A stretch of 64,000 nucleotides of DNA, from NCBI GenBank assembly GCA_964419575.1, contig CAYQQD010000001.1, forward strand, positions 7,403-71,402, given 5' to 3'. The translations under genes and the position numbers were made by a program. Below are positions 1 through 64,000 of the stretch, piece by piece (positions within the stretch are counted from its first letter, which is position 1; each line of letters opens with the position of its first letter). The DNA is from an uncultured Dehalococcoidales bacterium (GTDB taxonomy: Bacteria; Chloroflexota; Dehalococcoidia; Dehalococcoidales; E44-bin46). The notes below the pieces were generated by a model. That model searched no databases. It worked only from the letters and a program-made list of their open reading frames with translations, and was not told the origin of the DNA.

Positions 1-23
1 TTGATTTATGTGGTAAGCTCTAC

Positions 24-983
24 GTGTCATATATTTCCTTCCCGCCTTCCCTATATAACACTGAGTCGATAAAGGTCCAGGTAAATGAGCTTGTAGAACT
101 CCCTAAAAGGGACAAGGACACGTATAAGGGAAGTTACGGAAGGACTCTGTTCATCGCCGGCTCTTCAAACTATCTAGGGGCGCCTTACTTTTCTGCCCTC
201 TCATTCCTTAAGGCCGGTGGCGGGCTCTCTTACCTAGCCACACCTAGCTCCATTTCGCCATTCCTGGCAAGTAAGGGGAGCGAGATTGTCCTTGCCCCTC
301 AGAAGGAGACGAATTCGGGAAGCTTAGCCCTGGAAAGTAAGGAGGAGCTTCTGGAGTTAGCCAATAGAGTGAGCATGGTCATTATCGGTCCTGGACTTTC
401 CCTGAATGAGGAGACGCAGGAACTGGTGAGGGCGCTGGCAAGGGAAATCGAGACCCCGTTACTAATAGATGGTGACGGAATCACTGCCATTGCCAGAGAA
501 ATAGGAATTATTAGGTCTAGGAAAGCCGAGACCATTCTGACTCCACACAGTGGTGAAATGGCACGAATCACCAAAATGGAAGTAGCTGAAGTAAACAAAG
601 ATAAGATACAGGTGCTGCAAAAAACAGCTAGGGGGCTCAACGCCATCATTGTGCTAAAAGGGGCCCATTCGCTCATAGGCTACCCCGATGAAAGGGTATA
701 TATTAACACCAGTGGAAATCCGGGAATGGCTACGGCTGGGAGTGGGGATGCGCTGGTTGGGGCTATTGCCGCTATGTATGGGCTGGGGTTACCCCTGGGA
801 GAGGCGGTGAGGATGGGCGTCTTTATCCATGGGCTTTCTGGAGACCTAGCCGCTAAGGAAAAGGGTGAGGACGGCATAACTGCCCAAGACATTCTGGACT
901 ATTTGCCCAACGCAGTAAGATATTACCGCCAAAACTTCGATGAGCTTTCAGAAAACTTCTATGGAAGCATCTACACAGTGTAG
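24..983 (+). CDS. nnrD: NAD(P)H-hydrate dehydratase (YjeF C-terminal, carbohydrate-kinase fold). The frame is open to base 3, so the true 5' end may lie outside the window (possibly the C-terminal half of a bifunctional Nnr).
   Basis: 319-aa ORF. 'KGSYGRTLFIAGSSNYLGAPYFSALSFLKAGGG' and 'GNPGMATAGSGDALVGAI' fit the YjeF_C signature. There is no stop codon between the window edge and the GTG at 24. Confidence 0.8.
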   Translation: MSYISFPPSLYNTESIKVQVNELVELPKRDKDTYKGSYGRTLFIAGSSNYLGAPYFSALSFLKAGGGLSYLATPSSISPFLASKGSEIVLAPQKETNSGSLALESKEELLELANRVSMVIIGPGLSLNEETQELVRALAREIETPLLIDGDGITAIAREIGIIRSRKAETILTPHSGEMARITKMEVAEVNKDKIQVLQKTARGLNAIIVLKGAHSLIGYPDERVYINTSGNPGMATAGSGDALVGAIAAMYGLGLPLGEAVRMGVFIHGLSGDLAAKEKGEDGITAQDILDYLPNAVRYYRQNFDELSENFYGSIYTV

Positions 984-991
984 CCGGAGAG

Positions 992-1993
992 ATGAAAGCC
1001 TGGGTTTTACAAAAGCAAGCGGCGATTGAGACAAGACCCCTATTACTGCAAGAATTCCCTATTCCCCAAGTAGGGGAGAGCGAGATAAGAGTAAAGGTGC
1101 ACGCCTGTGGCGTGTGTCGGACTGACCTCCATGTGGCTGAGGGTGATTTGCCTTTAAGAAAGTCGCCTGTAGTCCTGGGCCACCAGATTGTTGGGGTTGT
1201 GGATAGGGTAGGGGAGGGAGTGGCCAAATTTAAAGTCGGCGATGGGGCTGGCATAGCTTGGCTTAATTCCGCTTGCGGCAATTGCTGGTTCTGCCGCTCA
1301 GGGCGAGAAAACCTATGCCCTGAAGCAAAATTCACCGGCTGGGATACCGATGGTGGCTATGCTGAATACGTAACGGTATCACAGGACTTTGCCTTTCGCC
1401 TTGGGAAGACCCTTTCTTTTGTTGAAGCTGCGCCTCTTATGTGCCCGGGAATAACCGGCTACAGGGCTCTAAAACTCACTGAGGCAAAAAGGGGCGATAA
1501 GCTTGGGCTTTATGGGTTTGGACCGGCTGCCTCCTATGTCCTCCAGGTGGCGAAATACTTGGGCATAGAAACATATGCCATTACCAGGAGCCAAAAGAAT
1601 AAAGATTGGGCGACAAGGCTGGGGGTGGACTGGGTAGGGGGATATGAAGATAAGATGCCTACTAAGTTTGACGCCGCAATTGTATTCCCACCGGCAGGGA
1701 ATCTAGTTGAGCTTGCCCTCTCCCAGCTAGATAGCGGGGGAAAGCTGGTTCTGGCGGCGGTCTATATGACTCCCATTGAGGTCAAGAACTATAATCACCT
1801 GTGGATGGAGCGCTCGGTAAAGAGTACGGCTAACATCACCCGAGACGATGGAAGGGAATTCCTGGAGATTGCGGCAAAGATAGGGATAAAAACCGAGGTT
1901 GAGGTCTTCCCATTTGATAAATTGCCAGAGGCTCTAATCCTAGCTAAAGGTGGTAAGGTTAAAGGGAACCCTGTAATTAAGGTCGCTGACTAA
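992..1993 (+). CDS. Zn-dependent alcohol dehydrogenase (MDR superfamily)
   Basis: 333 aa. Catalytic-Zn region 'CGVCRTDLHVAEGDL', 'GHQIVGVV', and structural-Zn Cys cluster 'CGNCWFCRSGRENLC'. Confidence 0.85.
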   Translation: MKAWVLQKQAAIETRPLLLQEFPIPQVGESEIRVKVHACGVCRTDLHVAEGDLPLRKSPVVLGHQIVGVVDRVGEGVAKFKVGDGAGIAWLNSACGNCWFCRSGRENLCPEAKFTGWDTDGGYAEYVTVSQDFAFRLGKTLSFVEAAPLMCPGITGYRALKLTEAKRGDKLGLYGFGPAASYVLQVAKYLGIETYAITRSQKNKDWATRLGVDWVGGYEDKMPTKFDAAIVFPPAGNLVELALSQLDSGGKLVLAAVYMTPIEVKNYNHLWMERSVKSTANITRDDGREFLEIAAKIGIKTEVEVFPFDKLPEALILAKGGKVKGNPVIKVAD

Positions 1994-2002
1994 TTCATTC
2001 TC

Positions 2003-2926
2003 CTATATCTCAAGAACTGCTTTAAGAAAACGAGTGATTTTTCTACTGATAAAGGGATACCAGAGCCAGATGGTAGTGTGGGTGCCGGGAAGCCAGATAA
2101 TGGCAGGTCTGTCACACGCCTCCCAAAAATCTATCGTAGCCTCTTTCGGTATAACCGAGTCCCAACGGGCGTTAATCATCAGTATCGAGCGTTTTTGAAG
2201 ATAGGGGGCAAAGGTCATAGGGTCAGTTAGAAAGCCTTTCTCGGTGGGGATAACATTTTCAAAGCCTTTCTCGGCTACTTGGTCGAGATACTGTTCATAG
2301 CGCCTCTGTGCAGTGAGGTATTCTTCTTCAGTGCCCTTATATCCCATTCTGCGACCAAAGGTCTTGCTCAGCCGGGCAACTTTTCCCAGATTTCCGCCGC
2401 TGGTAATAAGTACGCCTGTCCTAATGCGTTTATCTACGCCCATAGCTATTGCTGAGATGAAACCGCCAAAGCTTATGCCAACGACTGCCACCTGTCCCTG
2501 GTCTATCTCGGCTCTACCGCTTGCCCAGTCTATAACCTGCCGAACATCAATCACTGAGATTTGATAGCTTTCAAACCACTCATCAAGGGTAAGGGCAGGA
2601 AGCCGATTTTTTATGTCTTCCGGCATGCGGCTGGAGTGAAACACTAAATATAGAATAAAGCAAGCTATCCCCCTTTTGACCAGAGTCCGTGCCAGAAGCT
2701 GGCACGGAATTACACTTCGGTCTCCCATCCCGTGAAGCAAAATTGCTAATGGGGCATGACCTGCCCCCTGGGGTTGGAAGTATTCACCCCTGACTATACT
2801 ATTCTTTACATAACGTGCAGGATAGGCAGAGCGAAAATCGACCGCATAGTGGAGCCACCTCGGAGTTGTTTTCTTCAAGTGTAGATTAAAATGGGACACG
2901 TCACCTGAATAACTATATGGATTCAT
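2003..2926 (-). CDS. alpha/beta-fold hydrolase (esterase / dienelactone-hydrolase-like)
   Basis: 307 aa. Nucleophile elbow 'GISFGG' (GxSxG) and 'LLHGMGD' oxyanion-type segment. Confidence 0.7.
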   Translation of the reverse strand: MNPYSYSGDVSHFNLHLKKTTPRWLHYAVDFRSAYPARYVKNSIVRGEYFQPQGAGHAPLAILLHGMGDRSVIPCQLLARTLVKRGIACFILYLVFHSSRMPEDIKNRLPALTLDEWFESYQISVIDVRQVIDWASGRAEIDQGQVAVVGISFGGFISAIAMGVDKRIRTGVLITSGGNLGKVARLSKTFGRRMGYKGTEEEYLTAQRRYEQYLDQVAEKGFENVIPTEKGFLTDPMTFAPYLQKRSILMINARWDSVIPKEATIDFWEACDRPAIIWLPGTHTTIWLWYPFISRKITRFLKAVLEI

Positions 2927-3193
2927 CTCTTATACACAACCAATAAACCTTGATTTTGGAAAGTGAGCTAGCTGTAGAACAGGTAGCATTTGCGGAGCAT
3001 AGCATCTCCGGACAGGAATTCTAGCCTTGATTATTCTATAATGCTAGCGGCACTTTTTCAATTGCTGCCAAAAGGGAAATAGCAGCCTCTTCACATATCA
3101 CCCTTTAACTCTAAACACTAATGAGCCCAAAAATGTTAGAATAGTAACGTACGCAAATTTGTGTCTAGTCTAGCGTTATTCTTTAGGAGAAAG

Positions 3194-4174
3194 ATGGACG
3201 ATTACATTATTAAAGTAGAAAACCTGGTCAAAAAATTTGGTCAACTGGTGGCGGTAAATAACATTAGTTTTAGTGTGGTCCCCAGGGAAATCTTTGGTTT
3301 TTTAGGTCCGAACGGGGCGGGAAAGACGACTACCATCAATATCCTGTGTACCTTGTCTAGACCAACATCAGGGCGTGCCATTGTTAATGGCTACGACATA
3401 GTACGTCAGCAGAGCCAGGTGCGCCAGTCAATCGGTCTAGTCTTTCAAGACCCCAGTCTTGATGATAGGCTCAGCGGGTTACAGAACCTGCGCTTTCATG
3501 CCCTGGTGTATCACGTACCTGCCTCAGTCCGTGAACAGCGGATTGAGCAGGTGCTTAAGATGATGGAACTCTGGGACAAGCGCCATGGTACAGTTCGTAC
3601 CTACTCCGGAGGCATGAAACGCCGCTTAGAGCTAGCCAGGGGCCTGTTACACTACCCCAAAGTACTATTCCTCGATGAGCCAACTTTGGGGCTAGACCCA
3701 CAAACACGCAACCGTATATGGGAATATATACTTGAACTGCGTGAGCGTGAAGGGATTACCATCTTCTTGACCACCCACTATATGGATGAGGCTGACAAAG
3801 CCGACCGTATTGCCATCATTGACCATGGAAAGCTTGTTGCCATGGACACCCCGGAGAGACTCAAGAGGATTGTAGGTAAGGATATTATTTGTGTAAAAAC
3901 CGGCAATGATGACCAAGCAGCTGAAGAAATCAGGCTTCGCTACCAAATTGAGGCTAGACGTGATAGCAATGGGCTGACCTTTGAGGTAGCCAGTGGAGAG
4001 GAGTTTCTCCCCACCTTTATCAAGGAATTTGGCACCGAAATACTGAGCGTCAGCCTGCGCTCTCCGAGCCTAGATGATGTCTTTCTTAAGCTCACCGGGC
4101 GGGAAATACGGGAGGAAACTACTGATGCATTCAAGGCAATGTTTCGCCAACACGGACGGCACACGCGGCGCTAG
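3194..4174 (+). CDS. ABC transporter ATP-binding protein (ABC-2 / DrrA-type exporter)
   Basis: Walker A 'GPNGAGKTT', signature 'YSGGMKRRL', Walker B 'LFLDEPT'. The ATG at 3194 is preceded by AGGAG, and the GTG at 3161 in the ORF track is less likely. Confidence 0.9.
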   Translation: MDDYIIKVENLVKKFGQLVAVNNISFSVVPREIFGFLGPNGAGKTTTINILCTLSRPTSGRAIVNGYDIVRQQSQVRQSIGLVFQDPSLDDRLSGLQNLRFHALVYHVPASVREQRIEQVLKMMELWDKRHGTVRTYSGGMKRRLELARGLLHYPKVLFLDEPTLGLDPQTRNRIWEYILELREREGITIFLTTHYMDEADKADRIAIIDHGKLVAMDTPERLKRIVGKDIICVKTGNDDQAAEEIRLRYQIEARRDSNGLTFEVASGEEFLPTFIKEFGTEILSVSLRSPSLDDVFLKLTGREIREETTDAFKAMFRQHGRHTRR

Positions 4175-4183
4175 GAGGGAGAG

Positions 4184-4972
4184 ATGAATAATCTACGCGG
4201 AGTGTACATCATATGGTACCGGGATATACTGCGTTTCTGGCGTGACCGGGTGCGCATGATTGGGATGGTCTCTCTGCCCCTCCTGTTTCTGTTCGTGTTC
4301 GGCAGTGGCCTTAGCAGTAGGATGGGACTCCTTGGCGCTGGGACTAATTTTGCTCAATTTATCTTCCCGGGCATAATTGGGATGACAGTGCTTATGAGCT
4401 CGTTTATGGCTGGGGTGTCTGTGGTCTGGGACAGAGAGTTTGGCTTCCTAAAGGAAGTGCTGGTGGCACCAATCAGCCGTGCCTCGGTAGCTGGTGGCAA
4501 GACGTTGGGTGCTGCCACCGTGGCACTGATTCAAGGGGCGGTTATCCTGTTATTCGCCCCCCTGATTGGTGTCTCCCTCTCCCCACACCTGGTGCTAATG
4601 CTACTGCCACTAATGTTCCTGCTTGCTGCCGCTATGGGCTCATTCGGCGTCCTGCTGGCGACTCGCATCCGCACTATAGAGGCATTTCAGGCAGTGATGC
4701 AGATGTTAACGTTTCCTATGGTGTTCCTATCTGGGGTTTTCTTTCCCCTCCAGGGGGTGCCGACATGGATGAGTGTCCTGACCAAGATTAACCCGGCTAC
4801 CTATGGCATTGCCACTATCCGCCAGGTAGTATTGGGAACATCACCAAGCTCGCCCTTTGGTATCAACCTGCTCGGGCATACTATGTCACTCTGGGACAAT
4901 GTTGCTGTACTGGCAGCATTTGGGGCAACCATGACCCTGCTGGCGATGCGGTCTTTCGGCAGTCAGGATTAG
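4184..4972 (+). CDS. ABC-2 type transporter permease
   Basis: 262 aa with about six hydrophobic segments. It starts 9 bp after the ATPase stop. Confidence 0.85.
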   Translation: MNNLRGVYIIWYRDILRFWRDRVRMIGMVSLPLLFLFVFGSGLSSRMGLLGAGTNFAQFIFPGIIGMTVLMSSFMAGVSVVWDREFGFLKEVLVAPISRASVAGGKTLGAATVALIQGAVILLFAPLIGVSLSPHLVLMLLPLMFLLAAAMGSFGVLLATRIRTIEAFQAVMQMLTFPMVFLSGVFFPLQGVPTWMSVLTKINPATYGIATIRQVVLGTSPSSPFGINLLGHTMSLWDNVAVLAAFGATMTLLAMRSFGSQD

Positions 4973-5012
4973 GCTGCATGACAGTATTTGGCCTACCTAG
5001 AGAGTGGTGTCT

Positions 5013-6413
5013 CTAAGGATGGTCAACATTTACCTGCCGCTCGTCTATGATAAGCTTCTTGGCTCTGGCTAAGCGCCTCAGCGTACCTTGGCGTACCAGT
5101 TCTACCTTGGGTAAAGCCAATCTTTTGGCGGCGACATTTTTTCTGATTAGCTGGTGGCTTGATACCAATTTCCTTATCGCCTCGCCAATGTGCGGACTCT
5201 CCGTGGTAACCTCAACCCGAAAATGAAGGGTATCCCTGCCTTCTCCTTTGCCAAGGGTCATCTGATAGTCAATGACCTCAGGAATACTAAAAATAAGTTC
5301 ATCAAACATTGCTGGGTATATTTCATCCTCACCGCCTATTTTGGCTATCGCTTCCAGTCTTCGGGTTACATTAGCTATCTTCTTTAAGGTAGCTGCCCCG
5401 CACTCACAGGGAGTGCTAACCAACCGAGATATATCATGCGTCCGATATCTAATCAGGGGCATTGCTTCCCTAGTCAAGGTGGTAAAGACCAGCTCTCCTT
5501 CTTCGTCATCGGCTAACACTGCACCAGTCTCAGGGTCTACCACCTCTAGTAGCAGGTCAGCCTCATTGAAGTGAAAGCCATTATGGGCATGACACTCTAC
5601 GGCAACCCCCAGCCCCATTTCAGTCAGTCCGTAGTGGACGTGGACATCACAATTCCAGGTGTCCTGTAGCTGCTTTCTCATAGAATCAGATAGGTACTCA
5701 GAGGTGACGAATACCACCTTAACCCCCTTCCCTTTTAAATCGTGATTATGCCGTGTTTCCTGTGTAATCCGATACATGGGTGATACTAAGCCGAACAGGA
5801 CGGCTGGGTGAGCCTGGTCTATAATCCTCAGTTGTTGCTCCGGGCTCAGAGTAATGCCGGAGATTACTGGCACACCACCCATCTTCCTTGCCCCCTTAGC
5901 CAGCAAGTCAGCCTGGTCATTTGGTCTGGCGCTGGGCAACATTATCTGAACCACATCACCCTCGGTGGCAACTGTCTTCATACCCGCCGCCATGAAATCA
6001 GTCATCACCTCCAGGTCTCCCTCGGTGAAGAATACTCTCTTTTGCGGGCCGGTAGTGCCTGAAGAGGTAAAGGTAGTTATCCGGGCAATATCACCGAGCG
6101 AAACGCAGGCAAATCGATAGGGGTGTTGGGCGATGTCAATAGGATTAGTCAACGGGATGTTAGCTAGGTCAGTCAGGGACTTTATATCATCAACCTTTAT
6201 TCCGTTGCTATCAAACAATTGGCGGTAGAAAGTGCTCTTGTGGTAAGCATAGGCGAGTATCTTCCTGAGTTTGAAAAGATGATAACGGTCTATATCGGCT
6301 CTGGTCAGCCGGTCAATGCTTTCCCTGCCGACAAATTGCCGATATTCAGGGTCCTCCTTTACTTTTTGCCTGATTATGTTGTGGAGCCACTGTTCCAGAA
6401 AAATAGTTTCCAA
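5013..6413 (-). CDS. adenylate-forming ligase, PaaK / coenzyme-F390-synthetase-like
   Basis: 466 aa. Adenylation motifs 'TSSGTTGPQKRVFFT' and 'YGLTEMG'. TTG start with AGGGGGG 5 nt upstream. Confidence 0.75.
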   Translation of the reverse strand: METIFLEQWLHNIIRQKVKEDPEYRQFVGRESIDRLTRADIDRYHLFKLRKILAYAYHKSTFYRQLFDSNGIKVDDIKSLTDLANIPLTNPIDIAQHPYRFACVSLGDIARITTFTSSGTTGPQKRVFFTEGDLEVMTDFMAAGMKTVATEGDVVQIMLPSARPNDQADLLAKGARKMGGVPVISGITLSPEQQLRIIDQAHPAVLFGLVSPMYRITQETRHNHDLKGKGVKVVFVTSEYLSDSMRKQLQDTWNCDVHVHYGLTEMGLGVAVECHAHNGFHFNEADLLLEVVDPETGAVLADDEEGELVFTTLTREAMPLIRYRTHDISRLVSTPCECGAATLKKIANVTRRLEAIAKIGGEDEIYPAMFDELIFSIPEVIDYQMTLGKGEGRDTLHFRVEVTTESPHIGEAIRKLVSSHQLIRKNVAAKRLALPKVELVRQGTLRRLARAKKLIIDERQVNVDHP

Positions 6414-6429
6414 TATTGCCCCCCTTTAC

Positions 6430-7770
6430 TTAGAGCTTTGGCTGAGGGTAGAGCCTCTGTCCGCTAGTGTTAGTTAGATAATAGGCGCAGAAGGGTATTA
6501 TCTGCCTAGCTGGGGTAACCACGTGACCACAGCACCCACGCAGTCTATCCATGTCCAGACTCCACACATCCTGAAACGGCATGCAGGTGATGGTCAGGTA
6601 ATAGTTTAGCACTCGGTCATAGAGGTCACCACCACAGGACTGGCAGCTGCTTTCATCAAGTCGCCAGTGACGGCTCATAAAGCGGCGCGAACTCTCCTCA
6701 GGAGGAGGCTCAGAGCATGAGCCCCAGCCGGTAACCCTGCCGCGGGCTAGATTACTCATGGCTTGTAGCTTTCCCTCCTGGGTCAGGATGAAGAAGCTAG
6801 AAAACGAGCAGTGGGCATCTTGGGCATGGCGGGGGAGAAAATCTTGCCCCTTGAGTTCACCGTCAGTCTGACATTCTAGGGCACGAATTACATCAGGGAT
6901 GGTTATCCGGTCTTCATCACCAGGTGGGTGGGGGTAACGACCCAGATAGCTTATGGGCTGGAAGTGGATTCCCTTAACGGTGGGAATCCAGCCCTTGGCG
7001 AACTGAACGATGCTTCCTAGCTGATGGTCATTAACACCATGAACAATGGTAGGCACTAGAATAACCCCGATTTTCTCAGATGCGCAGTTAGCCAGCGCCT
7101 GTCTTTTGATGTTGAATAGATTTCGCCCTCGGGTGTAGCGGTAAACGTCATCAGTTACCCCATCAAACTGGAGATAAATGGCACTGGCACCAGCCTCCTT
7201 GAGACGCCATAGATAGTCTGGCTCCCGGGCTATTCTAACCCCGTTGGTGTTAATCAGGATGTGACTAAATCCAACCTCTCGCCCCAAGGCAACGATTCGA
7301 GGTAGGTCATGGCGCACTGTGGGCTCACCGCCACTGAGCTGGATGGTGCAGGCACCCACTCCATCCATGGCTGCTTGATACATACCACGGATGACCTCAA
7401 TATCCGGTTCATATTGTTCGTTCTCATCAGCACTGGCAAAGCAAACCGGGCATCTGAGGTTACACTTGAGGGTAACCTCCAGCACCATGGTACAGGCTCG
7501 TGTCCAGTGCTCCGGGCACAGACCACAATCGTAGGGACAGCCTTTGTCCACCGTAGTAAAGTTGCGAAGCGCTCCTGAGCCCCTCTCGCTGCCTGTAGTC
7601 CATTCCAGATAGTGCCTGGCATCTTGCCGCCAGATAAGAACCTTGCTTTCACCATGCTCGGGGCAGGTCTTTTCCAGATAGACCTTCCCTCTGTCCGCTA
7701 CCTTCCTTGCCGGGATTCGCTTAAAACATACCGGGCATAGACTTTCTGTCTCGCCTAGCAATTTGCCCAT
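6430..7770 (-). CDS. radical SAM enzyme with N-terminal zinc-ribbon (COG1964-like layout)
   Basis: 446 aa. 'CPVCFKRIP...CPEHG' ribbon, 'CPYDCGLCPEH', radical-SAM core 'CNLRCPVCFA' and 'LSGGEPT'. Cys-rich C-terminus ('CQSCGG', 'CCGH'). Confidence 0.75.
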   Translation of the reverse strand: MGKLLGETESLCPVCFKRIPARKVADRGKVYLEKTCPEHGESKVLIWRQDARHYLEWTTGSERGSGALRNFTTVDKGCPYDCGLCPEHWTRACTMVLEVTLKCNLRCPVCFASADENEQYEPDIEVIRGMYQAAMDGVGACTIQLSGGEPTVRHDLPRIVALGREVGFSHILINTNGVRIAREPDYLWRLKEAGASAIYLQFDGVTDDVYRYTRGRNLFNIKRQALANCASEKIGVILVPTIVHGVNDHQLGSIVQFAKGWIPTVKGIHFQPISYLGRYPHPPGDEDRITIPDVIRALECQTDGELKGQDFLPRHAQDAHCSFSSFFILTQEGKLQAMSNLARGRVTGWGSCSEPPPEESSRRFMSRHWRLDESSCQSCGGDLYDRVLNYYLTITCMPFQDVWSLDMDRLRGCCGHVVTPARQIIPFCAYYLTNTSGQRLYPQPKL

Positions 7771-7815
7771 CGTTAATCAAACCTCCGCTATCTGGGTCGA
7801 AGAAAGACTATGCTT

Positions 7816-8601
7816 TCACTTCTTACTCACCGCCACCAGGGCATAGCCGGGTTTCCCCAGCCTGAGAAACTCCTGGTAGGACAAAATAGAGGGGGTAGAA
7901 CCTTCTGTCCCCTTCCGTTGACATGGCCCCGCTGGCAAACCAGCCAAGAAGTTATCTATAGACCCGAAGGTTGTGCCGAGCTGGAAGATTATTTTCCTTA
8001 ATTCGGATGAATAGTCTTCTATATAAGGAGACTGCAAACCAACCTGTTCAAAGAGATTGATATACTCCTCGGCTCGCCAAGCACCTGCAAGACAGCAGGC
8101 AAAACTGACCTGGCGCCTTAGCGCCTTACTTACCTCCCCCCTGAGGATAATATCGGTCATTACCAGCTTCCCCCCTGGCTTTAAGATGCGTCCAATGTCT
8201 CTGGCAGCCACTTCCTTATTGGGAAGAAGGGAGAAGGAACACTCGGATATTACAGTATCAAAGGAAGAATCGCTGAAGGGCAAGTTCTCACCATCACCGA
8301 GCAGGAAACTTACCCTGCTGGTTATCTCTTTTTCCTCAGCCCTAGCTCGACAGGAAGCAATCATCTTATCTGATAGGTCAATGCCGATAACCTGGCAGCC
8401 ATACTTTCTGGCTAGGAAAAAGGCGGTTGTGCCTTTGCCACAGGCAATATCTAAGACCAAATAGTTACTACTAATGCCAGCCACCTCAGCTAACCTTGCC
8501 GTAAGCTTTAGCCCGCCGGGGCGCAGCGTCTCCCCCAACAACTGGTCAAAGACACACGATTCGTATAGTTTAACCGCCTCTTCCTTAGCCTCATTAGTCA
8601 T
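7816..8601 (-). CDS. class I SAM-dependent methyltransferase
   Basis: 261 aa. Motif I 'VLDIACGKGTTA', then 'VIGIDLS' and 'LKPGGKLVMTD'. Confidence 0.8.
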   Translation of the reverse strand: MTNEAKEEAVKLYESCVFDQLLGETLRPGGLKLTARLAEVAGISSNYLVLDIACGKGTTAFFLARKYGCQVIGIDLSDKMIASCRARAEEKEITSRVSFLLGDGENLPFSDSSFDTVISECSFSLLPNKEVAARDIGRILKPGGKLVMTDIILRGEVSKALRRQVSFACCLAGAWRAEEYINLFEQVGLQSPYIEDYSSELRKIIFQLGTTFGSIDNFLAGLPAGPCQRKGTEGSTPSILSYQEFLRLGKPGYALVAVSKK

Positions 8602-8647
8602 ATTAATGTCCTACAATTTCCCCACAAGACCGGTTTTTGACGTTCGT

Positions 8648-8842
8648 TTACTTGGATTCGAGCATCTCCTCAACCTTATTCACTTTTTCCACCACTGTTT
8701 CCTCAAGCAAATAAGCGGCGCCGCATTTGGGACATTTTATCCCCTCGACAGCACCGCTTGTTTCAAGATAAGTCATCTCCACATCACCTTCCACCATTGG
8801 CTGTTTACATTTAAAACAATGCCATTGTTTCATTTTACTCAT
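8648..8842 (-). CDS. small zinc-ribbon protein (two CxxC knuckles)
   Basis: 64 aa. 'HCFKCKQ' and 'IKCPKCGA' lie about 26 aa apart, followed by an acidic helical tail. The start overlaps the upstream stop by 4 nt (ATGA). Confidence 0.55.
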   Translation of the reverse strand: MSKMKQWHCFKCKQPMVEGDVEMTYLETSGAVEGIKCPKCGAAYLLEETVVEKVNKVEEMLESK

Positions 8843-9099
8843 CCTTTCATCTCAGCCTTGTGGGCATATGCCGAGCCGACTATGTAGCTTCCTTGTTCAA
8901 TAGCATATTCCACATAGAACGTGGCTTTGCCTATCCTCAATTTAGCCAGGTACCGGTTTTCATCCGGCAGGTATAGTTTATCATCCCCGGTTTCGGCATG
9001 GTGTATTACCTGCCTCACCTCATCCTCTAAAATATGCCTCTCCTCCAGTAGCTGCTTTACTTCACTACTTACCTGCAGCTTTATCTCTTCCCAGGTCAC
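8839..9099 (-). CDS. small protein of unknown function, translationally coupled to the zinc-ribbon protein
   Basis: 86-aa ORF inside a tightly packed co-directional array, with a 4-nt overlap to the next gene. No family recognised with certainty. Confidence 0.5.
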   Translation of the reverse strand: MTWEEIKLQVSSEVKQLLEERHILEDEVRQVIHHAETGDDKLYLPDENRYLAKLRIGKATFYVEYAIEQGSYIVGSAYAHKAEMKG

Positions 9100-9160
9100 G
9101 TCGGCACCTCCTTAGATTTTGTCTTCCTTGACAAAATGCTTTCTAAGATACCTCTAATCT

Positions 9161-10321
9161 TTAGCCAGTCTTTCCCTTCTCCATCAATAATGACTTAAAC
9201 TGAGACTGGTTTTCTTTTCTGACCGATGGTTTGTTAGGCGGTTTTCGCATATCCTTTTCCCAGTGGGGATTAAATAGGAGGTCGAGGACATGCAGACTGG
9301 GCTTATGGACGGAAAGGGTCTCACGGCAGACGGCACAATAGGCAAGCATATCAAAGTGGGCTTCGGCTACCCTTTCTTTAGTCAAACTGAATACCCGCAT
9401 GGGATTAAGGGGAAGGATTAGACCTCCCTGACCACAGCATAAGGTAAGCTCTCTGGAGTGGGTTAACTCCTCTATCTGGTGCCCGGAAAGCTTGACCAAT
9501 TCCCTGACGCTGTCTTGTAACTTGGTTTCCCACCTAGCGGTACAGGAATCGTGCAGTGAGAAAGTGCGCTGACCATTTTTAGGCTGCTGAGGGACGCCCA
9601 CTTCTATCAGTACCTCATACAGCGTTTTCAGCTCAAAACTGGGGTTAGCCCGCTTAAAGGTGCGGTAGCAATCAGGGCAGGGCACAATCAATTCGGAAGC
9701 CCCCAATTTGCTCATCTCATGCTCTAATCCACCCATCGTCTCCTTAAACTGGGAATGCTCTCCCAAGCCATGATAAGGGGCACCACAGCACCTCAGGATA
9801 ATCCCGGTACCCGGTAGCTTCTTTCTAAGGTAGTCGTAGGTTGCCATGGTAAGGGAAGGCGAATAGGCTGGTAAATTGCAGCCGGTGAAGAATGCCCGCT
9901 TGCACTCAGTGGCATCTGGGTCAGGCAGGGACAGGGCAAAGGCTGGGGAAAGCGCCCATTCTACATCGTCATTGATAACTTTATGCGCCGGGAGCGGTCC
10001 TATTCCTTCCTCTACTAACAACTCACGGAGCACCAAACACAGCTCACCTATATTCACCCGGTAAGGGCAGGTCTTCTGGCATAGTTCGCATAGATTACAG
10101 GAATAGGGAATCTCGGGCTTTTCCTTAAAGTAGTCTTTCATCCCCAATAAGACCCTGCGGGCTATCTTGCGTGGGTCATAGTTCTTGTCGACCTCTCTAA
10201 CCAGGCAGCCAGCAGTGCATGTTCCGCACCCTAGGCAACGCCTCAGGTCTTCACCTTCCATCCGTGCCAAAACCTCTTCCCTGAATTTAGCATCCAGCTT
10301 ATTTACCAGTATTGGTTCCAA
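9161..10321 (-). CDS. HdrD-like Fe-S protein (HdrC-type 2x[4Fe-4S] fused to HdrB-type double CCG domain)
   Basis: 386 aa. Cluster motifs 'CLGCGTCTAGC' and 'CNLCELCQKTCP'. Two CCG-domain patterns are present: 'FFTGC...RCCGAP...PCPDC' and 'HDSC...LCCGQGG...YCAVC'. Confidence 0.8.
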   Translation of the reverse strand: MEPILVNKLDAKFREEVLARMEGEDLRRCLGCGTCTAGCLVREVDKNYDPRKIARRVLLGMKDYFKEKPEIPYSCNLCELCQKTCPYRVNIGELCLVLRELLVEEGIGPLPAHKVINDDVEWALSPAFALSLPDPDATECKRAFFTGCNLPAYSPSLTMATYDYLRKKLPGTGIILRCCGAPYHGLGEHSQFKETMGGLEHEMSKLGASELIVPCPDCYRTFKRANPSFELKTLYEVLIEVGVPQQPKNGQRTFSLHDSCTARWETKLQDSVRELVKLSGHQIEELTHSRELTLCCGQGGLILPLNPMRVFSLTKERVAEAHFDMLAYCAVCRETLSVHKPSLHVLDLLFNPHWEKDMRKPPNKPSVRKENQSQFKSLLMEKGKTG

Positions 10322-10370
10322 CTTTAACCCCCTACCATTACCTATTTATATCAAAGTTTCCGCTACTGGG

Positions 10371-11210
10371 CTAATACTCGCTAGACAACTCATTAAGCTG
10401 AGCTAGAGTAAATACGGGCCCAGCCTGGCAAACATATTTGTTGCCTATGTTGCACCGACCACATTTTCCTATCCCGCATTTCATCTTCATCTCCAGTGAC
10501 AGGATAATCCTCTGCGGTGGAAATCCAAGTTGCCTGAGAACTGGCAAGGTAAACTTTATCATGATTGGCGGACCGCAAACCACAGCATAGGCATTCTCCG
10601 GGCTGGGGGCAACCTCTTTGATAACGTTGGGGACGACCCCCACCTTTCCACGCCAGCCTTCGTCTGCCTGGTCCACGGTAAGATACAGGCCAAGGTCAGG
10701 CCTTGCTTCCCATTGTTTAAATTCGTCCTTATAAAGCAGTAAACCTGGGCGCCTAGCCCCATAGATAACGGTAACATTGCTAAACTGGCTCCGGTTCTCG
10801 TGATACAAAATGTATTTGAGTAGAGAGCGTAGGGTGGTAAAGGCAAACCCGCCGCCAACGATAACTATATTCTTGCCTTTAAACAATTCTAAGGGGAAGC
10901 AATTGCCGAGGGGACCTCTTATCCCGATTATTGCTCCTTCCTCTAGGTTGTGGAGTGCCGTAGTTAACACCCCTACCTTGTTCACCGTAAACTCAAGCGC
11001 CCCGGGTTGGGTTGGGGAAGAGGCTATACCAAAGGGGGCTTCACCTTCACCTAAAACCGATAACTGGGCAAACTGACCTGGCAAGTAGTTAAAGCTACTT
11101 TCCTCCGCCTTATTGAGAAAACTGAGGCTAAATGTCTTTATATTCTTGTCATCGGTTTCAATGACAATCTTTTCTGCTGTCATCGCTAATGGGATATATG
11201 GGTTCTTCAT
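10371..11210 (-). CDS. FAD/NAD(P)-binding oxidoreductase with C-terminal [2Fe-2S] (FlxA / AsrB / PyrK-like)
   Basis: 279 aa. Ferredoxin-reductase-type layout with C-terminal 'CGIGKCGRCNIG'. Confidence 0.8.
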   Translation of the reverse strand: MKNPYIPLAMTAEKIVIETDDKNIKTFSLSFLNKAEESSFNYLPGQFAQLSVLGEGEAPFGIASSPTQPGALEFTVNKVGVLTTALHNLEEGAIIGIRGPLGNCFPLELFKGKNIVIVGGGFAFTTLRSLLKYILYHENRSQFSNVTVIYGARRPGLLLYKDEFKQWEARPDLGLYLTVDQADEGWRGKVGVVPNVIKEVAPSPENAYAVVCGPPIMIKFTLPVLRQLGFPPQRIILSLEMKMKCGIGKCGRCNIGNKYVCQAGPVFTLAQLNELSSEY

Positions 11211-11221
11211 CTCTACTTTGC

Positions 11222-12256
11222 CTATCTATTTAATATGCTATTTAGCACCGTCCGTATATCTAGGTTCACCGGGCAGTCTTTAATGCACCGACCACACCCG
11301 ACGCAGGCGGCCACATTATGGTTATCCACAAAATACTTAAACTTATGCATTACCCTTTGCCTCATCCTTTCCTTCCCGGTGGGTCTGGGATTAACCCCTG
11401 ATGCCTCCAGGGTAAACAGGGGGAAGGAGCAAGTATCCCAGATACGAACCCTTCTCCCCATTTGGTCTAAAGTCTCATCAGCTATATCAAAGCAATGACA
11501 GGTGGGGCAGAGATAGGTGCAAACGGCACAGCCAAGGCACTTCTCGTGTAGCCAGTCCCAGAAGGGGTCTTCAAACATCCCGTCCAATTTCTTCTTTGTC
11601 TCCCCCGTCTCTACTTTGGATTTAATCAAGGTGCTTGCCCTCTGAGTAACCTTTCGCATTAAAGACAGACTACGCCGTCCTGCTTCCCTAAACTGGCTGT
11701 GTTTTTTAACCAGCTGCTTGCCCCTGTCGGTAACTGCTTGAACCACGTATTCCTGGTCGATATCTATGAGAAGCAGGTCTGAGCCGTCTGTGGAGAAAGG
11801 ACCTCCGCCTAAAGAGGTGCAGAAACAGGTACTACTTGGCTGGTTACAACCGATGGCCATGACTAACGTCCTTTCTCTTTTAGCCGTATAGTAGACATCT
11901 TTATACTCCTGGCTATTAAATATATTATCAAAGATAACCAGGCTTCTGGCATCACAAGGGCGGATGCCAAAGATTACCATCGGCTTATCTTCAAAGGTGG
12001 GCTCTTCTATCCCTAACCCCTCTCCACCTAAACGGTAATTAAATAACACCTCAGACTGAGGGAAGAAAATTTCCTTGGGTGGTTTCTTGGAGTTGACATA
12101 ATCTAGCAGGACTTCACTGCCTGAATGAATCTCCTGAAATGCAATAAAGCCGCCCTGTTTCACCGGGGCAAATACCTTATACTCACTGATTAAGCTATCT
12201 AAGAAGCGAGCCAGCTCGCTTTTGGCGATTTTCATTTCCTTCATAGTCATCTTCAC
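11222..12256 (-). CDS. 4Fe-4S dicluster protein (FlxB / AsrA-like)
   Basis: 344 aa. 'CLGCAVCTYLCPTCHC' and 'CVGCGRCIKDCP'. It sits between the FlxA-like and FlxC-like genes. Confidence 0.7.
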   Translation of the reverse strand: MKMTMKEMKIAKSELARFLDSLISEYKVFAPVKQGGFIAFQEIHSGSEVLLDYVNSKKPPKEIFFPQSEVLFNYRLGGEGLGIEEPTFEDKPMVIFGIRPCDARSLVIFDNIFNSQEYKDVYYTAKRERTLVMAIGCNQPSSTCFCTSLGGGPFSTDGSDLLLIDIDQEYVVQAVTDRGKQLVKKHSQFREAGRRSLSLMRKVTQRASTLIKSKVETGETKKKLDGMFEDPFWDWLHEKCLGCAVCTYLCPTCHCFDIADETLDQMGRRVRIWDTCSFPLFTLEASGVNPRPTGKERMRQRVMHKFKYFVDNHNVAACVGCGRCIKDCPVNLDIRTVLNSILNR

Positions 12257-12266
12257 CGGTTGATAT

Positions 12267-13217
12267 TTACCTTATAAATTGTTGAGGGTCATCCAGACTA
12301 AAGGCAGCCAAAGGTGGCATATCCTCAAGATTTACTCCTGCTTGGTAATGGAATAATTCTTTAACATCCTTTTCTATCTTCTTGGTAAGCTTTCTGATAT
12401 CAATACCCATCGGGCAGGCTCGGTCACAGGCACCGCAATCAACACATCGCCCGGCAGTGTGAAAGGCACGGATAATGTGAAACATTGAAGTATCGCTAAG
12501 ATTAGTGGTCTTCCCGATCCATTGGGGCTGGGAGCTATCGACAAAACACTCCTGGCAGTAGCATAACGGGCAAGCATTCCTACAGGCATAGCATCTAATA
12601 CATTTACTAACCTCGTTAGTGAAACTTTGCCATCTCCTATCAGCGGGTTGAGCTTCAAACTCCTTCACCTCTCCATACTCATCAATCCCTTGTTTTTCTT
12701 CTACTTTATCTCCAATTAGGACGTCATATATTACCGGGTTCCTATAGCTACAGGTGTTGCAGGAGTTATGGAGAAATTCTGCCTTGTTTATAGTCTCGGT
12801 AAAGTCACTGCCCTTGAGGATGACCCTTTCGGTTGCTTCATCGGCTTCTAGAATTTCCTTCCCGTCCAATTTAGCTTCGATCTTTCTCCTATCAATCATC
12901 CCGTGGCATGGAATACCAATAATGAGCACTTGCTCCCTAGCCACCTGCTTCTCTTTAATGAGACTAATAATTGAGCGGGTATCACAGCCTTTGGCAACAA
13001 TGCCGACCTTTTCCTTTCTCCCCCACAGATACCTGGCAAGGTTATTCTCGCAACTGGCATTCCAAATGAGCTTTTCTGCTTCTTCGCTCGTCCTAACAAA
13101 ACAGGGAGTGCTACGCAGAGGGAGGGTGCCTGTTTCAAACCCGATTATGAGGTCAACCCTCTTCTGGTCAAGCAATTTCTTGGCTGTATCCCTTATCATA
13201 ACTGATGTATTCAGCAT
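12267..13217 (-). CDS. Fe-S protein (FlxC-like; FrhB-like N-terminal part plus 2x[4Fe-4S])
   Basis: 316 aa. 'CIRCYACRNACPLC' and 'CVDCGACDRACP'. Confidence 0.65.
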   Translation of the reverse strand: MLNTSVMIRDTAKKLLDQKRVDLIIGFETGTLPLRSTPCFVRTSEEAEKLIWNASCENNLARYLWGRKEKVGIVAKGCDTRSIISLIKEKQVAREQVLIIGIPCHGMIDRRKIEAKLDGKEILEADEATERVILKGSDFTETINKAEFLHNSCNTCSYRNPVIYDVLIGDKVEEKQGIDEYGEVKEFEAQPADRRWQSFTNEVSKCIRCYACRNACPLCYCQECFVDSSQPQWIGKTTNLSDTSMFHIIRAFHTAGRCVDCGACDRACPMGIDIRKLTKKIEKDVKELFHYQAGVNLEDMPPLAAFSLDDPQQFIR

Positions 13218-13226
13218 AGGCTTACC

Positions 13227-13664
13227 TTAATCCAACTTTTTAACCAACTCCTTTGCCGGTCCCAAAGCCCTGACTTCCTCGGTAATCTCTGTTATCAGCT
13301 CGGCAAACCTTTTCCCTTCGGCAGCAGATACCCAGGCGAAGTGGACTCGCCCTTTCTCAATACCCAGGTATTCAAGGAGATTATTCAGAATGGCAAACTT
13401 CCTCCTGGCAACATAATTACCACTGAGATAGTGGCAATCACCGGGGTGGCACCCTGAAACCAGGACGCCATCGGCGCCACGCTGCAGGCTTTTTAAGATT
13501 AGCAGCGGACTTATTCTACTTGAGCAGGGGACGCGGATAATCCGAGTATTGGGCGGGTATTGAAGTCGGCTTACCCCGGCTAAGTCAGCGCCAGCATAGC
13601 TACACCAATTACAGAGAAAGGCGATTATTTTGGGTTCCCACCCGTTTACTTTTTCCTCTTGCAT
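13227..13664 (-). CDS. mvhD: MvhD / FlxD-type hydrogenase-delta-like protein
   Basis: 145 aa. 'FLCNWCSYAGADLAG' and 'GCHPGDCHY' signature. Confidence 0.85.
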   Translation of the reverse strand: MQEEKVNGWEPKIIAFLCNWCSYAGADLAGVSRLQYPPNTRIIRVPCSSRISPLLILKSLQRGADGVLVSGCHPGDCHYLSGNYVARRKFAILNNLLEYLGIEKGRVHFAWVSAAEGKRFAELITEITEEVRALGPAKELVKKLD

Positions 13665-13707
13665 TTTCTATACCCGTTATCTTAATTCCCCAGCGCTTAT
13701 CACTGTC

Positions 13708-16700
13708 CTAAGAAGCATTAATTAGGGCTAAAATCTGGGCATTACTGAACCCCTTCATATTCATTGCCCCACATATACAGGAAGAAACACATGCCCCACA
13801 CCCCTTACACAGAGCCTCATTGACCTTGGCTACCTTCTTGTCAGCATCAATGTCTACGGCTTGGAAGGGACAAATCAAGGCACAAACGCCGCAACCACTA
13901 CATTTGCTCTCATCGACAAGCGAGACCAATCCCCCGACTTCAATTACGTCCTTAGATAAGATGGTACCAGCCCTGGATGCTGCTGCCTTAGCCTGGGCGA
14001 TAGTTTCCTCAATAAACTTAGGGCTATGAGCCAGACCGCACATAAACACGCCTTCAGTAGCAAACTCCACCGGGCGTAGTTTCATGTGGGCTTCTAGCAA
14101 AAAGCCGTCCTCATTTAGGGGCACTTTGAATAGCTGGGACAATTTCTTGTTATCGGCAGCAGGAATGGCAGCTACGGCTAAAGCCAGTATATCGGTGTCT
14201 ATGACTAAATCCTCGCCTAATATCGGGTCTCTCATGGTAACCCGGAGCCGGTTCTGATTGTCCTCGGTTACAGTTTCCACCCTAGGTTTATCATCGGTGT
14301 CATAGCGAATGAAGATTACCCCTTTCTCTCTGGCTTCCCGGTAGTAATCTTCCTTAAAGCCATAGGTCCTGATATCCCGATAGAGGACATATATATTCAT
14401 CTTCGGTTTTGCCTCTTTTAGTTTCAGGGCACATTTTATAGACTCGCTGCAGCACACCCGGCTACAATAGGGGCGGTCAGTTTGCCTAGAACCAACACAT
14501 TGAATAATCACCGCATTATCGCAGCCAGCAATTCTACCGTTGCCTGTGGCAACCTCTTCTTCCAGTTCAAGTAAGGTCATCACCCTGGCGTCTTCCCCAT
14601 AAAAGTATTCGCTTGGCTTATACTCCTCGCCCCCGGTAGCAATAATCACCACTCCGTGCTTGAGTTCGTGGGTATCTCGGTTAGCCCCGACCTCTATCCG
14701 GGTAGTAAAATTGCCGACATAACCAGTGGCTTCAACAATATTGGCATTGGTATATACCTGGATTAGGGGACTTTCACAGACCCTGGTGATAAGGTCCTGG
14801 AGATAGGCCTGGATGTCATCGCCCTCCAGGGTATGTCGTATCCTTCTGGCTATTCCTCCCAACTTTTCGCCTCTCTCAACCAGATAGACCTCAAATCCTT
14901 GTTCAGCCAGGTTCAAGGCAGCCACCATCCCGGCTATACCGCCGCCAATAACTAAGCCACGGTGAATTACCTCCAGGGGAGTCTGGGCTACAGGGTGGAT
15001 AAGCCTGGCTTTGGCTACTGCCATTTTTACCAATTCCTTGGCTTTCCCGGTAGCCTCCTCGGGATAATCTTTATGCACCCAGGAACACTGGTCTCGAATA
15101 TTAGCCATCTCAAATAGATACCGGTTTAACCCTGCCTGTCTAATTGTCTCTTGAAACAGTGGTTCGTGGGTGCGGGGGGTGCAAGAAACAACCACTACTC
15201 GATTGAGACTGTGCTGTCTAATCTTCTCCTTTATCCGCTCCTGGGTGTCTTGAGAGCAGGTGTAAAGATTAGCCTCAGCATAGACGACATTGGGCAGGCT
15301 AGCAGCATATTCCTTTACCTCGGGGACATTTACCACTCCAGCAATATTGATGCCGCAGTGACAGACAAAAACCCCAATCCTCGGTGGCTCTCCCCTTATA
15401 TCTCTTTCCGGGGGGTACTCCTTTTTCTTTACCAGGCTATTACGTACCGAGGAAAGTGAGGCAGAAGCTGAAGCTGCGGTGGCACTCGCCTGCATCACTG
15501 TTTCGGGGATGTCTTTAGGACCCTGAAAAGCCCCACAAACGAATATACCTGGCTTAGAGGTCTCAACAGGCAAGAAACCATCAGTTTTACAGAACCCATA
15601 TTTATTGAGTTCGATTCCCAGTCTACTAGCTAGCTCCTCAGCCCCTTTAGATGGCTCAAGCCCAACCGAGAGGACAACCAGGTCAAATTCCTCCTTTATC
15701 AGCTTACCGTCCTCAGCCTCATACTTTATCCTCAGATTTTTTGTCTCTGGTATCTCCTCAATTACCGAGGGTCTACACCTGATAAACCTGACCCCGTGCT
15801 CACTCATTGCCCGCTCATAGTAGGCCTCAAACCCTTTGCCGAAAGTCCGCATATCCATAAAGAAGATGGCGGTGTCCAAGGGGAGACGGCTGTGCTCCTT
15901 AGCCACTATTGCCTCTTTGATGGCATAGGTACAACAGACTCCTGAGCAGTAGCCTTTACCTTGATTTAAATCTCTTGAACCGACGCATTGAATAAAGGCA
16001 ATTTTTTGAGGAATATCCCTATCAGAGGGTCTTAATAGTTCACCCTGATACGGTCCAGAGGCGCTTAGCATCCGCTCAAACTCAATGCTAGTGACGACAT
16101 TAGGGTACTTACCGTACCCGTAGTTCAGCATAAGAGCCACCTCGGGCAACCCATATCCAGGGCAAAGAATGACAGAGCCGACATTTATTGTCTGGATTTC
16201 CTCCTTATCTGAATACTGTACTGCTTTGGCTAGGCACAACTTGTCACATAAGCCGCATCCAATACATTTTTCCCTGTCGATAGCGTAAGCCCTTGGCACT
16301 GCTTGTGGATACTTTACATAAATAGCAGCCCGGTTACTCAGCCCCTCATCAAAGGAATTGGTTGTTCTTACTGGGCAATGTTTGGCACACTCGCCACACC
16401 CGGTACATTTATCAATATCGATGTACCGCGCCTTCTTAGCTAGGGTAACTTGGAAATTGCCGGCTTCGCCTTTTATGTCTTTTATCTCGGCATTAGTCAT
16501 GATACTAATATTTAAATGCCGTCCACACTCAACCAATTTGGGCGACAGGATGCACATTGAGCAATCATTGGTGGGGAAGGTCTTATCAAGTTGAGCCATC
16601 ACCCCGCCAACCGCCGGTGACTGTTCGGCTAAATAGACATAGAACCCTGATTCAGCTAAGTCAAGGGCTGCCTGTATACCCCCGATACCGCCACCAATAA

Positions 16701-16743
16701 CTAGCACCGCTCCCGTTTTGCCATTTAAGCTAACTTTAGCCAA
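13708..16743 (-). CDS. hdrA: giant HdrA-like flavoprotein (two HdrA-type cores in one chain), copy 1
   Basis: 1011 aa. Two dinucleotide loops are present ('VIGGGIGGIQAALDLAESG' at the N-terminus and 'VIGGGIAGMVAALNLAEQG' near aa 600). It also carries 'FPTNDCSMCILSPK', two 'QCVGSR...YCS.VCC' motifs, 'VFVCHCGINI' and four CxxCxxCxxxC motifs. Confidence 0.85.
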   Translation of the reverse strand: MAKVSLNGKTGAVLVIGGGIGGIQAALDLAESGFYVYLAEQSPAVGGVMAQLDKTFPTNDCSMCILSPKLVECGRHLNISIMTNAEIKDIKGEAGNFQVTLAKKARYIDIDKCTGCGECAKHCPVRTTNSFDEGLSNRAAIYVKYPQAVPRAYAIDREKCIGCGLCDKLCLAKAVQYSDKEEIQTINVGSVILCPGYGLPEVALMLNYGYGKYPNVVTSIEFERMLSASGPYQGELLRPSDRDIPQKIAFIQCVGSRDLNQGKGYCSGVCCTYAIKEAIVAKEHSRLPLDTAIFFMDMRTFGKGFEAYYERAMSEHGVRFIRCRPSVIEEIPETKNLRIKYEAEDGKLIKEEFDLVVLSVGLEPSKGAEELASRLGIELNKYGFCKTDGFLPVETSKPGIFVCGAFQGPKDIPETVMQASATAASASASLSSVRNSLVKKKEYPPERDIRGEPPRIGVFVCHCGINIAGVVNVPEVKEYAASLPNVVYAEANLYTCSQDTQERIKEKIRQHSLNRVVVVSCTPRTHEPLFQETIRQAGLNRYLFEMANIRDQCSWVHKDYPEEATGKAKELVKMAVAKARLIHPVAQTPLEVIHRGLVIGGGIAGMVAALNLAEQGFEVYLVERGEKLGGIARRIRHTLEGDDIQAYLQDLITRVCESPLIQVYTNANIVEATGYVGNFTTRIEVGANRDTHELKHGVVIIATGGEEYKPSEYFYGEDARVMTLLELEEEVATGNGRIAGCDNAVIIQCVGSRQTDRPYCSRVCCSESIKCALKLKEAKPKMNIYVLYRDIRTYGFKEDYYREAREKGVIFIRYDTDDKPRVETVTEDNQNRLRVTMRDPILGEDLVIDTDILALAVAAIPAADNKKLSQLFKVPLNEDGFLLEAHMKLRPVEFATEGVFMCGLAHSPKFIEETIAQAKAAASRAGTILSKDVIEVGGLVSLVDESKCSGCGVCALICPFQAVDIDADKKVAKVNEALCKGCGACVSSCICGAMNMKGFSNAQILALINAS
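15542..15797. repeat. 256-bp tract identical to 19356-19611 (inside hdrA copy 1)
   Basis: Base-by-base comparison of the two paralogues shows a constant offset of 3814 bp with no mismatch over 256 bp. Flanks are clearly diverged. Confidence 0.9.
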
Positions 16744-16757
16744 CTCTGTTTGACCGC

Positions 16758-17519
16758 CTATTTCTTGATGTATTTAGGTGTCCTGTGCTCAAGGGTGTGA
16801 AGGTGCACCTCCCCCGTCTGCTCAAGGTCGACCAGATATGAGGAAATAAGCTTTGGGTCAAGGCTGGTAGCTTGAGCTATCTCTCTAACCGACATCGCCT
16901 GTTGTTGTAAAAGGATAGCTATCCAGCTCTTAATATATTCGTCACGAATTGCGGTATCCAAAAGCGACTCAAATTTATCTGGAGATATCTTCTCGCCAAA
17001 CACATTTCCCTTCTCTACTAGACCAATCTCATTACCCACCAGCCAGCGTACTTTTTCCGTCTGTAAGGTAGCTCTAACCGCCCGGAGACGCTGGCGTAAG
17101 GGTTCATCGGTGCCGTCGGCTTTAAGCGGACCGATAGCTCTGACTTTATTGATGAATGAGGTAACGATGTCAACAAACCTCTGCCCCTCAGCGGCTGATA
17201 CCCAGTCAAGGCGAAGCCTTTCCGGATGAACCCCGGCAATATCCAGGAGTCTTTTAGTCATTTTCATCTTTTTCTCTGCGTAGTAGTTACCAGTGCCATA
17301 GTGGCAATCACCAAAGTGGCAACCTAAAACCAGAACCCCGTCCAAACCGGCGAGAAAGGCGGTAATAATAAACACCGGGTCAACCCGGCCTGAGCACATA
17401 GTCCTAATATTCACCACATTAGCCGGGTATTGGAATCGGGATATGCCAGCCAAATCAGCGCCAGCATAAGAACACCAGTTACACAAGAAAGATAGTATTC
17501 TAGGCTCGAAATTTGACAT
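16758..17519 (-). CDS. mvhD: MvhD-like domain fused to a ~120-aa C-terminal extension ending in a winged-helix-like segment
   Basis: 253 aa. N-terminal 'FLCNWCSYAGADLAG' and 'GCHFGDCHY'. The C-terminus 'MSVREIAQATSLDPKLISSYLVDLEQTGEVHLH' looks like a wHTH recognition unit. Confidence 0.75.
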   Translation of the reverse strand: MSNFEPRILSFLCNWCSYAGADLAGISRFQYPANVVNIRTMCSGRVDPVFIITAFLAGLDGVLVLGCHFGDCHYGTGNYYAEKKMKMTKRLLDIAGVHPERLRLDWVSAAEGQRFVDIVTSFINKVRAIGPLKADGTDEPLRQRLRAVRATLQTEKVRWLVGNEIGLVEKGNVFGEKISPDKFESLLDTAIRDEYIKSWIAILLQQQAMSVREIAQATSLDPKLISSYLVDLEQTGEVHLHTLEHRTPKYIKK

Positions 17520-17527
17520 TTTCCCCT

Positions 17528-20500
17528 TTATGCCACTGCCAAGGCATTAATCTGGGCTATTAGCTCGTCATCGGTAAAGTGCCCCATGGTTATTGCCTGC
17601 TGCGGGCAACTAGCGGCACACAAACCACAACCGGTACACAGTGCCGCAATCGTCTCAGCCTTATTGACTCCGTTCACCGGCTTCAGCCGGATAGCCTCAA
17701 AGGCACAAACTGACTCACACAGCCCGCAGCCAATGCATTTTTCGGCATCAACAGAGGACACGATGCCCTCTACTGTGACATAGCCTTTGGATAATGGAAT
17801 TGAGGCTCGCCCGGCAGCCCCCATAGCTTGAGAAATTGATTCGTCTATCATCTGGGGAGAGTGAGCTATGCCGCACAGGAAAATACCTCGGGTGCTTGAA
17901 TCCGCCGGTCTAAGCTTCACATGGGCTTCCATCAAGAAACCATCCTCATTAACCGGAGTCTTCAGCAGCCTAGCTAGCTCATCAACTTTATTGGGGATGA
18001 TGCCGCTACTCAGTGCCACTAAGTCACAATCGATGGCTACTTTTTCACCCAGCATTAGCTCCAATACCGCTACATTGAGTTTGCCATTCTTTGAGGCAAC
18101 TTCTGGCTTATGGCTATCGTCATATCGGATAAACGTTACACCTTCAGCCCTTGCCGTGGTATAAAACTCCTCCCTAAACCCATAGGTCCTTACATCTTTA
18201 TACAGGACATATATATTTGCCGATGGATTTATTTCTTTTATCTTTAGGGCATTTTTGATAGCCTGGCTACAGCATACCCGGCTGCAATACGGTCTTTCCT
18301 GGTTACGGGAACCAACACACTGAATCATTACTACATCGTTTACAGCCTTCTCTTCCAAGGTATGTGTCGCCAGTTTGTGTTCTAATTCCTTCTGGGTTAC
18401 CACATTAGGGTGTTCCCCATACAGATATTCTTTCGGCTTATATTCTTGGCCGCCGGTGGCGACGATAATAACCCCGTGCTCCAAAGTCTCCTCTGCTTCT
18501 GACCTTCTTACCGTAGTCCTAAAATTGCCAATATAGCCGGTAATGTCTTTAATCTCAGCATTGAGATAAACCTCGATTAACCTGTGATGGTGCACCCTGT
18601 CTATGGTCTCTTTCAGAAGCTGCTGAACATCTTTCCCGTCCAAAGTCCAGTAAATATCCCGCAGGTTACCTCCAAGCTTATCGCTTTTCTCAACCAGAAA
18701 GCACATGAATCCTTGCTCAGCTAGCTTCAGGGCTGCTGTCATCCCAGCTATCCCTCCGCCGATAACCAGAGCCTTATTGACCACGCTCACACTGAGTTCA
18801 GTTAATGGCTGGATAAGCCTGGCTTTGGCTACCGCCATTTTAACTAATTCCTTAGCTTTCTCGGTAGCCAGCTCCGGTTGCCCTTTATGCACCCAGGAGC
18901 ACTGGTCTCGGATATTAGCCATCTCAAAGAGGTATTTGTTTAGCCCTCCCTGTCTAATGGTTTCCTGGAATAAGGGCTCGTGAGTTCGGGGGCTGCAAGC
19001 CGCCACGACCACTCGATTAAGGTCATGCTCCTTAATCCTCTCCTTTATCAGCTCTTGGGTGTCTTGAGAGCAGGCATAAAGATTAGCCTCAGCATAGACC
19101 ACGTCGGGGAGGCTAGCAGCATATTCCTTTACCCCGGGGACATCGACCACCCCACCAATATTGACGCCGCAATGGCAGACAAAAACTCCTATCCTCGGTG
19201 GCTCTCCTATTATATCCCTTTCTGGGGGATACTCCTTTTTCTTTATCAGGCTATTGCGGGCAGGGGAGAGTAGGGCGGCGGCTAAAGCAGTGGCAGCACT
19301 GGCTTGAGTTACTGTTTCCGGGATATCTTTTGGTCCGCTAAAGGCGCCACTGACAAATATACCTGGCTTAGAGGTCTCAACAGGCAAGAAACCATCAGTT
19401 TTACAGAACCCATATTTATTGAGTTCGATTCCCAGTCTACTAGCTAGCTCCTCAGCCCCTTTAGATGGCTCAAGCCCAACCGAGAGGACAACCAGGTCAA
19501 ATTCCTCCTTTATCAGCTTACCGTCCTCAGCCTCATACTTTATCCTCAGATTTTTTGTCTCTGGTATCTCCTCAATTACCGAGGGTCTACACCTGATAAA
19601 CCTGACCCCGTATTCATTCATTGCCCGCTCATAGTAGGCTTCAAAGCCTTTGCCAAAGGTCCGCATATCCATAAAGAAGATGGCGGTGTCTAGCGGGATA
19701 GGGCTGTGTTCCTTAGCCACTATTGCTTCTTTAATAGCATAAGGGCAACAGACTGAGGAGCAATAACTACTCTGTGGAGATTCCCCTCGTGAGCCAACAC
19801 ATTGTATCCAAGCAATCTTTTGGGCTTGTTGCCTGTCCGAAGGTCTTAGTAACTCACCTTGATACGGTCCAGAGGCACTTAGAATTCTTTCAAACTCAAT
19901 ACTGGTGACGACATTAGGGTATCTGCCATACCCATACTGCGGAACAAGGCTAGCTTCAAACTTGTTAAAGCCGGGACACAGGATGATTGACCCTACCTGT
20001 AGCTCAATAGTCTGATCGGTTTGGTTGAAATCGACAGCCTTAACCGAGCAGAACTTCTCGCAAGCTCGGCATTTACCCGTTTTAAAGTAAACACAAAGCT
20101 CCTTATCAATAACCGGCACATTGGGTATTGCCTGAGCATAAGGGATGTAGATGGCTTTTCTCTTGCCCAAGCCTTGGTCGAACTCGCTATCCGTTTTCCA
20201 CGGGCACTTCGTTTGGCAGATGCCACATCCGGTACACAGAGATTCGTTTACATACCTAGCTCGCTTGTTAACCCTGACCTTAAAGCTGCCCGGTTTCCCG
20301 CTAACATCCAAGATGTCGGCATAGGTTATGATGTCAACATTTAAATTCCGGCCACATTCCACCAGTTTTGGGGAGAGGATACATATGGAGCAGTCATTGG
20401 TGGGGAAGGTCTTGTCAAGTTGAGCCATCACCCCACCAATAGCCGGCGATTGCTCAACCAAATAGACATAGTACCCAGACTCGGCTAGGTCCAGGGCTGC

Positions 20501-20584
20501 CTGAATACCGCCAATACCCCCACCGACAACCAGTACCGCCCCGGTTTTATGGTTGACAGTCGGCTGGGCACTTGACTTCGCCAT
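17528..20584 (-). CDS. hdrA: giant HdrA-like flavoprotein, copy 2
   Basis: 1018 aa, collinear with copy 1. Same motifs: 'VVGGGIGGIQAALDLAESG', 'VIGGGIAGMTAALKLAEQG', 'FPTNDCSICILSPK', 'VFVCHCGVNI'. Confidence 0.85.
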   Translation of the reverse strand: MAKSSAQPTVNHKTGAVLVVGGGIGGIQAALDLAESGYYVYLVEQSPAIGGVMAQLDKTFPTNDCSICILSPKLVECGRNLNVDIITYADILDVSGKPGSFKVRVNKRARYVNESLCTGCGICQTKCPWKTDSEFDQGLGKRKAIYIPYAQAIPNVPVIDKELCVYFKTGKCRACEKFCSVKAVDFNQTDQTIELQVGSIILCPGFNKFEASLVPQYGYGRYPNVVTSIEFERILSASGPYQGELLRPSDRQQAQKIAWIQCVGSRGESPQSSYCSSVCCPYAIKEAIVAKEHSPIPLDTAIFFMDMRTFGKGFEAYYERAMNEYGVRFIRCRPSVIEEIPETKNLRIKYEAEDGKLIKEEFDLVVLSVGLEPSKGAEELASRLGIELNKYGFCKTDGFLPVETSKPGIFVSGAFSGPKDIPETVTQASAATALAAALLSPARNSLIKKKEYPPERDIIGEPPRIGVFVCHCGVNIGGVVDVPGVKEYAASLPDVVYAEANLYACSQDTQELIKERIKEHDLNRVVVAACSPRTHEPLFQETIRQGGLNKYLFEMANIRDQCSWVHKGQPELATEKAKELVKMAVAKARLIQPLTELSVSVVNKALVIGGGIAGMTAALKLAEQGFMCFLVEKSDKLGGNLRDIYWTLDGKDVQQLLKETIDRVHHHRLIEVYLNAEIKDITGYIGNFRTTVRRSEAEETLEHGVIIVATGGQEYKPKEYLYGEHPNVVTQKELEHKLATHTLEEKAVNDVVMIQCVGSRNQERPYCSRVCCSQAIKNALKIKEINPSANIYVLYKDVRTYGFREEFYTTARAEGVTFIRYDDSHKPEVASKNGKLNVAVLELMLGEKVAIDCDLVALSSGIIPNKVDELARLLKTPVNEDGFLMEAHVKLRPADSSTRGIFLCGIAHSPQMIDESISQAMGAAGRASIPLSKGYVTVEGIVSSVDAEKCIGCGLCESVCAFEAIRLKPVNGVNKAETIAALCTGCGLCAASCPQQAITMGHFTDDELIAQINALAVA
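19356..19611. repeat. 256-bp tract identical to 15542-15797 (inside hdrA copy 2)
   Basis: See the partner repeat. The shadow ORFs 15605-15820 and 19419-19634 give almost the same 71-aa translation. Confidence 0.9.
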
Positions 20585-20692
20585 TACATTCCCCCGAAAA
20601 GAATAAGGTGGGTAACATAGTTAATGCCAGAGTTGCTGGCAATGAGACCATCCCAGCTAGTTGTGGTATTCAGACCAAGTGGTGGTGCTCAA

Positions 20693-21433
20693 CTACTTCT
20701 CTGGTTTAGCTGGTTTAGGAATATTTGTTGGGTTTACTAATTCGGTTAGTTGCTGTGATTCCCAAGTCCGGTTATACCACGGGAAACCTATCAGCGGGGT
20801 AACGATCCCCCTCTGTCTCCTTGACCGTAAGATTATCTCGCAAGTTATCTCCGCCACTAGGGCACATAGCTCAGCACAGTATACAGACCACATTGAGAAA
20901 ACCTCGCCCGACCTAACCCGCTCTATCTGCATGAGGTCAAGACGGTCAACCGGAGCCAGGCGCTTGCCAAAATGGGCATCACACAAATCGCCACAGCGGA
21001 CATGACCATTAGTACGTTGGGCAAACCGTTCCATAAGTTCAAACACCCGTGCCTGGGCTAAAGTAAAATTGCTATGCCCTTTAGACCGAGGTCCGCCTTC
21101 CTCGGTAAAGTCCACCCGCCCGAACGCTAGACCAATAGCAGCGATTCCTCCCACTAGGGCACAGCAAATCTCGTTACCACCAAAACCTCCAGAGAGGGTG
21201 GTCATAAGCACTACCGACTCCCTCGTCCCCAGACCAAGATGAAGGGATAAGGGATATAAAACTGTCTGACCACAAATCCGATACTTAAGCTGTAACTCCC
21301 GCGAGTCCCGAACCACCCTCCTTATAATCGCCTCATCATCGGTTTCATCCCGACTCCAGAACTGCCAGTCCTTCCGGTGCTGTTCATCCTTGAAGACATC
21401 GGCTAAATGAGCCATTAGTTTCCCATATACCAT
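20693..21433 (-). CDS. C_GCAxxG_C_C family protein (putative redox-active)
   Basis: 246 aa. 'GGFGGNEICCALVGGIAAIG' fits the C-GCAxxG core, with further Cys pairs 'RCGDLC' and 'YCAELC'. Confidence 0.65.
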   Translation of the reverse strand: MVYGKLMAHLADVFKDEQHRKDWQFWSRDETDDEAIIRRVVRDSRELQLKYRICGQTVLYPLSLHLGLGTRESVVLMTTLSGGFGGNEICCALVGGIAAIGLAFGRVDFTEEGGPRSKGHSNFTLAQARVFELMERFAQRTNGHVRCGDLCDAHFGKRLAPVDRLDLMQIERVRSGEVFSMWSVYCAELCALVAEITCEIILRSRRQRGIVTPLIGFPWYNRTWESQQLTELVNPTNIPKPAKPEK

Positions 21434-21708
21434 TTGTCGATTCTCCTCCTAAGTTTTAATGCTATCGACCGTGAGTAGAAATTCCTTTCACTAGCCCTAT
21501 GCTGGTAACTAAATTGACAGCTTGAATTGTACTATACACAAAAGGGAAGCGTCAAACAATTTGATGGCGAGGGGAAGGGTCAGCGCAGTTTTGCTCTCCA
21601 GCACCGACTAGAGAGATGGCTGGAGTTTTGATACAATCGGTTGGAAGAAAAGGCGGGCGAGTATTTTGGTTCTAGATTAACAAAGAGGCTATAAAGGGAG
21701 GCACATAG

Positions 21709-22368
21709 ATGGAACTTGAGATCCTAGAGAGCTTGAAAAGAGCCGTCCTAGAATACGATACCGAAGCTGCAACCAGCTGGGCCAGAAGAGCCGTGGCGAC
21801 AAAGGTAAATCCAGTCAAGGCTCTGGATATCCTTACAGAGGCTATCAGACAGGTAGGTGACCGCTTTGGTAGAGGAGAACTCTGGCTTCCTGATTTAGTT
21901 GGGGCAGCTGATGCCATGCAAGCTGCTATGCCCATTCTAGAAGAAGAGCTTAAGAGAACAGGGGCGAAGCGAGAAACCCTGGGGGTTGCTGTCGTCGGGA
22001 CAGTTTTTGGGGACATCCATAGTATAGGGAAGTCTATGGTATGTACCATGCTCACTGCCGGCGGCTTTGAGGTGCATGACCTGGGTGTGAATATCAAGGC
22101 TGAGGAGTTCCTTGAGGCAGTAGAGAAATATCAAGCCGACATCTTGGCTATGTCAGCCCTCTTGACCACCACCGCCGTAGAGCAGAGAAAAGTTATTGAT
22201 GCCCTCAAGGAGAAAGGTATCAGGGAGAAGATAAAGGTCATGGTAGGTGGGGGCGCCATAACCGCAGAGTTTGCCAAAAGCATTGGGGCTGATGGATATG
22301 ACCCCACTGCTCCTGGTGCTGTGGAGCTAGCCAAGAGACTGGTTGGGAAAAGCAGTTGCTCTAGTTAG
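21709..22368 (+). CDS. corrinoid (B12-binding) protein, MtaC/MttC-like
   Basis: 219 aa. 'GDIHSIGK' (DxHxxG), 'MSALLTTT' (SxL) and 'VMVGGGA' (GG), plus an N-terminal helical cap domain. Confidence 0.85.
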   Translation: MELEILESLKRAVLEYDTEAATSWARRAVATKVNPVKALDILTEAIRQVGDRFGRGELWLPDLVGAADAMQAAMPILEEELKRTGAKRETLGVAVVGTVFGDIHSIGKSMVCTMLTAGGFEVHDLGVNIKAEEFLEAVEKYQADILAMSALLTTTAVEQRKVIDALKEKGIREKIKVMVGGGAITAEFAKSIGADGYDPTAPGAVELAKRLVGKSSCSS

Positions 22369-22715
22369 CTTGGTGGCGTTGGTCAGGCATATCGCAGCAT
22401 CGATGGCGGTAAAACCTGGTACGAAGCGCATAAGCCGCCTACCGGAGGGGCTATCTCCTGGATGAGTTGTGATCCCAACACCGATGATTGCTCACTTGTT
22501 TATTGCGTTTCCACTGATTTCTGGGATGTCCTTGTCCCTCGAGACATTGATGTTCCTGTCGCTCGGATGATGGTGGCAACACCTGGGAGCGTGTCCTTAC
22601 CTCAGGTCTGAAGCTACTGGTAGATGGCAGAGAAATTGAAGTCGGACCACACCTCAAGTGTCCAGTTTCAGGGGTTCACTCCAGGCACCCCAGAAGACAG
22701 AGCAAAAAAGAATAA
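22369..22715 (+). pseudogene. remnant of a BNR/Asp-box repeat protein with an internal frameshift and no start
   Basis: Two Asp-box motifs lie in different frames: 'SIDGGKTW' (frame of 22369, stop at 22609-22611) and 'SDDGGNTW' (frame of 22560, stop at 22713-22715). Confidence 0.5.
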
Positions 22716-22800
22716 GAATAAAATCTATATGTATTTTCAAGATAGACTTTAGAACAACAAAACACTGCCACTATTTTGGTAGAGCAGTCTTAATTGGTGT

Positions 22801-24009
22801 TTAAGGGACTCTTCTTTTACTATCGCCTTTAGGGTGCATCGGCAATGCTTGTATTGGGCAATCAGGAGCAAGGCACTTCTCGCATCGCATGCATTGTATT
22901 GCCGCAGAGTCATAGCCTTCTGTGTACGGGCAAACAGCTATGCATTGAGCACAGTATATGCCGTTATCCAGCCAAGCTTGCAGGCATTGTTCCGCTTGTA
23001 TGTACCATTTCTTAACACCAGGATTATTGTTTTCGTTATATCCCTTCATTTTTCTATCACTGAAGCTTATAGCGTGGGCAGGACATGCTTCGGCACAAAC
23101 CAAGCACTGGTTACAGAATTCTGTTAATCCGAAGTCGACAGGCTTATCAGTATTTAGCGGCATATCTGTCAGGACCTTGCATAGCCTGATGCAAGAACCG
23201 TAGTCGGTTGTTATCAGCATTCCATTTCTGCCAAGCTGACCCAGGCCTGCACTTATGGCTAAAGGTATGCTTAAAGCAGTGTCATTCATACATGGGATCG
23301 CATTATAGCCAAGACCTCGTATACACTCAGCCAGAGATATAGATGCTATGCCCATCTTGGAATATCCGAGGTCGGTTCCTGCACTTACACCTGCCCCCGG
23401 GCATTGCTGGATAAGGGCTTTATCCATTTCAACAGCCATCACTACTGCCTTATTTACTGAGTTGGGGATAACTAGAGTGCCGTTTCTTTCCAGTGGTACT
23501 TCGACATTGTCAAATATAAAGCGTTTTCCTACCTGTCTTTCGTAGACCCATCTTGCGTCAAGCTCGGCAACGCCAACAAGACAGGCGCCATATAGCTTGG
23601 CAGCATGTTTTATTGCAGGGGTAAGCTTATCCGGGTCAGTTTCTGTACGCCATTTACTCATTGGTTCTGGTACAAACAGGGGGCTCCACTTTAAAAACTG
23701 AGTATTGGCATTTTGGTCGCCATAACTTCCCAAGATGTAATTTAATGCGACTGCTCCAAACCCGACAGCGTAATCTATCCGTGATTTCCCAGGTGTGCTA
23801 AGTTGAACGTTTTTCATCATGTCTGGCCCTATGTGCGCCATGATAAAACCTGCTATATCCATAATGCCAGTTACAGGTTTACCAGAAAGCCTTTCAGTAA
23901 GTGTTACGAATCCCTCCTTAGACGAATCGAATCTTTTGTATATTTTATTGTCAACCTCGTACATTTCATCTAGAGATTTCCTAGTCTTAGGCTGTGCTAC
24001 TGTAGCCAT
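22801..24009 (-). CDS. rdhA: reductive dehalogenase homologue (RdhA-like) with no TAT signal and no adjacent rdhB
   Basis: 402 aa. 'YKRFD' N-terminal block, 'CNQCLVCAEACP', and an RdhA-type second cluster 'C-x10-CAQCIAVCP'. The N-terminus 'MATVAQPKTRKSLDE' lacks RRxFLK. GAGGAGG RBS. Confidence 0.8.
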   Translation of the reverse strand: MATVAQPKTRKSLDEMYEVDNKIYKRFDSSKEGFVTLTERLSGKPVTGIMDIAGFIMAHIGPDMMKNVQLSTPGKSRIDYAVGFGAVALNYILGSYGDQNANTQFLKWSPLFVPEPMSKWRTETDPDKLTPAIKHAAKLYGACLVGVAELDARWVYERQVGKRFIFDNVEVPLERNGTLVIPNSVNKAVVMAVEMDKALIQQCPGAGVSAGTDLGYSKMGIASISLAECIRGLGYNAIPCMNDTALSIPLAISAGLGQLGRNGMLITTDYGSCIRLCKVLTDMPLNTDKPVDFGLTEFCNQCLVCAEACPAHAISFSDRKMKGYNENNNPGVKKWYIQAEQCLQAWLDNGIYCAQCIAVCPYTEGYDSAAIQCMRCEKCLAPDCPIQALPMHPKGDSKRRVP

Positions 24010-24090
24010 TTCTTAAATTCAACCTCCTCAAAATTTAAATTATAGCGATAGTTGAATGTCATAGTGGGGTGCCCCCGATATTAGTACCAC

Positions 24091-24267
24091 TTAGAATGAG
24101 AGACTGCCCACTTTTTTCAAAGGTTGCTTAACTCCTTTTATCTGGTTCTCCTCGTAGTATCTCCTAGCAAACTCTGCCGGTGTCAGGTAATCCAGCGAGC
24201 TGTGTGGTCGGTAGTTATTATACTCTTGCCTAAAGGCTTCCACAATGGTCTGAACTAGCTCATACTC
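24091..24267 (-). mobile_element. 3' remnant (58 codons) of an rve-type (IS3/IS481-like) transposase
   Basis: My own translation gives 'TIVEAFRQEYNNYRPHSSLDYLTPAEFARRYYEEN...', the conserved C-terminal integrase-core tail. It is bounded upstream by an in-frame TAA and has no catalytic domain. Confidence 0.65.
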
Positions 24268-24579
24268 TTAGGAAAAAGTACCAAGTTAGACATTACAGGT
24301 GAAACGATTGACAGTGAAGTTGATGATTCAGTATTGATAGTAAGTCAGAGGTAACGAAACGCCCTTTTGTGGAATGACAGCTGTGCCGGGTAGTTCTAAG
24401 ACTTTGCTCGGGAGGCATAGGCTTCCTTCGGCAGTATAGCATTTTACTTGAGCCCCAACGATAACCGCGCTTTGTCCTTTTATATTTAAATCTAGACGAA
24501 AGCGAGTGATTACCTCTGCAAATCCCCCTGGCTGGGGGAAGTATTACCAAGTTTAGTCAGCTAGAACCTGCAAAGACTA

Positions 24580-24608
24580 TTGACAAACTTCCCATTTTAT
24601 GCTATTGT
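24580..24608 (+). promoter_or_regulatory. candidate sigma70-type promoter of the Rrf2-led array
   Basis: TTGACA (24580-24585), 17-nt spacer, TATTGT (24603-24608), about 40 nt upstream of the ATG at 24651. Confidence 0.35.
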
Positions 24609-24650
24609 TGAGTAAAAGAATCAACTTAGTCAACAAAGGAGGACAGCTTA

Positions 24651-25091
24651 ATGAAGCTCTCTACCAGAGGACGATATGGAACCAGGATGCTCTTGGATTT
24701 GGCTCTCCAACACGATAGACCGGTTGCACTAAAAGATATAGCTCAAAGGCAGCAGATTTCACTACCGTACCTAGAGCGGCTAATAGCTCCTCTCATAGCC
24801 GGAGGCATAATACGGAGCGCTCGTGGCGTAAGGGGTGGCGTTTGGCTAGCCCAGCCTCCTGAGCAGATAAAGCTGAGCACAGTCATTCAACTTCTTGAGG
24901 GTTCAGTTGCTCCGGTAGAGTGTGTTAATGATCCAGCGATATGCTCCCGCTCCGAATTATGTGTCACCCGGGACATCTGGACTAAGATCAAAAGGGCGAT
25001 AAACGAGGTCTTGGAGTCTACGACCTTGCAGGATTTGGTCGAGGAGCAAAAGAGAAAAGAACGACATGAACAGGTGACATACTACATATAG
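24651..25091 (+). CDS. Rrf2-family transcriptional regulator (IscR-like, likely cluster-ligating)
   Basis: 146 aa. 'MKLSTRGRYGTRMLLDLA' wHTH, with three Cys in 'CVNDPAICSRSELC'. Confidence 0.85.
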   Translation: MKLSTRGRYGTRMLLDLALQHDRPVALKDIAQRQQISLPYLERLIAPLIAGGIIRSARGVRGGVWLAQPPEQIKLSTVIQLLEGSVAPVECVNDPAICSRSELCVTRDIWTKIKRAINEVLESTTLQDLVEEQKRKERHEQVTYYI

Positions 25092-25142
25092 GTTTACTAG
25101 ATTAATAGCTCGGATGGAGTATGTAGAGGGGGAATAACTTCT

Positions 25143-26153
25143 ATGATTGAGAGGTATTCAAGGCAGACCCTTTTTGAGGGTATAGGTCAAGGAGGGCAAA
25201 GGAAACTAGGCAATAGTTGTGTGGCGATAATTGGCTGCGGTGCCTTGGGAACAATTATTGCTACTTCGCTAGTGCGTGCCGGTGTGGGTAAGGTCAGGAT
25301 TATAGACCGAGATTTTATAGAATACCACAATCTGCAGCGGCAAGTCCTTTTTGACGAAGATGATATACGGAATGGGCTGCCGAAGGCAATAGCCGCCGAG
25401 CGGCATCTAAGGAAGGTAAACTCCTCGGTCGAAATTGAAGGCATAGTCGCCGATGTGAACTTTACCAACGTTGAAAGGTTCATCACTGGCGCAGACCTAA
25501 TCCTGGATGGATTGGACAATTTTGAAACTCGTTTTCTTATTAATGATGTCTCGCTAAAGCATGGAATCCCGTGGGTCTATGGTGGAGCTATCTCTTCTTC
25601 TGGAATGACGATGAACATAATCCCGGGCGAAACTCCTTGCTTCCGGTGCTTCTGCTCTACCGCACCAGCTGCAGGAGTAATGCCTACTTGCGATACCGCC
25701 GGGGTAATCGGTCCTGTCCCTTTCATTATCGGTTCTCTTCAAGCCGCTGAGGCACTGAAGATACTGGTTGGAGCTAAAGAAATTAATCGGCGGCTTATAT
25801 GTATTGATGTTTGGACAGGGAGCTTTGAAAAGCTTGAAATAACTCCTTACCACGATTGCCCCGCCTGCTTGGGAAGATACGAGTTTCTGGAGGGAAAATT
25901 TGGAGTAAGAACCACTTCACTTTGTGGTCAAAATGCGGTGCAGGTGCTAAATCCCGAGATAGAAAGGCTCTCTTTCAAGGAGCTTGAAAGTCGGCTTAAG
26001 GTGGTGGGGGAGGTTACCTATAACGAGTTCATGCTACTTTTCAGGGTTGATGGTCGAGAAATGGTTATCTTTCCTGACGGAAGGGCTATCGTTAAAAACA
26101 CCAATGACGAGTCACTAGCACGGGGGCTCTATGCCAAATACATTGGAACATGA
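25143..26153 (+). CDS. ThiF/MoeB/HesA-type E1-like adenylyltransferase with a ~90-aa C-terminal extension
   Basis: 336 aa. 'IIGCGALGT' loop, 'YSRQ' start and two CxxC pairs ('CFRCF', 'CPAC'). The tail is unassigned. Confidence 0.8.
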   Translation: MIERYSRQTLFEGIGQGGQRKLGNSCVAIIGCGALGTIIATSLVRAGVGKVRIIDRDFIEYHNLQRQVLFDEDDIRNGLPKAIAAERHLRKVNSSVEIEGIVADVNFTNVERFITGADLILDGLDNFETRFLINDVSLKHGIPWVYGGAISSSGMTMNIIPGETPCFRCFCSTAPAAGVMPTCDTAGVIGPVPFIIGSLQAAEALKILVGAKEINRRLICIDVWTGSFEKLEITPYHDCPACLGRYEFLEGKFGVRTTSLCGQNAVQVLNPEIERLSFKELESRLKVVGEVTYNEFMLLFRVDGREMVIFPDGRAIVKNTNDESLARGLYAKYIGT

Positions 26154-27357
26154 GAGTAATACCGTGATTTACCTAGATAATGCGGCGACATCCTGGCCCA
26201 AGCCAGAAAGTGTCTACCAGACCATGGATGAGTTCTTGAGGACAAAAGGCGGTAATCCTGGTCGTGGTAGCCACAGTATGGCTGTGGCGGCCAGAGAGAC
26301 AGTTGAAGAAACGCGGCTGCTTGTGGCGCGCCTTATTAGTGCCCCAGAAATGGAGCGAGTCATATTTACTCTGAATTGCACCGATGCCTTGAACCTGGGG
26401 CTAAAAGGACTGCTTAAGCCAGGGGACCACGTAATCACCAGTTGTATCGAGCACAATTCTGTGGTTCGCCCTCTTAGAAAGCTCGAACAGCAAGGGGTCA
26501 AAGTAAGTAGATTACCGCCTTCCCCGAAGACTGGAGCTGTGTCTGCCCTGGATATTGAGGAAGCGATAACTAGAGACACCAGACTGGTAGTGGTTACTCA
26601 TGCCTCTAACGTAACCGGGGTCATTCAACCCGTTGAGGAATACGGAGTAGTTGCTAGGGAGTATAACCTAATTTTCATGGTAGATGCGGCGCAAACTGCT
26701 GGTAAGTATCCTATTGATGTCCAAGCGGGTAACATTGATTTACTCGCCTTTTCCGGGCATAAAGGACTACTAGGCCCTCCAGGCACTGGGGTGCTTTATG
26801 TGGGCAACCGGGTTGACCTTGATTCATTGCGTGAGGGTGGCACCGGCTCATATTCGGAACTGGAGGAGCAGCCAGCCACTCTGCCTGATAGGTATGAAAG
26901 TGGGACAGTGAATAGTGTCGGCATTAGCGGGCTTGGCGCTGGACTGAAATATATCTTCAGCCAAGGTTTGACGAGGATTCGTACTCATGAGCGATGCTTG
27001 ATAGACAAGCTAGTCGAGGGTTTATCTAACATACCTAGATTAATTCTTTATCGGGCTAAAGATGGGTTTAATCAAGCACCTGTGGTCTCCTTTAACATCG
27101 AGGGATATGAGCCAGGGGAGGTAGAAGCCATTCTGGACCAAGCATTTGATATCAAGGTGAGGGCAGGGCTTCATTGTGCCCCAGCAGCTCACAAGACCTT
27201 AGGTACTTATCCATTAGGTACCGTACGTTTAAGTCCCGGATACTTCAATACTGTGGAAGAGATTGCTCTGACGCTTCAGGCCTTGGGGAAAATTGCAAGG
27301 ATGAAGCCTGTCAAGGATTTACCGGAAAGCAGAAGAGCAGTTTACAACAGGTTATGA
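26131..27357 (+). CDS. class-V aminotransferase-fold cysteine desulfurase family protein
   Basis: 408 aa. 'YLDNAATSWP' and PLP-Lys region 'FSGHKGLLGPPGTG'. The start is uncertain (an alternative GTG lies near 26164). Confidence 0.75.
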   Translation: MPNTLEHESNTVIYLDNAATSWPKPESVYQTMDEFLRTKGGNPGRGSHSMAVAARETVEETRLLVARLISAPEMERVIFTLNCTDALNLGLKGLLKPGDHVITSCIEHNSVVRPLRKLEQQGVKVSRLPPSPKTGAVSALDIEEAITRDTRLVVVTHASNVTGVIQPVEEYGVVAREYNLIFMVDAAQTAGKYPIDVQAGNIDLLAFSGHKGLLGPPGTGVLYVGNRVDLDSLREGGTGSYSELEEQPATLPDRYESGTVNSVGISGLGAGLKYIFSQGLTRIRTHERCLIDKLVEGLSNIPRLILYRAKDGFNQAPVVSFNIEGYEPGEVEAILDQAFDIKVRAGLHCAPAAHKTLGTYPLGTVRLSPGYFNTVEEIALTLQALGKIARMKPVKDLPESRRAVYNRL

Positions 27358-27381
27358 GATTAACATAAGGAGGAAATTGAG

Positions 27382-28371
27382 GTGGCAGAGATAATCCAAG
27401 AAGTGGAGAAGCTTCAGTATAAGACTATAGAAATACCTAAGCTAACTAGAGGTATAGCCAGGGACTCTACCGAGCTAATCGGAAACACACCCTTGGTCAG
27501 ATTGAACCGAATAACCCAAGGGTTAAAGGCAGGGGTGGTGGCAAAGCTTGAGTCTTTTAATCCTGTAGGCAGTGTGAAAGACAGGATTGGAGTGTCAATG
27601 ATTGTTGATGCTGAAGAGAGGGGGCTCATTAATAAAGACACGGTTATCGTCGAGCCCACCAGCGGCAATACAGGCATTGCCCTAGCCTTTGTTTGTGCCG
27701 CCAGAGGATATAAGCTTGTCCTCACCATGCCTGACACCATGTCCATGGAGCGTAGACAACTCCTAGCCATATTTGGCGCTGAGCTGGTGCTAACTCCCGG
27801 GGCAGAGGGGATGCCAGGAGCGGTCAGGAAAGCCGAGCAGCTGGTGGCTGAAAACCCGAATTACTTTATGCCCCAGCAGTTTAAAAACCCGGCAAACCCA
27901 GAGGTACACCGACTGACCACAGCCGAGGAGATCTGGCGAGATACTGAGGGGAAAGTGGATATTGTAGTCGCAGGGGTAGGAACTGGAGGGACGATTACCG
28001 GAGTAGCTGAGGTAATCAAACCTAAGAGACCACAATTTAAAGCTATTGCCGTTGAGCCTGCTGATTCCCCGGTTCTTTCTGGAGGAAAGCCAGGAGCCCA
28101 TAAGATTCAGGGCATCGGGGCTGGTTTTATCCCTGATATCTTAAGATTAGATTTAATTGATGAAATTATCGAGGTGACCAATGAAGATGCCGGAATAATG
28201 GCCAGGAGGTTAGCCAAAGAGGAAGGGATATTGGCTGGCATATCCTCGGGAGCAGCAACTTGGGCAGCATTAGAGGTAGCCAAAAGGCAGGAAAACGAGG
28301 GCAAGCTCATAGTGGTAATTCTACCCGACACTGGTGAGCGCTACCTATCTACCTGGCTCTTTCAAGAATAA
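27382..28371 (+). CDS. cysK: cysteine synthase A (O-acetylserine sulfhydrylase)
   Basis: 329 aa. '[11 protein letters not shown]' PLP-Lys motif and 'GTGGTITG'. AGGAGG lies 8 nt before the GTG. Confidence 0.9.
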
Positions 28372-28399
28372 AGAAGTTCAATAAAAAGGTGGGTTTATT

Positions 28400-29116
28400 A
28401 TGTTTAAGACTTTAAGGGAAGATATTCAAACGGTATTTGCTAAGGACCCGGCGGCAAGAAGTGTGCGGGAGGTAATATTCTGTTATCCAGGGCTACGTGC
28501 CTTATGGTATCATCGTGTGGCTCATTTCCTCTGGCGCCACAGGCTTAAATTTCTAGCTCGCTTCTGCTCCCATACTAACCGCTTTCTAACCGGTATCGAA
28601 ATCCACCCCGGAGCCAAAATCGGTCGACGCTTCTTTATAGACCACGGGGCAGGGGTAGTGATCGGAGAGACAGCAGAAATAGGAGACGATGTTCTGATAT
28701 ATCAGGGAGTTGTCTTGGGTGGGACTAGTTTAAAGAAGGAGAAGCGCCATCCCACTGTTGGCAATAATGTGGTAATTGGAACCGGCGCAATAGCTCTGGG
28801 TGCTATCACTATAGGGGATGGAGCTAAGATTGGGGCGGGTTCAGTGGTAATAAAATCCGTTCCACCTGGAGCCACAGTTGTCGGAGTTCCAGGAAGGATT
28901 GTCGAGGAACGCCACAAGCCACTTGCAGACTTAGAGCACGGGGAGTTGCCTGACCCGATAGCAGAAGCTATAAGGCTTGTCCTAGAGGAGCAGGGAAGGT
29001 TAGGAGAGCGCGTGAAAAGGCTGGAGAGTCTGAGTGGTATCGTAGTCCCCGATGATGAAGTGAGGAAGATAAGGAAGGAAACTATAAAGGGCTTCAGCGG
29101 AGGAGGGGGAATATGA
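28400..29116 (+). CDS. cysE: serine O-acetyltransferase
   Basis: 238 aa. '[30 protein letters not shown]' followed by hexapeptide repeats. Confidence 0.9.
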
Positions 29117-30255
29117 GATTTGAAACAATAGCCATTCATGCTGGAGGGAGGCCGGATGCGACATTTGGTGCCGTCTCAGTGCCCATCTACCAGACATCGA
29201 CCTTTGTCTTTGAAGATGTGGGTAAGACAAGAGGCTATGACTATTCACGCACGGCGAATCCGACAAGAAAGGTTCTAGAAGATACCATTGCCCAACTCGA
29301 GGGTGGAAAGGCAGGGTTTGCCTTTGCCACCGGTATGGCTGCCGAAGCCACGGTTATGCACCTGCTTGAGGCTGGTGATCACGTAATTTCGGGGGATGAT
29401 GTCTACGGGGGAACTTATAGACTTTTTCAGAATGTAATGAGGGCCTTTGGGCTGGAGTTCACCTTCTTGAGGATGGATAGTAGGCAAGCGATTGAGGAAG
29501 CGATAAGGCCTAATACTAGGATGCTGTGGCTAGAGAGCCCATCTAATCCATTACTGAATATTATTGATGTAGAAATGGTGGCTGATGTTGCCAAAAAGCA
29601 CGGCATATTGACAGTGATGGATAATACTTTTGCCACCCCCTATTTCCTGAGACCAATTGACTTTGGGATTGATCTTGTTGTTCACTCTACAACCAAGTAT
29701 CTCAACGGACACTGTGATGTTGTTGGGGGTGCTGTGGTAACCACCACTGATGAATTAACCGAGAGGGTTCAATTTCTCCTTAATGCCATGGGAACCTGCG
29801 CCTCTCCCTTCGATTGCTGGCTGGTGCTTCGGGGAATTGAGACTCTCCCGGTAAGAATGAAGCAGCATGAGGCGAACGCAATCGCCGTAGCTAATTATCT
29901 CAGAGAGCACCTTCCAGTAAATAGGGTGTTCTACCCTGGGCTTGAGTCTCATCCAGGACATGAAATCGCCAAGAGGCAGATGAAGGGGTTCGGTGGGGTG
30001 GTGTCGTTTGAATTAAAAGGGGGGATTCAGGCAGCTAACAACTTTCTGAGAAGAATCAAGGTCTTTTCCCTGGCAGAATCGCTTGGTGGTGTTGCTTCCC
30101 TTGCTGAGCACCCAGCTACCATGACTCACGCTTCGATGCCAAAGGATTACCGGGAAAAAGTAGGAATCACTGATGAACTAATCAGGTTGTCGGTTGGGTT
30201 GGAAAATGTTGATGATTTAATTGAGGATTTACACCAAGCGCTGGAGGTTAGCTGA
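29113..30255 (+). CDS. Cys/Met-metabolism PLP enzyme (cystathionine gamma-synthase / beta-lyase / gamma-lyase family)
   Basis: 380 aa. '[16 protein letters not shown]' PLP-Lys motif. ATGA overlap with cysE. Confidence 0.85.
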
Positions 30256-30267
30256 AGGAGTGGAGTA

Positions 30268-31491
30268 GTGTCATACGCTAGAGCTTTACGTTGTCGAAAA
30301 TGCGGGCAGGAATATCCTTTGCAGCCTCTCAACCTGTGCGACTTCTGCCTTAGCCCGTTGGAGGTCAGCTATGACTATAAGTCTATGGCTAAAGCCGTAA
30401 GTCGGGAGAAACTCAGCGGAGGAACGCTGAGCATGTGGCGCTATCGCGATATGCTGCCAGTGGAGGGCAAGGAAGTGGACATTGGTACCGGCTTTACCCC
30501 TCTAGTCAAAGCCGATAACCTTGGGCATGAACTGGGGCTAAACCGCCTCTATATTAAGAATGACTGCCTTAATCCAACATACTCCTTCAAGGACAGGGTA
30601 GTCTCAGTTGCCGTTACCAAGGCGCGCGAATTCGGGTTTGACACCATAGCCTGTGCCTCAACGGGCAACCTAGCGGCTAGCGTAGCCGCCCATGCCGCCA
30701 AGGCGAATATGAAAGCTTATGTTTTCGTCCCCTCTGAGGTAGAACCGGGTAAGCTGGTAGGAGCAGCAATCTATAACCCAGTTCTGGTGACCGTTAAAGG
30801 AAGCTATGACGATGTCAACCGTCTCTGCGCCCGGCTGGTGGAAAGATATAACTGGGGTTTCATCAACATTAATCTCCGACCCTACTATGCTGAGGGGAGT
30901 AAGACCTTGGGCTATGAGGTGGCTGAGCAATTAGGGTGGCGTGCCCCTGACTGTGTGGTGGCTCCCGCCGCCTCGGGGCTGCTCTTTACCCGAATATGGA
31001 AAGGCCTAGACGAGCTAGCTATGCTTGGCTTAATCGAAGCAGTTAATACCCATATGTATCTCGCTCAGGCTACTGGCTGCTCGCCCATAGTTAACGCCTT
31101 TCAGGCGGGCTCTCTCCATGTGCACCCGGTAGAGCCAGACACTATTGCCAAGTCCATAGCCATCGGGAACCCGGCTGATGGTTATTATGCGTTGAGGGTT
31201 GCCAGGCAGTCAGGGGGTGGTGCTTGCGCTGTCACCGATGAGGAAGCAATTGCCGGGATGAAGCTACTGGCTCAAACTGAGGGTATCTTTGCTGAAGCAG
31301 CGGGTGGAGTAGTTATTGCCGGGCTCAAGAGGCTGGCAACTTCGGGGGTGATTAAAAGGAACGAGCTTACCGTGGCTTTCATCACTGGGGCAGGACCCAA
31401 GACACAGGAAATAGTGTCCGGCATCGTTCAGCCCTTTGCTGTCCAGCCCAACCTGGAATCATTTGAGGAGGTGCTCGGTGCGCGAGCTTAA
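30268..31491 (+). CDS. threonine-synthase-family PLP enzyme with N-terminal zinc ribbon
   Basis: 407 aa. 'CRKCG...CDFC' ribbon, 'YSFKDRV' PLP-Lys and 'CASTGN'. Confidence 0.8.
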   Translation: MSYARALRCRKCGQEYPLQPLNLCDFCLSPLEVSYDYKSMAKAVSREKLSGGTLSMWRYRDMLPVEGKEVDIGTGFTPLVKADNLGHELGLNRLYIKNDCLNPTYSFKDRVVSVAVTKAREFGFDTIACASTGNLAASVAAHAAKANMKAYVFVPSEVEPGKLVGAAIYNPVLVTVKGSYDDVNRLCARLVERYNWGFININLRPYYAEGSKTLGYEVAEQLGWRAPDCVVAPAASGLLFTRIWKGLDELAMLGLIEAVNTHMYLAQATGCSPIVNAFQAGSLHVHPVEPDTIAKSIAIGNPADGYYALRVARQSGGGACAVTDEEAIAGMKLLAQTEGIFAEAAGGVVIAGLKRLATSGVIKRNELTVAFITGAGPKTQEIVSGIVQPFAVQPNLESFEEVLGARA

Positions 31492-31547
31492 GCCTGTCAC
31501 ACTCCCCACGTTCAATATTAATCCCAAGAAAAATAAAGGGGGCTAAG

Positions 31548-31790
31548 ATGGTCAAGAGACGAGTAATGTTTACCTTTCCCCAGGAGCTTATTAAGGAGCC
31601 CATCATTTATACTCTCAGCCACCAGTTCAAGGTAGTGACCAATATTCGCCGCGCTGATATATCTGAGGATAAAGGGTGGGTGGTATTGGAGCTAGAGGGG
31701 GATGAGAAGGAAATCGAGCAGGGGATTGCCTGGGTAACTGCCAAAGGGGTGAGGGTCGATCCTGTTATTGGAGATATTGTGGAGGGTTAA
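31548..31790 (+). CDS. stand-alone NIL-domain protein
   Basis: 80 aa. 'VVTNIRRADISEDKGWVVLELEG...' matches my memory of the NIL domain layout. Confidence 0.6.
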   Translation: MVKRRVMFTFPQELIKEPIIYTLSHQFKVVTNIRRADISEDKGWVVLELEGDEKEIEQGIAWVTAKGVRVDPVIGDIVEG

Positions 31791-31793
31791 GCG

Positions 31794-32960
31794 GTGAGAA
31801 GGATATATCTTGATTATGCTGCCACGACGCCGACGCATCCCGAGGTGGTGAAGACGATGCTGCCCTATTTTACCGATGCCTTTGGTAACCCTTCAACCAT
31901 CTATTCCTACGGTCAGGAGGCAAAGGGAGCTATTGAGGAGGCAAGGAGTAAGGTTGCCGACCTTATTGGCGCCCAGAGCGAAGAGATTGTCTTTACCAGC
32001 GGGGGGACAGAGGCAGATAACTTTGCCTTAGAGGGTGTGGCTTTCGCCAAAGAGCCCAAAGGGAACCACATCATTACTAACTCCATTGAGCACCACGCAG
32101 TCATAGAGACGTGTAAGTTCTTGGAGAGAAGAGGGTTCAGAGTAACCTACCTGCCGGTAGATGAGTATGGCTTGGTTGACCCTGGCGATGTCAAAAGGGC
32201 TATCATTGATAAGACCATCCTCATTTCGGTAATGCAGGCTAACAATGAAGTAGGCACCATTGAGCCGATAGCTGAGATAGGTAGGATTACCAAGGAGGCC
32301 GGAATCTATTTTCATACCGACGCAGTACAAACCGTAGGGCACATCCCAGTAAATGTGAATGAACTTGGGGTGGATTTACTGTCTATGTCGGCACACAAGC
32401 TCTATGGTCCTAAGGGGGTTGGAGCATTATATGTTAGAAAAGGGACAAAACTGATTCCCTTTATGCATGGAGGTGAGCAGGAGAGAAGGCGACGAGCAAG
32501 TACTGAGAACGTCCCTGGGCTTGTCGGCTTTGGCAAAGCTGCCGAACTTGCCCAGCAGGAAATGACCGAGGAAGCAGAGCGGTTGACTTATCTTCGTGAC
32601 CAGCTTATTGAGGGTCTTCTAGAGCGGATTGACCACATTCGCTTAAATGGTCATCCCATAAAGAGGCTACCCAACAACGTCAATATAAGTGTTGATTATG
32701 TAGAAGGGGAGTCAATGCTTCTAAATCTTGACTTGGAGGGCATTTGTGCTTCTACCGGCTCAGCTTGTAGCTCATCAAGCCTTGAGCCATCCCATGTGCT
32801 CCTGGCACTGGGCCTCTCCCCTGAGCAAGCGCATGGTTCCTTAAGGTTTAGTCTAGGGAGGTGGACGACTGAAGAGGAGATAGGTCGAGTCCTGGAGGTT
32901 CTGCCCAAGATTGTATCTAAGCTCAGAGATATGTCACCGCTTTTGAAAAGCCATAGATAG
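31794..32960 (+). CDS. nifS: cysteine desulfurase NifS/IscS-type
   Basis: 388 aa. '[15 protein letters not shown]' PLP-Lys and catalytic loop 'STGSACSS'. Confidence 0.9.
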
Positions 32961-32971
32961 GAGAGGAAAAG

Positions 32972-33379
32972 ATGCGTGATGTATGGTCGCTATACAGTGA
33001 TAAGGTGATGGAACATTTCAAAAACCCCAGGAATGTAGGAGAGATAGAGAATCCCGATGGCGTCGGACACGTGGGCAACCCGGTGTGCGGCGATATCATG
33101 GAGCTTTACATCAAGGTAAATGATAGCACCATCGTTGATGCCAAATTCAAGACTTTTGGCTGTGGAGCTGCCATCGCCACCAGCTCTATGGTCACCGAGA
33201 TGGTAAAAGGGAAGAGTATAAGCGAGGCGCTGGAAATCTCCAATCGGGCAGTGGCTGAAGCGTTAGACGGGCTGCCACCATTCAAGATGCACTGCTCAGT
33301 TCTAGCTGAGGAGGCACTAAAATCAGCTATTGAGGACTACCTCGCTAAGAGCTGTCCAACTAAGGTAGCTCAAACATAA
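32972..33379 (+). CDS. iscU: Fe-S cluster scaffold IscU/NifU N-terminal type
   Basis: 135 aa. Three scaffold Cys in 'GNPVCGD', 'FGCGAAIA' and 'MHCSVLA'. Confidence 0.9.
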   Translation: MRDVWSLYSDKVMEHFKNPRNVGEIENPDGVGHVGNPVCGDIMELYIKVNDSTIVDAKFKTFGCGAAIATSSMVTEMVKGKSISEALEISNRAVAEALDGLPPFKMHCSVLAEEALKSAIEDYLAKSCPTKVAQT

Positions 33380-33394
33380 AAGGGAGGTGCTAAA

Positions 33395-34177
33395 GTGGCA
33401 CAAAAGTTCAGTCCAGCGGGAGAAAAGGATATAAGTAGTGCTATAGTCGCTGAGTTTGCCGCTCAGTTTCAAGAATATGTAGAGAGCGACTGTATTATCG
33501 TCGGTGGTGGTCCAAGTGGACTCATGGCAGGTAGGAATTTGGCAAGAGCGGGCAAGAGGGTTCTTATTGTCGAACGGAATAACTATATTGGGGGTGGCTT
33601 CTGGATTGGGGGGTTCCTGATGAACACGGTAACCGTAAGACATCCGGGAGAGAGGATTTTAGATGAGCTCGGTATTCCGTACAAGGCGGTTAATAAGAAT
33701 CTGTGGGGGGCGAACGGTCCGCATGCCTGTTCAAAGCTTATTGCTTCAACCTGCGATGCCGGCGTTAAATTCCTCAATATGGCAAACTTCGACGACCTAG
33801 TATTAAGAGGAGATAATCGTGTTGCCGGAGTTGTGGTTAACTGGACACCTGTCTCAGCATTACCAAGAGAGATAACCTGCGTTGACCCCATTGCCTTGGA
33901 GTCGAGAGTGGTTATCGACGCTACTGGTCATGATGCTCAGGTAGTGAGGAAATTGGAGGAGAGGGGGCTAATCAAAACCAAGGGTTATGGTGCTATGTGG
34001 GTAGAGAGGTCGGAAGACCTAGTCGTTGAGCATACAGGAGAGGTTCACCCGGGGTTGATTGTCACCGGCATGGCGGTATCAACAACCTACGGATTGCCTC
34101 GGATGGGCCCAACTTTTGGGGCTATGCTCTTATCGGGGGAAGTGGCGGCTGAGATTGCCCTAGAGAGTTTGAGATGA
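33395..34177 (+). CDS. thi4: Thi4-type thiazole synthase, His variant (non-suicidal type)
   Basis: 260 aa. '[13 protein letters not shown]' and '[11 protein letters not shown]', with His at the position of the yeast sulfur-donor Cys. Confidence 0.85.
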
Positions 34178-34974
34178 AAGTTCGCCGAATAGAGAAGGTC
34201 CTCTTGTACGATGAAGGTGCGGCTGAAGAATTAAATACAGAGGAAATCGCCAAATATTTGAAAGAGAAGCTAGGGAAAGCACAAGTCAAGGTGAGAGGGA
34301 ATCCCTTTGCTCTTTGGCTTGAGAAAAGCTCAGATTATGCAAGAAAGCTTGCATCTATCAAGATTCAAGATGTGAATAGACAGATAGCCCCTGAGCAGGA
34401 ACCTCTCTATGGCGAGGTTTCGTATGAAGAAAGAAGAATTCTGGGAAAAACCAAGTCCTTTGGAGTGCTCTACGACGGTTTTCAACTTCAAAGGGTCTTT
34501 TCAGAACTCATAGCACGGGAGGAGTGCTCTCTTGAGGTTGTTCACATCTTCTTTACCAACCGTTTGTTTGCTACCTGGGAGGAGAATAACAACCGGTACC
34601 ATGCCAGGACAAGCATGTATGGTATCCCCTCGGTTATCTCAACTACAGGGCTGGTAGAGGCACCGGCCAAGCCAAGGGAGTATTACCTTCTTAAGCAGCA
34701 GTATGAGATGCTAGGAAAGGACCTGTTGGAACTCAAAGAGAGATTGAAGGGAAGTTTTATTGATTACGGGGATGAACGACTGACCGAGGTTATAAAGGGA
34801 TATGCAATGCAGGCGGTTTTCTATCATCTTGTTGGTGACCCTTTTTGCGAGGATAAGGGTTGTCGGCTATATAACGCCCACTGGCAAGAGGAACTCATCT
34901 TTGCCCAGCTTGAGAGCGAATACGAGTTTTGTGAACGCCATACCAGAATCTTAGATAATTTACGTAGGAAATGA
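34174..34974 (+). CDS. hypothetical protein. The C-terminal Cys/His motif resembles a degenerate archaemetzincin-like zinc site.
   Basis: 266 aa. '[20 protein letters not shown]...FCERH'. ATGA overlaps link it to both thi4 and the ThiS-like gene. Confidence 0.6.
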
Positions 34975-35165
34975 AAATGAGCATTCCGGAAATAGAGGTT
35001 AAAGAGGATAAGACAATAAAGGAGCTTATGGATGAGCTCCAGCTCTCTACTGCTCCCATCCTGCTGATGGTGGATGGGAGAATTTTCTACCCAGATGTGA
35101 TAAAGGGCAGAAGGTTAAGGAAAGAGGATAAAGTAACATTAATCCCACTGATAGCGGGGGGATGA
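34971..35165 (+). CDS. ThiS/MoaD-like sulfur-carrier protein ending in Gly-Gly
   Basis: 64 aa. '...EDKVTLIPLIAGG' followed by the stop, and a beta-grasp-like pattern 'TIKELMDEL...LLMVDGRIF'. Confidence 0.75.
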   Translation: MKMSIPEIEVKEDKTIKELMDELQLSTAPILLMVDGRIFYPDVIKGRRLRKEDKVTLIPLIAGG

Positions 35166-35208
35166 GGGAGGCACAACCAATTAAGGTCTTGGTGAAGGAG
35201 GTAGTTTG

Positions 35209-36402
35209 ATGAAGCTATATCAGATGGTCGTAAAAGACATTATACGCCGCAAAAGGCGGGTGTTATTTGCCATCATCGGTGTAATTATCGGCACTATGAC
35301 GGTCGTTGGCATATTTACCATTGCCCGCGCTGGTGAAGCAAGAATGTATGAGCAGCTGGAAAAATATGGCCCTAACTTAACCGTCATACCAGCCATAACT
35401 AACGTTGATGTGAATTTAGGTGGCGACCTGAGTCTTGGGACTTTGTCAGTCGGCGAAAACTGCATCCCCGAGGAAAAATTGCCTGAGATCAGAAGGATAA
35501 CCGATAACGCAATAAGGGAGGCGCTGGGCATTGAAGATGAGGGCAATATTGCCATCATTGCCCCCAAACTCTACGTGAATACCGAGGTGAAAGGGGTATC
35601 GGTGATGGTAGTTGGGGTGGAGCCTCAAGAGGAGAGCAAGATTAAGACATGGTGGAGAATTCGGGAGGGGGAATATCTTGAGCGTGCCGACCAGGCGCTG
35701 ATCGGAGCGGTAGCTGCTGAACTTCTGGAGCTTAGCGAAGGTGATACCATTGCTCTTAACGGCACCGATGTAACCATTACCGGTATTCTCGAGGAGACAG
35801 GTTCCAACGAAGATTACCAGATTTTTGTTCCCCTAGCCACATTGCAGAGGGCGTTTAACAAAGAGGGGCTGATTTCTTCAATGGATATTCGTGCCCTGTG
35901 CAATGCATGCCCGGTGGTAATGATCGCTGACAGTATAAATAGTGAGATTCCCGGGGTTCGGGCAATTGCGGTAAAACAAATAGCTAGCGCTGAAATGGAG
36001 ATGCTGGGGAGAATAAACAGGTTTATGCTGGCTCTGGCCGGAATTACACTGGCTGTTGGCTTGTTTGGGGTAGGCAACACGATGATGCGGTCGGTAAATG
36101 AAAGGATCAAAGACATCGGGATAATGAGAGCAGTAGGGGCGTCACACAATCAGATAATGAGGGTCTTTCTTTACGAGGCTATTATTATTGGTGTATTGGG
36201 GGGTATCTTCGGGTATTGGGCAGGAACCTTGCTGGCATTTGGGCTTGGCCCGGTGCTCTTTCAGATATCAGCCATTAGTTACGTACCCCAGTACTTCCCC
36301 CTAGCACTGGGCTTAGCTATCTCTGTTGCCGTCATAGCCACCATATATCCAGCCTTTCGCGCCACCAGGGTTAAGGTGGCTGATTCCTTTAGGTCTTTGT
36401 GA
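35209..36402 (+). CDS. FtsX/MacB-type ABC transporter permease
   Basis: One N-terminal TM, a ~230-aa extracytoplasmic domain and three C-terminal TMs. GGAGG lies 7 nt before the ATG at 35209. Confidence 0.85.
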   Translation: MKLYQMVVKDIIRRKRRVLFAIIGVIIGTMTVVGIFTIARAGEARMYEQLEKYGPNLTVIPAITNVDVNLGGDLSLGTLSVGENCIPEEKLPEIRRITDNAIREALGIEDEGNIAIIAPKLYVNTEVKGVSVMVVGVEPQEESKIKTWWRIREGEYLERADQALIGAVAAELLELSEGDTIALNGTDVTITGILEETGSNEDYQIFVPLATLQRAFNKEGLISSMDIRALCNACPVVMIADSINSEIPGVRAIAVKQIASAEMEMLGRINRFMLALAGITLAVGLFGVGNTMMRSVNERIKDIGIMRAVGASHNQIMRVFLYEAIIIGVLGGIFGYWAGTLLAFGLGPVLFQISAISYVPQYFPLALGLAISVAVIATIYPAFRATRVKVADSFRSL

Positions 36403-36413
36403 GGTGGGACAAG

Positions 36414-37097
36414 ATGTTAGAAATCAAGAATGTAACCAAGATTTACGGCGAGGGTGAAACTAAAGTAGTTGCCCTTAATAATGTTTCGCTTCGGGTAGAA
36501 AAAGGCGACTTTATAGCTGTTATGGGGCCTTCTGGAAGCGGTAAGTCCACCCTTTTGAATGTCATCGGTGGTCTGGACCGCCTGTCCAGCGGTGAAGTGC
36601 TCCTGGAGGGGAAGCGTATCGATAACCTAGATGAAAATGCTCTTGTTGAGATTAGAAGGGGGAAAATCGCCTACGTTTTTCAGCAGTATCATCTGATTCC
36701 ATCCCTTACTGCCTTGGAGAATGTGCTCCTGCCTTTAATCTTTGCTGAGACAAGTGGGAAGGCTGAGAGGGCACTGAATATTTTGAAAAGGGTGGGCTTA
36801 GAAAAAAGGGCGAAACATAAACCCAGCCAGTTAAGTGGTGGGGAACAACAGAGGGTAGCCATTGCTAGAGCTCTGGTTAATAACCCGTTACTTGTCCTGG
36901 CTGATGAGCCAACAGGTAATATGGACCAAGAAACGGGTCAGAAAATCTTGCATTTATTCGACCAGCTAAATAGAGAGGGGCACAGCATTATTATGGTTAC
37001 CCATAACCCTGAGATAGCCAAATATGCTGGAGAAATTATAGTCCTGCGTGATGGGCAAGTTATAGATAGGATTAATCAAAGAGGAGGAAACCAATAA
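36414..37097 (+). CDS. ABC transporter ATP-binding protein (MacB/LolD-type)
   Basis: '[12 protein letters not shown]', Walker A 'GPSGSGKST', '[15 protein letters not shown]', 'LADEPTGN'. GAGGTG lies 7 nt before the ATG at 36414. Confidence 0.9.
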
Positions 37098-37655
37098 ATG
37101 TTAAAGAGAATCATTGCCTGGTTTATGTTATTACCGCTGGTTGTGATGTTGCTTCTAGGCGCTTGTGCTGGCCCAACGTCAACACCAGCACCGGAGTCGA
37201 CTCCAACACCAGCGCCGACACTGGAACCGACACTACCACCAGCACCAATGCTGACATTGGAACCACCAGCACCGGCAGCCTTCCAGATTACCGATTTAGA
37301 AATCAATCCGACAGTGGCTAGCCCTGGACAGAGGGTAACTATCAGCGCTAAGTTGACAAATACTGGTGACACTGGGGATAGCTACACAATGGAACTGTTT
37401 ATAAATGATGTTGCTGAGGTAGCAGAGGTAGCAAAGGAAGTAACTATACCTTCTGGTCAAACCAGGGAGTTGCGTTTCTCAGAGTTTTTCAAGACACCGG
37501 GTACTTATCGAGTTAACTTGGGTGAGCTTATCGGACAATTTGTGATAGTTGAGTCAGGCGAGCTAACACAATCAAGTACCCCCGGCTGCTGCTCCGGTGC
37601 GCCTGATTCCAGTACCTCGGATAGTTCTAGTTGCAGGTGTTGTTCACGCCGTTAG
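37098..37655 (+). CDS. lipoprotein with a Pro/Thr-rich linker, a CARDB-like Ig domain and a Cys-rich C-terminal tail
   Basis: 185 aa. Lipobox 'LLGAC'. 'ASPGQRVTISAKLTNTGDTGDSYTMELFIND' is CARDB-like. The tail reads 'PGCCSGAPDSSTSDSSSCRCCSRR'. Confidence 0.7.
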   Translation: MLKRIIAWFMLLPLVVMLLLGACAGPTSTPAPESTPTPAPTLEPTLPPAPMLTLEPPAPAAFQITDLEINPTVASPGQRVTISAKLTNTGDTGDSYTMELFINDVAEVAEVAKEVTIPSGQTRELRFSEFFKTPGTYRVNLGELIGQFVIVESGELTQSSTPGCCSGAPDSSTSDSSSCRCCSRR

Positions 37656-37727
37656 GAGTTATTCGAGCTTTTCTCCCACTGTGCCTGCTTCCACTACTCT
37701 ATTTACACACAAAGGAGGATACAATAG

Positions 37728-38303
37728 ATGTTAAGAAAAATAGGAATAGGAGCCTTGGTAGTTTCGCTAGTATTAATCCTTGCCGGGTGTGCTGGCTCAC
37801 CACCAGCATCGGCACCTACTCCGCCGCCGGCACCAGTACCTACGTCACCGCCATCACCAGCCCCTACTCCGCCACCAAGTCCAAAGCCATCGGGGCCAAT
37901 AGAGGCGACATGGATTGAGCCACAACTAGATGGCGATACTGTGTCCATCCCAGTAAGTGAGATTGAGGACAATTGGAATACCCACTTTAAGCTGAGGACA
38001 AGGGTTGATGATAAGAGTGTCAGGCTGAATTTCATGGCATACATACTTGATGGAGAAATCTACGTTCGGGCGAACGTTTGCCCCCCTTGTCGCTCGGTAG
38101 GCTATGCTCTTGAAAATGACATCCTAATATGCGATACGTGTGCGACTACCTTCAATGCCAAAACCGGCGACGGTATTGGGGGAGCCTGTGTTGATTATCC
38201 CAAGGCAGTCGTGCCATATGAAATCACTAATAACCAATTAGTAATGAATGGAGCCGACCTAATAACTGCCTACGAGGACACCCTTAACCCCGGCTGGCCC
38301 TAA
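37728..38303 (+). CDS. lipoprotein with a Pro-rich linker and a Cys4 domain (DUF2318-like)
   Basis: 191 aa. Lipobox 'LAGC', and 'VCPPCRSVGY...ICDTCATTF' with two CxxC pairs. Confidence 0.65.
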   Translation: MLRKIGIGALVVSLVLILAGCAGSPPASAPTPPPAPVPTSPPSPAPTPPPSPKPSGPIEATWIEPQLDGDTVSIPVSEIEDNWNTHFKLRTRVDDKSVRLNFMAYILDGEIYVRANVCPPCRSVGYALENDILICDTCATTFNAKTGDGIGGACVDYPKAVVPYEITNNQLVMNGADLITAYEDTLNPGWP

Positions 38304-38320
38304 ATTAAAAGAAAAGAGGA

Positions 38321-40357
38321 TTGTCAGTGCAAAGAGGCTTTTATTTTGACCAGACTAGATGTATCGGGTGCTTCACCTGTTGTGTAGCCTGTAAGGATTG
38401 GCATGATATACCTGCCGGGCCAGCCCACTGGCGGAGGGTAGCCCCGTTTGAAGACAGTAAATTTCCTCGGCCTTTCCTGGCCTACCTTTCCGCTGCCTGC
38501 TACCATTGTGAGAACCCTCTCTGCGCCGTAGTTTGTCCTGCCGAAGCGATAACCAGAAGGGAAGACGGCATAGTCGTAGTGGACAGGGAAAAGTGTCAGG
38601 AGAGCGCTCGTTGTGGTATTACCCTCACCAATGGCAGTGGCCAGATAAATGTGTCTGCCTGTGAGGTAACCTGTCCCGCTCATGTTGATGTACCAGGCTA
38701 CATCGCTCTAATTAGTAAAGGTAAGTTTAAGGAAGCGCTAGACTTAATGCGAGAGAAACTACCTTTACCTGGCGTTTTGGGCAGGGTGTGCTCTCACCCT
38801 TGTGAAAGTGAGTGCAAAAGGGGTGAAGTTGATAAACCTCTGGCTATCAGAGACCTCAAGCGATTCGCCTATGATGCGGTAGCTGATGAAAAGCCTGTCC
38901 CTCTGCCTAGGACAAAAGAGCAAAGTGTAGCCATTATCGGCTCAGGGCCAGCAGGACTTTCTGTAGCCTACGACCTGATAAGAAAAGGCTATAAGGTTAC
39001 AATCTTTGAAGCACTTCCTGTCATAGGGGGCATGGTGGTGGTGGGTATTCCTCGTTACCGACTGCCCACAGAGGTCTTGAACCGGGACATTGAGTACCTT
39101 AAAGGTCTGGGGATAGAAATTAAGGCCAATACACCTATTGGTAAGGAGACGACTTTGGATGACCTATCCCGCCAAGGTTACGACGCCATCTTCATCGCAG
39201 TGGGGGCTCATAATGGGCGTAAGCTCCCTATTCCTGGCGCTGAAGCTGATAATGTATTAGTGGGTACCTCATTCTTGCGCGATGTAAACCTGGGCAATAA
39301 CATCAAGCTGGGTCAGAGAGTGCTAGTGCTTGGTGGCGGTGGTATAGCCATTGATTGTGCTCGTGTTGCTCTTCGCCTAGGTGCGCAAAAAGTAGAAGCT
39401 GCCTGCCTGGAGTCCCGGGAGCAGATGCCAGCCTTAGACTCTGATATCGCTGAAGCTGAGAGGGAAGGGATAATCATTCACCCCTCGCGTACCTTTAAAC
39501 AAGTTGTGTGTCAGGATGGATGTGCTACTGGAGTAGAGTGCCTTAAATTGCGCTGGATGGAGTTTGATAAGGATGGGAAGCTGCACATAGACCCCATCGA
39601 AGGGTCAGAGCATGTCTTATCTGCAGATACGATTATATTCGCCATTGGTCAATCTCCAGACCTCGATACCCTCTTGGCAGGCACTGACATCGAGGTAACC
39701 AAACGCGGCACCATCGCTGTGGACCCTGAAACTCTACAAACCAGCCGCCCTGGAGTTTTTGCTGGGGGAGACGCAGTTACAGGAACGGCTTGGGTTATCG
39801 ACGCTATTGCCGCTGGGCAAAGGGCGGCATTTTACATTGACCACTATCTAAGGGGGGAAGTCCTGGGGAAGGGTTACATAGATATTCTCATAAAGGCCTC
39901 AGATATTAAAGTTGAGATACCGACTGACCTAGTTAAAGAACCGCGGCAGGAGATGCCGACTCTTGCCGTAGAGCAAAGGGAGGACAATTTTGGTGAGATT
40001 GCACTGGGATACGATGGGGAGAAAGCCATCACCGAAGCCAAGAGGTGCATGAACTGTGCCGGCAGGCTCTGCCTTAGGGTGTGTCCTTATGCTGCCCCTC
40101 AGTTTGGGGCTGAAAATAGAGCTAAAATGGAGAAATGTGACTTTTGTGTGGACAGGCTGGAAGAGGGCAAAAACCCCATCTGTGTAGATGCCTGTATTAT
40201 GCGAGCCTTAGACTGGGGCTCGATGGAAAGCCTAAAGGCAAAATATGGAGATATTCAAGAGGCTATCGGTTTTGCGTATTCATCAAGCGCCAAGCCTTCC
40301 ATCATATTTAAGCCGAAACGTCTGCCAGACAAAGCAGCTTCATCGGAGGGAAAATGA
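38321..40357 (+). CDS. DmsB-like four-cluster ferredoxin interrupted by a GltD-like NAD(P)H:FAD oxidoreductase module
   Basis: 678 aa. The N-terminus has 'FYFDQTRCIGCFTCCVACKDW' and 'CYHCENPLCAVVCP'. Residues ~93-575 carry 'GRVCSHPCESECKR' and 'AIIGSGPAGLSVAYDL'. The C-terminus has 'CMNCAGRLCLRVCPYAAPQF' and 'CDFCVDRLEEGKNPICVDAC'. Confidence 0.8.
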   Translation: MSVQRGFYFDQTRCIGCFTCCVACKDWHDIPAGPAHWRRVAPFEDSKFPRPFLAYLSAACYHCENPLCAVVCPAEAITRREDGIVVVDREKCQESARCGITLTNGSGQINVSACEVTCPAHVDVPGYIALISKGKFKEALDLMREKLPLPGVLGRVCSHPCESECKRGEVDKPLAIRDLKRFAYDAVADEKPVPLPRTKEQSVAIIGSGPAGLSVAYDLIRKGYKVTIFEALPVIGGMVVVGIPRYRLPTEVLNRDIEYLKGLGIEIKANTPIGKETTLDDLSRQGYDAIFIAVGAHNGRKLPIPGAEADNVLVGTSFLRDVNLGNNIKLGQRVLVLGGGGIAIDCARVALRLGAQKVEAACLESREQMPALDSDIAEAEREGIIIHPSRTFKQVVCQDGCATGVECLKLRWMEFDKDGKLHIDPIEGSEHVLSADTIIFAIGQSPDLDTLLAGTDIEVTKRGTIAVDPETLQTSRPGVFAGGDAVTGTAWVIDAIAAGQRAAFYIDHYLRGEVLGKGYIDILIKASDIKVEIPTDLVKEPRQEMPTLAVEQREDNFGEIALGYDGEKAITEAKRCMNCAGRLCLRVCPYAAPQFGAENRAKMEKCDFCVDRLEEGKNPICVDACIMRALDWGSMESLKAKYGDIQEAIGFAYSSSAKPSIIFKPKRLPDKAASSEGK

Positions 40358-42627
40358 GCCAAAACAGCTACCAAACGAAAACAGATGAAAAAATTGTCTA
40401 TACTGCGTGTAATAGCCACTGCGGCGGAGCATGCCTTCTTAAAGTCCACATTAAAGATGGAGTAGTTACTAGGATCGAAACCGATGATGGGGAAGAGCCT
40501 CAATTCCGTGCCTGTCTAAAATGCCGCTCTTACCGTCAGCGGTTATATGCCTCAGATCGCCTCAAGTATCCTATGAGGAGGGTTGGAGCTAGAGGTGAAG
40601 GTAAGTTTGAACCGATCTCTTGGGACGAAGCGTTTTCCACTGTAGCCAAGGAATTAATACGGGTGAGAGATACCTATGGGCCAGGAGCTATTATCTACTT
40701 CTGTTCACTGGCTGATATTCATGTTCTGCATACTATGACACCGATGCACAGACTACTCTGCATGGCGGGGGGTTATACTCCACTTTGGGGTTATTTCTCG
40801 TACGAGGGTGGCGTCTTTGCTGAATGCGCTACCTATGGAACGCATATGGCTAACAGTACCAGGGATGACCTTCTTAACTCCCGGCTGATAATAATGTGGG
40901 GGTGGGACCCGGCAGTTTCAATCCACCGCTGCAACACCCCATACTATATAGCCCAGGCTAAGGAAGCGGGTGCCAGAATCGTTGCCATAGACCCAAGGTA
41001 TACAGATTCCGCAGCCACTTTCGCTGATGAATGGATACCTATTTACCCCGGCACTGATGCCGCCATGCTTATTGCCATGGCTTATGTCATTATTACGGCA
41101 AACCTCCAGGACCAAGCATTCCTCGATAAATATACTGTAGGTTTTGAGAAATTTAGCGACCATGTATTAGGCATTGAAGATGGTATACCAAAGACACCCG
41201 CCTGGGCAGAGGCCATTACTGGCGTAAAGGCAGCTACCATCGAGGGGTTAGCCAGAGAATACGCCACCACTAAGCCAGCAGCTTTGATTACTGGCATCGC
41301 CCCGGGGCGCACTGCCTATGGTGAGCAATATCACCGTGCTGCTATTACTTTATCGGCTATGACCGGCAATATAGGTCTCAGCGGGGGAAGCTCTGCCGGC
41401 AGGGCATGGGGTGGTGAGTACTGGGGTGGGGAGATGCCTTTCTTAGCCCACATCAAGGGTCGGATGCGGTCTCCGAAAAATCCGGTTGAAAAGGGATGGC
41501 CAGCGCGCCGGGATACCATTAAGGCGCGTGGTCCTAACACAAATAGCAGTGTGAAAATAAACGTTGGTCAGATAGCCGATGCCATATTAAGGGGCAAGGC
41601 TGGTGGCTATCCAGCTGATTACAAGCTTCTCTACTTGGCAAACACTAACTATATTAACCAGGTTCTAAATACCAACAAGGCGATAGAAGCTTTTAAGGCT
41701 CTGGAGTTTATTGTTGTCCAGGAGCAATTTATGACAGTTACTGCCAAGTACGCCGATATATTGCTCCCAGTCAATACCTATTTTGAAAGAAATGACTTTA
41801 CCAGCGGTGGGGCTACTCCTTGGTATGGCCTGGTAAACAAGTGTGTTGAGCCTCTTTATGAATCTAAGTCTCACCTTGAAATAGCCAGCGGAATAGCCAA
41901 GGCAATGGGTATTGATGATTATAATGATAAGACGGAAGAGGAATGGCTAAAGGGTATAGTAGAAGGATATAGAGAGGTCTTTGCCCAAGACAAAGAAGGT
42001 CCCGATTACCAAGCACTTAAGCAGAAGGCGTTATATAAATTCCCAACCGATGGGCCCTATGTTGCGTTTAAGAACCAGATTGAAGACTTGGGCAATCACC
42101 CTTTCCCCACTCCTTCAGGTAAAATTGAAATATTCTCGCAAGAGCTAGCTGATTGGCATAACCCTCAGCTACCACCCATTCCCAAGTACATTGAGACCTG
42201 GGAGGGGCGAAATGACCCTCTGGTGAAGAAGTATCCATTACAGCTGGTTACTACCCATTCTCGTAGACGGGCGCACAGTCAGTTCGACAATATACCTTGG
42301 CTTAGAGAGTTGATTACGCAGAGTGTGCAGATAAATACCGAAGATGCCCGGGCTAGAGGCATCAGCAACGGCGACTTAGTGCGAGTCTTTAATGACCGAG
42401 GACAAACGGTTCTCCCGGCTGAGGTAACACAAAGGATAATGCCCGGTGTAGTGAACATTCCGCAGGGTGCTTGGTATGACCCCGATGAAAATGGGATAGA
42501 ACGTGGCGGCTGCGTCAATGTGCTGACCAAGGATGCCAAATCACCCGGTGGTGCATTTTGCACCAATACTACTTTGGTCGAGGTTGAAAAGTGGGGGGAG
42601 GGTGATAGGGCAGCCAGTTTACTTTAA
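40354..42627 (+). CDS. molybdopterin oxidoreductase, DmsA-like catalytic subunit without a TAT signal
   Basis: 757 aa. FS0 motif 'CNSHCGGACLLKVHIKDGVVTRIETDD' (C-x3-C-x3-C as in DmsA). The N-terminus 'MSQNSYQTKTDEK' has no twin arginine. 4-nt overlap with the upstream gene. Confidence 0.85.
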   Translation: MSQNSYQTKTDEKIVYTACNSHCGGACLLKVHIKDGVVTRIETDDGEEPQFRACLKCRSYRQRLYASDRLKYPMRRVGARGEGKFEPISWDEAFSTVAKELIRVRDTYGPGAIIYFCSLADIHVLHTMTPMHRLLCMAGGYTPLWGYFSYEGGVFAECATYGTHMANSTRDDLLNSRLIIMWGWDPAVSIHRCNTPYYIAQAKEAGARIVAIDPRYTDSAATFADEWIPIYPGTDAAMLIAMAYVIITANLQDQAFLDKYTVGFEKFSDHVLGIEDGIPKTPAWAEAITGVKAATIEGLAREYATTKPAALITGIAPGRTAYGEQYHRAAITLSAMTGNIGLSGGSSAGRAWGGEYWGGEMPFLAHIKGRMRSPKNPVEKGWPARRDTIKARGPNTNSSVKINVGQIADAILRGKAGGYPADYKLLYLANTNYINQVLNTNKAIEAFKALEFIVVQEQFMTVTAKYADILLPVNTYFERNDFTSGGATPWYGLVNKCVEPLYESKSHLEIASGIAKAMGIDDYNDKTEEEWLKGIVEGYREVFAQDKEGPDYQALKQKALYKFPTDGPYVAFKNQIEDLGNHPFPTPSGKIEIFSQELADWHNPQLPPIPKYIETWEGRNDPLVKKYPLQLVTTHSRRRAHSQFDNIPWLRELITQSVQINTEDARARGISNGDLVRVFNDRGQTVLPAEVTQRIMPGVVNIPQGAWYDPDENGIERGGCVNVLTKDAKSPGGAFCTNTTLVEVEKWGEGDRAASLL

Positions 42628-42648
42628 TAAAGGGTGCGACATTTACAA

Positions 42649-43122
42649 ATGAGCAAGATAATTGCAGTCTGTAAGAGCAAGAAAAAAGGTACTAGGAAGA
42701 AACCTGTAGCCAAAGGTGTCATCAAAGAAGGTTACGGTCTTGTCGGTGATGCTCACGCCGATTGCTGTACTCATCGTCAGGTAAGCCTGCTGGCAACTGA
42801 AAGTATTGACAAAATGCGCAAGTTAGGCGTGGATGTAGGCCCTGGAGATTTTGCTGAAAATCTCACTACCGAAGGAATAGACTTGCTCTCGTTACCGATT
42901 GGCACACATATATTTGTAGGAGGAGAGATTGTCTTAGAAATTACCCAGATTGGTAAAGACTGCCATACTACCGGATGTGCTATTTACCGTCAAATGGGCA
43001 AATGCATTATGCCCAAAGAGGGAGTATTTACCAAGGTAATCAAGGGAGGACTGGTTAAAGTGGGGGACGCGATAAGAGTCTGGGAGAAGGCAACAATCAA
43101 CAAAAGAGGAAAGGAAGGTTAA
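42649..43122 (+). CDS. MOSC domain protein
   Basis: 'GLVGDAHAD...HRQVSLL...GDFAENLTTEGIDL...' MOSC layout. The ATG at 42649 is preferred over the GTG at 42634. Confidence 0.75.
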   Translation: MSKIIAVCKSKKKGTRKKPVAKGVIKEGYGLVGDAHADCCTHRQVSLLATESIDKMRKLGVDVGPGDFAENLTTEGIDLLSLPIGTHIFVGGEIVLEITQIGKDCHTTGCAIYRQMGKCIMPKEGVFTKVIKGGLVKVGDAIRVWEKATINKRGKEG

Positions 43123-43123
43123 T

Positions 43124-43222
43124 ATGGATAAGCGACGACGTCGCATTCTATATACTTTACTTGGGATTGGTATCGCGGCACTTTGCGTTGGCCTAGTCCT
43201 CCTATTTACGTATTCAGGCTGA
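43124..43222 (+). CDS. 32-codon small membrane protein (not in the ORF track)
   Basis: My own translation is 'MDKRRRRILYTLLGIGIAALCVGLVLLFTYSG'. GGAAGG lies 6-7 nt upstream, and the ORF fills the gap between MOSC and nadA. Confidence 0.45.
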   Translation: MDKRRRRILYTLLGIGIAALCVGLVLLFTYSG

Positions 43223-43247
43223 AGCTGGCCGGAAAGGAGGATTAACA

Positions 43248-44216
43248 ATGGGAAATAGGGATGCTGAACTAATTGAGAAAATTCTAAACCTTAAGAAAAG
43301 GAGGAACGCTGTTTTCCTCGCCCATAACTACCAATTGGGTGAGGTTCAGGATATAGCTGATTTTGTCGGTGATTCTTTAGAATTGAGTCAAAACGCAGCG
43401 AAGACAGACGCTGATGTAATTTTATTTTGTGGTGTTCATTTTATGGCAGAGACAGCCTCTATCCTTTGTCCGAATAAGATAATCTTGTTACCTGATATAA
43501 ATGCCGGCTGCCCTATGGCAGACATGGTAACTGCTGAAAGGCTAAAGGAGAGAAAACGGGAATTCCCAAATGCCACCGTGGTTTGCTATATCAACTCTTC
43601 GGCAGAGGTAAAGGCAGAGTCAGACGTTTGCTGCACCTCGGCCAATGCGGTCAAGGTTATAGAGAGCTTAGACAGAAAGGAAATACTATTTGTTCCCGAC
43701 CAGTACCTGGGTCATTATATTTCCACCAAGACTGGTAAAAAGATGATACTTTGGCCTGGCTTCTGCCCCACTCATCTAAGGATTCGGCCTGAAGACATTA
43801 CACGACTGAAACAGGAATATCCTCAGGCCAAGGTGGTGGTCCATCCTGAGTGCCGACCTGAGGTCATCAACCTTGCTGATGAAGTCTTGAGCACCGGGGG
43901 GATTTGCCGATATGCAAGGCAAGAAGATATCACCCAGATGATTGTGGGAACAGAAATAGGCATAATACACCGGCTCAGAAAAGAGAACCCGGGCAAGAGA
44001 TTCATTCCTGCCTCTGAACAGGCAATCTGCCCCAGAATGAAGCTAATCACCCTAGAAAAGATACTATGGTCTCTGGAGGAGATGACGCCTCAAGTAAAGG
44101 TTCCTGAAGGGATTCGTATCAAGGCAAAATTGGTTGTGGACAAGATGTTAGAAATAGGCAGGGCTGGTTCAGAGAAAGATGTATCTATTCTCCATGCCTG
44201 CCCGCGTCACCAGTAA
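43248..44216 (+). CDS. nadA: quinolinate synthase
   Basis: 322 aa. 'FLAHNYQLGEVQDIADFVGDS' and 'GVHFMAETA' with typical NadA length. Confidence 0.9.
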   Translation: MGNRDAELIEKILNLKKRRNAVFLAHNYQLGEVQDIADFVGDSLELSQNAAKTDADVILFCGVHFMAETASILCPNKIILLPDINAGCPMADMVTAERLKERKREFPNATVVCYINSSAEVKAESDVCCTSANAVKVIESLDRKEILFVPDQYLGHYISTKTGKKMILWPGFCPTHLRIRPEDITRLKQEYPQAKVVVHPECRPEVINLADEVLSTGGICRYARQEDITQMIVGTEIGIIHRLRKENPGKRFIPASEQAICPRMKLITLEKILWSLEEMTPQVKVPEGIRIKAKLVVDKMLEIGRAGSEKDVSILHACPRHQ

Positions 44217-44320
44217 CAGTTCCACATATTTCCTCCCACCACAATGACAAAGCTCACCACTGTGCTATTCGTTCTTCGATTGACAGACATTCTATAATTA
44301 ATGCAAGCTAATAATTGCAA

Positions 44321-44490
44321 CGGTAGGAGAGACCTTTAATAGAGAGACGGGGGTGAGCTCATGGTCTTGAAACTTTCAGGCAAAAGGACTACCATTGGCA
44401 ACATCTCTGGAGAGACCATTGCGTGCGGCCACCGAAGGGGTAAGTCCGCAAATAGGGAGCGGACAATCTTTCAAGCAGAAGGAAAGGGGT
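44321..44490 (+). promoter_or_regulatory. tandem glycine riboswitch (the second aptamer is canonical, the first divergent)
   Basis: Aptamer 2 reads 'CTCTGGAGAG..GGCCACCGAAGGGGTAAG...AATCTTTCAAGCAGAAGGAAAG'. Aptamer 1 reads 'GGTAGGAGAG....AACTTTCAGGCAAAAGGACTACC' and lacks a clean CACCGAAGG box. Both are on the same strand as, and upstream of, the 44631 gene. Confidence 0.7.
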
Positions 44491-44630
44491 GATAATCTGC
44501 GCTAAATCCTTGGTAAGCCTTAAAAAATGATATAGAATTTCAGAGGTAAGGACGGTTTTAAAGGAAGATAAGTATTAGTTTTTGATATGCTACCAAATTA
44601 TTGAATTAATTGAATAAAGGAGTTATGAAA

Positions 44631-45914
44631 ATGGCTAGAAAAGAAATAGAAAAGGGGAAGTGGGACAAGATACTTTCACAGATTGATGTGCCTAAACTCA
44701 TCACCTACGAAAGAAATTTAGTTAAAATTCCGAGCTATTTGGGTGAAGAAGAGGCTAAAGCTGATTATGTTGTCAAAGAACTAGAGAGAATAGGGGCGGA
44801 GGTTTATGAAATGCCCCTGCCGACCGAGGATCCACCGAGACGTCGCAGTGTTATTGGTATCCTCAGGGGTGACGGTACCGGAAGGACTTTATTAACCGGT
44901 GCTCACTTAGATACTCACGCTAAAAAAGAAGGTCAATTACACCCTCATGATGGCGTAATAGAGGATGGTAAAATTTATGGCGTTGGCACTGGTGACAGTC
45001 ATCCCGGCCTGGCGGCAATCATGGAGGCTATGGATACCATTAAGAGGGCAGGAGTTCAACTTAAAGGCGATTTGATATTTGTTGCTGATGCCGATGAGCT
45101 AGGGCATAAGCACGGAGCCAAGATGGTGCTGGATAGTGGTGTCAAAGCCGATATGTGCATCTGGTGTGACGCATCAGAGGATCCTATTAATATGTACATA
45201 TGTAATACGGGTAAAGTTGAGGTTGAAATCAGGGTAAAAGGCACCTACGATTTTATCCTCTCGGCATTTGCCGAGAGAAAAGGGATGAAAGCAGTCAATG
45301 CCGTGGTTTGTATGCATAAGATAATGGATTACCTCTTCCAGATGCAGAAGGAAGAACCATATTTCCACAAGAAGCACCCCTTGCTACCGGGAGAGGGAGC
45401 AGCCTTTTATATCGGTCCAATAATAGGGGGGAGTGTTGGTTATGGCGACCCCACGCGTAAGGCTGGTGTTGGACCAGGTCCGTTTGGACTAGCGGTCCCG
45501 ATGCCGACCTGGTGCAGATTGAGGGTGGGTGCCAGATACTGGCCGGGAGAAACAGCAAAAGAATTTGTTGATGTTGTCAATAAATGGGTAGATAAAGCTA
45601 GAGCTGACCACCCTTCCGCTGAGATAGAAGTCGAATGTTATCTCGACGATGGAAATGTTCCCTGGGAAATATCCCCTGATGCCGAGGTAGTGCACGTGCT
45701 TGGAAGGTGCATAAAGTATGTTCACGGCAAAGAGCCCAAATGTGCCGGGTTTATTGCCTCCGGCGACCAGGTATTTTACTCCCAAGCGCCGATGGAAAGT
45801 ATCTGGTATGGTTGCAACATGAGAATTGGCCGCGTAGACGAGTATGTTACCGTAAAGGAGTTGACCGACCTGTGTAAGGTCTACGTGACAGCCATAATGG
45901 AAGTTTGCACGTAA
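44631..45914 (+). CDS. M20/M25/M40-family metallohydrolase (ArgE/DapE/ACY1-like)
   Basis: About 427 aa. 'GAHLDTH', 'GTGDSHPG' and 'FVADADELG' are metal-ligand-type segments. AAGGAG lies 8 nt before the ATG at 44631. Confidence 0.75.
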   Translation: MARKEIEKGKWDKILSQIDVPKLITYERNLVKIPSYLGEEEAKADYVVKELERIGAEVYEMPLPTEDPPRRRSVIGILRGDGTGRTLLTGAHLDTHAKKEGQLHPHDGVIEDGKIYGVGTGDSHPGLAAIMEAMDTIKRAGVQLKGDLIFVADADELGHKHGAKMVLDSGVKADMCIWCDASEDPINMYICNTGKVEVEIRVKGTYDFILSAFAERKGMKAVNAVVCMHKIMDYLFQMQKEEPYFHKKHPLLPGEGAAFYIGPIIGGSVGYGDPTRKAGVGPGPFGLAVPMPTWCRLRVGARYWPGETAKEFVDVVNKWVDKARADHPSAEIEVECYLDDGNVPWEISPDAEVVHVLGRCIKYVHGKEPKCAGFIASGDQVFYSQAPMESIWYGCNMRIGRVDEYVTVKELTDLCKVYVTAIMEVCT

Positions 45915-46000
45915 TCTCCTACCAACCACTGAGATTGACAAAATAATTAAAGCAGAGGTTTCTCTGGACTATCATAGGGTAACCATTGGAGGTCAAAATA

Positions 46001-47242
46001 ATGGATAAAATAATAGCAGTTTTGGCAACCCTGGATACCAAAGGGTATGAGGCAAAATACCTTAAAGATGAGATAGAGAAGAAAGGAAAGAAAACTTTAG
46101 TAATAGATGATGGCATGCTTAAGGACCCGTTGGCGCTTAAACCTGATATTACGCAGCAAATTGTTGCTGAAGAAGCTGGCTCATCCTTTGAGGTAGTTAG
46201 GAAATTAGGCAGAGGAGCAGCTGCAGAGATAATGATGAAAGGTGTGGCAAAAGTACTTAAGGATGCTCATGCCGCCGGGAAATTTGACGGTGTGATTGCC
46301 GTAGGTGGACAGGATGGGGCTTTGCTTGCTGCCGCTGGAATGAGAGTGTTACCCGTAGGTGTGCCTAAACTTATTGTCACTCCTATATTTCAAGGACAGG
46401 AGCCCTTTGGTAACTATGTAGGTACCAATGATCTAATGATGATGCATTCCGTAGTGGATATTCTAGGTGTTAATGAACTAAGTATGAAAATATTTGATGT
46501 CGCTATTGGTGCCATTGTCGGAATGGTAGAGGCTAATGTGAGCTCCAAAATGCTACAGAGCAAAAACTTGATTGCAACAACAATGTTTGGAAACACTACT
46601 CCGCTGGGCATGATGGTTAAGTCACGCCTTGAGGAAAAGGGATATGAAATGGTCGTCTTTCATCCTAATGGCACCGGGGGAAGATCAATGGAGGAACTCA
46701 TCAAGCAGGGAGCTTTTGCCGCGGTTTTTGATATGACTCCTCATGAAGTAACCGGTGAGTTATTTGGTGATCTTATGAGGGCTGGACCTGATAGATTAGA
46801 AGCTGCCGGTAGAAAAGGAATCCCTCAACTTATCGTTCCAGGATGTATAGATTTTCTTATTCTAGGTCCGTTTGACAGCCTTCCAGCTAAATATAAAAAG
46901 CGCAAAGTTTATCACTTCAACCCGGCGGTCACTATGGTGAGAACAACCAAGGAGGAAATGGCGTTGACTGCCAAGGTTATGGCGGATAAACTAAACAAAG
47001 CAGTCGGACCAACTGCGGTAGTCATTCCTTTGGGCGGGTTTGATATGTACTGTCACAAAGGGGAACCACTTTATGATCCGGAAGCGGATAGGGCCTTTAT
47101 TGAAACTTTTAAGAAGCATTTAAAACCTGAGATTAAGGTTACAGAAGTGGATGCACATATAAATGATCCTGTAGTTGCCGAAACAGTTGTCCCTATTCTT
47201 ATTGAATTGATGGAAGGGCGTGGTAAACATAGAGGTTTCTGA
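46001..47242 (+). CDS. UPF0261-family protein (Tm-1 N-terminal-like)
   Basis: 'MDKIIAVLATLDTKGYEAKYLKDEIEKKG' is a typical UPF0261 start. GGAGG RBS before 46001. Confidence 0.7.
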   Translation: MDKIIAVLATLDTKGYEAKYLKDEIEKKGKKTLVIDDGMLKDPLALKPDITQQIVAEEAGSSFEVVRKLGRGAAAEIMMKGVAKVLKDAHAAGKFDGVIAVGGQDGALLAAAGMRVLPVGVPKLIVTPIFQGQEPFGNYVGTNDLMMMHSVVDILGVNELSMKIFDVAIGAIVGMVEANVSSKMLQSKNLIATTMFGNTTPLGMMVKSRLEEKGYEMVVFHPNGTGGRSMEELIKQGAFAAVFDMTPHEVTGELFGDLMRAGPDRLEAAGRKGIPQLIVPGCIDFLILGPFDSLPAKYKKRKVYHFNPAVTMVRTTKEEMALTAKVMADKLNKAVGPTAVVIPLGGFDMYCHKGEPLYDPEADRAFIETFKKHLKPEIKVTEVDAHINDPVVAETVVPILIELMEGRGKHRGF

Positions 47243-47345
47243 CGCTTTCGACTTATTGAACAATTCATCGTTGTGTTGAACGCATTGATTGGTCCGTCTC
47301 CTGATCTAGAGGAGAATTTAGATAAGAAGACTCCTCGTGGCTGTT

Positions 47346-47597
47346 CTATTTTGCCTTACCCCTAAATAGACCACTCACTTCTATCTGCTCGGCGGTAAGC
47401 GTACTTATGACTTTGCTGGGAGCTTTGGGAACCGGGATGCCTGCCATGGGATTGAGTAGGATATAGTCCTCTCGCTTTGCCCAGGAGAAGAAAGCCTTCA
47501 ACGTGCGGACATAGCCCTGTATAGTGGCTGCAGAAAGCGGCCTTTTGCTTCTGGGAACTTCAGCATGGTTACTTGACGGTAGCGATTGGTTTGCTAA
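47346..47597 (-). pseudogene. fragment of a tyrosine recombinase (second half of the N-terminal SAM-like domain only)
   Basis: My own translation gives '...RPLSAATIQGYVRTLKAFFSWAKREDYILLNPMAGIPVPKAPSKVISTLTAEQIEV...'. It has no start and no catalytic domain, and is bounded by stops. Confidence 0.6.
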
Positions 47598-47717
47598 TCA
47601 ATATGCCCATGGGACTAGGTCTGTGCCCTGTTCTTGTAAAGGCTGCTTTCCCTCTTATTTTTGCAAAGTGCTACTAGCCTTTGAGCAAACCACTCACAAT
47701 ACGGAGCAGGTGCCATA

Positions 47718-48260
47718 CTAGAATGTGCGCTGCCTGAAGGTCTCATATTCTTCCTGAAGACGGTCGTAACGCTTGGCATTGTCCAAGGCAATGGCACCCA
47801 GATGAGCTATTGCCCTTGCGAAGTATATATCGTCCTCACTGAACTGGCGCGGCTCGCTAGTGTATACTCTTAATATTCCTATGTTCTCCTCTCTGAACGT
47901 TACGGGCACAGTAAGCATAGATTTGATTCCCTCTTTTCTGGCAGCCTCTGGATACTGAATCCGCTCATCAGTGGCTGCGTCTAAGACAACCACCGGTTCA
48001 CCCTCTAGTGCTTTGCGAATGCTTTCGTCGACTGTCAGCGGGCCCTTCTTAATGTATGACGCGCTTAGTCCACAGCACACGGTATGAAGCAAGAGTTTCC
48101 TATCCCAAGTAAGGAGCATCAATGCACAACCTTTGGCTGCCATACATTGTGTCACATTCTCAACAATAGAGGAAAGTACATCTTCAGGATTACGGGCTGA
48201 TGTCACTGCCGCGGCTATCCGGTATAGATTCTCATAGTAGCTTTTGCCAATCTGCTCCAC
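47718..48260 (-). CDS. stand-alone GAF-domain protein
   Basis: 180 aa with a GAF-like pattern ('...LLTVPVTFREENIGILRVYTSEPRQFSEDDIYFARAIA...'). Confidence 0.7.
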   Translation of the reverse strand: MEQIGKSYYENLYRIAAAVTSARNPEDVLSSIVENVTQCMAAKGCALMLLTWDRKLLLHTVCCGLSASYIKKGPLTVDESIRKALEGEPVVVLDAATDERIQYPEAARKEGIKSMLTVPVTFREENIGILRVYTSEPRQFSEDDIYFARAIAHLGAIALDNAKRYDRLQEEYETFRQRTF

Positions 48261-48532
48261 TGAAGAACCTCCTTTTCATCCGACATTCGCTAAAATATCG
48301 GTTTACCCCCCTTGTTCAACCAGGGATGCCTCGTAGCTAGCATAAGGCCTGACTATGGCTAGTCTAAGCGAGGGCTCTCCTTCCTGGCAAAATGTAAGGC
48401 TGTATAGCGGCATAGTCTTTGACTACCAGGTAACTCTCTGAGCTTGGCAACCTCATCTTCACCAATAACTGCTATCGTTCCAAATTTGTCTTGTATTTCC
48501 TGTGCAAATGCACATGAGCCACATTCATAGTC

Positions 48533-48838
48533 ATGAGTACACAGTCGAAAAGAAACAGCACCAAGTTCCAGCCAAAGGTGTTTCTTACCTGTTTCTACCT
48601 TTTGCGCTTCTCCCAGAGCTCCTTTGATTGTCTTCTCCCCAGACTCGCCGAAGAGCTGGGAGTAACTACTGACTACCTTCTCTCCGGCAGGGAAGGGATT
48701 ATCACAGGAACAATCCCAGCTATAAAGGCGGATAAAAGCCTCAAACTAAAGGCAAAGAAAATCCTAATAGCTTTGGTAGAGGAACTCCGCAGTGGTGAGC
48801 AAACTGCCCCACCAGAAGCCGATTGCGATAAAGAGTAA
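48533..48838 (+). pseudogene. XRE-family HTH remnant. Only the last ~65 codons (from ~48641) look genuine.
   Basis: 'RLAEELGVTTDYLLSG' is the typical end of an HTH_3 domain. The upstream part of the ORF has no HTH character. Confidence 0.4.
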
Positions 48839-49103
48839 CTTTACTTCCCGCTGATTAGCTCGAGCGGGAGGTAGTGGAACCCCCTTAACCACCCCGCAAA
48901 ACCGCCTAGATTTTGACTCTGGTGCGTCTTGTCGTGTAAAGAGGTGCCATCGGCGTGAGGGCAGTTGCCTTGGAGCCCCTCTTTTTGTTTATCGGACTGC
49001 ACGAAACAAGCTTTTGTTAAATGATGGTCATAGGTCATAGGAGGATACAACCTAGAAATCTGTGGTAATTTCCCTCAAATTCTCTTTGACCAAGAAGGAT
49101 TTT

Positions 49104-49931
49104 TCAGTGGCTTTTTTCTTTTCCCCGGAAAAACACTCCTAGATGGGGTTTTTCCAATACTGGGGACTGAGCCAATCTCAGTGCTAGCCTGATATTACCA
49201 GGATCATGATTCCAAGGTTTTTCTTTCGATGAATCTGGTAACTCCACTGGTTGTCCGTCTGTCAGGTAGCTGGCCTTCTTCTTTATTGTTTTGAAGAGCT
49301 CTAGAGGATCAAAGATAGCACACGGAGTTAGCACACTGATAAACGAAAACCCTCTATGCTTAATTCCTTCTTCTATCAACCAGGCGAGATGAGGAGGGTC
49401 GGTAGCAATACCTTGAGCAATAAAACTCGCTCGCGTTGAAACACTGTAGCTAATCATATCTAACATCGGGTCTACTGGCGGATAGAATTGCCATGAGAGA
49501 AATGGCCCTTCACCGCGTTCCAGATGAGGGGTGGTAGGGCTAGTCTGCCCTTTGGTGAGAGCATATACAAAATTATTGACCATGATGCAGGTTATATCAA
49601 TATTTTTCCTTACTGCATGTGGAAGATGCCCAGCTCCAATGCTGAAAAAATCACCATCCCCACCTATGGCTATGACTGTTAGTGCAGGCTTGGCTAGTTT
49701 CGCACCCTGGGCAATGACGATTGCTCGGCCGTGTAGGCTATTAATACCATAAGTATCTATATAAGCAGGCATTCTTGAGGAGCAACCAATTCCGGAAACC
49801 ATGAGAGCCTGATGGCGGGGTATCCCAAGCCCGGGCAGCACTCTTTTGGTAAGGGCGGTGAGCAGGCTAAAATTCCCGCAGCCAGAGCACCAGACCGGTT
49901 TAAGGCTTGTTCTATAATTGGAGGTTATCAT
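49104..49931 (-). CDS. 2-oxoacid:ferredoxin oxidoreductase beta (TPP-binding) subunit
   Basis: 275 aa. 'WCSGCGNFS', 'GIGCSSR' and 'GGDGDFFSIG'. Confidence 0.9.
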   Translation of the reverse strand: MITSNYRTSLKPVWCSGCGNFSLLTALTKRVLPGLGIPRHQALMVSGIGCSSRMPAYIDTYGINSLHGRAIVIAQGAKLAKPALTVIAIGGDGDFFSIGAGHLPHAVRKNIDITCIMVNNFVYALTKGQTSPTTPHLERGEGPFLSWQFYPPVDPMLDMISYSVSTRASFIAQGIATDPPHLAWLIEEGIKHRGFSFISVLTPCAIFDPLELFKTIKKKASYLTDGQPVELPDSSKEKPWNHDPGNIRLALRLAQSPVLEKPHLGVFFRGKEKSH

Positions 49932-51661
49932 TATTTTACTATCTCCATTATTGGCCCGGTCAGCTCTTTTTTAGTAAATGGTCGACCACCGGCTCTACAG
50001 TAGACCTCGGTTTTTTCAGGCAAATCTACTTGAGAGCGGAGATAGCGGTAAAACTGGCCAGAATAACTCATCTCTATTACTAGTAGTTTGTCTAAGGATC
50101 CTAGAAAGCTCTCGACACTATGCGGCAGCGGGTGAAGCAGCTCGGGGACACAAACCTTAACCTGTTGCTGTAACCCTACGTCCTGAACTATCTCTAGAAC
50201 AATTTGGGCGGAAGAGCCCCAGGTTATTATTCCTGTCCGTTGTTTCTGTTCCCCCAAAATTTTAACCAGTTCATCCCTCTGGCGAAGCGGTAGAAGCTTC
50301 TTCCACCTCTTTTCGTGCAATTTTTGATGGGTCTCAAAGTCAGAAGCTGGTGCCCCCGCTTCATTGTGGGTAAGTCCGCTAGTCTGATATACAAGCCCCT
50401 CGTCACCGACAACTGCCATCGGCGAAAGGAAATCTTCTGTTAATCTGTAGCGGCGATAATGTTCAAAGTCTTCTTTAGCTGCTTTCTTTATTTTTACCCT
50501 TGGATAGTCTTTCTTCAGAAATTCACTATTGGTGGCAACTAGAGTTTGCCCAAGCCATTGGTCAGAAAGAAGAATAACCGGCGTTTGAAAGTATTGAGCG
50601 ATATTAATACTCTCTATAGTCAAGCGGTAACATCCTTCGATGTCGCAAGGCGCAATAACTACCCTCGGAGCATCACCATGCCCTCCGTAGATAGCATGGT
50701 TTAGGTCTGATTGCTCCGACCTAGATGGAATGCCTGTAGACGGTCCGCAGCGCTGAACATCAACAATTACCATTGGAATTTCCGCTGCTGAGGCCAGACC
50801 TATCATCTCCGTCATTAAATCAAGTCCAGGACCACTGGTCGCCGTCATTGACTCTACGCCAACCAAGGAAGCCCCGATAGACATTCCGGTTGATGCGATT
50901 TCATCCTCCGCTTGGATAAAAATACCTCCTCTCCGCGAAAGTTCCTCCTGCATTTCCTGCATGATTTCTGCCGCCGGTGTGATAGGATAGCCAAAAAATG
51001 CCTGACAGCTGACACGAACTGCTGCTCGTGCTATGGCAGTGTTACCATGAAGAATGACTTTGGGGAAATAGTCCCGAGGCGGAGATAGTCTTGGCTCAGG
51101 GAAAGGGAATTCGTAAAACAAATGCTTTCCTGCTTCAATAGCCGGCATGTTCTTTCTCAACAGGACTAGCTCTTCACTCTCCTCAATAGTTTTATTCACT
51201 TTGTCCTCTGGAAGAGCTAGGATTCTTATTAGTAACCCTAAGGCCACTATATTCTTGTTCAGAGTCGATCCAGTTACTTTTTGACTTTTCTTAGAAAAGC
51301 CAACCAGAAAAGATTTTCCCGGCAAATTAATCTCTCTCGGGGGTTCGCTATCATAAAGAAGCAAGGTATCGGCTCCCAATGAGAGTTCATTGGCAAGCTC
51401 TTGGTATTTTCCCCAGTTAAAACATACAATAATGTCGGCGCTGTCTTCCGGCAGGGAAAGACATTCAGCATCCAAGCTCAGTTTTATTGCTGAAGCTCCA
51501 CCTCTGATCTGAGGTCCATAGTATCTAGGCATCTGACTGAAATATCCTTGCGATGCAGTAAGTCTCTGCAGAAGACTGCCTAGCACGATCACCCCATCAC
51601 CACCACCACCAACAATCCCAATGGTCAAACTACGTCTCATCTTTCCTATCAAGTGGGTCAC
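49931..51661 (-). CDS. 2-oxoacid:ferredoxin oxidoreductase alpha subunit (gamma-alpha fusion)
   Basis: 576 aa. N-terminal gamma-like 'IVGGGGDGVIVLG', then 'GYPITPAAEIM'. It abuts the beta subunit gene. Confidence 0.9.
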   Translation of the reverse strand: MTHLIGKMRRSLTIGIVGGGGDGVIVLGSLLQRLTASQGYFSQMPRYYGPQIRGGASAIKLSLDAECLSLPEDSADIIVCFNWGKYQELANELSLGADTLLLYDSEPPREINLPGKSFLVGFSKKSQKVTGSTLNKNIVALGLLIRILALPEDKVNKTIEESEELVLLRKNMPAIEAGKHLFYEFPFPEPRLSPPRDYFPKVILHGNTAIARAAVRVSCQAFFGYPITPAAEIMQEMQEELSRRGGIFIQAEDEIASTGMSIGASLVGVESMTATSGPGLDLMTEMIGLASAAEIPMVIVDVQRCGPSTGIPSRSEQSDLNHAIYGGHGDAPRVVIAPCDIEGCYRLTIESINIAQYFQTPVILLSDQWLGQTLVATNSEFLKKDYPRVKIKKAAKEDFEHYRRYRLTEDFLSPMAVVGDEGLVYQTSGLTHNEAGAPASDFETHQKLHEKRWKKLLPLRQRDELVKILGEQKQRTGIITWGSSAQIVLEIVQDVGLQQQVKVCVPELLHPLPHSVESFLGSLDKLLVIEMSYSGQFYRYLRSQVDLPEKTEVYCRAGGRPFTKKELTGPIMEIVK

Positions 51662-51688
51662 TTACTAATTATAAATATATCACGCTGG

Positions 51689-51976
51689 CTATGAAATAAC
51701 TAGTTTGTTCGCACGGCATGAACAGGTAATATGAGGGTGCCATCCTTTACCATTTCTTTTCAATATATCCGTCTTAGCCGTATAGTCATCAATGAGAAAC
51801 GGCACCTCAAAGATAGTTAAAACGTTCGGGTCTCTCATCGGGAGCATAGTTTCTTGTAATGAAGCTGTGTAACTTCTACGTTGTACTAAGATGCCGTCAG
51901 GATAGAGCTGCCGCGCACGGTTATGGAACTCTAGCCCCTGCTCCATCAGGAATTGGTCGCCCAAAGTACGCGACAC
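51689..51976 (-). pseudogene. N-terminal fragment of a DUF2779 / PD-(D/E)XK-type nuclease
   Basis: 'QGLEFHNRARQLYPDG...TIFEVPFLIDDYTAKTDILKRNGKGW', then nonsense sequence and a stop where the nuclease core should follow. Confidence 0.45.
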
Positions 51977-52117
51977 CCCTAGAAGCTGCCTGGTACTGTT
52001 TCTAGAATTCCGTCTTCCTGCCGGTAGCGTACCTAAAGCTGATTATGAATGTAGTCTGGCGCTAGCAAATCTCCGGAAGCACGTTTTCCTCAAGATGAAT
52101 CAGCAAGTCAAATCGTG

Positions 52118-52258
52118 CTAACGAAAAATTACTGCACCTTTGGTAGCAAAGTCTGTCAGCATTTCCGTATACCAGGACACGGTCTTTGGTGATTTTCCTT
52201 CAGCCTTATTGGACTGGGCGAAGTGAGTTACCAATTTAGTTAGATTCAGTTCCGCCAT
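52118..52258 (-). pseudogene. 46-codon N-terminal fragment of a tyrosine recombinase, directly downstream of the tRNA-Lys 3' end
   Basis: 'MAELNLTKLVTHFAQSNKAEGKSPKTVSWYTEMLTDF' is a typical integrase N-terminal helix pair, followed by a premature stop. Confidence 0.55.
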
Positions 52259-52466
52259 ATTTATGTCCGACCACTTGAAATTTCTGCTTACTTTCATTGT
52301 GATACTTGCCTGCCTTTCTTGTGAATTGTCTGCCAGACAAGCAAGAGGGGTGATACCGGGCAAAGTTTTAGGACGAATCAGGGTGTCACTTTTTGGAAAA
52401 AGAAAAACCACCCTGATTTTAGGGTGGTTTTGTCCAGATACGATTCAGCTATGAATTATCTTTGTC

Positions 52467-52542
52467 TGGTAGGCCGTGAAGGAATCGAACCTTCGACACC
52501 CTGATTAAAAGTCAGGTGCTCTGCCAACTGAGCTAACGGCCC
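52467..52542 (-). tRNA. tRNA-Lys (anticodon UUU), CCA encoded
   Basis: Hand-folded cloverleaf with acceptor GGGCCGT/ACGGCCT, D-arm GCTC-AGTTGGCA-GAGC, anticodon arm CCTGA-CTTTTAA-TCAGG, T-arm GAAGG-TTCGATT-CCTTC and terminal ACCA. Confidence 0.95.
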
Positions 52543-52624
52543 GTATCTAGCTTTGGGGGATCAGTCAAAGTAGCACTCCCTTTAGAGCAGTTAGCGTGTT
52601 GATTTTTGACTTCCTCCCGAGGCT

Positions 52625-52639
52625 TTCGACACCCTGATT
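52625..52639. repeat. 15-bp exact direct repeat of an internal tRNA-Lys segment (partner 52492-52506)
   Basis: 'ttcgacaccctgatt' occurs twice, 133 bp apart. Weak collinear similarity continues to 'gccaac' (52523-52528 vs 52656-52661). Confidence 0.7.
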
Positions 52640-52831
52640 TTAGCAAATAAGCATCGCCAACGCAAGCAGGCTAGCCGCGCTTTAGGAGTTAGAGTCAGAG
52701 GCAAGAAGTTTGAAGACCCCGGAATATCAGACTGGTTTATTCCTGGCTCAACAAAAAAGTAGCTCCAAAGCGTAGGCGAGGATTGATAAAACATTGCCAA
52801 CATGAACCCGTAAGGTCATAATAGCATTGTT

Positions 52832-53812
52832 ATGGCTGAGGTCTATTTCTTCACCAAGACGAAAAAGCTGTTAAGTGCCCTCGACCTTCTTGACATTAAT
52901 GACTTTAGAAGTGAAAGGGTTCCGATAAAGCTTCATATGGGGGAGCCAGGGAATAGGTATTATATTTCCCCGGCTATTGTCAAGCTAGTGGTCGGAAGGC
53001 TAAAGGAGGTTGGGGCTGAGCCTTTTCTATTCGACACCACGGTGACGTACTCTAGCCCCAGGTCTACTAGGGAGGGATATAAAGAGGTGGCTTACAGGCA
53101 TGGCTTTGGGGAGGATGAAATGGGCTGTAAGGTGGTCATTGGGGAGGAAGGGGTAAAAGTCACTGAAGGCGGGCATAGCTTTGAGGTGGCGAAGGAGATA
53201 TACCAGAATAGCCACCTTGTAGTAATCTCCCACGTCAAAGGACATATATCGGCTGGTTTCGGAGGCGCTATCAAGAACCTGGGCATGGGCGGGGTGACCA
53301 AATGGACGAAGCAGAGGATTCACCACATGAGTCAGCCTAAGCTTTCGGTGGAGGAGTGTGACCTTTGTGGGTCATGTGCTGAAGTCTGCCATTACCAGGC
53401 TATAACTGTGGATAAAGTGTGGCGGTATAATAGTGGTGTTTGCTACGGCTGCGGCAAGTGTGTATCTGCCTGTTCTAGCGGAGCTTTGAGCTATGAGGTT
53501 TTGGGCTTCCAAAAGGGGCTGGCACTATCAGCTAAGGCATGCCTTCGAGGTAAAAGGGCGCTCTATATAAATGCCTTGGTTAACATAACCAGTAATTGTG
53601 ACTGCGACTCCGACCCCGGTTCCATGATCTGCCCCGATATAGGCTATCTGGCAGCCAATGAGCTGGCGGCTATAGATAGAGCCTCGCTGGAACTCATAGA
53701 TAAGGTCAAGCCAGGGGTCTTTGAAAAGGTAAACCGAGCCGACCCCTCAAAGCAAGTCCACTATGCACGGGAGATTGGGCTCTCTAGCTCATACCGACTA
53801 AGGAAGCTTTAG
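52832..53812 (+). CDS. DUF362-type protein with an inserted 2x[4Fe-4S] ferredoxin domain (COG2768-like)
   Basis: 326 aa. 'IKLHMGEPGN' DUF362-like start, with 'CDLCGSCAEVC' and 'CYGCGKCVSAC'. Confidence 0.7.
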   Translation: MAEVYFFTKTKKLLSALDLLDINDFRSERVPIKLHMGEPGNRYYISPAIVKLVVGRLKEVGAEPFLFDTTVTYSSPRSTREGYKEVAYRHGFGEDEMGCKVVIGEEGVKVTEGGHSFEVAKEIYQNSHLVVISHVKGHISAGFGGAIKNLGMGGVTKWTKQRIHHMSQPKLSVEECDLCGSCAEVCHYQAITVDKVWRYNSGVCYGCGKCVSACSSGALSYEVLGFQKGLALSAKACLRGKRALYINALVNITSNCDCDSDPGSMICPDIGYLAANELAAIDRASLELIDKVKPGVFEKVNRADPSKQVHYAREIGLSSSYRLRKL

Positions 53813-53847
53813 CCGGAATATGAAAACTAATGCAGGGAGGGAAGCTT

Positions 53848-54426
53848 ATGAATAAGATCCTGATGGGACCTCAAACGTTAATTTATCCCATGCCGGTACT
53901 CTTAGTTGGGGCGAATGTCGATGATAAACCGAATTTTATGACCCTTGCCTGGAGTGGTATTGCCAATGGTGAGCCGCCAATGATTTCTGTGGCCTTACGA
54001 CATGGTCGGTACACCCTCAGAGGCATCAGGAAAAACCTGACCTTTTCCGTTAATTTACCTTCCACTGATATGGTAAGGGAGACGGACTACTGCGGCCTTA
54101 CCCATGGCTCTGAAGTTAATAAAGTAGAAGTCTGTCGGTTTAAGGTTTTCTACGGTAAATTAGGCAGTGCCCCGCTCATTGAGCAATGCCCAATCAATCT
54201 AGAGTGCAAGGTGGTGAATATCTTGGATTTGGGGAGTCATTCCCTTGTCGTTGGCAGAATCGAGGAGACCTATGTCTCAGAGGACTGTCTCACCAACGGG
54301 AAACCGGACGTTAACAAAATTAAGCCCCTTAGCTACATTAGAGCCCCGGCCCAGCGATATCAAGCCCTCGGCCAGGTTATAGCTAAAGCATTCAGTATTG
54401 GTAAGGAGGTTAAAGCAACAAAATAG
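53848..54426 (+). CDS. flavin reductase-like (FMN-binding split-barrel) protein
   Basis: 'YPMPVLLVGANVDDKPNFMTLAWSG' flavin-reductase-domain pattern. GGGAGGG RBS before the ATG at 53848. Confidence 0.75.
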   Translation: MNKILMGPQTLIYPMPVLLVGANVDDKPNFMTLAWSGIANGEPPMISVALRHGRYTLRGIRKNLTFSVNLPSTDMVRETDYCGLTHGSEVNKVEVCRFKVFYGKLGSAPLIEQCPINLECKVVNILDLGSHSLVVGRIEETYVSEDCLTNGKPDVNKIKPLSYIRAPAQRYQALGQVIAKAFSIGKEVKATK

Positions 54427-54476
54427 GCTTTAAGAATAGGAAGAGAATAAAAAGAAGCCAATGACGTGTGGACAAA

Positions 54477-55235
54477 TCATTGAGCTGTCCATCCACCATC
54501 TATGGGCAGTATGACGCCGGTAATCATGGCAGCAGCATCACTAGCCAGGAAGCAAACAGCCTGGGCTACCTCATCGACTGTTACCATGCGGTGCTGAAGA
54601 GGGATTTTATCTAGAACGTAGGTTTTGAATTCTGGGTCGCCTAAATAGCCCTTGGTCATTTCGGTTAGCACAAACGTTGGGGCCACGGCGTTAACCCGAA
54701 TATTATATGGTGCCCACTCTATGGCTTCCTGTCGGGTTAGTTGGGTTACCCCGCCCTTGCTGGCACAGTAATGAGCCCGCTTTGGCCCACCGACGAGACC
54801 CATTATTGAGCCGATATTCACAATAGCCCCCGTCTTACGTGGTATCATCGACTGGATGGCTACTGCCTGATTGCAAAAGAATAGCCCTTTGGTATTGACA
54901 TCGACAACGGTATCCCAGTCAGCTTCGGTGATATCCTGAGCCAATTTAGGAATATTGGTGCCAGCATTACAGACGAGAACATCTATCTCCCCTAGCTCCT
55001 GCCTTATGTGGTTGATAACAGGGGCGATAGCCGGTATATCAGTTACATCTAGCTGGTAACCTCTGGCCTTACCTTTCTCCTGTACCTTCTTGGTGGCTTC
55101 CACCAGACGGTCTAGTCGGCGAGCTACTACAGCTACGCTAGCCCCACTGGCTGCCAATAATTCGGCACAGGCTAGGCCAATACCACTGCTTCCTCCAGTT
55201 ACGACGGCTACTTTATTATCAAAACTGATATTCAA
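54477..55235 (-). CDS. short-chain dehydrogenase/reductase (SDR)
   Basis: 252 aa. 'VTGGSSGIGLA', 'NAG', 'YCASKGG'. Confidence 0.9.
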   Translation of the reverse strand: MNISFDNKVAVVTGGSSGIGLACAELLAASGASVAVVARRLDRLVEATKKVQEKGKARGYQLDVTDIPAIAPVINHIRQELGEIDVLVCNAGTNIPKLAQDITEADWDTVVDVNTKGLFFCNQAVAIQSMIPRKTGAIVNIGSIMGLVGGPKRAHYCASKGGVTQLTRQEAIEWAPYNIRVNAVAPTFVLTEMTKGYLGDPEFKTYVLDKIPLQHRMVTVDEVAQAVCFLASDAAAMITGVILPIDGGWTAQ

Positions 55236-55323
55236 GGAAATGTCCTCTTATTAAATTATACTAGCTAGCTCTCATTTTGAGAAGATTCTAGGTATTACCT
55301 TATTTTTGGCTGATGTTTATGAC

Positions 55324-56379
55324 CTAACCGTCGGGTTTGACTATTATCTTAATCTCGTCATGACCCGGCGAGGTGAGTACATCAAACCCCTTTTTGACAA
55401 TCTCGCTCAACTTAATCTTAGAGGTTATTATCTCGTTAACCGGCAAAAGGCGCCGTTTTAAGAATTCCATGACCATGGGAAATTCATCGTGGTAATAGCA
55501 GAAGCTACCCTGTAAACTGTATTCATAGAGAGTAAAAGGTAAAGGAACGAACGGGATTTCATGAGCATGGAGCCCAACAAGGATAACTTGCCCTCTGGGT
55601 CGGAGAAAGCTAGGCGCACTTTGAAACGCCTCGGGTTTTCCTGAACATTCAAATACCACATCAACCCCGACACCATCTGTCAACTCAAACACCTTTTCTT
55701 TCAAATCTGGAACTTCTGCGGGACAAAACACGTGGTCTGCTCCGAATTTCATTGCTACTTCACCCCGCTTCTTATTCTTCCCCCTGGTAGCAATAATTAA
55801 TCCAGCACCGGCATTTCTCAGGTGGGCAATAACTCCAAGACCTATCATCCCACAGCCCAAAACTATTGCTCTCTCCCTGGGCTTAAAATTCGACATCCTG
55901 ACGGCATGAAGCGAGCAAGCCAAGGGTTCAACCAGCGTTCCCTCTTCGAAGGATACCTCATCGGGAAGGGCATATAACCTGTACTCCGGATGGGGGACTC
56001 TTACATACTTGGCGAAGCCGCCGGCATCCCCTAAGCCAGGAACACAACCTATCTCGTGGTCCAATGCCTGCCGGCAACACGAGGTAAACCCGCGCTCACA
56101 AGCATAGCACTCACCACACTCATATAACTCGTTGCACACCACTCTGTCCCCTATCTTCCAACCCTTCACATTCTTCCCCACCTTAGCCACAACCCCGGAA
56201 AATTCATGCCCTAAATAGGTCCCCGGTTGGATAAAGTCACGAGTTCTATATGAACCTAGGTCACTGCCACAAATTCCACAGTATTTAACTTCTACCAGCA
56301 CCTCATCGTCAGCAATTTCGGGGACTGGCACTTCCTCAAGGACAATATCTCCCGGTCCTCTTAATAGTGCTGCTTTCAC
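55324..56379 (-). CDS. Zn-dependent alcohol/polyol dehydrogenase (MDR)
   Basis: 351 aa. 'CGICGSDL', 'GHEFSGVV', 'CGECYACERG'. Confidence 0.85.
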   Translation of the reverse strand: MKAALLRGPGDIVLEEVPVPEIADDEVLVEVKYCGICGSDLGSYRTRDFIQPGTYLGHEFSGVVAKVGKNVKGWKIGDRVVCNELYECGECYACERGFTSCCRQALDHEIGCVPGLGDAGGFAKYVRVPHPEYRLYALPDEVSFEEGTLVEPLACSLHAVRMSNFKPRERAIVLGCGMIGLGVIAHLRNAGAGLIIATRGKNKKRGEVAMKFGADHVFCPAEVPDLKEKVFELTDGVGVDVVFECSGKPEAFQSAPSFLRPRGQVILVGLHAHEIPFVPLPFTLYEYSLQGSFCYYHDEFPMVMEFLKRRLLPVNEIITSKIKLSEIVKKGFDVLTSPGHDEIKIIVKPDG

Positions 56380-56456
56380 TTTTTCACCTCCTGAAGAAGT
56401 AGTAAATCTTTGCCAGGGCTTGAATCTACGTATCAGAGTTTACATAATAACCGTCT

Positions 56457-57422
56457 TCAAAATACCCCGGTCATTTCCTTCAGTCCAAACGATTTTACTA
56501 TATCTCTAAGCTTCTCCATTTGTTCTTCACTGGGTGGTCTAACCTCTCCCAGCTCATATTGCATGCCTAGCTGTTTATATTTGGATGAGCCAAGCGCATG
56601 ATAAGGCAGCAGCTCTATCATGGTGCCGCCTGATTCAAACACAAACCTGGCTATGGCTTCTATGTCCTGCTCAGAATCATTGCAGCCTGGCACTATTGGG
56701 ATGCGAACAATGATCTCACCGTCACCGTCCACCTCGCCAGAAAGGACCCGCCTAGCATTACTCAGAATCAACTCATTTGACACCCCGGTCAGCTCCTTGT
56801 GCCTCTGCGGGTCCATATGCTTGATGTCATAATATAGCAGGTCAACATATTCCGAGATTTGCTTCAGGTGCTGCCACCGACCATGCCCGCATGTCTCCAA
56901 GGCAGTATGAAAGAACCGCTCTTTGCACCTCTTGAGAAGGACCAGCACAAACTCAAATTGCATCAACGGCTCACCACCACCTACAGTAACTCCGCCCCCC
57001 GACCTATTGTAAAAGAGCCAGTCTTTCTCAACCTCAGCCAACACCTCGTCCACTGTCATCTTCCTCCCGGCGATAGTTCGAGCCCCAAAGAGGCAAGCCT
57101 CGGTGCACCTCCCACAAGCCTGGCAGAGCTCCCAATTGGTAACGGCTTTGCCTTCCGGGGATAGACTAATTGCTCCTTGGGGGCAAGCGTCAACACATGG
57201 CGCCTTACACTTATCGTCACCAACGCATTTGATATTTAGGAAGCGGAGCTTGGGTTGGTGCTTCTGTCCCTCCGGATTACAGCACCATTTGCATGCCAGC
57301 GGGCACCCCTGCATAAAGACCAGGGTCCTGATACCGGGTCCATCGTGAAGGGAAAATCGCTGGATGTCAAATACCCACCCCGTTATCTGCTTAGGCTCAC
57401 TTAGAACCTCTCTGCTTGGCAC
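56457..57422 (-). CDS. glycyl-radical-enzyme activating protein with two extra ferredoxin-type clusters
   Basis: 321 aa. 'GPGIRTLVFMQGCPLACKWCCNPE', 'CKAPCVDACP', 'CQACGRCTEAC'. Confidence 0.9.
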   Translation of the reverse strand: MPSREVLSEPKQITGWVFDIQRFSLHDGPGIRTLVFMQGCPLACKWCCNPEGQKHQPKLRFLNIKCVGDDKCKAPCVDACPQGAISLSPEGKAVTNWELCQACGRCTEACLFGARTIAGRKMTVDEVLAEVEKDWLFYNRSGGGVTVGGGEPLMQFEFVLVLLKRCKERFFHTALETCGHGRWQHLKQISEYVDLLYYDIKHMDPQRHKELTGVSNELILSNARRVLSGEVDGDGEIIVRIPIVPGCNDSEQDIEAIARFVFESGGTMIELLPYHALGSSKYKQLGMQYELGEVRPPSEEQMEKLRDIVKSFGLKEMTGVF

Positions 57423-57508
57423 TTGCTAAGTGTCCCCCCTTAGGAATAGTCTTAAGACAAGAAACCCCAGTCCATATAGCACTGGGGATCAGAGTAAGCT
57501 CAACCCGC

Positions 57509-59977
57509 TCACATACTGTGCTCTGTCCTCATTATGATATCCTCTTGCATGGCGGGGTCCAGTGAGACAAACAGAGCACTATATCCGGCTACCCTTACCA
57601 TTAGGTCGGTATACTTTTCCGGATGCTTTTGTGCCTCCCTCAAGGTCTCGGCAGATACCACATTGAACTGGATGTGCATCCCCTTAAGGTCAAAGTAGGT
57701 TTTGATAAGCGCCGCCAGCTTTCTTAGCCCGGATATATCTTTGAGGACAATGGGGTTAAACTTCTGGTTAAGTAACGAGCCATTATCAGCCAAAACATGG
57801 TCTAGCTTGGCTACCGACTTTACCGCTGCCGTCGGACCCTTAACATCGGTCCCCCGTGTCGGTGAACAACCCTCAGCCACCGGAATATCAGCTTTTCTGC
57901 CGTCTGGAGTAGCACCAATTAGTTCTCCAAAAGGGACATTCTGTGACACTGGGAGTAAGGCAAAACCGCCTCTTCCCCCCGTCCAGCTGGTGTAGCGGCG
58001 CACATCCCTCATGGCGTGACCGGTTGCCTCTTTCACCAGGAGGTCAACATAATCGTCATCATTTCCGTATTTTGGTGCTGCCAAAAGCATTTGCTGTATC
58101 TCCGGCCCGGTTGGTGTGGTAGAGGTATCCTCAAAGTTTGTCTCCAGGGCGTGCATAATCTGGGCACCGGTAAGCTTCCTGTCTTCAAACACCAGCTTCT
58201 TGATGGCGGCCAGGGAGTTCCCCACGTTAGACATGCCCACGCCCCGTAGAAATAGGGTATTATAATGGGCTCCACCCCATTCAATGTCCTTGCCCCTCTG
58301 GATGCAGTCATCCATCAACGCTGAGGCAAATGGTGTTGGCGTCAGCTCGGCGTAGGCTCTCTCTATGCACAGCAGGGCAATTGCTCCCTGCCTATCATAA
58401 TATTCCAGTTGGTGTTTCACCGCCGCCATCACCTCATCAAATGACTGGAATGTAGACAGGTCTTTATTTTCTGGGTTGGGACATAGTCGAATTCCAGTCC
58501 GTGGGTCTCTACCGTTAAATAGGGCTACCTCCAGAACCTTGTGCATATTGTAGCCTGCAGAAGGCCCTTCCCTTCGGGCTTTCCCCGGCTCGGTTGGTGA
58601 AACACAACCGTCAATGGCATAGTCATAAGCATCTTCCAGGCTTATGCCCACTCCCATCTGGGACGGAATTATGACCTCATCGCTATACATTGCTGGTTGT
58701 CCACCGCGGTGGATATTGATGACCTCACAGCATTTGAGCAGAAAATCATCAGGGCACTCATTCCACCACCGCACTGATACCGAAGGTTGTATAACTTTTT
58801 GGTTGGCGGTTGCTTCTAACACTAACCAGGAGAGGTCGTTGATGGCGGACTTGCCATCTATGGTCTGCCCGCCAACGGTTAGTTGCTGGAACATAGGGTA
58901 GCCCATAACCACTCGGGTCGCCGCCCAATCCCTTACTTTATTTATCTCGGTGGTCTTAATCCACAGGCACTCCAGCAGCTCCACCACCTCTTCTGGGGTG
59001 ATTCTCCCCTCATCAATGTCTTTCTGGTAAAAGGGATACATGAACTGGTCAAACCTGCCGTAGCCCATAGAATGTCCGTTAGATTCAATCTGGACAATCA
59101 GATGGGCAAACCATAGGGATTGCATTGCTTCATAGAAGGTTCGCGCTGGGTTACCCGGCACCCACTCACAGTGCTCGGCAATCTTTATTAATTCGGCTTT
59201 GCGCTTTGGGTCTGGCTCCTTACCAGCCATCCCCTTAGCCAGTACCGCATACCTTTTAGCAAAGCCGATGGCTGCCCTCAGCGCAATAATTACCGCTTCT
59301 AGGAATTCTTTCTGTTCCAGAGCCCCAGGCTCCCACAGCTTTAAGTCCTTAATCCTCTCCTCGGCTTCCTTGATTATTCCATACACGCCTTTATTGAGGA
59401 CCTTGGGGTAATCGGCAATAAAGTGCCCCGAGCCACCCCCCTCCCCCCACACGAAAATCTCAATTGCCTGAACGTCATAGCAAGCCTTATATGTCTCCTC
59501 GGGAAGTAGTTTTCGCTTATACTCAGCCATCGTCTTCCCCTCCCACCAATCTGCCAGTTCCCTCAGAATCCTCTCGTCCTCTTGGCTTACCCAGAATGGG
59601 TCTCCCGGTCGTTCCTCAAATCTATAGGGCTTCCTGTCCAGTTCCTCTGTAATAAACCGCATATAGAATTCAGGGAACACCGGGGCAGCTCGCACGTCAC
59701 TGGCTTGGTTACCAACAATAAGCTCGCCGGGACGGATGAATATGCTCATTCCGCCCAGTACCTTTTCCAGAGCCTTTGCCCGTCGTATCACTGTTGGCTG
59801 TCCCTCGGTCTCTTTCCACGATTCGGTATATAGCCTAGCCCGTTCGGAGCAGAGTTTGGGAATAACGGCAAGCATGGTGTCCCTTAACTGCCTGGTCCTC
59901 TCAGTAATCGGCTGTTTACGCTTGGGGTCGGTGACAAGCTCGGTTTTTATTCGCTCTAAATAGGACTTAGCCATCAC
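57509..59977 (-). CDS. glycyl radical enzyme (PFL2 / dehydratase-like clade) with an atypical Cys loop
   Basis: 822 aa. Glycyl motif 'RVAGYSALF' (Gly798). Thiyl loop 'DGCVSPTEPG' (Cys458 at 58604-58606). Confidence 0.9.
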   Translation of the reverse strand: MMAKSYLERIKTELVTDPKRKQPITERTRQLRDTMLAVIPKLCSERARLYTESWKETEGQPTVIRRAKALEKVLGGMSIFIRPGELIVGNQASDVRAAPVFPEFYMRFITEELDRKPYRFEERPGDPFWVSQEDERILRELADWWEGKTMAEYKRKLLPEETYKACYDVQAIEIFVWGEGGGSGHFIADYPKVLNKGVYGIIKEAEERIKDLKLWEPGALEQKEFLEAVIIALRAAIGFAKRYAVLAKGMAGKEPDPKRKAELIKIAEHCEWVPGNPARTFYEAMQSLWFAHLIVQIESNGHSMGYGRFDQFMYPFYQKDIDEGRITPEEVVELLECLWIKTTEINKVRDWAATRVVMGYPMFQQLTVGGQTIDGKSAINDLSWLVLEATANQKVIQPSVSVRWWNECPDDFLLKCCEVINIHRGGQPAMYSDEVIIPSQMGVGISLEDAYDYAIDGCVSPTEPGKARREGPSAGYNMHKVLEVALFNGRDPRTGIRLCPNPENKDLSTFQSFDEVMAAVKHQLEYYDRQGAIALLCIERAYAELTPTPFASALMDDCIQRGKDIEWGGAHYNTLFLRGVGMSNVGNSLAAIKKLVFEDRKLTGAQIMHALETNFEDTSTTPTGPEIQQMLLAAPKYGNDDDYVDLLVKEATGHAMRDVRRYTSWTGGRGGFALLPVSQNVPFGELIGATPDGRKADIPVAEGCSPTRGTDVKGPTAAVKSVAKLDHVLADNGSLLNQKFNPIVLKDISGLRKLAALIKTYFDLKGMHIQFNVVSAETLREAQKHPEKYTDLMVRVAGYSALFVSLDPAMQEDIIMRTEHSM

Positions 59978-60011
59978 TTATCCTCCTTTGGATTATGCCC
60001 ATCCCGCTTAC

Positions 60012-60041
60012 ATTATAGTCAACTTTTATTAGACCCGTCCA
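60012..60041 (-). promoter_or_regulatory. candidate promoter of the GRE operon
   Basis: On the minus strand: TGGACG, 18 nt, TATAAT. It lies about 35-40 nt upstream of the GRE start and is followed by AAAGGAGG. Confidence 0.35.
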
Positions 60042-60161
60042 CATGAGTGCCAATCATCGGCAAGGGGATGCTGCTAACGACACAAAATGAAAAGGTCGTA
60101 AGGGTGTCAGTGTGTTATGGGTATGCGAGGTCATTGAGGGTAAGAATTTTCTAGGTCCGGT

Positions 60162-60980
60162 TCAAGGTGTAAGCAATGCGTTATCTTCGTCAAATTGTCT
60201 ACCACTGGCTTTTTCAAAGGCGGTTATTAAGTCATTGACAGTAAGCCCGTCTCGCTGTTCCTGATTCAGGTCAACTAAAATTTTACCCTCGTGCATCATA
60301 ATCAGCCTATTGCCGTAACGCAAAGCAAGCTCCATGTTATGGGTAACCATTACGGTGGTCATCTTTTCCCGCTGGACAATCATCTCAGTTAAATCAAGCA
60401 CTATTTGAGCCGTCCTGGGGTCTAAATTAGCGGTGTGCTCGTCAAGTAGCAGCAACGCCGGCTTACTTATAGTAGCCATAACCAAAGCTACCGCCTGCCT
60501 TTGTCCACTGGAAAGTGTGCCCACCTGGGCATTTAGCCTGTCTTCTAATCCCAGCCCTAGAGGAGCTAAAGCTGAATGGAATAACTCTTGGCGCTGCTTA
60601 TTGATAGCTACCCTTAGCCCCCTTGGTTGCCCCCGCAGCACAGCCATAGCTAGGTTCTCCTCTATAGTCATCTTGGCGGCGGTGCCTATATGGGGGTCTT
60701 GATATACCCGGCCAACATATGCCGCATGCTTATATTCGCTCAAGCCGGTAATATCAGTGCCATTAACGATAACCTTGCCGCCCCTCTCTGGAGGGAAGAC
60801 ACCGGCAATAATATTAAGTAACGTAGTTTTTCCTGCGCCATTGCTACCAATAATGGTAATATAGTCCTCAGCACTGACATCTAGATTGACATTAGCTAAG
60901 GCAGTAACTTCATCTATGGTGCCTCTGGAGAAAATCTTAGTTATTCCCCTGAGCTGTAGTAAACTCCTATTTTGGCTCAT
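60162..60980 (-). CDS. ABC transporter ATP-binding protein (COG1101-type)
   Basis: 272 aa. 'GSNGAGKTT', 'LSSGQRQAVAL', 'LLLDEHTANLD'. Confidence 0.9.
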   Translation of the reverse strand: MSQNRSLLQLRGITKIFSRGTIDEVTALANVNLDVSAEDYITIIGSNGAGKTTLLNIIAGVFPPERGGKVIVNGTDITGLSEYKHAAYVGRVYQDPHIGTAAKMTIEENLAMAVLRGQPRGLRVAINKQRQELFHSALAPLGLGLEDRLNAQVGTLSSGQRQAVALVMATISKPALLLLDEHTANLDPRTAQIVLDLTEMIVQREKMTTVMVTHNMELALRYGNRLIMMHEGKILVDLNQEQRDGLTVNDLITAFEKASGRQFDEDNALLTP

Positions 60981-60992
60981 AAAACATCCACT

Positions 60993-61907
60993 TTACCATC
61001 TTACTGCTGGTGGCATCCACTCATGCCGTAACTTCTTCCGTATAAATGGGACTGCCAGAGCTATAACCACCAGCACTGCGGTAATCAGTTTCAAATCACC
61101 TGGAGCCATGCCCAATCTAAGGGCAATGGTTATGAATAGCCGATAGCAAAAAGCACCGCCTATTGCCGTCAGCAGAAGCCTAGCCACACCCCGGGGGCGA
61201 AATAGTGCCTCACCAATTATTACCGAGGCTAACCCCATTACAATCATTCCTATCCCCATACCCACATCAGCAAATCTCTGCCCCTGGGCGACCACAGCAC
61301 CAGCGAGTCCAACCAGACCATTAGAAATAGCACAACCCATCAATATGTTTTTATCGGTATCCACCCCCAGACCACGCACCATCTGCTCATTATCACCGGT
61401 TGCCCTTAACGCCAGACCAATCTCAGTACGCAGGAACCAGTTTAGAATGAAGAAAACAACAACGGCAATGGCTATAGCCACAATGATTGAAACTTTAATA
61501 TCGCCGGGGCTGAATCTCAAAACTTCGGCGACTTTATGAAAGGTGGTCACTTGGCGAAGGAGTGAAACATTAGCTCCACCCATAATCCTCAGATTTATGG
61601 AATATAGCCCCACCATCATAAGGATGCCAGCCAGTAGGGCTGGTAGCCTGAGCTTGGTATTGAGAAAGCCGGTGGTCAAACCAGCGCATAGCCCGGCGCC
61701 AATAGCCGCCACCGTTGCCGGGACAGGGTGCACACCATGGACAATAAGCACCGCTGTAGTTGCCCCACCAAGGGTGTAACTCCCATCCACAGTAAGGTCG
61801 GGGAAAGCAAGTACCCGTAGCGTAAGGTATACGCCAATGGCAACCAAGCCAAATACCAGCCCCTCATAGAAGGAAAAAGATAACACACTACTGGCTATAT
61901 CCAGCAT
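60993..61907 (-). CDS. ABC transporter permease (COG4120-type)
   Basis: 304 aa, highly hydrophobic. It lies between the SBP and ATPase genes. Confidence 0.85.
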   Translation of the reverse strand: MLDIASSVLSFSFYEGLVFGLVAIGVYLTLRVLAFPDLTVDGSYTLGGATTAVLIVHGVHPVPATVAAIGAGLCAGLTTGFLNTKLRLPALLAGILMMVGLYSINLRIMGGANVSLLRQVTTFHKVAEVLRFSPGDIKVSIIVAIAIAVVVFFILNWFLRTEIGLALRATGDNEQMVRGLGVDTDKNILMGCAISNGLVGLAGAVVAQGQRFADVGMGIGMIVMGLASVIIGEALFRPRGVARLLLTAIGGAFCYRLFITIALRLGMAPGDLKLITAVLVVIALAVPFIRKKLRHEWMPPAVRW

Positions 61908-61985
61908 CCTTTTTCTCCTATTTAAGACCTGGATAAGTACTTCTTTATCTATTCAATTGATAGCGGTTATTGCTCCCGCAGGTGT

Positions 61986-62984
61986 CTAGTCTTCTAGTAC
62001 TATGTCGGCAGCGTCTATTACTGCTTGAGGAATGGTTACCCCCATTCTTGCTGCTGCCGCCGGGTAGACTACGGTTGACACTGCGCTCTTCATCGGGGGA
62101 ATATTGGCTATATTTTCACCTTTCAGTATCCTGGCCGCGATATATCCCGCCTGCTGACCAATCCAGTAGTAATCGCAGCTACAACCGCCAACCAGACCGG
62201 TTTCAACCATGCCCACTGCGGAACCAAAGACTGGCAGCTGGTTCTCCTCACCAACCTGGATTATGGATTCAATTCCCACACCGCCTACGGTATTGCAGGT
62301 AGGAATCCATATTGCGTCACACCTGCCTACCAGTGACATCCCGGCAGCATAAACATCGGCAGTTGATGCCGCTGTTGCCTCAACAACGCTAAGCCCATAG
62401 TCCGGGGCAACCTCTTTGAGTATCTGTGCCTGCACCTGCGCGTTCACCTCGCCAGGGTTATAGGCAGTGCCCAGTACCTTGACGTCAGGCAGGACTGACA
62501 GAAGAAATTCCACCTGAGGCTCCATATCAAACCAGTCGCTGACCCCGGTTACCGTGGGTGCCGCTTGTTCCCAACTAGGCACTAGACCAGCCGTTACCGG
62601 GTCAGTAATCGAGCTGAAGACTATCGGTATATCTGTACCCTCAGCAGCAGCCACTGCCGTTTGTGCCATTGGGGTAGTTATGGTGTGGATTAGGTCTGGC
62701 TTAAGGGAGACAAAGTAGTCAGCGATTGAAACCGCTACCGTCATATCACCCTCAGCATTTCTTATGATAAACTCAACATTTTCTCCCTCAATAAAGCCCT
62801 TCTCAGCCATAGCATCAATGATACCCTGGCGATTGGCGTCTAGGTCAGGGTGGGTAGCTATCTGACTTATGCAAACCTTATACATCTTTTTCCCACCAGG
62901 AACACAACCGGTCATGAACGGCAGCGTGGTTAATACTAAAGCTAAGCACAGGCTGCCTAACAATACTAATAAGCCTTTCTTCAT
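61986..62984 (-). CDS. ABC transporter substrate-binding lipoprotein (ABC_sub_bind / COG2984-type)
   Basis: 332 aa. Lipobox 'FMTGC', and 'YKVCISQIATHPDLDANRQGIIDAMAEKGFIEGENV'. Confidence 0.8.
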   Translation of the reverse strand: MKKGLLVLLGSLCLALVLTTLPFMTGCVPGGKKMYKVCISQIATHPDLDANRQGIIDAMAEKGFIEGENVEFIIRNAEGDMTVAVSIADYFVSLKPDLIHTITTPMAQTAVAAAEGTDIPIVFSSITDPVTAGLVPSWEQAAPTVTGVSDWFDMEPQVEFLLSVLPDVKVLGTAYNPGEVNAQVQAQILKEVAPDYGLSVVEATAASTADVYAAGMSLVGRCDAIWIPTCNTVGGVGIESIIQVGEENQLPVFGSAVGMVETGLVGGCSCDYYWIGQQAGYIAARILKGENIANIPPMKSAVSTVVYPAAAARMGVTIPQAVIDAADIVLED

Positions 62985-63074
62985 TTAAAACCTCCTTAAG
63001 AATTTTGTTTTGCCAAGATTTCAGGTGAAACCTGCCATCTGCTACCCCCTTCACCGTTAGATTTTAGCGCCTAC

Positions 63075-64000
63075 TCAAAACCCTTGTTGTAAAACTTCAG
63101 CCAATTCCTTTCTGCTCAGGTCGGCTATCCCTAGCTCTTCGAGCGACCTTCCCTCCTTATAATAATCTGTCTGGTTTATCACCGAAGCCAACTTGATTGT
63201 AGCATCAATAATCGGAATGTCAATATTAAATTTATGTGCCAATTGTGCTGCCGGGACTAACCCGTAGGGGACATCCTCAGTTATAAACCTGCTTTTCATT
63301 GATGAAGGTTCGGTGATATTAGCCACAGTGCCCTCTTTATCAAACGGAGCCTTAAAGTAGACCGACATGATTGTGCTCTTTAACCAGAATGATTCCTCAG
63401 GACATTCAAGTAATTTTATACCAATAGCTTCCCCGACTCTGGCTACCTCTTCATAGACCGCTTTTATCGCCCTGGCTATGGACAGGGTGGTGCCATGCTT
63501 ATAAAAGTGGAAGTCCTTACCTAGGGTGTCAATCCAGCCGGCGTTTAGAATTGTCCCAACCGGGTGCACGATTGGATTTGGGTTGTTTAGCGAAGTCGCC
63601 AGAACGTTCTCGCCGGGAACCACCGGGTAAATAGGCTTTAATTCATTTATGACCCTACCTGTGTCCTTGGCTGGAAAGGCAGCTAGTAGCAGCTTCCAGG
63701 CGTCAACGAATATCTTTACTCTGGCTAGAGCTTCTAGCCGGCACCCCCAGGGAAGGGTATGTCCCTCGGCTAGAATAATATCTCTCTTCATCCCCTTTTC
63801 TCTTAACATATTAGCCAGTAATAGCGCCGAGTAGTTTCCCGGCCACATAACTATGGTCTGGCCATCCCTTAGGTAAGGCATTATGGAGCTAAAAAAGTGC
63901 TTGTGTCCCATGGCTGGAATAACCACCATAATATAATCAACGCCCTTTATTGCCTGCTCGAAATCTGTTGTCACCACCCCCGGCTTTACCACCCTCTCCT
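63075..64000 (-). CDS. octopine/nopaline (opine) dehydrogenase-family protein, 5' end outside the window
   Basis: 'HTLPWGCRLE' and the helical C-terminal domain pattern. The N-terminal Rossmann loop is missing and the frame is open to base 64000. Confidence 0.65.
   Translation of the reverse strand, partial: ERVVKPGVVTTDFEQAIKGVDYIMVVIPAMGHKHFFSSIMPYLRDGQTIVMWPGNYSALLLANMLREKGMKRDIILAEGHTLPWGCRLEALARVKIFVDAWKLLLAAFPAKDTGRVINELKPIYPVVPGENVLATSLNNPNPIVHPVGTILNAGWIDTLGKDFHFYKHGTTLSIARAIKAVYEEVARVGEAIGIKLLECPEESFWLKSTIMSVYFKAPFDKEGTVANITEPSSMKSRFITEDVPYGLVPAAQLAHKFNIDIPIIDATIKLASVINQTDYYKEGRSLEELGIADLSRKELAEVLQQGF

Follow-up and report, generated by a model that had tools for sequence, protein, structure and literature searches.

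An Flx(Flox)-Hdr-type locus with fused HdrA proteins and an HdrD-like subunit in an uncultured Dehalococcoidia bacterium

Gene content of the locus

Eight co-directional open reading frames occupy positions 9161-20584 on the minus strand of the window, the 64-kb stretch of DNA from an uncultured Dehalococcoidia bacterium that was analysed here. An earlier note on this DNA had described eight co-directional genes separated by 8-49 bp, and the reading frames are present at the coordinates that it gave. The gaps in transcription order are 8, 14, 43, 9, 10, 11 and 49 bp. The features of the locus are the following.

17528-20584, minus strand: hdrA_b, a fused (type II / BamE-like) HdrA of 1018 aa, preceding the long MvhD
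16758-17519, minus strand: long MvhD adaptor, BamF-like, 253 aa
13708-16743, minus strand: hdrA_a, a fused (type II / BamE-like) HdrA of 1011 aa, the copy adjoining the Flx genes
13227-13664, minus strand: short MvhD (FlxD equivalent), a [2Fe-2S] adaptor of 145 aa
12267-13217, minus strand: g5, a FlxC-like, shortened FdhB-like iron-sulfur subunit of 316 aa
11222-12256, minus strand: g6, a FlxB-like iron-sulfur subunit of 344 aa
10371-11210, minus strand: g7, a FlxA-like flavoprotein of 279 aa that binds NAD(P)H and carries [2Fe-2S]
9161-10321, minus strand: g8, an HdrD-like subunit (HdrC-HdrB fusion) of 386 aa
15542-15797, minus strand: putative gene-conversion tract of 256 nt in hdrA_a, identical to 19356-19611
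19356-19611, minus strand: partner of this tract in hdrA_b, identical to 15542-15797

Pfam and NCBIfam domain calls agree with the identities that had been proposed for all eight genes. Judged from sequence, the strength and length of these matches lie far beyond chance. All eight proteins use Cys, and selenocysteine is not used at the locus. Pfam scans of the other window ORFs of at least 120 aa and of the intergenic small ORFs found no dsrC, hydrogenase, mcr, etfAB or tungsten aldehyde-oxidoreductase gene, in line with the earlier report that the window holds no dsrC, CoM/CoB or hydrogenase genes. A candidate disulfide carrier (DsrC, CoM/CoB genes or a GcvH-like protein) is likewise absent from the 64-kb window. 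A 2-oxoacid:ferredoxin oxidoreductase is also encoded in it, at 49104-51661.

The input module and the HdrD-like subunit

Genes g5 to g7 resemble an NAD(P)H-oxidizing input module. The g5 protein has two [4Fe-4S] motifs, with Fer4_8/Fer4_17 matches and a weak match to FrhB_FdhB_C. It matches FdhB from Hdr complexes of solved structure (7BKB_E, 8RVU_E), and its residues 13-136 and 184-307 align to FdhB of the Fdh-Hdr-Fmd complex 7BKB_E (E=8e-29). Its family is uniform in size, nearly all of 6645 homologues being 315-317 aa long. The g6 protein matches the NCBIfam models HydB (E=2.7e-59) and AsrA (E=5.9e-46); its homologues include AsrA and, from P. furiosus sulfhydrogenase I, the beta subunit (PDB 9NEZ_B, E=3e-54). 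With its FAD_binding_6, NAD_binding_1 and DHODB_Fe-S_bind (2Fe-2S) domains, g7 corresponds to the NADPH-binding gamma subunit of the same enzyme (9NEZ_C, E=1.4e-49), and AsrB is also homologous.

The g8 protein contains Pfam CCG and Fer4_8 domains and matches NF045663 (NCBIfam) over residues 25-382 (E=1.6e-88). The two CX2CX2CX3C (cubane-cluster) motifs and two CCG motifs bear out the claim that one HdrD-like fusion replaces HdrB and HdrC, and the N-terminal part matches HdrC (8RVV_C, E=4e-12). Both CCG motifs are complete (C148...CC178/179...C215xxC218 and C260...CC295/296...C329xxC332), and a cysteine census found all 10 CCG cysteines. The nearest relatives of g8 are C-terminal modules of GltD-like fusion proteins. 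It is about 20% identical to alignable HdrD-like proteins of related loci; compared with those after FlxA in other lineages, the range is 13-24%, leaving out the copies of two Syntrophobacteraceae loci (L039, L041), which are too short. Because of this low identity, the output may differ between lineages.

The high-potential exit could be a protein partner (ETF, or a DsrC-type or lipoyl carrier encoded elsewhere) in an otherwise identical architecture, and not a free low-molecular-weight disulfide. We regard this as unlikely, although several observations argue for it. According to the structure and cryo-ET of class II benzoyl-CoA reductase (BCRII; bioRxiv 10.64898/2026.04.10.717634), BamD, an HdrD-like HdrBC fusion similar to g8, transfers its electrons to ETF and has an occupied heterodisulfide pocket. 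For Flx-Hdr of D. vulgaris, DsrC has been put forward as the partner. In a Bathyarchaeota locus (L002), two successive GcvH-like genes and then LplA come after FlxA, and the first CCG motif is degenerated in 8/17 HdrD-like proteins of related loci. On the other side, g8 retains both CCG motifs, unlike most BamD homologues (bioRxiv 10.64898/2026.04.10.717634), and no etfAB, dsrC or gcvH gene lies within the window.

Anatomy of the fused HdrA proteins

Both HdrA proteins match the NCBIfam HdrA2/HdrA models in three stretches (E = 0 for hdrA_b and 8e-303 for hdrA_a), and each has two GxGxxG loops and two 'QCVGSR...YCS.VCC' cores. Pfam matches and alignment of the halves to 5ODC_A give the domain order of hdrA_b as a thioredoxin-reductase (TrxR)-like FAD domain 1 with an inserted 2x[4Fe-4S] ferredoxin domain, the HdrA N-terminal domain, a TrxR-like FAD domain 2 and a C-terminal 2x[4Fe-4S] domain. 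[quoted passage not shown] A phmmer search of the PDB aligned its aa 8-378, 452-624 and 878-1006 with residues 141-511, 2-174 and 514-644 of 5ODC_A. Structure prediction, proposed earlier together with the HMM scan as a check on the 1,011-aa protein, gave an AF2 model (pLDDT 80.7, pTM 0.85) whose best fold matches are canonical HdrA.

Compared with 5ODC_A, all four TrxR-like domains of the two proteins keep the GxGxxG loop and the four cluster cysteines. The equivalents of K409 and E356, the Lys/Glu bifurcation signature (PMC12054007), are also kept in 4/4. The Cys194/197 equivalents and the inserted ferredoxin domain occur in the N-terminal halves only. By their domain content, the halves share out one set of accessory domains and form a pseudo-heterodimer. 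An internal HdrA-HdrA tandem had been claimed; the fusion, with its two loops and two cores, is real, but two complete HdrA copies are not present. Complementarity between halves has been described for fused HdrA (PMC9012536) and is visible in the BamE structure (bioRxiv 10.64898/2026.04.10.717634). Each protein of about 1,010 aa would be a single-chain pseudo-heterodimer in place of the canonical HdrA homodimer, with a single port for input and a single one for ferredoxin.

Fused HdrA proteins are known from ANME archaea (HdrA3/4) and the Moorella MetFV-Hdr complex (PMC9012536), and as 'type II HdrA' of methane-metabolising archaea (PMC12054007). They share with the proteins described here two thioredoxin-reductase-like domains per chain and the complementary loss of Cys197 and the N-terminal domain. 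K409/E356 are found in both halves here, a trait that 75% of the archaeal type II sequences also show (PMC12054007). The partners differ, being FdhB with a non-catalytic molybdopterin protein (F420H2 donor) or MetFV there, whereas the locus described here has an FlxABC module for NAD(P)H. Its HdrA proteins begin with the half that lacks the N-terminal domain, the opposite of the order given for HdrA3/4 by Chadwick et al. (PMC9012536). HdrL of Desulfobacterium autotrophicum (PMC2702500) is also a large HdrA-derived protein followed by MvhD, but it has an added GltD-like NAD(P)H-binding domain (PF14691 and a further Pyr_redox_2) that is absent from the 1011- and 1018-aa proteins.

A solved structure exists for BamE, the fused HdrA of the Geobacter metallireducens BCRII (2026 cryo-EM preprint, bioRxiv 10.64898/2026.04.10.717634). 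It is a fused HdrA dimer with the same domain permutation, and the numbering is nearly equal: Lys280, position 768 and Cys59/62 correspond to K276, K770 and C61/C64 of the fused HdrA here. TrxR2 has only a structural role in BCRII (bioRxiv 10.64898/2026.04.10.717634); its lysine (K770) is kept here, whereas BamE has Gln768.

Two HdrA-MvhD units

The short MvhD matches PF02662 (E=4.8e-55) and the NCBIfam model VhuD (E=2e-36). The long MvhD has an MvhD [2Fe-2S] domain (aa 5-133; PF02662, FlpD/MvhD, E=3.6e-50, aa 8-130), which a helical linker joins to a C-terminal winged helix (aa ~211-252). The extension has only sub-threshold HTH matches. In a Foldseek search, the N-terminal part of the AF2 model (pLDDT 88.8) resembled MvhD 5ODC_D (TMt 0.83) and the C-terminal part ArsR/SmtB winged helices. 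Many homologues are 250-260 aa long, some with Pfam HTH domains. BamF, too, is an MvhD adaptor that exceeds the usual length by more than 100 aa and carries a winged helix, and the winged helix may be a docking element here as it is in BamF. Unlike in BamDEF, there is no selenocysteine, and in place of two Rossmann domains the model has a single Rossmann-like domain with helices added to it.

The HdrA-MvhD unit had been described as duplicated in tandem. Two units are present, but a recent tandem duplication is rejected: hdrA_b is closer to the HdrA copies that precede a long MvhD in four Desulfobacterota loci. By these sequence relationships the units represent old, distinct paralogue classes. 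The 256-nt identical tract stands out from a background of about 76% identity between the hdrA copies and, on this pattern, is read as gene conversion. An independent Dehalococcoidia assembly (L001) has tracts of 116 nt and 58 nt common to its two hdrA paralogues.

We propose that hdrA_b and the long MvhD-winged-helix adaptor supply the same assembly with a second bifurcation module, one that is evolutionarily distinct. The locus could instead encode two enzymes side by side, a complete HdrA_a-MvhD-FlxCBA-HdrD and an independent HdrA_b with the long MvhD, whose winged helix would dock another donor or acceptor encoded elsewhere. This is improbable, at about the level of the protein-partner exit. 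Only 8 bp lie between hdrA_b and the long mvhD and only 14 bp between the latter and hdrA_a, and the long MvhD lies directly beside the fused HdrA of the Flx locus in every locus examined. Separate enzymes are nevertheless suggested by four Desulfobacterota loci in which the hdrA_b class sits after the Flx genes, adjoining further HdrA-like genes, and by the Bathyarchaeota locus, where a long MvhD is present but a second fused HdrA is not. In BCRII, BamF uses its winged helix to dock a different input module, BamI (bioRxiv 10.64898/2026.04.10.717634), and of the two HdrA proteins of S. fumaroxidans only one was detected (PMC5947623).

Conservation and related systems

Matches to the FlxC family came from at least 594 stretches of species-representative genomes. 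Among the 52 related loci with enough upstream sequence to be informative, fused HdrA precedes MvhD-FlxC in 50, and the core of fused HdrA (or HdrL), MvhD, FlxC, FlxB and FlxA is found in 50/52, across many phyla. HdrL homologues of about 1,480 aa occupy the position before MvhD-FlxCBA in 11/52. The full order of two HdrA-II genes, each followed by its MvhD (the first one long), then FlxC, FlxB, FlxA and HdrD, recurs in the Dehalococcoidia MAG L001 and in the two Syntrophobacteraceae genomes (L039, L041).

Composition had been called non-canonical. This holds only relative to FlxABCD-HdrABC of D. vulgaris Hildenborough, for which electron transfer from NADH to ferredoxin and a disulfide has been proposed (Ramos et al. 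2015, as cited in later work). The two systems share a FlxA-type flavoprotein that binds NAD(P)H, a pair of FeS subunits, an adaptor of the MvhD type, a flavoprotein of the HdrA type and a terminal reductase with CCG domains, g5-g7 being the presumed counterparts of FlxABC. The locus here differs in its fused double HdrA, present twice, in having HdrB and HdrC as one polypeptide, in its order (hdrA-mvhD-flxC-flxB-flxA-hdrD versus flxABCD-hdrABC), in its extra long MvhD with a winged helix, and in having no dsrC nearby.

That the composition is unusual or undescribed is not supported. In S. fumaroxidans, Sfum_1969-1977 carry Flox genes and 'two hdrA genes', and 'HdrBC is replaced by ... HdrD' (PMC5947623); locus I of Desulfotomaculum reducens (Dred_0137-0148) has a similar gene set (PMC4759654). 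These clusters, known from genomes and proteomes alone, share with the locus HdrD for HdrBC, two hdrA and FloxABCD-type genes; they belong to another phylum, and the Dehalococcoidia host is not known here to reduce sulfate. Deltaproteobacterial ORFs are interrupted, suggesting selenocysteine, whereas Cys is used throughout here. Fused HdrA is moreover published, and is the rule for this FlxC family. The eight-gene make-up is widespread and already in the literature. A characterised complex of the same composition, which would have counted against novelty, is found in part: BamDEF combines HdrD, fused HdrA and long MvhD, but the tungsten BamBC output and BamGHI input are absent from the Dehalococcoidia locus, which has FlxABC as input.

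Proposed function

From the gene content, domain anatomy, cofactor-ligand motifs and conserved synteny observed, we infer that all eight products form one soluble cytoplasmic Flx(Flox)-Hdr complex. It would reversibly bifurcate electrons from NAD(P)H, with ferredoxin on the low-potential branch and, on the high-potential one, an acceptor of the disulfide type that is reduced at the HdrD-like subunit (probability roughly 0.55). The g7 protein (FAD, [2Fe-2S]) would oxidize NAD(P)H and pass electrons along the [4Fe-4S] chain of FlxB-like g6 to FdhB-like g5. They would then move through the C-terminal ferredoxin domain of fused HdrA and the [2Fe-2S] of MvhD to the FAD of TrxR domain 1. The first electron would leave the FAD through the TrxR1 [4Fe-4S] to the HdrD-like cubane clusters and the two non-cubane (CCG) clusters, where the disulfide is reduced. 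The second would pass through the C61/C64 pair, the N-terminal-domain cluster and the inserted ferredoxin domain to ferredoxin.

This reading is favored by the tight packing, the conserved order, the input-module matches, the HdrA anatomy and the complete CCG motifs of g8. Also in its favor, S. fumaroxidans produced the Flox proteins of its syntenic cluster under all growth conditions tested (PMC5947623), and the published D. vulgaris model has NADH oxidized with ferredoxin and DsrC as proposed acceptors (Ramos et al. 2015). Counted against it are the window without a disulfide carrier and the divergence of g8-type proteins between lineages. BCRII, which alone among solved complexes combines a fused HdrA with an HdrD-like subunit, uses the latter to reduce ETF, not a disulfide, and its TrxR2 is structural only (bioRxiv 10.64898/2026.04.10.717634); in S. 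fumaroxidans HdrD was undetected, along with one HdrA (PMC5947623).

The complex might instead be mainly confurcating, with reduced ferredoxin and a thiol or other mid-potential donor reducing NAD(P)+. Such a role could regenerate NAD(P)H or re-oxidize ferredoxin in fermentative or acetogenic Dehalococcoidia. Confurcation was proposed for Hdr/Flox by the authors of the S. fumaroxidans proteome (PMC5947623), FBEB enzymes are reversible and confurcation is discussed in PMC12054007, and the 2-oxoacid:ferredoxin oxidoreductase of the window yields reduced ferredoxin. No sequence feature fixes the direction, however, and the published D. vulgaris model runs from NADH to ferredoxin and DsrC. We consider this somewhat less probable than either of the other alternatives, and prefer bifurcation from NAD(P)H.

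In summary, the Dehalococcoidia operon is a further case of a variant already described in the literature. The features specific to this locus are its complete CCG motifs, a Lys/Glu signature kept in all four TrxR-like domains and the use of cysteine in place of selenocysteine.

Gene content of the locus

ORF calling in the window places eight co-directional ORFs on the minus strand at 9161-20584, separated in transcription order by gaps of 8, 14, 43, 9, 10, 11 and 49 bp. Together with Pfam and NCBIfam scans, it bears out the eight-gene locus that the earlier note had described.

Genes of the locus in transcription order
HdrA_b: 1018 aa, (-), NCBIfam HdrA2 (E = 0, three matched stretches)
long MvhD: 253 aa, (-), PF02662 over aa 8-130, then about 120 residues without a family match
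HdrA_a: 1011 aa, (-), HdrA-like (Pfam and NCBIfam scans)
short MvhD (FlxD equivalent): 145 aa, (-), PF02662
g5, FlxC-like: 316 aa, (-), 2x[4Fe-4S], weak match to the FrhB/FdhB C-terminal domain
g6, FlxB-like: 344 aa, (-), HydB/AsrA-like FeS protein
g7, FlxA-like: 279 aa, (-), FAD_binding_6, NAD_binding_1 and DHODB_Fe-S_bind (DHOD-B-type [2Fe-2S])
g8, HdrD-like: 386 aa, (-), HdrC-like dicluster part plus CCG domains

The nearest named relatives of these proteins are Dehalococcoidia/Chloroflexota MAG proteins with 87-90% identity, which places the window in an uncultured Dehalococcoidia. All cofactor-binding motifs are intact, and no selenocysteine is used; the cysteine versions are uninterrupted. 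The locus gave no matches in Rfam and tRNA scans. In a scan of 4800-24200, promoter and terminator counts were near the shuffled expectation (29 vs 22.5; 26 vs 18.6), the promoter scan yielded no more than one weak candidate, at 20642-20614, and none of the terminator candidates downstream of g8 was convincing. As the earlier note had stated for dsrC, CoM/CoB and hydrogenase genes, none of these was found within the 64-kb window, and neither were etfAB or gcvH-like genes.

Anatomy of the fused HdrA proteins

Phmmer comparison with PDB sequences shows that the domain order of HdrA_a is permuted relative to 5ODC_A, the canonical HdrA of M. thermolithotrophicus. Residues 8-378 of HdrA_a correspond to residues 141-511 of 5ODC_A, a TrxR-like FAD domain with its inserted ferredoxin domain, and residues 452-624 correspond to residues 2-174, which comprise the N-terminal domain and the beginning of another TrxR-like domain. 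The four halves of HdrA_a and HdrA_b were aligned with 5ODC_A to locate key residues. All four TrxR-like domains keep the GxGxxG motif and the four cluster cysteines (C386/399/403/404 in 5ODC). They also keep residues equivalent to K409 and E356, a signature of bifurcating HdrA flavins (PMC12054007). The cysteines C253/266/270/271 and C749/760/764/765 are invariant among 32 homologues. K770 of HdrA_a has a lysine equivalent in HdrA_b, and alignment A2 shows at least 90% conservation at this position.

The accessory elements are shared out between the halves. [quoted passage not shown] Because of this division, each fused HdrA is a single-chain pseudo-heterodimer with one set of accessory domains and not two complete HdrA copies. 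The internal HdrA-HdrA tandem proposed earlier thus holds for the two TrxR-like FAD domains per chain but not for complete HdrA units. An AlphaFold2 model of HdrA_a is of good confidence (pLDDT 80.7, pTM 0.85). The best structural matches of the model are canonical HdrA chains; no solved fused HdrA was found among the PDB entries searched, in which single HdrA chains match best.

The other subunits

Two subunits of P. furiosus sulfhydrogenase I are matched by g7 and g6, namely gamma (9NEZ_C, E = 1.4e-49) and beta (9NEZ_B, E = 3e-54), respectively; the pair constitutes an NAD(P)H:FeS diaphorase module. Residues 13-136 and 184-307 of g5 align with FdhB (7BKB_E, E = 8e-29), which is present in the solved Fdh-Hdr-Fmd and Elp-Hdr complexes; g5 is without about 100 central residues of FdhB. 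The N-terminal part of g8 is HdrC-like (8RVV_C, E = 4e-12), and all ten CCG cysteines of the HdrB/HdrD disulfide-reductase active site are present in two complete CCG motifs. The closest relatives of g8 (45-48% identity) are C-terminal modules of proteins of about 840 aa, the N-terminal part of which is GltD-like (Fer4_20 plus Pyr_redox_2). The best NCBIfam match of g8, NF045663, agrees with this relationship.

In the long MvhD, the 120-residue extension has only below-threshold HTH matches. The model of the protein (pLDDT 88.8) resolves the extension into a helical linker and a winged helix. Foldseek finds ArsR/SmtB-type domains as matches for this C-terminal part and MvhD 5ODC_D for the N-terminal part. 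There are many homologues of 250-260 aa, some of which score above the Pfam HTH thresholds.

Distribution and synteny

More than 8000 homologues of fused HdrA are in the databases. Those of Chloroflexota and Bathyarchaeota include forms of about 1,010 aa, and those of Thermodesulfobacteriota include forms of about 1,480 aa with an extra GltD-like domain. The FlxC-like g5 has 6645 homologues, nearly all of 315-317 aa, and a pattern scan of one genome per species gave at least 594 tblastn-confirmed matches to this family. For a synteny census, ORFs were called in the 80 best of these at least 594 loci and in four loci from protein look-ups, and were classified against the window proteins. Among the census loci with at least 4.2 kb of upstream sequence, the gene directly before MvhD-FlxC encodes a fused HdrA in 39 of 52 and an HdrL-size protein in 11 of 52. 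FlxC is followed by FlxB and FlxA in almost all census loci that reach far enough downstream. The gene after FlxA is more variable: where the census loci have enough downstream sequence, it is HdrD-like in 16/62, HdrBC in 4/62, and HdrC-like alone in 6/62.

The complete gene order of the window was found again in a Dehalococcoidia MAG (L001) and in two Syntrophobacteraceae loci (L039 and L041). In four Desulfobacterota loci, the second fused HdrA, like the long MvhD, is placed downstream of the Flx genes. On a Bathyarchaeota chromosome (L002, CP070773.1), the order is long MvhD, fused HdrA, MvhD, FlxC, FlxB, FlxA, and then GcvH-like genes.

Among the HdrD-like proteins of Flx loci (alignment of L003-L080, loci from other genomes), the first CCG motif is degenerate in 8/17 and the second is kept in 16/17. 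With only 13-24% identity to the HdrD-like proteins of other Flx loci, g8 belongs to a different lineage, and the terminal HdrD-like subunit seems to have been exchanged between lineages.

Several features of individual loci were also recorded. In the 16446-23084 stretch of L002, a GcvH-like lipoyl-carrier protein gene lies right after FlxA; next come genes for a small CCG protein, a 1252-aa fusion of HdrA, GltD and MvhD, another GcvH-like protein, OsmC, and a lipoate-protein ligase. By analogy with the lipoate-binding proteins of sulfur-oxidising Hdr-like systems, which they resemble, these lipoyl genes hint at a lipoyl-protein partner. In L007, L009, L011, L013, L039, L041 and other Desulfobacterota loci, the HdrA ORFs are broken at the NDCxxC motif and the MvhD ORFs at the GCHxGDC motif, some 61-66 residues from their start, a pattern compatible with in-frame selenocysteine codons. 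Between mvhD and flxC, the operon of a freshwater Chloroflexi (L003/L004) has a small PIN-domain toxin-antitoxin-like gene pair (13641-14359).

Origin of the two HdrA-MvhD units

The two HdrA-MvhD units are present as the earlier note had reported, but they are probably not a recent tandem duplication. HdrA_a and HdrA_b are 64% identical, and the homologues nearest to each in other phyla belong to different classes. By score, HdrA_a is the better match for all 20 Flx-adjacent HdrA copies taken from other genomes. HdrA_b is the better match for the copies that precede a long MvhD in L001 and in four Desulfobacterota; the Syntrophobacteraceae copies fall clearly with neither. The same paralogue classes are recovered in an NJ tree, albeit a crude one. 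This pattern argues against a recent tandem duplication and in favour of two old module classes.

The two hdrA genes nevertheless have in common a perfectly identical tract of 256 nt (15542-15797 and 19356-19611), while identity elsewhere is about 76%. In L001, which is an independent assembly, identical tracts of 116 nt and 58 nt link the two hdrA paralogues. These tracts suggest recurrent gene conversion and not an assembly artefact.

Genes surrounding the locus

Neighbouring genes in the window
8648-9099, then 5013-8601, (-): five genes directly after g8, encoding an 86-aa protein, a 64-aa zinc-ribbon DUF7479 protein, a SAM methyltransferase, an HMPTM-type zinc-ribbon radical SAM protein and an AMP-forming ligase
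20693-21433, (-): C_GCAxxG_C_C 'putative redox-active protein' gene, 108 bp upstream of the locus on the same strand
21709-24243: B12-binding protein (+), 402-aa reductive-dehalogenase-like FeS protein (weak Dehalogenase match, E 5.6e-4), 50-aa integrase-core fragment (rve_3)
24651-35165, (+): sulfur/Fe-S assembly cluster with Rrf2 regulator, ThiF, two class-V aminotransferases (cysteine desulfurase type), PALP enzymes, hexapeptide transferase, Cys/Met PLP enzyme, NIL-domain protein, IscU (NifU_N), Thi4, DUF6775 and a ThiS-like protein ending in GG
38321-42627, (+): 678-aa GltD-like flavoprotein with Fer4_11, then 757-aa molybdopterin oxidoreductase and MOSC protein
49104-51661, (-): two-subunit 2-oxoacid:ferredoxin oxidoreductase
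56457-59977, (-): glycyl-radical enzyme (822 aa) and its activase

These five genes come after the locus in L001 as well (13467-17598). The 86-aa ORF (8839-9099) was considered as a DsrC-like disulfide carrier and was ruled out, since it has no cysteine and no Pfam match. It is conceivable that the C_GCAxxG_C_C protein is a thiol-redox partner; its gene is absent from the corresponding position in L001. The genes at 38321-42627 look like an NAD(P)H-linked enzyme of the formate-dehydrogenase type, and the 2-oxoacid:ferredoxin oxidoreductase is a likely source of reduced ferredoxin.

Relationship to known Flx-Hdr and Bam complexes

Domain content, synteny and published descriptions support the functional class, Flx/Hdr-type, that had been assigned to the locus. 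Family membership was assessed on these grounds, with the D. vulgaris, Geobacter BamDEF and S. fumaroxidans systems compared through their published descriptions. The locus resembles FlxABCD-HdrABC of D. vulgaris in having a FlxA with FAD/NAD(P) and [2Fe-2S] domains (g7), the FeS proteins FlxB and FlxC (g6 and g5), and a FlxD that corresponds to the 145-aa MvhD. Whereas the D. vulgaris type has a single canonical HdrA with separate HdrB and HdrC, the locus encodes two fused HdrA proteins of about 1,010 aa and one HdrD-like fusion. In the model proposed for the D. vulgaris type, electrons from NADH reduce ferredoxin and DsrC; the window has no dsrC. The composition, earlier called non-canonical, is so only against this prototype; the arrangement is widespread and has been described repeatedly. 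The Hdr/Flox cluster Sfum_1969-1977 of S. fumaroxidans has HdrD instead of HdrBC and two hdrA genes, and its Flox proteins were detected under all conditions (PMC5947623). The locus shares with this cluster the HdrD in place of HdrBC, the two hdrA genes, and the Flox genes in one cluster. In D. reducens, Dred_0137-0148 encodes HdrA, two FeS proteins, a FlxA orthologue, MvhD and HdrD (PMC4759654). Membership in the HdrL group of D. autotrophicum, first defined in PMC2702500, was ruled out: HdrA_a and HdrA_b have no Fer4_20/GltD match, and the homologues of about 1,480 aa have a GltD-like domain.

The HdrA fusion has been named type II HdrA in a study that notes the absence of biochemistry for this type (PMC12054007). 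Both locus HdrAs have the features of type II or BamE-like HdrA, namely two TrxR-like FAD domains per chain, each with [4Fe-4S] cysteines, and a pseudo-heterodimer make-up in which the halves complement each other in Cys197, N-terminal domain and ferredoxin domains. A cryo-EM structure of class II benzoyl-CoA reductase is described in a 2026 preprint (bioRxiv 10.64898/2026.04.10.717634). In that structure, BamE is a fused HdrA dimer with the bifurcating FAD in TrxR1 (Lys280) and a structural FAD in TrxR2 (Gln768). BamF, an MvhD that exceeds the usual length by more than 100 aa, docks BamI through its winged helix, and BamD is an HdrD-like protein that reduces ETF and has a usually degenerate distal non-cubane cluster (bioRxiv 10.64898/2026.04.10.717634). 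The correspondence of Lys280, Gln768 and Cys59-62 with K276, K770 and C61-64 suggests, from residue numbering alone, that the window HdrAs share the BamE permutation. Unlike the non-bifurcating TrxR2 of BamE, which has Gln at flavin N5, TrxR2 of the locus keeps a lysine. In the 253-aa MvhD, a C-terminal winged helix is modelled with confidence; the second Rossmann domain described for BamF is not seen. The degenerate distal cluster of BamD parallels the degenerate first CCG motif in 8/17 HdrD-like proteins of Flx loci. BamDEF is a structurally characterised analogue of the HdrD, fused HdrA and long MvhD core; the match does not extend to the tungsten protein BamB with BamC or to the NuoEFG-like BamGHI, as no AOR-family or NuoEFG-like gene was found within the window.

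Function and significance

The locus most plausibly belongs to the Flx(Flox)-Hdr family, as a Dehalococcoidia version in which the fused HdrA is BamE-like, the long MvhD BamF-like and the terminal subunit HdrD-like. It is a variant that has already been described and is biochemically uncharacterised. Its specific features are the Lys/Glu signature kept in all four flavin domains, two intact CCG motifs, the lack of selenocysteine, and an HdrD-like subunit of a different lineage. The most likely mechanism, for which we infer the donor, acceptors and direction, is NAD(P)H-driven flavin-based bifurcation, in which electrons would pass to ferredoxin and to a disulfide-type acceptor. A bolder scheme, which we consider improbable, is that the four Lys/Glu flavin sites are wired in series through the winged-helix adaptor of the long MvhD. 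Two coupled bifurcation/confurcation events would then start from NAD(P)H, and the double-CCG HdrD-like subunit would pass high-potential electrons to a new thiol/disulfide carrier. If this were true, the complex would supply a reductant well below the ferredoxin potential or serve a difficult reduction in Dehalococcoidia.

Many strict anaerobes are thought to rely on complexes of the Flx-Hdr type to set their NAD(P)H/ferredoxin/thiol redox balance. We know of no purified member of the FlxC-anchored module, despite at least 594 species-level matches and thousands of metagenomic homologues. A version without selenium, and with every ligand intact, would be a convenient target for heterologous expression. 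It could show whether the second flavin of a fused HdrA is catalytic or, as in BamE, only structural. In annotation, such genes should not be taken to indicate CoM/CoB metabolism or sulfate reduction. Dehalococcoidia are a dominant subsurface group with a poorly known energy metabolism, and the variant with fused HdrA, long MvhD and HdrD is now placed in uncultured members of this group too.

Follow-up and report, generated by a model that had tools for sequence, protein, structure and literature searches.

Does the gene for a cytoplasmic RdhA homologue in an uncultured Dehalococcoidales bacterium, convergent with an orphan corrinoid protein gene in the 64,000-nucleotide stretch of DNA analyzed here (the window), work with its neighbors, or have unrelated genes been brought together? 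The initial annotation suggested that corrinoid loading or re-reduction of the RdhA homologue might involve the adjacent corrinoid protein and the Hdr/Flx machinery; in the corresponding model, the RdhA homologue, the corrinoid protein, a C_GCAxxG_C_C protein and a nearby Hdr/Flx-like gene block would make up a single functional unit, with B12 loaded or re-reduced by the corrinoid protein and low-potential electrons supplied by the Hdr/Flx machinery. We favor, with a probability of roughly 0.7, a reading in which three unrelated genes were joined when the DNA of one species-level lineage of an uncultured, Dehalococcoidia-like bacterium was rearranged: an intact cytoplasmic RdhA homologue with a PceA-like fold that moved away from a catabolic module and a YcaO gene, a corrinoid carrier for an MttB encoded elsewhere, and an independent C_GCAxxG_C_C gene. 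The genes and intervals concerned are as follows.

9161-20584, minus strand: Hdr/Flx-like gene block, given for context only (two double-HdrA proteins of ~1010 aa, an MvhD/FlpD protein, Fe-S proteins, an NAD-binding subunit and an HdrD-like CCG protein)
20693-21433, minus strand: C_GCAxxG_C_C family protein, 246 aa
21709-22368, plus strand: corrinoid protein of the MtgC/MtbC-like, methyltransferase-cognate type, 219 aa (Pfam B12-binding_2 and B12-binding)
22012-22029, plus strand: DxHxxG motif (DIHSIG), residues 102-107 of the corrinoid protein
22369-22800, no strand: 432-bp spacer that separates the corrinoid gene from the convergent rdhA-like gene
22801-24009, minus strand: rdhA-like gene, 402 aa, cytoplasmic corrinoid/Fe-S reductase of the RdhA family, in the subclade whose C terminus bears a four-cysteine tail
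24091-24243, minus strand: relic of a transposase C terminus (integrase core), just upstream of the rdhA-like gene

A soluble, PceA-like member of the RdhA family

Within the rdhA-like gene, the positions that bear on its assignment are the following.

22855-22893, minus strand: extra C-terminal motif CMRCEKCLAPDCP (CxxCxxCx4CP), residues 373-385, the distinguishing mark of the subclade
22927-22986, minus strand: second Fe-S motif, C-x10-CxxCxxxCP, residues 342-361
23080-23115, minus strand: first Fe-S motif, CNQCLVCAEACP, residues 299-310
23185-23187, minus strand: Arg275 codon
23362-23364, minus strand: Tyr216 codon

The 402-aa product scored 185.4 bits against the NCBIfam model TIGR02486 (cut-off, 160.35) and 19.6 bits against the older Pfam Dehalogenase model PF13486 (cut-off, 24.3), so that the family threshold was passed for NCBIfam and not for Pfam. 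Both of the RdhA-type cluster motifs reported in the initial annotation were recovered; in an alignment of 39 sequences, C299, C302, C305 and C309 of the first and C342, C353 and C360 of the second were invariant, and C356 was kept in at least 90%. The best sequence match in the PDB was PceA, the respiratory tetrachloroethene reductive dehalogenase of Sulfurospirillum multivorans (4uqu/4ur3), with an E value of 8.8e-57 for 4uqu over residues 96-365. Comparison with the PceA and NpRdhA structures had been proposed as a check, and the HMMER alignment to 4uqu_A paired Tyr216 with the catalytic Tyr246 of PceA and Arg275 with Arg305, both residues being invariant in the 39 sequences. An AlphaFold2 model (pLDDT, 85.8; pTM, 0.88) was placed by Foldseek closest to PceA (TM, 0.75 to 0.78; 30% identity), with values of 0.57 to 0.61 for NpRdhA and ~0.35 for QueG. 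Alignment and model show the predicted corrinoid-binding core, both [4Fe-4S] motifs and the pairing of Tyr216 with Arg275 to be present; none of the columns that are invariant across the family alignment has been lost, and the reading frame is intact.

As had been noted at the outset, the N terminus contains no twin-arginine (RR) motif, and a reading of all ORFs of at least 25 aa between 22300 and 24700 found no rdhB-like small membrane ORF within ~600 bp on either flank. In addition, Kyte-Doolittle hydrophobicity over 19 residues peaked at 1.15, short of the value usually required of a membrane helix. Because the TAT signal, the RdhB anchor and a membrane helix are all lacking, the protein is predicted to be cytoplasmic. 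As a separate observation, the sole hydrophobic ORF in the interval is 33 aa long.

The window protein has in common with PceA both Fe-S motifs and the residues matching Tyr246 and Arg305, but it differs in its N-terminal region, in the missing export and membrane-anchoring features, and in an extra, invariant four-cysteine tail; the prototypical respiratory RdhAB type was rejected in view of the missing twin-arginine signal and adjacent rdhB. The self-sufficient, NAD(P)H-linked catabolic enzymes NpRdhA and BhbA are likewise cytoplasmic and non-respiratory, carry B12 and two [4Fe-4S] clusters and serve carbon catabolism, but NpRdhA is ~700 aa long with an extra vestigial B12-binding domain, the type occurs with or without an NAD(P)H reductase module at the C terminus, and the window protein has no reductase domain. 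This type was also rejected, given the length of 402 aa, an NpRdhA match confined to the core at residues 187-364 (80 bits, versus 196 for PceA) and a target-normalized TM of 0.35. Epoxyqueuosine reductase (QueG), the identity that the initial annotation had recognized as fatal to its assignment, belongs to the same superfamily and is a cytoplasmic protein with cobalamin and two [4Fe-4S] clusters; it was rejected on its TIGR00276 score (50.5 bits; cut-off, 200), a sequence alignment limited to the ferredoxin part and the low fold similarity. Sequence and model comparisons together support assignment of the 402-aa protein as a putative soluble, TAT-less and anchor-less member of the B12/Fe-S RdhA family, and not as QueG. 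The first half of the original proposal, a soluble B12-family enzyme, stands on the TIGR02486 match and the PceA fold; the second half, a service to that enzyme by the corrinoid protein or the Hdr/Flx proteins, is not supported by the comparative data given below.

A four-cysteine tail that defines one clade

The additional C-terminal motif, described initially as foreign to typical RdhAs, is not a chance feature. Its four cysteines (C373, C376, C379 and C384) are invariant in the alignment of 39 homologues (42 to 82% identity); the motif was present in 21 of 84 homologues and absent from 61 other RdhA homologues from genome loci. Bearers of the tail form a single neighbor-joining clade, which also takes in two sequences with shortened C termini, and the motif occurs in no other homologue. 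We define this tail clade by a length of ~390 to 410 aa, the lack of a TAT signal, an invariant CxxCxxCx(3-7)C past the second cluster motif and membership of one clade, and the window protein agrees in length, lack of TAT signal, tail and tree position, being sister to the homologue of locus L185 inside a Dehalococcoidia-like subgroup. The hosts are Dehalococcoidales, Atribacterota, Bacillota and a deltaproteobacterium. The alignments to the PceA and NpRdhA structures stop at query residues 363 to 365, before the tail, and structure prediction, which had been suggested for this region, returned pLDDT values of 71 to 78. The tail probably forms an additional metal or Fe-S site, a metal content that we infer.

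Neighboring genes, probably independent of rdhA

The DxHxxG motif of such corrinoid proteins gives the histidine ligand to the corrinoid cobalt. The 219-aa protein resembles the MtgC/MtbC-type corrinoid proteins of MttB-superfamily systems in its two B12-binding domains, in this motif and in scores of ~190 bits against the MtgC, MtbC and TIGR02370 models, but it stands alone in the window and falls under the curated equivalog cut-offs (191.1 versus 215.3 for TIGR02370; ~190 versus 310 to 370 for the MtgC models). As first described, it is convergent with the rdhA-like gene and has no methyltransferase partner nearby: none of the 55 proteins scanned in the 64-kb window (all non-shadow ORFs of at least 150 aa plus the Rrf2 gene) matched the MttB, MtaB, URO-D or pterin-binding families. 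The gene is solitary in the window lineage and a few related lineages. An MttB-superfamily methyltransferase gene lies directly 3' of the corrinoid orthologue in 57 of 71 informative metagenome loci (orthologues of 54 to 88% identity), and because of this linkage the window protein is taken to be methyltransferase-cognate, with its partner outside the window. It is, by homology, the predicted cognate carrier for an MttB-type methyltransferase encoded elsewhere; as a partner of the rdhA-like gene it is not conserved. The initial annotation had conceded that membership of a methyltransferase system would tell against a helper role, and this is in substance what the orthologues indicate.

The C_GCAxxG_C_C protein passed the Pfam threshold (PF09719, 45.7 bits; cut-off, 27) and fell below that of TIGR01909 (39.1; cut-off, 47.4), and its motif reads CCALVGG. 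Its gene is divergent from the corrinoid gene, as originally stated, across a 275-bp spacer, and runs in the same direction as the Hdr/Flx-like block, 108 bp upstream of it. Orthologues at 70 to 82% identity occupy three differing contexts, none of which includes a corrinoid, rdhA or Hdr gene; this gene is likewise a putative independent unit whose neighbors are not conserved.

A probable recent rearrangement in one species

Co-occurrence of rdhA-like genes with corrinoid proteins, put forward initially as a means of checking the helper role, spoke against it: neither a corrinoid nor a C_GCAxxG_C_C homologue lay within 10 kb of the rdhA homologue in any of 80 species-representative genomes. 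The window layout recurs solely in variants at least 98% identical, within which it is stable across several independent metagenomes of the same population. Immediately upstream of the rdhA-like gene, the transposase relic (PF13683 rve_3, 34.2 bits; cut-off, 26.5), a match that covers only positions 39 to 67 of the 67-position model, marks a rearrangement junction, and synteny with locus L137, which is 99% identical, is lost at ~24116-24371. The spacer on the other side contains an open stretch of 80 codons that includes a single BNR/Asp-box-like repeat (SIDGGKTW), a weak match (E value, 0.021). The adjacency of the RdhA homologue, the corrinoid protein and the C_GCAxxG_C_C protein is, as judged from gene order, the apparent product of a recent rearrangement in one species.

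We consider it very improbable that these genes form the functional unit first envisaged. Their physical adjacency, the retention of the layout within one population and the lack of a methyltransferase partner in the window are compatible with such a unit, as is the occurrence at 5 of 80 loci of HdrA-like genes less than 10 kb away from rdhA homologues that are distant and lack the tail (Asgard archaea L066, L072 and L076; L065, a Bathyarchaeota MAG; and L059, an unclassified archaeon), but the Hdr/Flx-like block had no link to tail-clade homologues in other genomes (80 species-representative genome loci), the genes run convergently or divergently and are not co-oriented, and the arrangement is found in no closest relative at 72 to 82% identity. 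The MttB linkage of the corrinoid orthologues, the differing contexts of the C_GCAxxG_C_C orthologues and the transposase relic and synteny break beside rdhA weigh in the same direction. RdhA enzymes hold their own corrinoid tightly, and we know of no corrinoid protein that acts as a donor to them. Since the layout is stable in several independent metagenomes, the RdhA homologue may have co-opted its neighboring genes in a lineage-specific manner.

YcaO and an organic-acid catabolic module in relatives

In relatives of the window protein at 50 to 82% identity, a YcaO gene lies directly downstream of the rdhA homologue (loci L185, at 82% identity, L082/83, L084, L002/85, L003, L004, L006/7 and L008), and in the closest non-conspecific relatives, at 72 to 82% identity, YcaO occupies the position held in the window by the corrinoid gene. 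The pair is co-oriented and 7 to 94 bp apart where gene calls exist, in Dehalococcoidales, Atribacterota, a deltaproteobacterium, Peptococcaceae and other Bacillota, and the tail clade has YcaO-linked members to either side of its basal split. The wider module comprises an IclR regulator, a tungsten-type aldehyde:ferredoxin oxidoreductase (AFOR), RdhA, YcaO, CoA-transferases or a CoA ligase, an acyl-CoA dehydrogenase and a TRAP transporter; AFOR and CoA-transferase or acyl-CoA dehydrogenase genes often accompany the pair. No YcaO was found in the 64-kb window, and no remnant in the 432-bp spacer (tblastn with three YcaO queries; best E value, 2). An adjacent YcaO is also absent in the Clostridia branch of the tail clade and in Dethiobacter (L005).

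The reading that best suits the window gene is that of an intact RdhA parted from its usual partner. In the favored reading, a low-potential cytoplasmic donor, for example ferredoxin, would feed electrons into the tail site, probably an extra Fe-S or metal center, from which the two clusters would relay them to cob(I)alamin; the latter would reductively cleave the bond between carbon and a leaving group in a small organic acid or CoA ester, with Tyr216 as the presumed proton donor. In the genome of the window, the gene would have moved away from the catabolic module and YcaO.

The breadth of the RdhA-YcaO linkage raises the alternative that the enzyme is no dehalogenase at all: YcaO and ATP would convert the oxygen of a non-halogenated amide or carbonyl substrate to a phosphate leaving group, which the cob(I)alamin enzyme would remove reductively, the window copy relying on a YcaO encoded elsewhere or having lost its function. 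This alternative, which we regard as unlikely, is drawn from gene linkage alone, namely, the tight co-oriented pairing across phyla and on either side of the basal split, and it sits well with the cultured carriers of clade members (Heliomicrobium, Dethiobacter, Alkalibacter and Youngiibacter), none of which is, to our knowledge, an organohalide respirer, and with a literature search that returned no mention of YcaO together with a reductive dehalogenase or RdhA. It is at odds with the invariance of the dehalogenase-type Tyr/Arg pair and with the tail-clade members, the window copy among them, that have no adjacent YcaO; we know of no chemistry that couples YcaO activation to removal by cob(I)alamin. 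A broader and likewise unlikely proposal is that tail-clade RdhA and the downstream YcaO, often with AFOR and CoA-handling enzymes, constitute an undescribed cytoplasmic system, in which YcaO would activate a non-halogenated substrate with ATP, the B12 enzyme would reductively strip off the activated group, the cysteine tail would be a site of electron entry or partner docking, and the window copy would be a natural "YcaO-less" variant.

Selection bears on whether the displaced gene still functions. Its dN/dS against YcaO-linked relatives is 0.12 to 0.17, a range shared with comparisons of these relatives with one another (0.12 to 0.20), and five contigs from different samples encode one identical RdhA homologue, one residue off that of the window. 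These values, together with the intact frame, the retained invariant columns and the existence of other clade members without an adjacent YcaO, make it highly unlikely that the gene ceased to function after its move and that decay is still to come, as could be supposed from the missing YcaO, the adjoining transposase relic and a dN/dS of 0.56 against L137, a ratio that reflects very small counts (10 non-synonymous and 5 synonymous differences).

Implications and relation to published groups

RdhA homologues that are cytoplasmic and lack a TAT signal occur widely in subsurface Dehalococcoidia, Atribacterota, Bacillota and archaea. The corrinoid protein and Hdr/Flx machinery are removed as candidate helpers because the adjacency is confined to one species, and a better-supported lead takes their place: a clearly delimited subclade in which an extra four-cysteine site is invariant and whose conserved genomic partners are YcaO and an organic-acid catabolic module. 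Concrete proteins for co-expression and assay are thereby named, and metagenome surveys should not use tail-clade-like genes to mark organohalide respiration.

Homologues of rdhA that lack a TAT signal and an anchor have been described from marine Dehalococcoidia and Desulfatiglans, as has a "simplified cytosolic type" of RdhA of ~395 aa (PMC6129605; PMC12219181), and they resemble the window protein in a length of ~400 aa, the lack of a signal peptide and of rdhB, and a Chloroflexota host. The sections of these two papers available to us make no mention of a C-terminal four-cysteine motif or of linkage to YcaO or AFOR. The "simplified cytosolic" paper compares its group with NpRdhA, whereas the window protein was clearly nearer to PceA by Foldseek. 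Cytosolic rdhA-like genes have been reported there in company with IclR regulators and beta-oxidation-type genes (PMC6129605; PMC12219181), and the same association was seen in the relatives of the window gene.

Identity and setting of the RdhA homologue

The rdhA-like gene and the elements that bear on its interpretation lie in the window as follows.

6430-8601, minus strand: SAM methyltransferase and radical-SAM protein, the latter with an N-terminal HMPTM zinc ribbon
9161-20584, minus strand: large Hdr/Flx-like block, with two tandem double-HdrA proteins of ~1010 aa flanking a 253-aa MvhD/FlpD
20693-21433, minus strand: C_GCAxxG_C_C gene (246 aa; PF09719 passed)
21709-22368, plus strand: corrinoid-protein gene (219 aa; B12-binding_2 and B12-binding)
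22801-24009, minus strand: rdhA-like gene (402 aa; TIGR02486 passed)
24091-24243, minus strand: truncated transposase C-terminus (integrase core, rve_3; 34.2 bits, cut-off 26.5)

What the initial annotation had observed in this region was confirmed in full. The RdhA homologue carries both Fe-S cluster motifs (residues 299-310 and 342-361) and an extra C-terminal cysteine motif, CxxCxxCx4CP (residues 373-385; here, the tail); it lacks a twin-arginine motif, and its gene is not flanked on either side by an rdhB-like small ORF. The DxHxxG motif of the corrinoid protein is DIHSIG at residues 102-107. The corrinoid gene is convergent with the rdhA-like gene (432 bp between them), the C_GCAxxG_C_C gene is divergent from the corrinoid gene (275 bp between them), and no corrinoid-dependent methyltransferase family was found in the 55 window proteins scanned (every non-shadow ORF of at least 150 aa, plus the Rrf2 gene). 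A scan of the window at Rfam gathering thresholds returned one tRNA only and thus no cobalamin riboswitch or other RNA element near the three genes, and promoter and terminator counts in 20400-24800 were no higher than in shuffled sequence.

The RdhA homologue scores 185.4 bits on the reductive dehalogenase model TIGR02486 (cut-off 160.35) and 50.5 bits on the QueG model (cut-off 200; both NCBIfam), falls under the cut-off of Pfam PF13486 (19.6 versus 24.3), and contains no hydrophobic stretch of membrane-helix length (Kyte-Doolittle maximum 1.15 over 19 residues). PceA of Sulfurospirillum multivorans is its nearest relative of solved structure both by sequence (E 8.8e-57, query residues 96-365) and by predicted fold; the sequence ranking continues with the Desulfitobacterium-type PceA (8q4h), NpRdhA (80 bits) and QueG (35-41 bits), and the catalytic Tyr246 and Arg305 of PceA align with Y216 and R275. 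When a Foldseek search was run with an AlphaFold2 model based on 39 homologues (pLDDT 85.8, pTM 0.88), PceA again came first (TM 0.75-0.78), followed by NpRdhA (0.57-0.61) and QueG (about 0.35). Since PceA ranks above QueG by sequence and by Foldseek, and the family models agree, the placement with QueG that the initial annotation had raised against its own reading was not found. As judged from its sequence and modelled structure, the protein is a member of the RdhA family with a predicted PceA-type fold that stays in the cytoplasm.

A subclade marked by a four-cysteine tail

More than 1,300 homologues were found at E <= 1e-10, and the best 120 of them are nearly all TAT-less proteins of 386-426 aa, apart from some fragments and three longer proteins (about 685 aa); their hosts are Bacillota (Heliomicrobium, Dethiobacter, Alkalibacter, Ca. 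Contubernalis), Atribacterota and metagenome bins. In an alignment of 39 of these homologues (42-82% identity), the tail cysteines C373, C376, C379 and C384 are invariant, as are the cluster cysteines, Y216 and R275. We compared 84 RdhA homologues from species-representative genomes and metagenome contigs: the tail is present in 21, which form a single clade in a neighbour-joining tree together with two sequences that lack part of the C-terminus, one through a frameshifted ORF call (locus L004) and one through the end of its contig (L011). It is found in none of the 61 others, drawn from Bathyarchaeia, Asgard archaea, Desulfobacterota, Bipolaricaulota and other groups, nearly all of which lack any cysteine past the second cluster motif. 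By alignment and tree, the tail marks a coherent, uncharacterised RdhA subclade.

Within the clade, 3 to 7 residues separate the third and fourth tail cysteines. Such variable spacing would suit one compact site for a metal or a [4Fe-4S] cluster, as in the Cx6Cx2Cx5C loop of endonuclease III, more readily than half of a rigid ferredoxin motif for two clusters; AlphaFold2 confidence within the tail is just 71-78.

TAT-less, rdhB-less rdhA homologues are documented in marine Dehalococcoidia and Desulfatiglans (PMC6129605), and a recent survey recognises in Chloroflexota and Desulfobacterota a 'simplified cytosolic type' of about 395 aa and reports that beta-oxidation genes and IclR/MarR regulators lie close to cytosolic rdhA-like genes (PMC12219181). 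We found no description of a third, C-terminal four-cysteine motif in RdhAs, nor of YcaO together with a reductive dehalogenase or RdhA, in the literature searched, a search that left most subscription journals outside its reach.

YcaO as the conserved partner of the tail clade

A gene for a YcaO protein (~438 aa) lies directly downstream of rdhA, on the same strand, in all of the closest non-conspecific relatives: L185 (82% identity), L082/L083 (77%), L084 (73%) and L002/L085, an uncultured Dehalococcoidales genome (73%). The pairing extends to an Atribacterota genome (L003), a deltaproteobacterium (L004), Peptococcaceae (L006/L007) and a further Bacillota genome (L008), and the gap between the two genes is 7-94 bp wherever gene calls exist. 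Representative loci are as follows.

L002 9971-12573: RdhA-YcaO locus
L003 4892-7412: RdhA-YcaO locus
L006 1859-10735: RdhA-YcaO locus
L008 8005-16761: RdhA-YcaO locus
L082 8001-10526: RdhA-YcaO locus
L084 8001-10574: RdhA-YcaO locus
L185 311-2239: RdhA-YcaO locus

The basal split of the tail clade has YcaO-linked members on either side, and the linkage therefore probably goes back to the ancestor of the clade. The wider neighborhood is catabolic in character: an aldehyde:ferredoxin oxidoreductase (AFOR) family gene (~632 aa) lies upstream of rdhA in L002-L008; in L006 and L008 the locus also includes an IclR regulator, two family-I CoA-transferase subunits, an acyl-CoA dehydrogenase and a family-III CoA-transferase; and genes for a CoA ligase and an acyl-CoA dehydrogenase and an HD-domain gene accompany rdhA in L082 and L084, with a TRAP transporter in L082 too. 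The gene neighborhoods thus identify a YcaO enzyme, within a putative organic-acid catabolic module, as the conserved partner of the subclade. Tail-clade members of the Clostridia branch (40-49% identity) have no steady partner; their neighbors are a mixture of GCV_H, OsmC, ArsP, DUF2254, aminotransferase and aldo-keto reductase genes.

No YcaO gene or remnant was found when the whole window, including the 432-bp spacer, was searched at E values up to 10 (best E 2), and the window RdhA homologue is a copy separated from the YcaO/organic-acid module. Despite this, the gene is intact: every residue invariant in the alignment is retained, and its dN/dS of 0.12-0.17 against the YcaO-linked relatives matches the range among those relatives; as a decay test, population-level dN/dS had too few differences to decide. 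We regard the tail clade with its YcaO partner as the noteworthy result, worth following, and the trio as framed by the initial annotation as less so.

Recent rearrangement around the rdhA-like gene

The initial annotation had suggested that the adjacent corrinoid protein and the Hdr/Flx machinery might take part in loading or re-reducing the corrinoid of the RdhA homologue. The comparative data do not support a service role for these genes or for the C_GCAxxG_C_C gene. When the window proteins were searched by tblastn against 80 genome loci of rdhA homologues with 10-kb flanks, neither a corrinoid homologue nor a C_GCAxxG_C_C homologue was matched within 10 kb of rdhA in any of the 80, and a conserved pairing of RdhA with either protein was rejected. 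Recurrence of the window arrangement is confined to contigs with an RdhA of at least 98% identity (L001, L137 and L180-L184), which come from several independent samples. One of these, the 99%-identical L137, parts from the window immediately upstream of rdhA, at ~24116-24371, and this synteny break coincides with the transposase relic, which sits between rdhA and the gene for the Rrf2 regulator and matches just the last 29 of 67 positions of the rve_3 model. The three genes adjoin through a recent, species-level rearrangement.

Five archaeal genomes (L059, L065, L066, L072 and L076) do have HdrA-like genes no more than 10 kb from distant, tail-less rdhA homologues; they belong to Asgard lineages (Promethearchaeota, Hermodarchaeota and Heimdallarchaeota), one Bathyarchaeota and one unclassified archaeon. 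These genes may offer a lead on how cytoplasmic RdhAs outside the tail clade obtain electrons.

Separate histories of the neighboring genes

On the TIGR02370, MtgC and MtbC models the corrinoid protein reaches about 190 bits, under the cut-off of each. Its orthologues at 75-88% identity number in the hundreds, and the few with a named source are labelled Dehalococcoidia or Chloroflexota. Among 80 metagenome loci of orthologues (54-99% identity), 71 were informative, with at least 200 bp downstream, and in 57 of these an MttB-superfamily gene (~503 aa) follows directly on the same strand. A minority are solitary and lie in varied contexts, some flanked by inositol phosphatase and short-chain dehydrogenase genes and others 2-5 kb from homologues of the window's ABC-transporter genes. 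The MttB linkage and the varied solitary contexts together indicate a methyltransferase-cognate corrinoid protein whose gene changes position within the lineage. Right after its stop codon in the window begins an 80-codon open stretch (22369-22608, plus strand) with one BNR/Asp-box-like repeat (SIDGGKTW; weak Pfam match, E 0.021), which may be the remnant of a disrupted gene.

The C_GCAxxG_C_C gene runs in the same direction as the Hdr/Flx block, 108 bp upstream of it. Its orthologues (70-82% identity) occupy three different contexts, never beside a corrinoid, rdhA or Hdr gene, and the idea that it is the first gene of an Hdr/Flx operon was dropped. Each orthologue is followed by a conserved ORF of 115-120 aa (~117) that has no counterpart in the window and no Pfam hit on record.

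L174 8772-9134: ORF after the C_GCAxxG_C_C orthologue
L176 8799-9152: ORF after the C_GCAxxG_C_C orthologue
L178 8800-9147: ORF after the C_GCAxxG_C_C orthologue

In L176, the C_GCAxxG_C_C gene is followed by small ORFs, among them one of 86 aa with 76% identity to window 8842-9099, and just downstream by the methyltransferase/radical-SAM pair (L176 10091-12223), which in the window sits 12 kb off, beyond the Hdr/Flx block. This gene order suggests that the block, whose remaining genes encode two Fe-S proteins, an NAD-binding/FeS subunit and an HdrD-like CCG protein, is an insertion relative to L176. A related contig, L094, matches window 14922-15940 and 20254-22379 and has about 0.8 kb less DNA than the window between the two matches.

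Two further gene groups were seen in the window. The first (24651-31491, plus strand) is a sulfur amino-acid cluster that encodes the Rrf2 (CymR-like) regulator together with a ThiF/MoeB-type adenylyltransferase, a class-V aminotransferase (cysteine desulfurase-like), a CysK-like PALP enzyme, a hexapeptide acetyltransferase (CysE-like), a Cys/Met-metabolism PLP enzyme and a second PALP enzyme. The second (56457-59977, minus strand) comprises a glycyl-radical enzyme (PFL-like, 822 aa) and its radical-SAM activase, in what is apparently a Dehalococcoidia-like genome.

Follow-up and report, generated by a model that had tools for sequence, protein, structure and literature searches.

Organization and control of the operon

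The 64 kb window, the whole stretch of DNA analysed here, comes from an uncultured Dehalococcoidia bacterium and carries an operon of 13 plus-strand genes (24651–35165), which on balance we read as five modules drawing on cellular reduced sulfur under one Rrf2 control. The previously unremarked feature is a NIL-domain protein as the partner of a predicted MetM-type homocysteine synthase. All 13 ORFs were confirmed at their coordinates in an ORF check of the window, and families were assigned with Pfam and NCBIfam profiles. The gaps calculated from the ORF coordinates are, in gene order, 51, −23, 24, 28, −4, 12, 56, 3, 11, 15, −4 and −4 nt, with four gene overlaps and a largest gap of 56 nt. 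These recomputed values bear out the first-pass annotation, which had described thirteen co-directional genes with gaps of at most 56 nt and four overlaps. The gene order is identical on four independent metagenome contigs (L001, L002, L084 and L088). The downstream end at 35165 is soft, because co-directional genes run on to NadA at 44216, separated by at most 125 nt.

At the head of the operon, a promoter-like site (24580–24636, plus strand; TTGACA-17-TATTGT with TG) overlaps an inverted repeat, TTGTTGAGTAA-N10-TTAGTCAACAA, which is a candidate Rrf2 operator. This was the only good match in the promoter scan. The intergenic scan found no terminator-like sites between the operon genes, and a search for a riboswitch at the operon found none. 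The first gene (24651–25091, plus strand) encodes an Rrf2-family regulator (Pfam Rrf2, 1.3e-39) carrying a C-x6-C-x5-C motif. The protein is IscR/CymR-like and scores below both NCBIfam equivalog cut-offs (CymR, 131.7 bits against 195; IscR, 108.9 bits against 207.6). Rrf2 is also the first gene in four related operons (L084, L164, L166 and L167), where the TTGACA...TATTGT promoter followed by a GTTGA...TCAAC region is kept upstream. The conserved promoter and candidate operator support the earlier proposal of a single unit under an Rrf2-type regulator.

The MetM-type ThrC paralog and its partners

The ThrC-like gene (30268–31491, plus strand) is assigned as a MetM-type ThrC paralog from the tree, discriminating residues and carrier linkage. 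A genome scan yielded relatives at 80 species-level loci with 53–81% identity. In 70 of these loci, Microcystis (L072) among them, the ThrC-like gene is followed by a Pfam-ThiS carrier of about 91 aa ending in GG, which is the signature of MetM/MetO; the MetM/MetO/Mec/MoeZ pathway is established in published work. A published Microcystis homolog shares 51.6% identity with S. albulus MetM and adjoins a metO-like gene. In the tree, the window protein nests within the MetO-linked paralog clade, far from canonical ThrC, which forms a distant outgroup on a long branch. At the 25 columns that discriminate the paralog from canonical ThrC, it has the paralog residue in every case. Solved canonical ThrCs align only to residues 57–404, and the N-terminal CxxC...CxxC zinc ribbon is a trait of its own family. 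The first-pass annotation had suspected that this gene is not an ordinary threonine synthase and had named phylogenetic placement as the check; the position inside the MetO-linked clade, the 25 columns and the MetO linkage uphold that suspicion. From its sequence, the protein is probably MetM-type with a role in homocysteine formation, and it is predicted to be an O-phosphohomoserine-dependent homocysteine synthase.

Two genes accompany the paralog. The upstream gene (29113–30255, plus strand; Pfam Cys_Met_Meta_PP, 1.3e-160) encodes a Cys/Met-metabolism PLP enzyme of the cystathionine gamma-lyase/gamma-synthase group (MetB/C family); among solved structures, CGL and CGS enzymes are the closest, and every NCBIfam equivalog scores under its cut-off. 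It is gained and lost jointly with the ThrC-like and NIL genes. The order CysE-MetB/C-ThrC'-NIL is kept in six loci (L004, L005, L101, L104, L120 and L136); in L125 and L133, MetB/C and ThrC'-NIL are present without the complete uninterrupted order. The downstream gene (31548–31790, plus strand) encodes the stand-alone NIL-domain protein (Pfam NIL, 6.6e-15), which was absent from the first-pass annotation as a conserved partner; it adjoins the ThrC-like gene in 33 of the 80 species loci. NIL domains elsewhere are linked to methionine and homocysteine systems, and in two loci (L077 and L080) the NIL domain is joined to the carrier, C-terminal to its GG. Since the 80-aa window protein has no cysteine and ends in ...VEG rather than GG, it is most likely not a sulfur carrier but a regulatory or accessory subunit that binds methionine or homocysteine.

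In relatives with the frame Rrf2-E1-desulfurase-CysK-CysE...NifS-NifU, the same slot is occupied by either MetB/C-ThrC'-NIL or HcyBio (DUF39), and this replacement supports homocysteine synthesis as the role of the block. From orthology, the clade-wide MetO linkage and the in-place HcyBio replacement, we infer that the MetB/C-family enzyme, the MetM-type paralog and NIL would act together as a homocysteine module with O-phosphohomoserine as its starting compound.

Cysteine synthesis and Fe–S assembly

CysK (27382–28371, plus strand) is an O-acetylserine sulfhydrylase A that scores above the TIGR01139 cysK cut-off (482.7 bits against 351) and below that of CysM (298.9 bits against 394). Among proteins of solved structure, M. 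tuberculosis CysK1 (2Q3B, 466 bits) is the closest. An intact CysE, serine O-acetyltransferase (28400–29116, plus strand; TIGR01172 cysE, 244.6 bits against a cut-off of 210.7), adjoins it. By family membership, the pair would make cysteine from O-acetylserine and sulfide. Because CysK is CysK1-like and adjoins CysE, thiocarboxylate-dependent cysteine synthesis is not supported. This is the part of the first-pass reading that finds no support; its MetM-type paralog, its single unit and its E1, desulfurase and GG carrier in one locus, all of which are present, stand. A NifS-type cysteine desulfurase (31794–32960, plus strand; TIGR03402, 600.2 bits against a cut-off of 530.8) and a NifU/IscU scaffold protein (32972–33379, plus strand; TIGR03419, 213.5 bits against 187.9) would assemble Fe–S clusters.

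Thi4 and DUF6775

The Thi4 thiazole synthase (33395–34177, plus strand; Pfam Thi4, 3e-66) is of the active-site-Cys ('suicide') type. The Cys of its ITCVDP motif aligns with that of A. thaliana THI1 (QSCMDP) and with His or Met in catalytic Thi4s, and TCVDP is found in all 54 Thi4 relatives adjoining DUF6775. The following DUF6775/DUF7001 gene (34174–34974, plus strand; Pfam, 1.4e-94) is the 12th of the operon, counted yet unnamed in the earlier annotation, and overlaps the Thi4 and carrier genes by 4 nt each. Its invariant residues are C225, C230, H236, C253, H256 and R141-Y-H-x-R145 (Cys3-His conserved). The alignment of relatives contains no HExxH motif, and a sequence comparison with solved structures gave no match; a Hanson laboratory preprint (2025–26) describes an archaemetzincin-like fold and metal site. 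The Thi4-DUF6775 pair is near-invariant across 80 metagenome loci, and Cys-type Thi4 is reported to have DUF6775 as its commonest neighbour. Together the two proteins would make the thiamin thiazole, and the ThiS thiocarboxylate is the likely sulfur donor or repair agent for Thi4, a published, unproven hypothesis of the Hanson laboratory.

The E1, its desulfurase and the 64-aa carrier

The ThiF/MoeB-type E1 adenylyltransferase (25143–26153, plus strand) belongs to the PRK12475 subfamily by Pfam ThiF and NCBIfam PRK12475, and a 92%-identical relative is named ThiF by NCBI. The Pfam ThiF domain covers residues 5–240 and leaves a C-terminal tail of about 95 aa. The tail of about 90 aa noted earlier as unassigned is therefore real, but it is not unassigned, since the 338-position PRK12475 model matches residues 1–335 over its full length. 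The AF2 model gives the tail a compact alpha+beta fold (pLDDT 84.5) that matches TBP-repeat-like folds only weakly (E about 0.03), and solved E1 structures align only to about residues 2–269. The window E1 has no rhodanese domain. Its gene overlaps by 23 nt that of a cysteine desulfurase family protein (26131–27357, plus strand; TIGR01977, EF2568 type, 469.7 bits against a cut-off of 377), which presumably provides the persulfide for thiocarboxylating the carrier. The pair is kept in six loci (L084, L088, L096, L164, L166 and L167). In L166 and L167 it persists without Thi4, DUF6775, the 64-aa ThiS or the ThrC-like gene, so the E1 may serve other clients.

The sole carrier in the window is a ThiS-family protein of 64 aa ending in ...LIAGG (34971–35165, plus strand; Pfam ThiS, 27.5 bits against a cut-off of 22.5). 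Its start overlaps the DUF6775 stop codon as ATGA, and the carrier is translationally coupled to DUF6775 and the Cys-type Thi4. The first-pass annotation missed that in relatives this carrier follows Thi4/DUF6775 and not the ThrC-like gene: an orthologous carrier of 61–64 aa lies directly after DUF6775 in 19 of the 67 contigs with room, as well as in L164, and at no other position in the fetched loci. A PRK12475-type E1 is present in all six such loci with enough context. L164, which has HcyBio as its homocysteine module, keeps Thi4-DUF6775-ThiS and has a separate carrier of 94 aa beside its CysK. The PRK12475-type E1 would adenylate the 64-aa ThiS, and the co-translated desulfurase would supply the sulfur of the thiocarboxylate. 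From the sequence data we see about an even chance that this relay serves Thi4; that the carrier also serves the MetM-like enzyme is possible but doubtful. A MetO-type carrier follows 70 of the 80 MetM-like genes and would have been lost in the window lineage; in that case the MetM-like enzyme must also be served by the 64-aa carrier, or by free sulfide, unless MetO lies elsewhere in the genome. Of the 12 clusters that combine the ThrC-like and Thi4-DUF6775 modules, five contain neither a carrier nor an E1 within 10 kb; thus, neither acceptor strictly needs a locally encoded relay.

Alternative explanations

The ThrC-like protein could instead be a true threonine synthase, with the MetB/C-family enzyme as the O-phosphohomoserine-using homocysteine/cystathionine synthase and NIL as a methionine/SAM sensor partitioning O-phosphohomoserine between threonine and methionine, which would resemble the action of SAM on plant threonine synthase. 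The protein passes the thrC equivalog (TIGR00260, 284.6 bits against a cut-off of 167) and shares about 40% identity with solved ThrCs over residues 58–404; the window has no MetO-type carrier, and MetB/C always accompanies the ThrC-like gene in its subclade. In vitro, the published Microcystis homolog showed both threonine synthase and deaminase activity. We nevertheless consider this explanation unlikely: the long branch and 25 fixed differences part the clade from canonical ThrC, the GG carrier follows the gene in most loci, canonical ThrC genes adjoin the paralog in six loci, and the module swaps with the homocysteine-forming HcyBio and not with a threonine gene.

The remaining alternatives concern the carrier. 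The E1, desulfurase and 64-aa protein might make up a general-purpose thiocarboxylate system that serves molybdopterin (MoaD/MoeB-like) or tRNA thiolation, co-located with Thi4 and the ThrC-like gene through shared sulfur or Fe–S regulation only. The pair in L166 and L167 and the five clusters with no local carrier are consistent with this, as are MOSC, FdhD, MnmA and molybdopterin oxidoreductase genes, which recur beside the clusters (three of the four in the window). It has a low probability in our assessment, because the carrier occurs solely directly after DUF6775, mostly with the ATGA overlap, and the E1 directly follows Thi4-DUF6775-ThiS in L112 and L129 and Thi4-DUF6775 in L120; moreover, the scanned window ORFs of at least 110 aa include no MoaE, TtuA/NcsA or second carrier. 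The first-pass annotation had suggested the carrier as the MetO equivalent for the ThrC-like enzyme and/or CysK, which would leave Thi4 to act alone, by suicide or with sulfide. Members of the ThrC-like family are normally accompanied by a GG carrier, and a MetO-type carrier sits after DUF6775 in L133 and between NIL and Thi4 in L120. Among the two-module clusters, four contain the 64-aa ThiS only, three contain MetO only and none contains both, numbers too small for significance. This reading appears improbable given L164, where ThiS follows DUF6775 despite HcyBio and the separate 94-aa carrier; in addition, the window carrier matches the MetO-like profile only at its C-terminal tail, over the last 17 residues, and CysK is CysK1-like with CysE adjoining.

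Comparison with known systems

Compared with the MetM/MetO system, the window has the ThrC-like gene and no MetO-type carrier, JAMM hydrolase, rhodanese or rhodanese-E1 within its 64 kb. The association of Thi4, DUF6775, ThiS, ThiF, CysK, NifS, NifU, CysE and MOSC has already been described in the Hanson laboratory preprint, which shows this clustering in over 400 genomes together with a pilot complementation result; the first-pass annotation missed this published Thi4-DUF6775-ThiS-ThiF-CysK-NifS clustering. Most parts of the operon are thus already known, which makes it a useful test case rather than a new kind of system.

Operon layout and control

ORF calling recovered all 13 plus-strand genes that the first-pass annotation had placed at 24651-35165, with intergenic distances of 51, -23, 24, 28, -4, 12, 56, 3, 11, 15, -4 and -4 nt that agree with its account of short gaps and overlaps. 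By Pfam and NCBIfam assignment, the first seven products are an Rrf2 regulator, a ThiF/MoeB-type adenylyltransferase (E1, 25143-26153), a TIGR01977-type desulfurase (26131-27357), CysK, CysE, a Cys_Met_Meta_PP enzyme (MetB/C, 29113-30255) and a ThrC-like PALP enzyme (ThrC', 30268-31491). They are followed by a NIL-domain protein, NifS (31794-32960), NifU, Thi4, a DUF6775/DUF7001 protein and a GG-ended ThiS-family protein of 64 residues (ThiS64, 34971-35165). Protein homolog searches returned proteins of Dehalococcoidia MAGs, by name, as the close homologs; the matches are almost all close relatives with little diversity. The identical order of 13 genes is found on independent metagenome contigs.

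A single good promoter match (TTGACA-17-TATTGT) lies just 5' of the Rrf2 gene and overlaps an 11-nt inverted repeat (24605-24636), and both elements are kept 5' of Rrf2 in four related operons. Terminator-like sites in the operon show no excess over shuffled sequence, and none of them is intergenic. Riboswitch control (SAM, TPP or T-box) was rejected, as Rfam gave no match at the gathering threshold or at E <=1 over 24000-35300. The Rrf2 regulator passes only the superfamily cut-off of NCBIfam (CymR, 131.7 bits versus a cut-off of 195; IscR, 108.9 versus 207.6) and has no equivalog-level match to either family. The cluster is a real, modular, Rrf2-controlled sulfur operon; all functional statements about it made here derive from sequence, synteny and the literature.

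The end coordinate 35165 is a soft boundary, since the co-directional string goes on to 44216. Encoded in this stretch (35206-44216) are an ABC transporter, made up of a MacB/FtsX permease and an ABC ATPase, and a pair of Pro/Thr-rich lipoprotein-like ORFs, of which one is FtrD-like. An Fe-S flavoprotein of 678 aa, a molybdopterin oxidoreductase of 757 aa, MOSC and NadA come next. In the related locus L088, MOSC-NadA directly follows the carrier gene, so the transporter and Mo-enzyme block looks inserted in the window; in another relative, L164, the transporter/FtrD genes lie 5' of Rrf2. MnmA (tRNA 2-thiouridylase) follows DUF6775 in the related loci L101, L104, L106, L116, L117, L124 and L130, and is itself followed by MOSC, FdhD and NadA, which places a further sulfur- and Fe-S-dependent set on the same operon in many relatives.

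On the other side, a remnant of about 50 aa from the C-terminus of an IS3/rve-type transposase (24100-24260, minus strand; ...YNNYRPHSSLDYLTPAEF...) lies between the operon promoter and a dehalogenase-like gene. The latter encodes, on the minus strand, a reductive-dehalogenase-like Fe-S protein of 402 aa whose Pfam Dehalogenase match is weak (5.6e-4) and stays below the cut-off, and adjoins a gene for a 219-aa B12-binding protein on the plus strand (together 21709-24009). Farther out, all on the minus strand, are a heterodisulfide-reductase/Mvh-like block with CCG-domain and Fe-S subunits (9161-20584), in which an FlpD (MvhD-like) gene stands ahead of each of two HdrA-like flavo-Fe-S proteins of about 1010 aa, a radical-SAM protein with an HMPTM-type N-terminal zinc ribbon adjoining a class-I methyltransferase (6430-8601), and, together with its radical-SAM activase, an 822-aa glycyl-radical enzyme (PFL-like plus Gly_radical; 56457-59977).

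The ThrC-like protein is a MetM-type paralog

ThrC' passes the broad TIGR00260 cut-off. The alignment with solved canonical threonine synthases, which are 350-360 aa long, is confined to residues 57-404 of ThrC'; ahead of it, some 55 N-terminal residues make up a CxxC...CxxC zinc ribbon that is a trait of the whole ThrC' family. A genome scan with ThrC', limited to one genome per species, gave 80 loci whose proteins are 53-81% identical to it; they belong to Chloroflexota, Nitrospirota, Cyanobacteria, Actinomycetota and further groups. We called the ORFs of these loci, searched them with the window proteins and built a profile from the small downstream ORFs. A ThiS-family (Pfam) protein of about 91 aa with a GG end (...SIVPAVAGG) is encoded 3' of ThrC' in 70 of the 80 loci, a NIL gene adjoins ThrC' in 33, spanning four phyla, and seven loci have neither. 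The gene order is ThrC'-carrier in Cyanobacteria and actinobacteria, ThrC'-NIL-carrier in Chloroflexi and CysK-E1-ThrC'-carrier-NIL-E1-JAB in Nitrospirota.

A short canonical ThrC stands beside the paralog in six loci. In a neighbour-joining tree these six proteins form a distant outgroup, and the window protein falls inside the Chloroflexi clade with both carrier and NIL. Furthermore, 25 alignment columns split the paralog from canonical ThrC, and in every one of these the residue of the window protein is that of the paralog; for example, the canonical N-x-x-P-Y-R is replaced by R204-P-Y-Y207. The arginine of the canonical motif is presumably the one that binds the substrate phosphate in Thermus ThrC, which we take as a lead. 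This grouping, the extra zinc ribbon and the 25 fixed differences argue against orthology with canonical ThrC, and the phylogenetic placement that the first-pass annotation had proposed thus puts the protein in a carrier-linked zinc-ribbon clade of its own.

According to the secondary citations available to us, the MetM/MetO/Mec/MoeZ route from O-phosphohomoserine to homocysteine was described in Streptomyces albulus (Hasebe et al., 2024) and has since been added to GapMind, and a Microcystis homolog with a metO-like neighbour is reported to be 51.6% identical to S. albulus MetM. Our Microcystis locus (L072) shows exactly this arrangement, with a ThrC' that is 57% identical to the window protein. 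On these secondary citations and synteny, the linkage of ThrC' to a carrier is the genomic signature of the MetM route. Orthology and context support the earlier suggestion that the ThrC-like gene encodes a MetM-type homocysteine synthase. This bears on the spread and variability of a recently found route to homocysteine, and the 'threonine synthase' label that is widespread on ThrC' genes would mislead metabolic reconstructions of Dehalococcoidia.

Probable MetO loss and the NIL protein

Within the 64-kb window we found no match to the MetO-like profile, which was built from 56 carriers, and no JAB, rhodanese, HcyBio, second ThrC or second E1. ThiS64 matches the profile only at its C-terminal tail. 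The nearest relatives of the window protein (81% identity in L004, 70% in L005) also lack an adjoining MetO-type carrier, and five clusters in the subclade have neither a carrier nor an E1 within 10 kb. MetO appears to have been lost in the window lineage. It is present in the related loci L120 (ThrC'-NIL-MetO-Thi4-DUF6775-E1) and L133 (ThrC'-NIL-Thi4-DUF6775-MetO). Of the two-module clusters, four have ThiS64, three have MetO and no cluster combines the two carriers; with so few cases, mutual exclusion of ThiS64 and MetO was considered and dropped. We did not find retention of a MetM-like enzyme without MetO, as in some of these lineages, in the accessible literature.

The window NIL protein has 80 aa, contains no cysteine and ends in ...VEG. 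A role as the sulfur carrier is rejected: MetO is a ThiS/CysO-like protein, and the missing cysteine and GG end of NIL argue against both a persulfide and a thiocarboxylate form. NIL domains occur elsewhere in the methionine importer MetN and in the NIL-ferredoxin of the HcyBio pathway, and here the protein may be a methionine- or homocysteine-binding subunit with a regulatory or accessory role. In a Syntrophaceae locus (L077:11288-11803) and a Planctomycetia locus (L080:6334-6906), single ORFs encode a MetO::NIL fusion with NIL directly behind the GG of the carrier [ThiS(1-91)-NIL(96-163)]. In such fusions the GG would have to be exposed by a peptidase. A JAB gene lies near the fusion in L077. 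The accessible literature, a scope outside which the primary MetM paper falls, yielded no paper linking NIL to MetM-like genes, and the frequent partnership of the two, sometimes as a fusion behind the GG of the carrier, was likewise not found there.

Replacement of the proposed homocysteine module by HcyBio

Relatives found via the E1 and DUF6775 share a common frame, Rrf2-E1-desulfurase-[carrier slot]-CysK-CysE-[X]-NifS-NifU-(Thi4-DUF6775). Slot X is occupied by MetB/C-ThrC'-NIL in the window (29113-31790), L084, L088, L101, L104, L120, L125, L133 and L136, and by HcyBio (DUF39) in L100, L116, L117, L164 and L166. An alternative homocysteine pathway, known in methanogens and Desulfovibrio and also proposed to operate in Dehalococcoides, has HcyBio as its catalytic protein. 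The in-place swap with a homocysteine-forming system argues that the ThrC'-containing block makes homocysteine, a reading that the comparison of loci supports. We did not find this replacement in one slot in the accessible literature. Relatives with HcyBio in the slot sometimes carry a distant NIL-containing ORF, and L116 has both systems.

The MetB/C gene always accompanies ThrC' in this subclade. Cystathionine gamma-lyases and gamma-synthases are the solved enzymes nearest to it, and it passes no NCBIfam equivalog; thus, its reaction may run in either direction.

Sulfur activation and the partners of the carrier

The match of the E1 to NCBIfam PRK12475 is full-length, so the 90-aa tail that had been called unassigned is part of a known subfamily. 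In the AF2 model, the tail (25863-26150, residues 241-336), which is conserved, is a confidently predicted alpha+beta domain (pLDDT 84.5), which rules out a rhodanese or a beta-grasp fold. Its matches among solved structures are single TATA-box-binding protein (TBP-like) repeats; these are weak, and no function is drawn from them. The same tailed E1 occurs near ThrC-like genes in the Anaerolineae loci L024 and L034, which have neither MetO nor NIL. The E1-desulfurase pair is also kept in L166 and L167, relatives that have neither Thi4 nor ThrC', and thus it may serve several carriers.

Several acceptors can be considered for the sulfur of this pair. The first-pass annotation had proposed thiocarboxylate-dependent cysteine synthesis. 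CysK passes the cysK equivalog (482.7 bits versus a cut-off of 351) and falls below the CysM cut-off, its best solved relative is M. tuberculosis CysK1, an intact CysE adjoins it, and the carrier slot holds no gene, the desulfurase and CysK lying 24 nt apart; the proposal is not supported for the window, and the protein is placed with CysK in the comparison of CysK and CysM. Such a synthesis may exist in relatives in which the slot is filled, namely L164, with a 94-aa GG carrier (12255-12539) and a CysE reduced to a 30-aa N-terminal remnant (13604-13696), and L167, with a 151-aa Cys-rich protein ending in ...LLGGG (12213-12668). For MoaD/MoeB-like molybdopterin sulfuration, a Mo enzyme and a MOSC gene lie downstream of the operon, and MoaE is absent among the annotated window ORFs.

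A third candidate acceptor is Thi4. Cys-type Thi4 genes have been surveyed in more than 400 genomes, Dehalococcoidales examples included, and cluster with DUF6775 (in two of every three genomes), ThiF, CysK, ThiS, NifS, NifU, MOSC and CysE (Oliveira-Filho, Hanson et al., bioRxiv 10.1101/2025.09.23.678117). The same preprint proposes that a ThiS thiocarboxylate or persulfide could stand in for the sacrificial cysteine of Thi4, and assigns DUF6775, by structure prediction, an archaemetzincin-like fold without the HExxH site (10.1101/2025.09.23.678117). The Thi4-DUF6775-ThiS trio is thus already described, and our checks of the window agree. The Cys of ITCVDP in the window Thi4 aligns with the active-site Cys of THI1, where catalytic Thi4s have His or Met, and it is kept in all 54 Thi4 relatives that adjoin DUF6775. 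DUF6775 has the invariant residues C225, C230, H236, C253 and H256 and no HExxH; as its residual His is also not conserved, a role as a Mec-like carrier hydrolase is unlikely. DUF6775 overlaps Thi4 by 4 nt, ThiS overlaps DUF6775 by 4 nt, and the operon also includes the E1, 10 genes upstream of Thi4. No ThiG was found among the annotated window ORFs.

In a separate set of 80 loci from metagenomes, Thi4 and DUF6775 form a nearly invariant pair. Of 67 contigs that leave room for a gene behind DUF6775, 19 have a ThiS of 61-64 aa there, usually with an ATGA overlap as in the window, and none was found outside this position in the fetched loci. Where enough context is available, a PRK12475-type E1 accompanies the short ThiS (6/6). 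We regard L164 as decisive: Thi4-DUF6775-ThiS64 is retained there even though HcyBio serves as the homocysteine module, and the locus has its separate carrier adjoining the CysK ortholog. ThiS64 therefore belongs primarily with Thi4 and DUF6775. The carrier that had been proposed as a partner of the ThrC-like enzyme is indeed present, and the partnership itself is uncertain because the carrier tracks Thi4/DUF6775.

A single relay of E1, desulfurase and ThiS64 might feed both enzymes, a scheme that we put forward tentatively and consider improbable on balance. Its first acceptor would be a MetM-type homocysteine synthase freed of a dedicated MetO carrier and JAMM hydrolase and working with a NIL subunit; its second would be the Cys-type Thi4 with DUF6775, which would then be catalytic rather than a single-turnover suicide enzyme. 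To our knowledge, Thi4 is not known to use ThiS. The scheme bears on whether a 'suicide'-Cys Thi4 can take sulfur from a ThiS thiocarboxylate and on the role of DUF6775; the answer has consequences for what thiamin synthesis costs in energy and for its engineering in plants. One compact gene set makes both the Thi4 and the MetM questions testable.

Comparison with known systems

Most components of the operon belong to systems published in 2024-2026. The apparent additions from our comparison are the NIL partnership with its carrier-NIL fusions, the swap of the ThrC' block with HcyBio and the probable loss of MetO in the lineage. Compared with the MetM pathway, the window has a ThrC-homologous PLP enzyme of the carrier-linked clade with an E1 and a sulfur source encoded nearby. 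However, the MetO-type carrier, the JAMM (Mec) hydrolase and the rhodanese-fused E1 are absent from the window, which has the NIL protein, a desulfurase that stands alone and, behind Thi4-DUF6775, a short carrier of 64 aa. The HcyBio and NIL-ferredoxin pathway occupies the same operon slot in L100, L116, L117, L164 and L166 and also involves a NIL domain; its catalytic protein is unrelated, its substrate is aspartate semialdehyde rather than O-phosphohomoserine, and its NIL is fused to ferredoxin and only distantly similar to that of the window (45-52 bits).

The CysO/CysM/Mec/MoeZ system of M. tuberculosis uses the same logic of E1, GG carrier and PLP sulfhydrylase. L164 resembles it in its carrier directly 5' of the CysK ortholog and its decayed CysE, whereas the window has a CysK1-like CysK with an intact CysE beside it and no carrier in the slot. 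With the ThiF/ThiS/ThiG pathway, the window shares a ThiF-family E1, of which a 92%-identical protein is named ThiF by NCBI, and a ThiS-family GG carrier, but it has no ThiG, and its thiazole synthase is Thi4. Lastly, the surveyed Thi4-DUF6775-ThiS/ThiF clusters match the window in a Cys-type Thi4 followed directly by DUF6775, with ThiS, ThiF, CysK, CysE, NifS, NifU and MOSC nearby. For these clusters, the preprint hypothesizes that a ThiS thiocarboxylate or persulfide feeds Thi4, with DUF6775 as a metal partner. The surveyed neighbours include neither a ThrC-like/MetM gene nor a stand-alone NIL gene, whereas the window has both in the middle of the operon.
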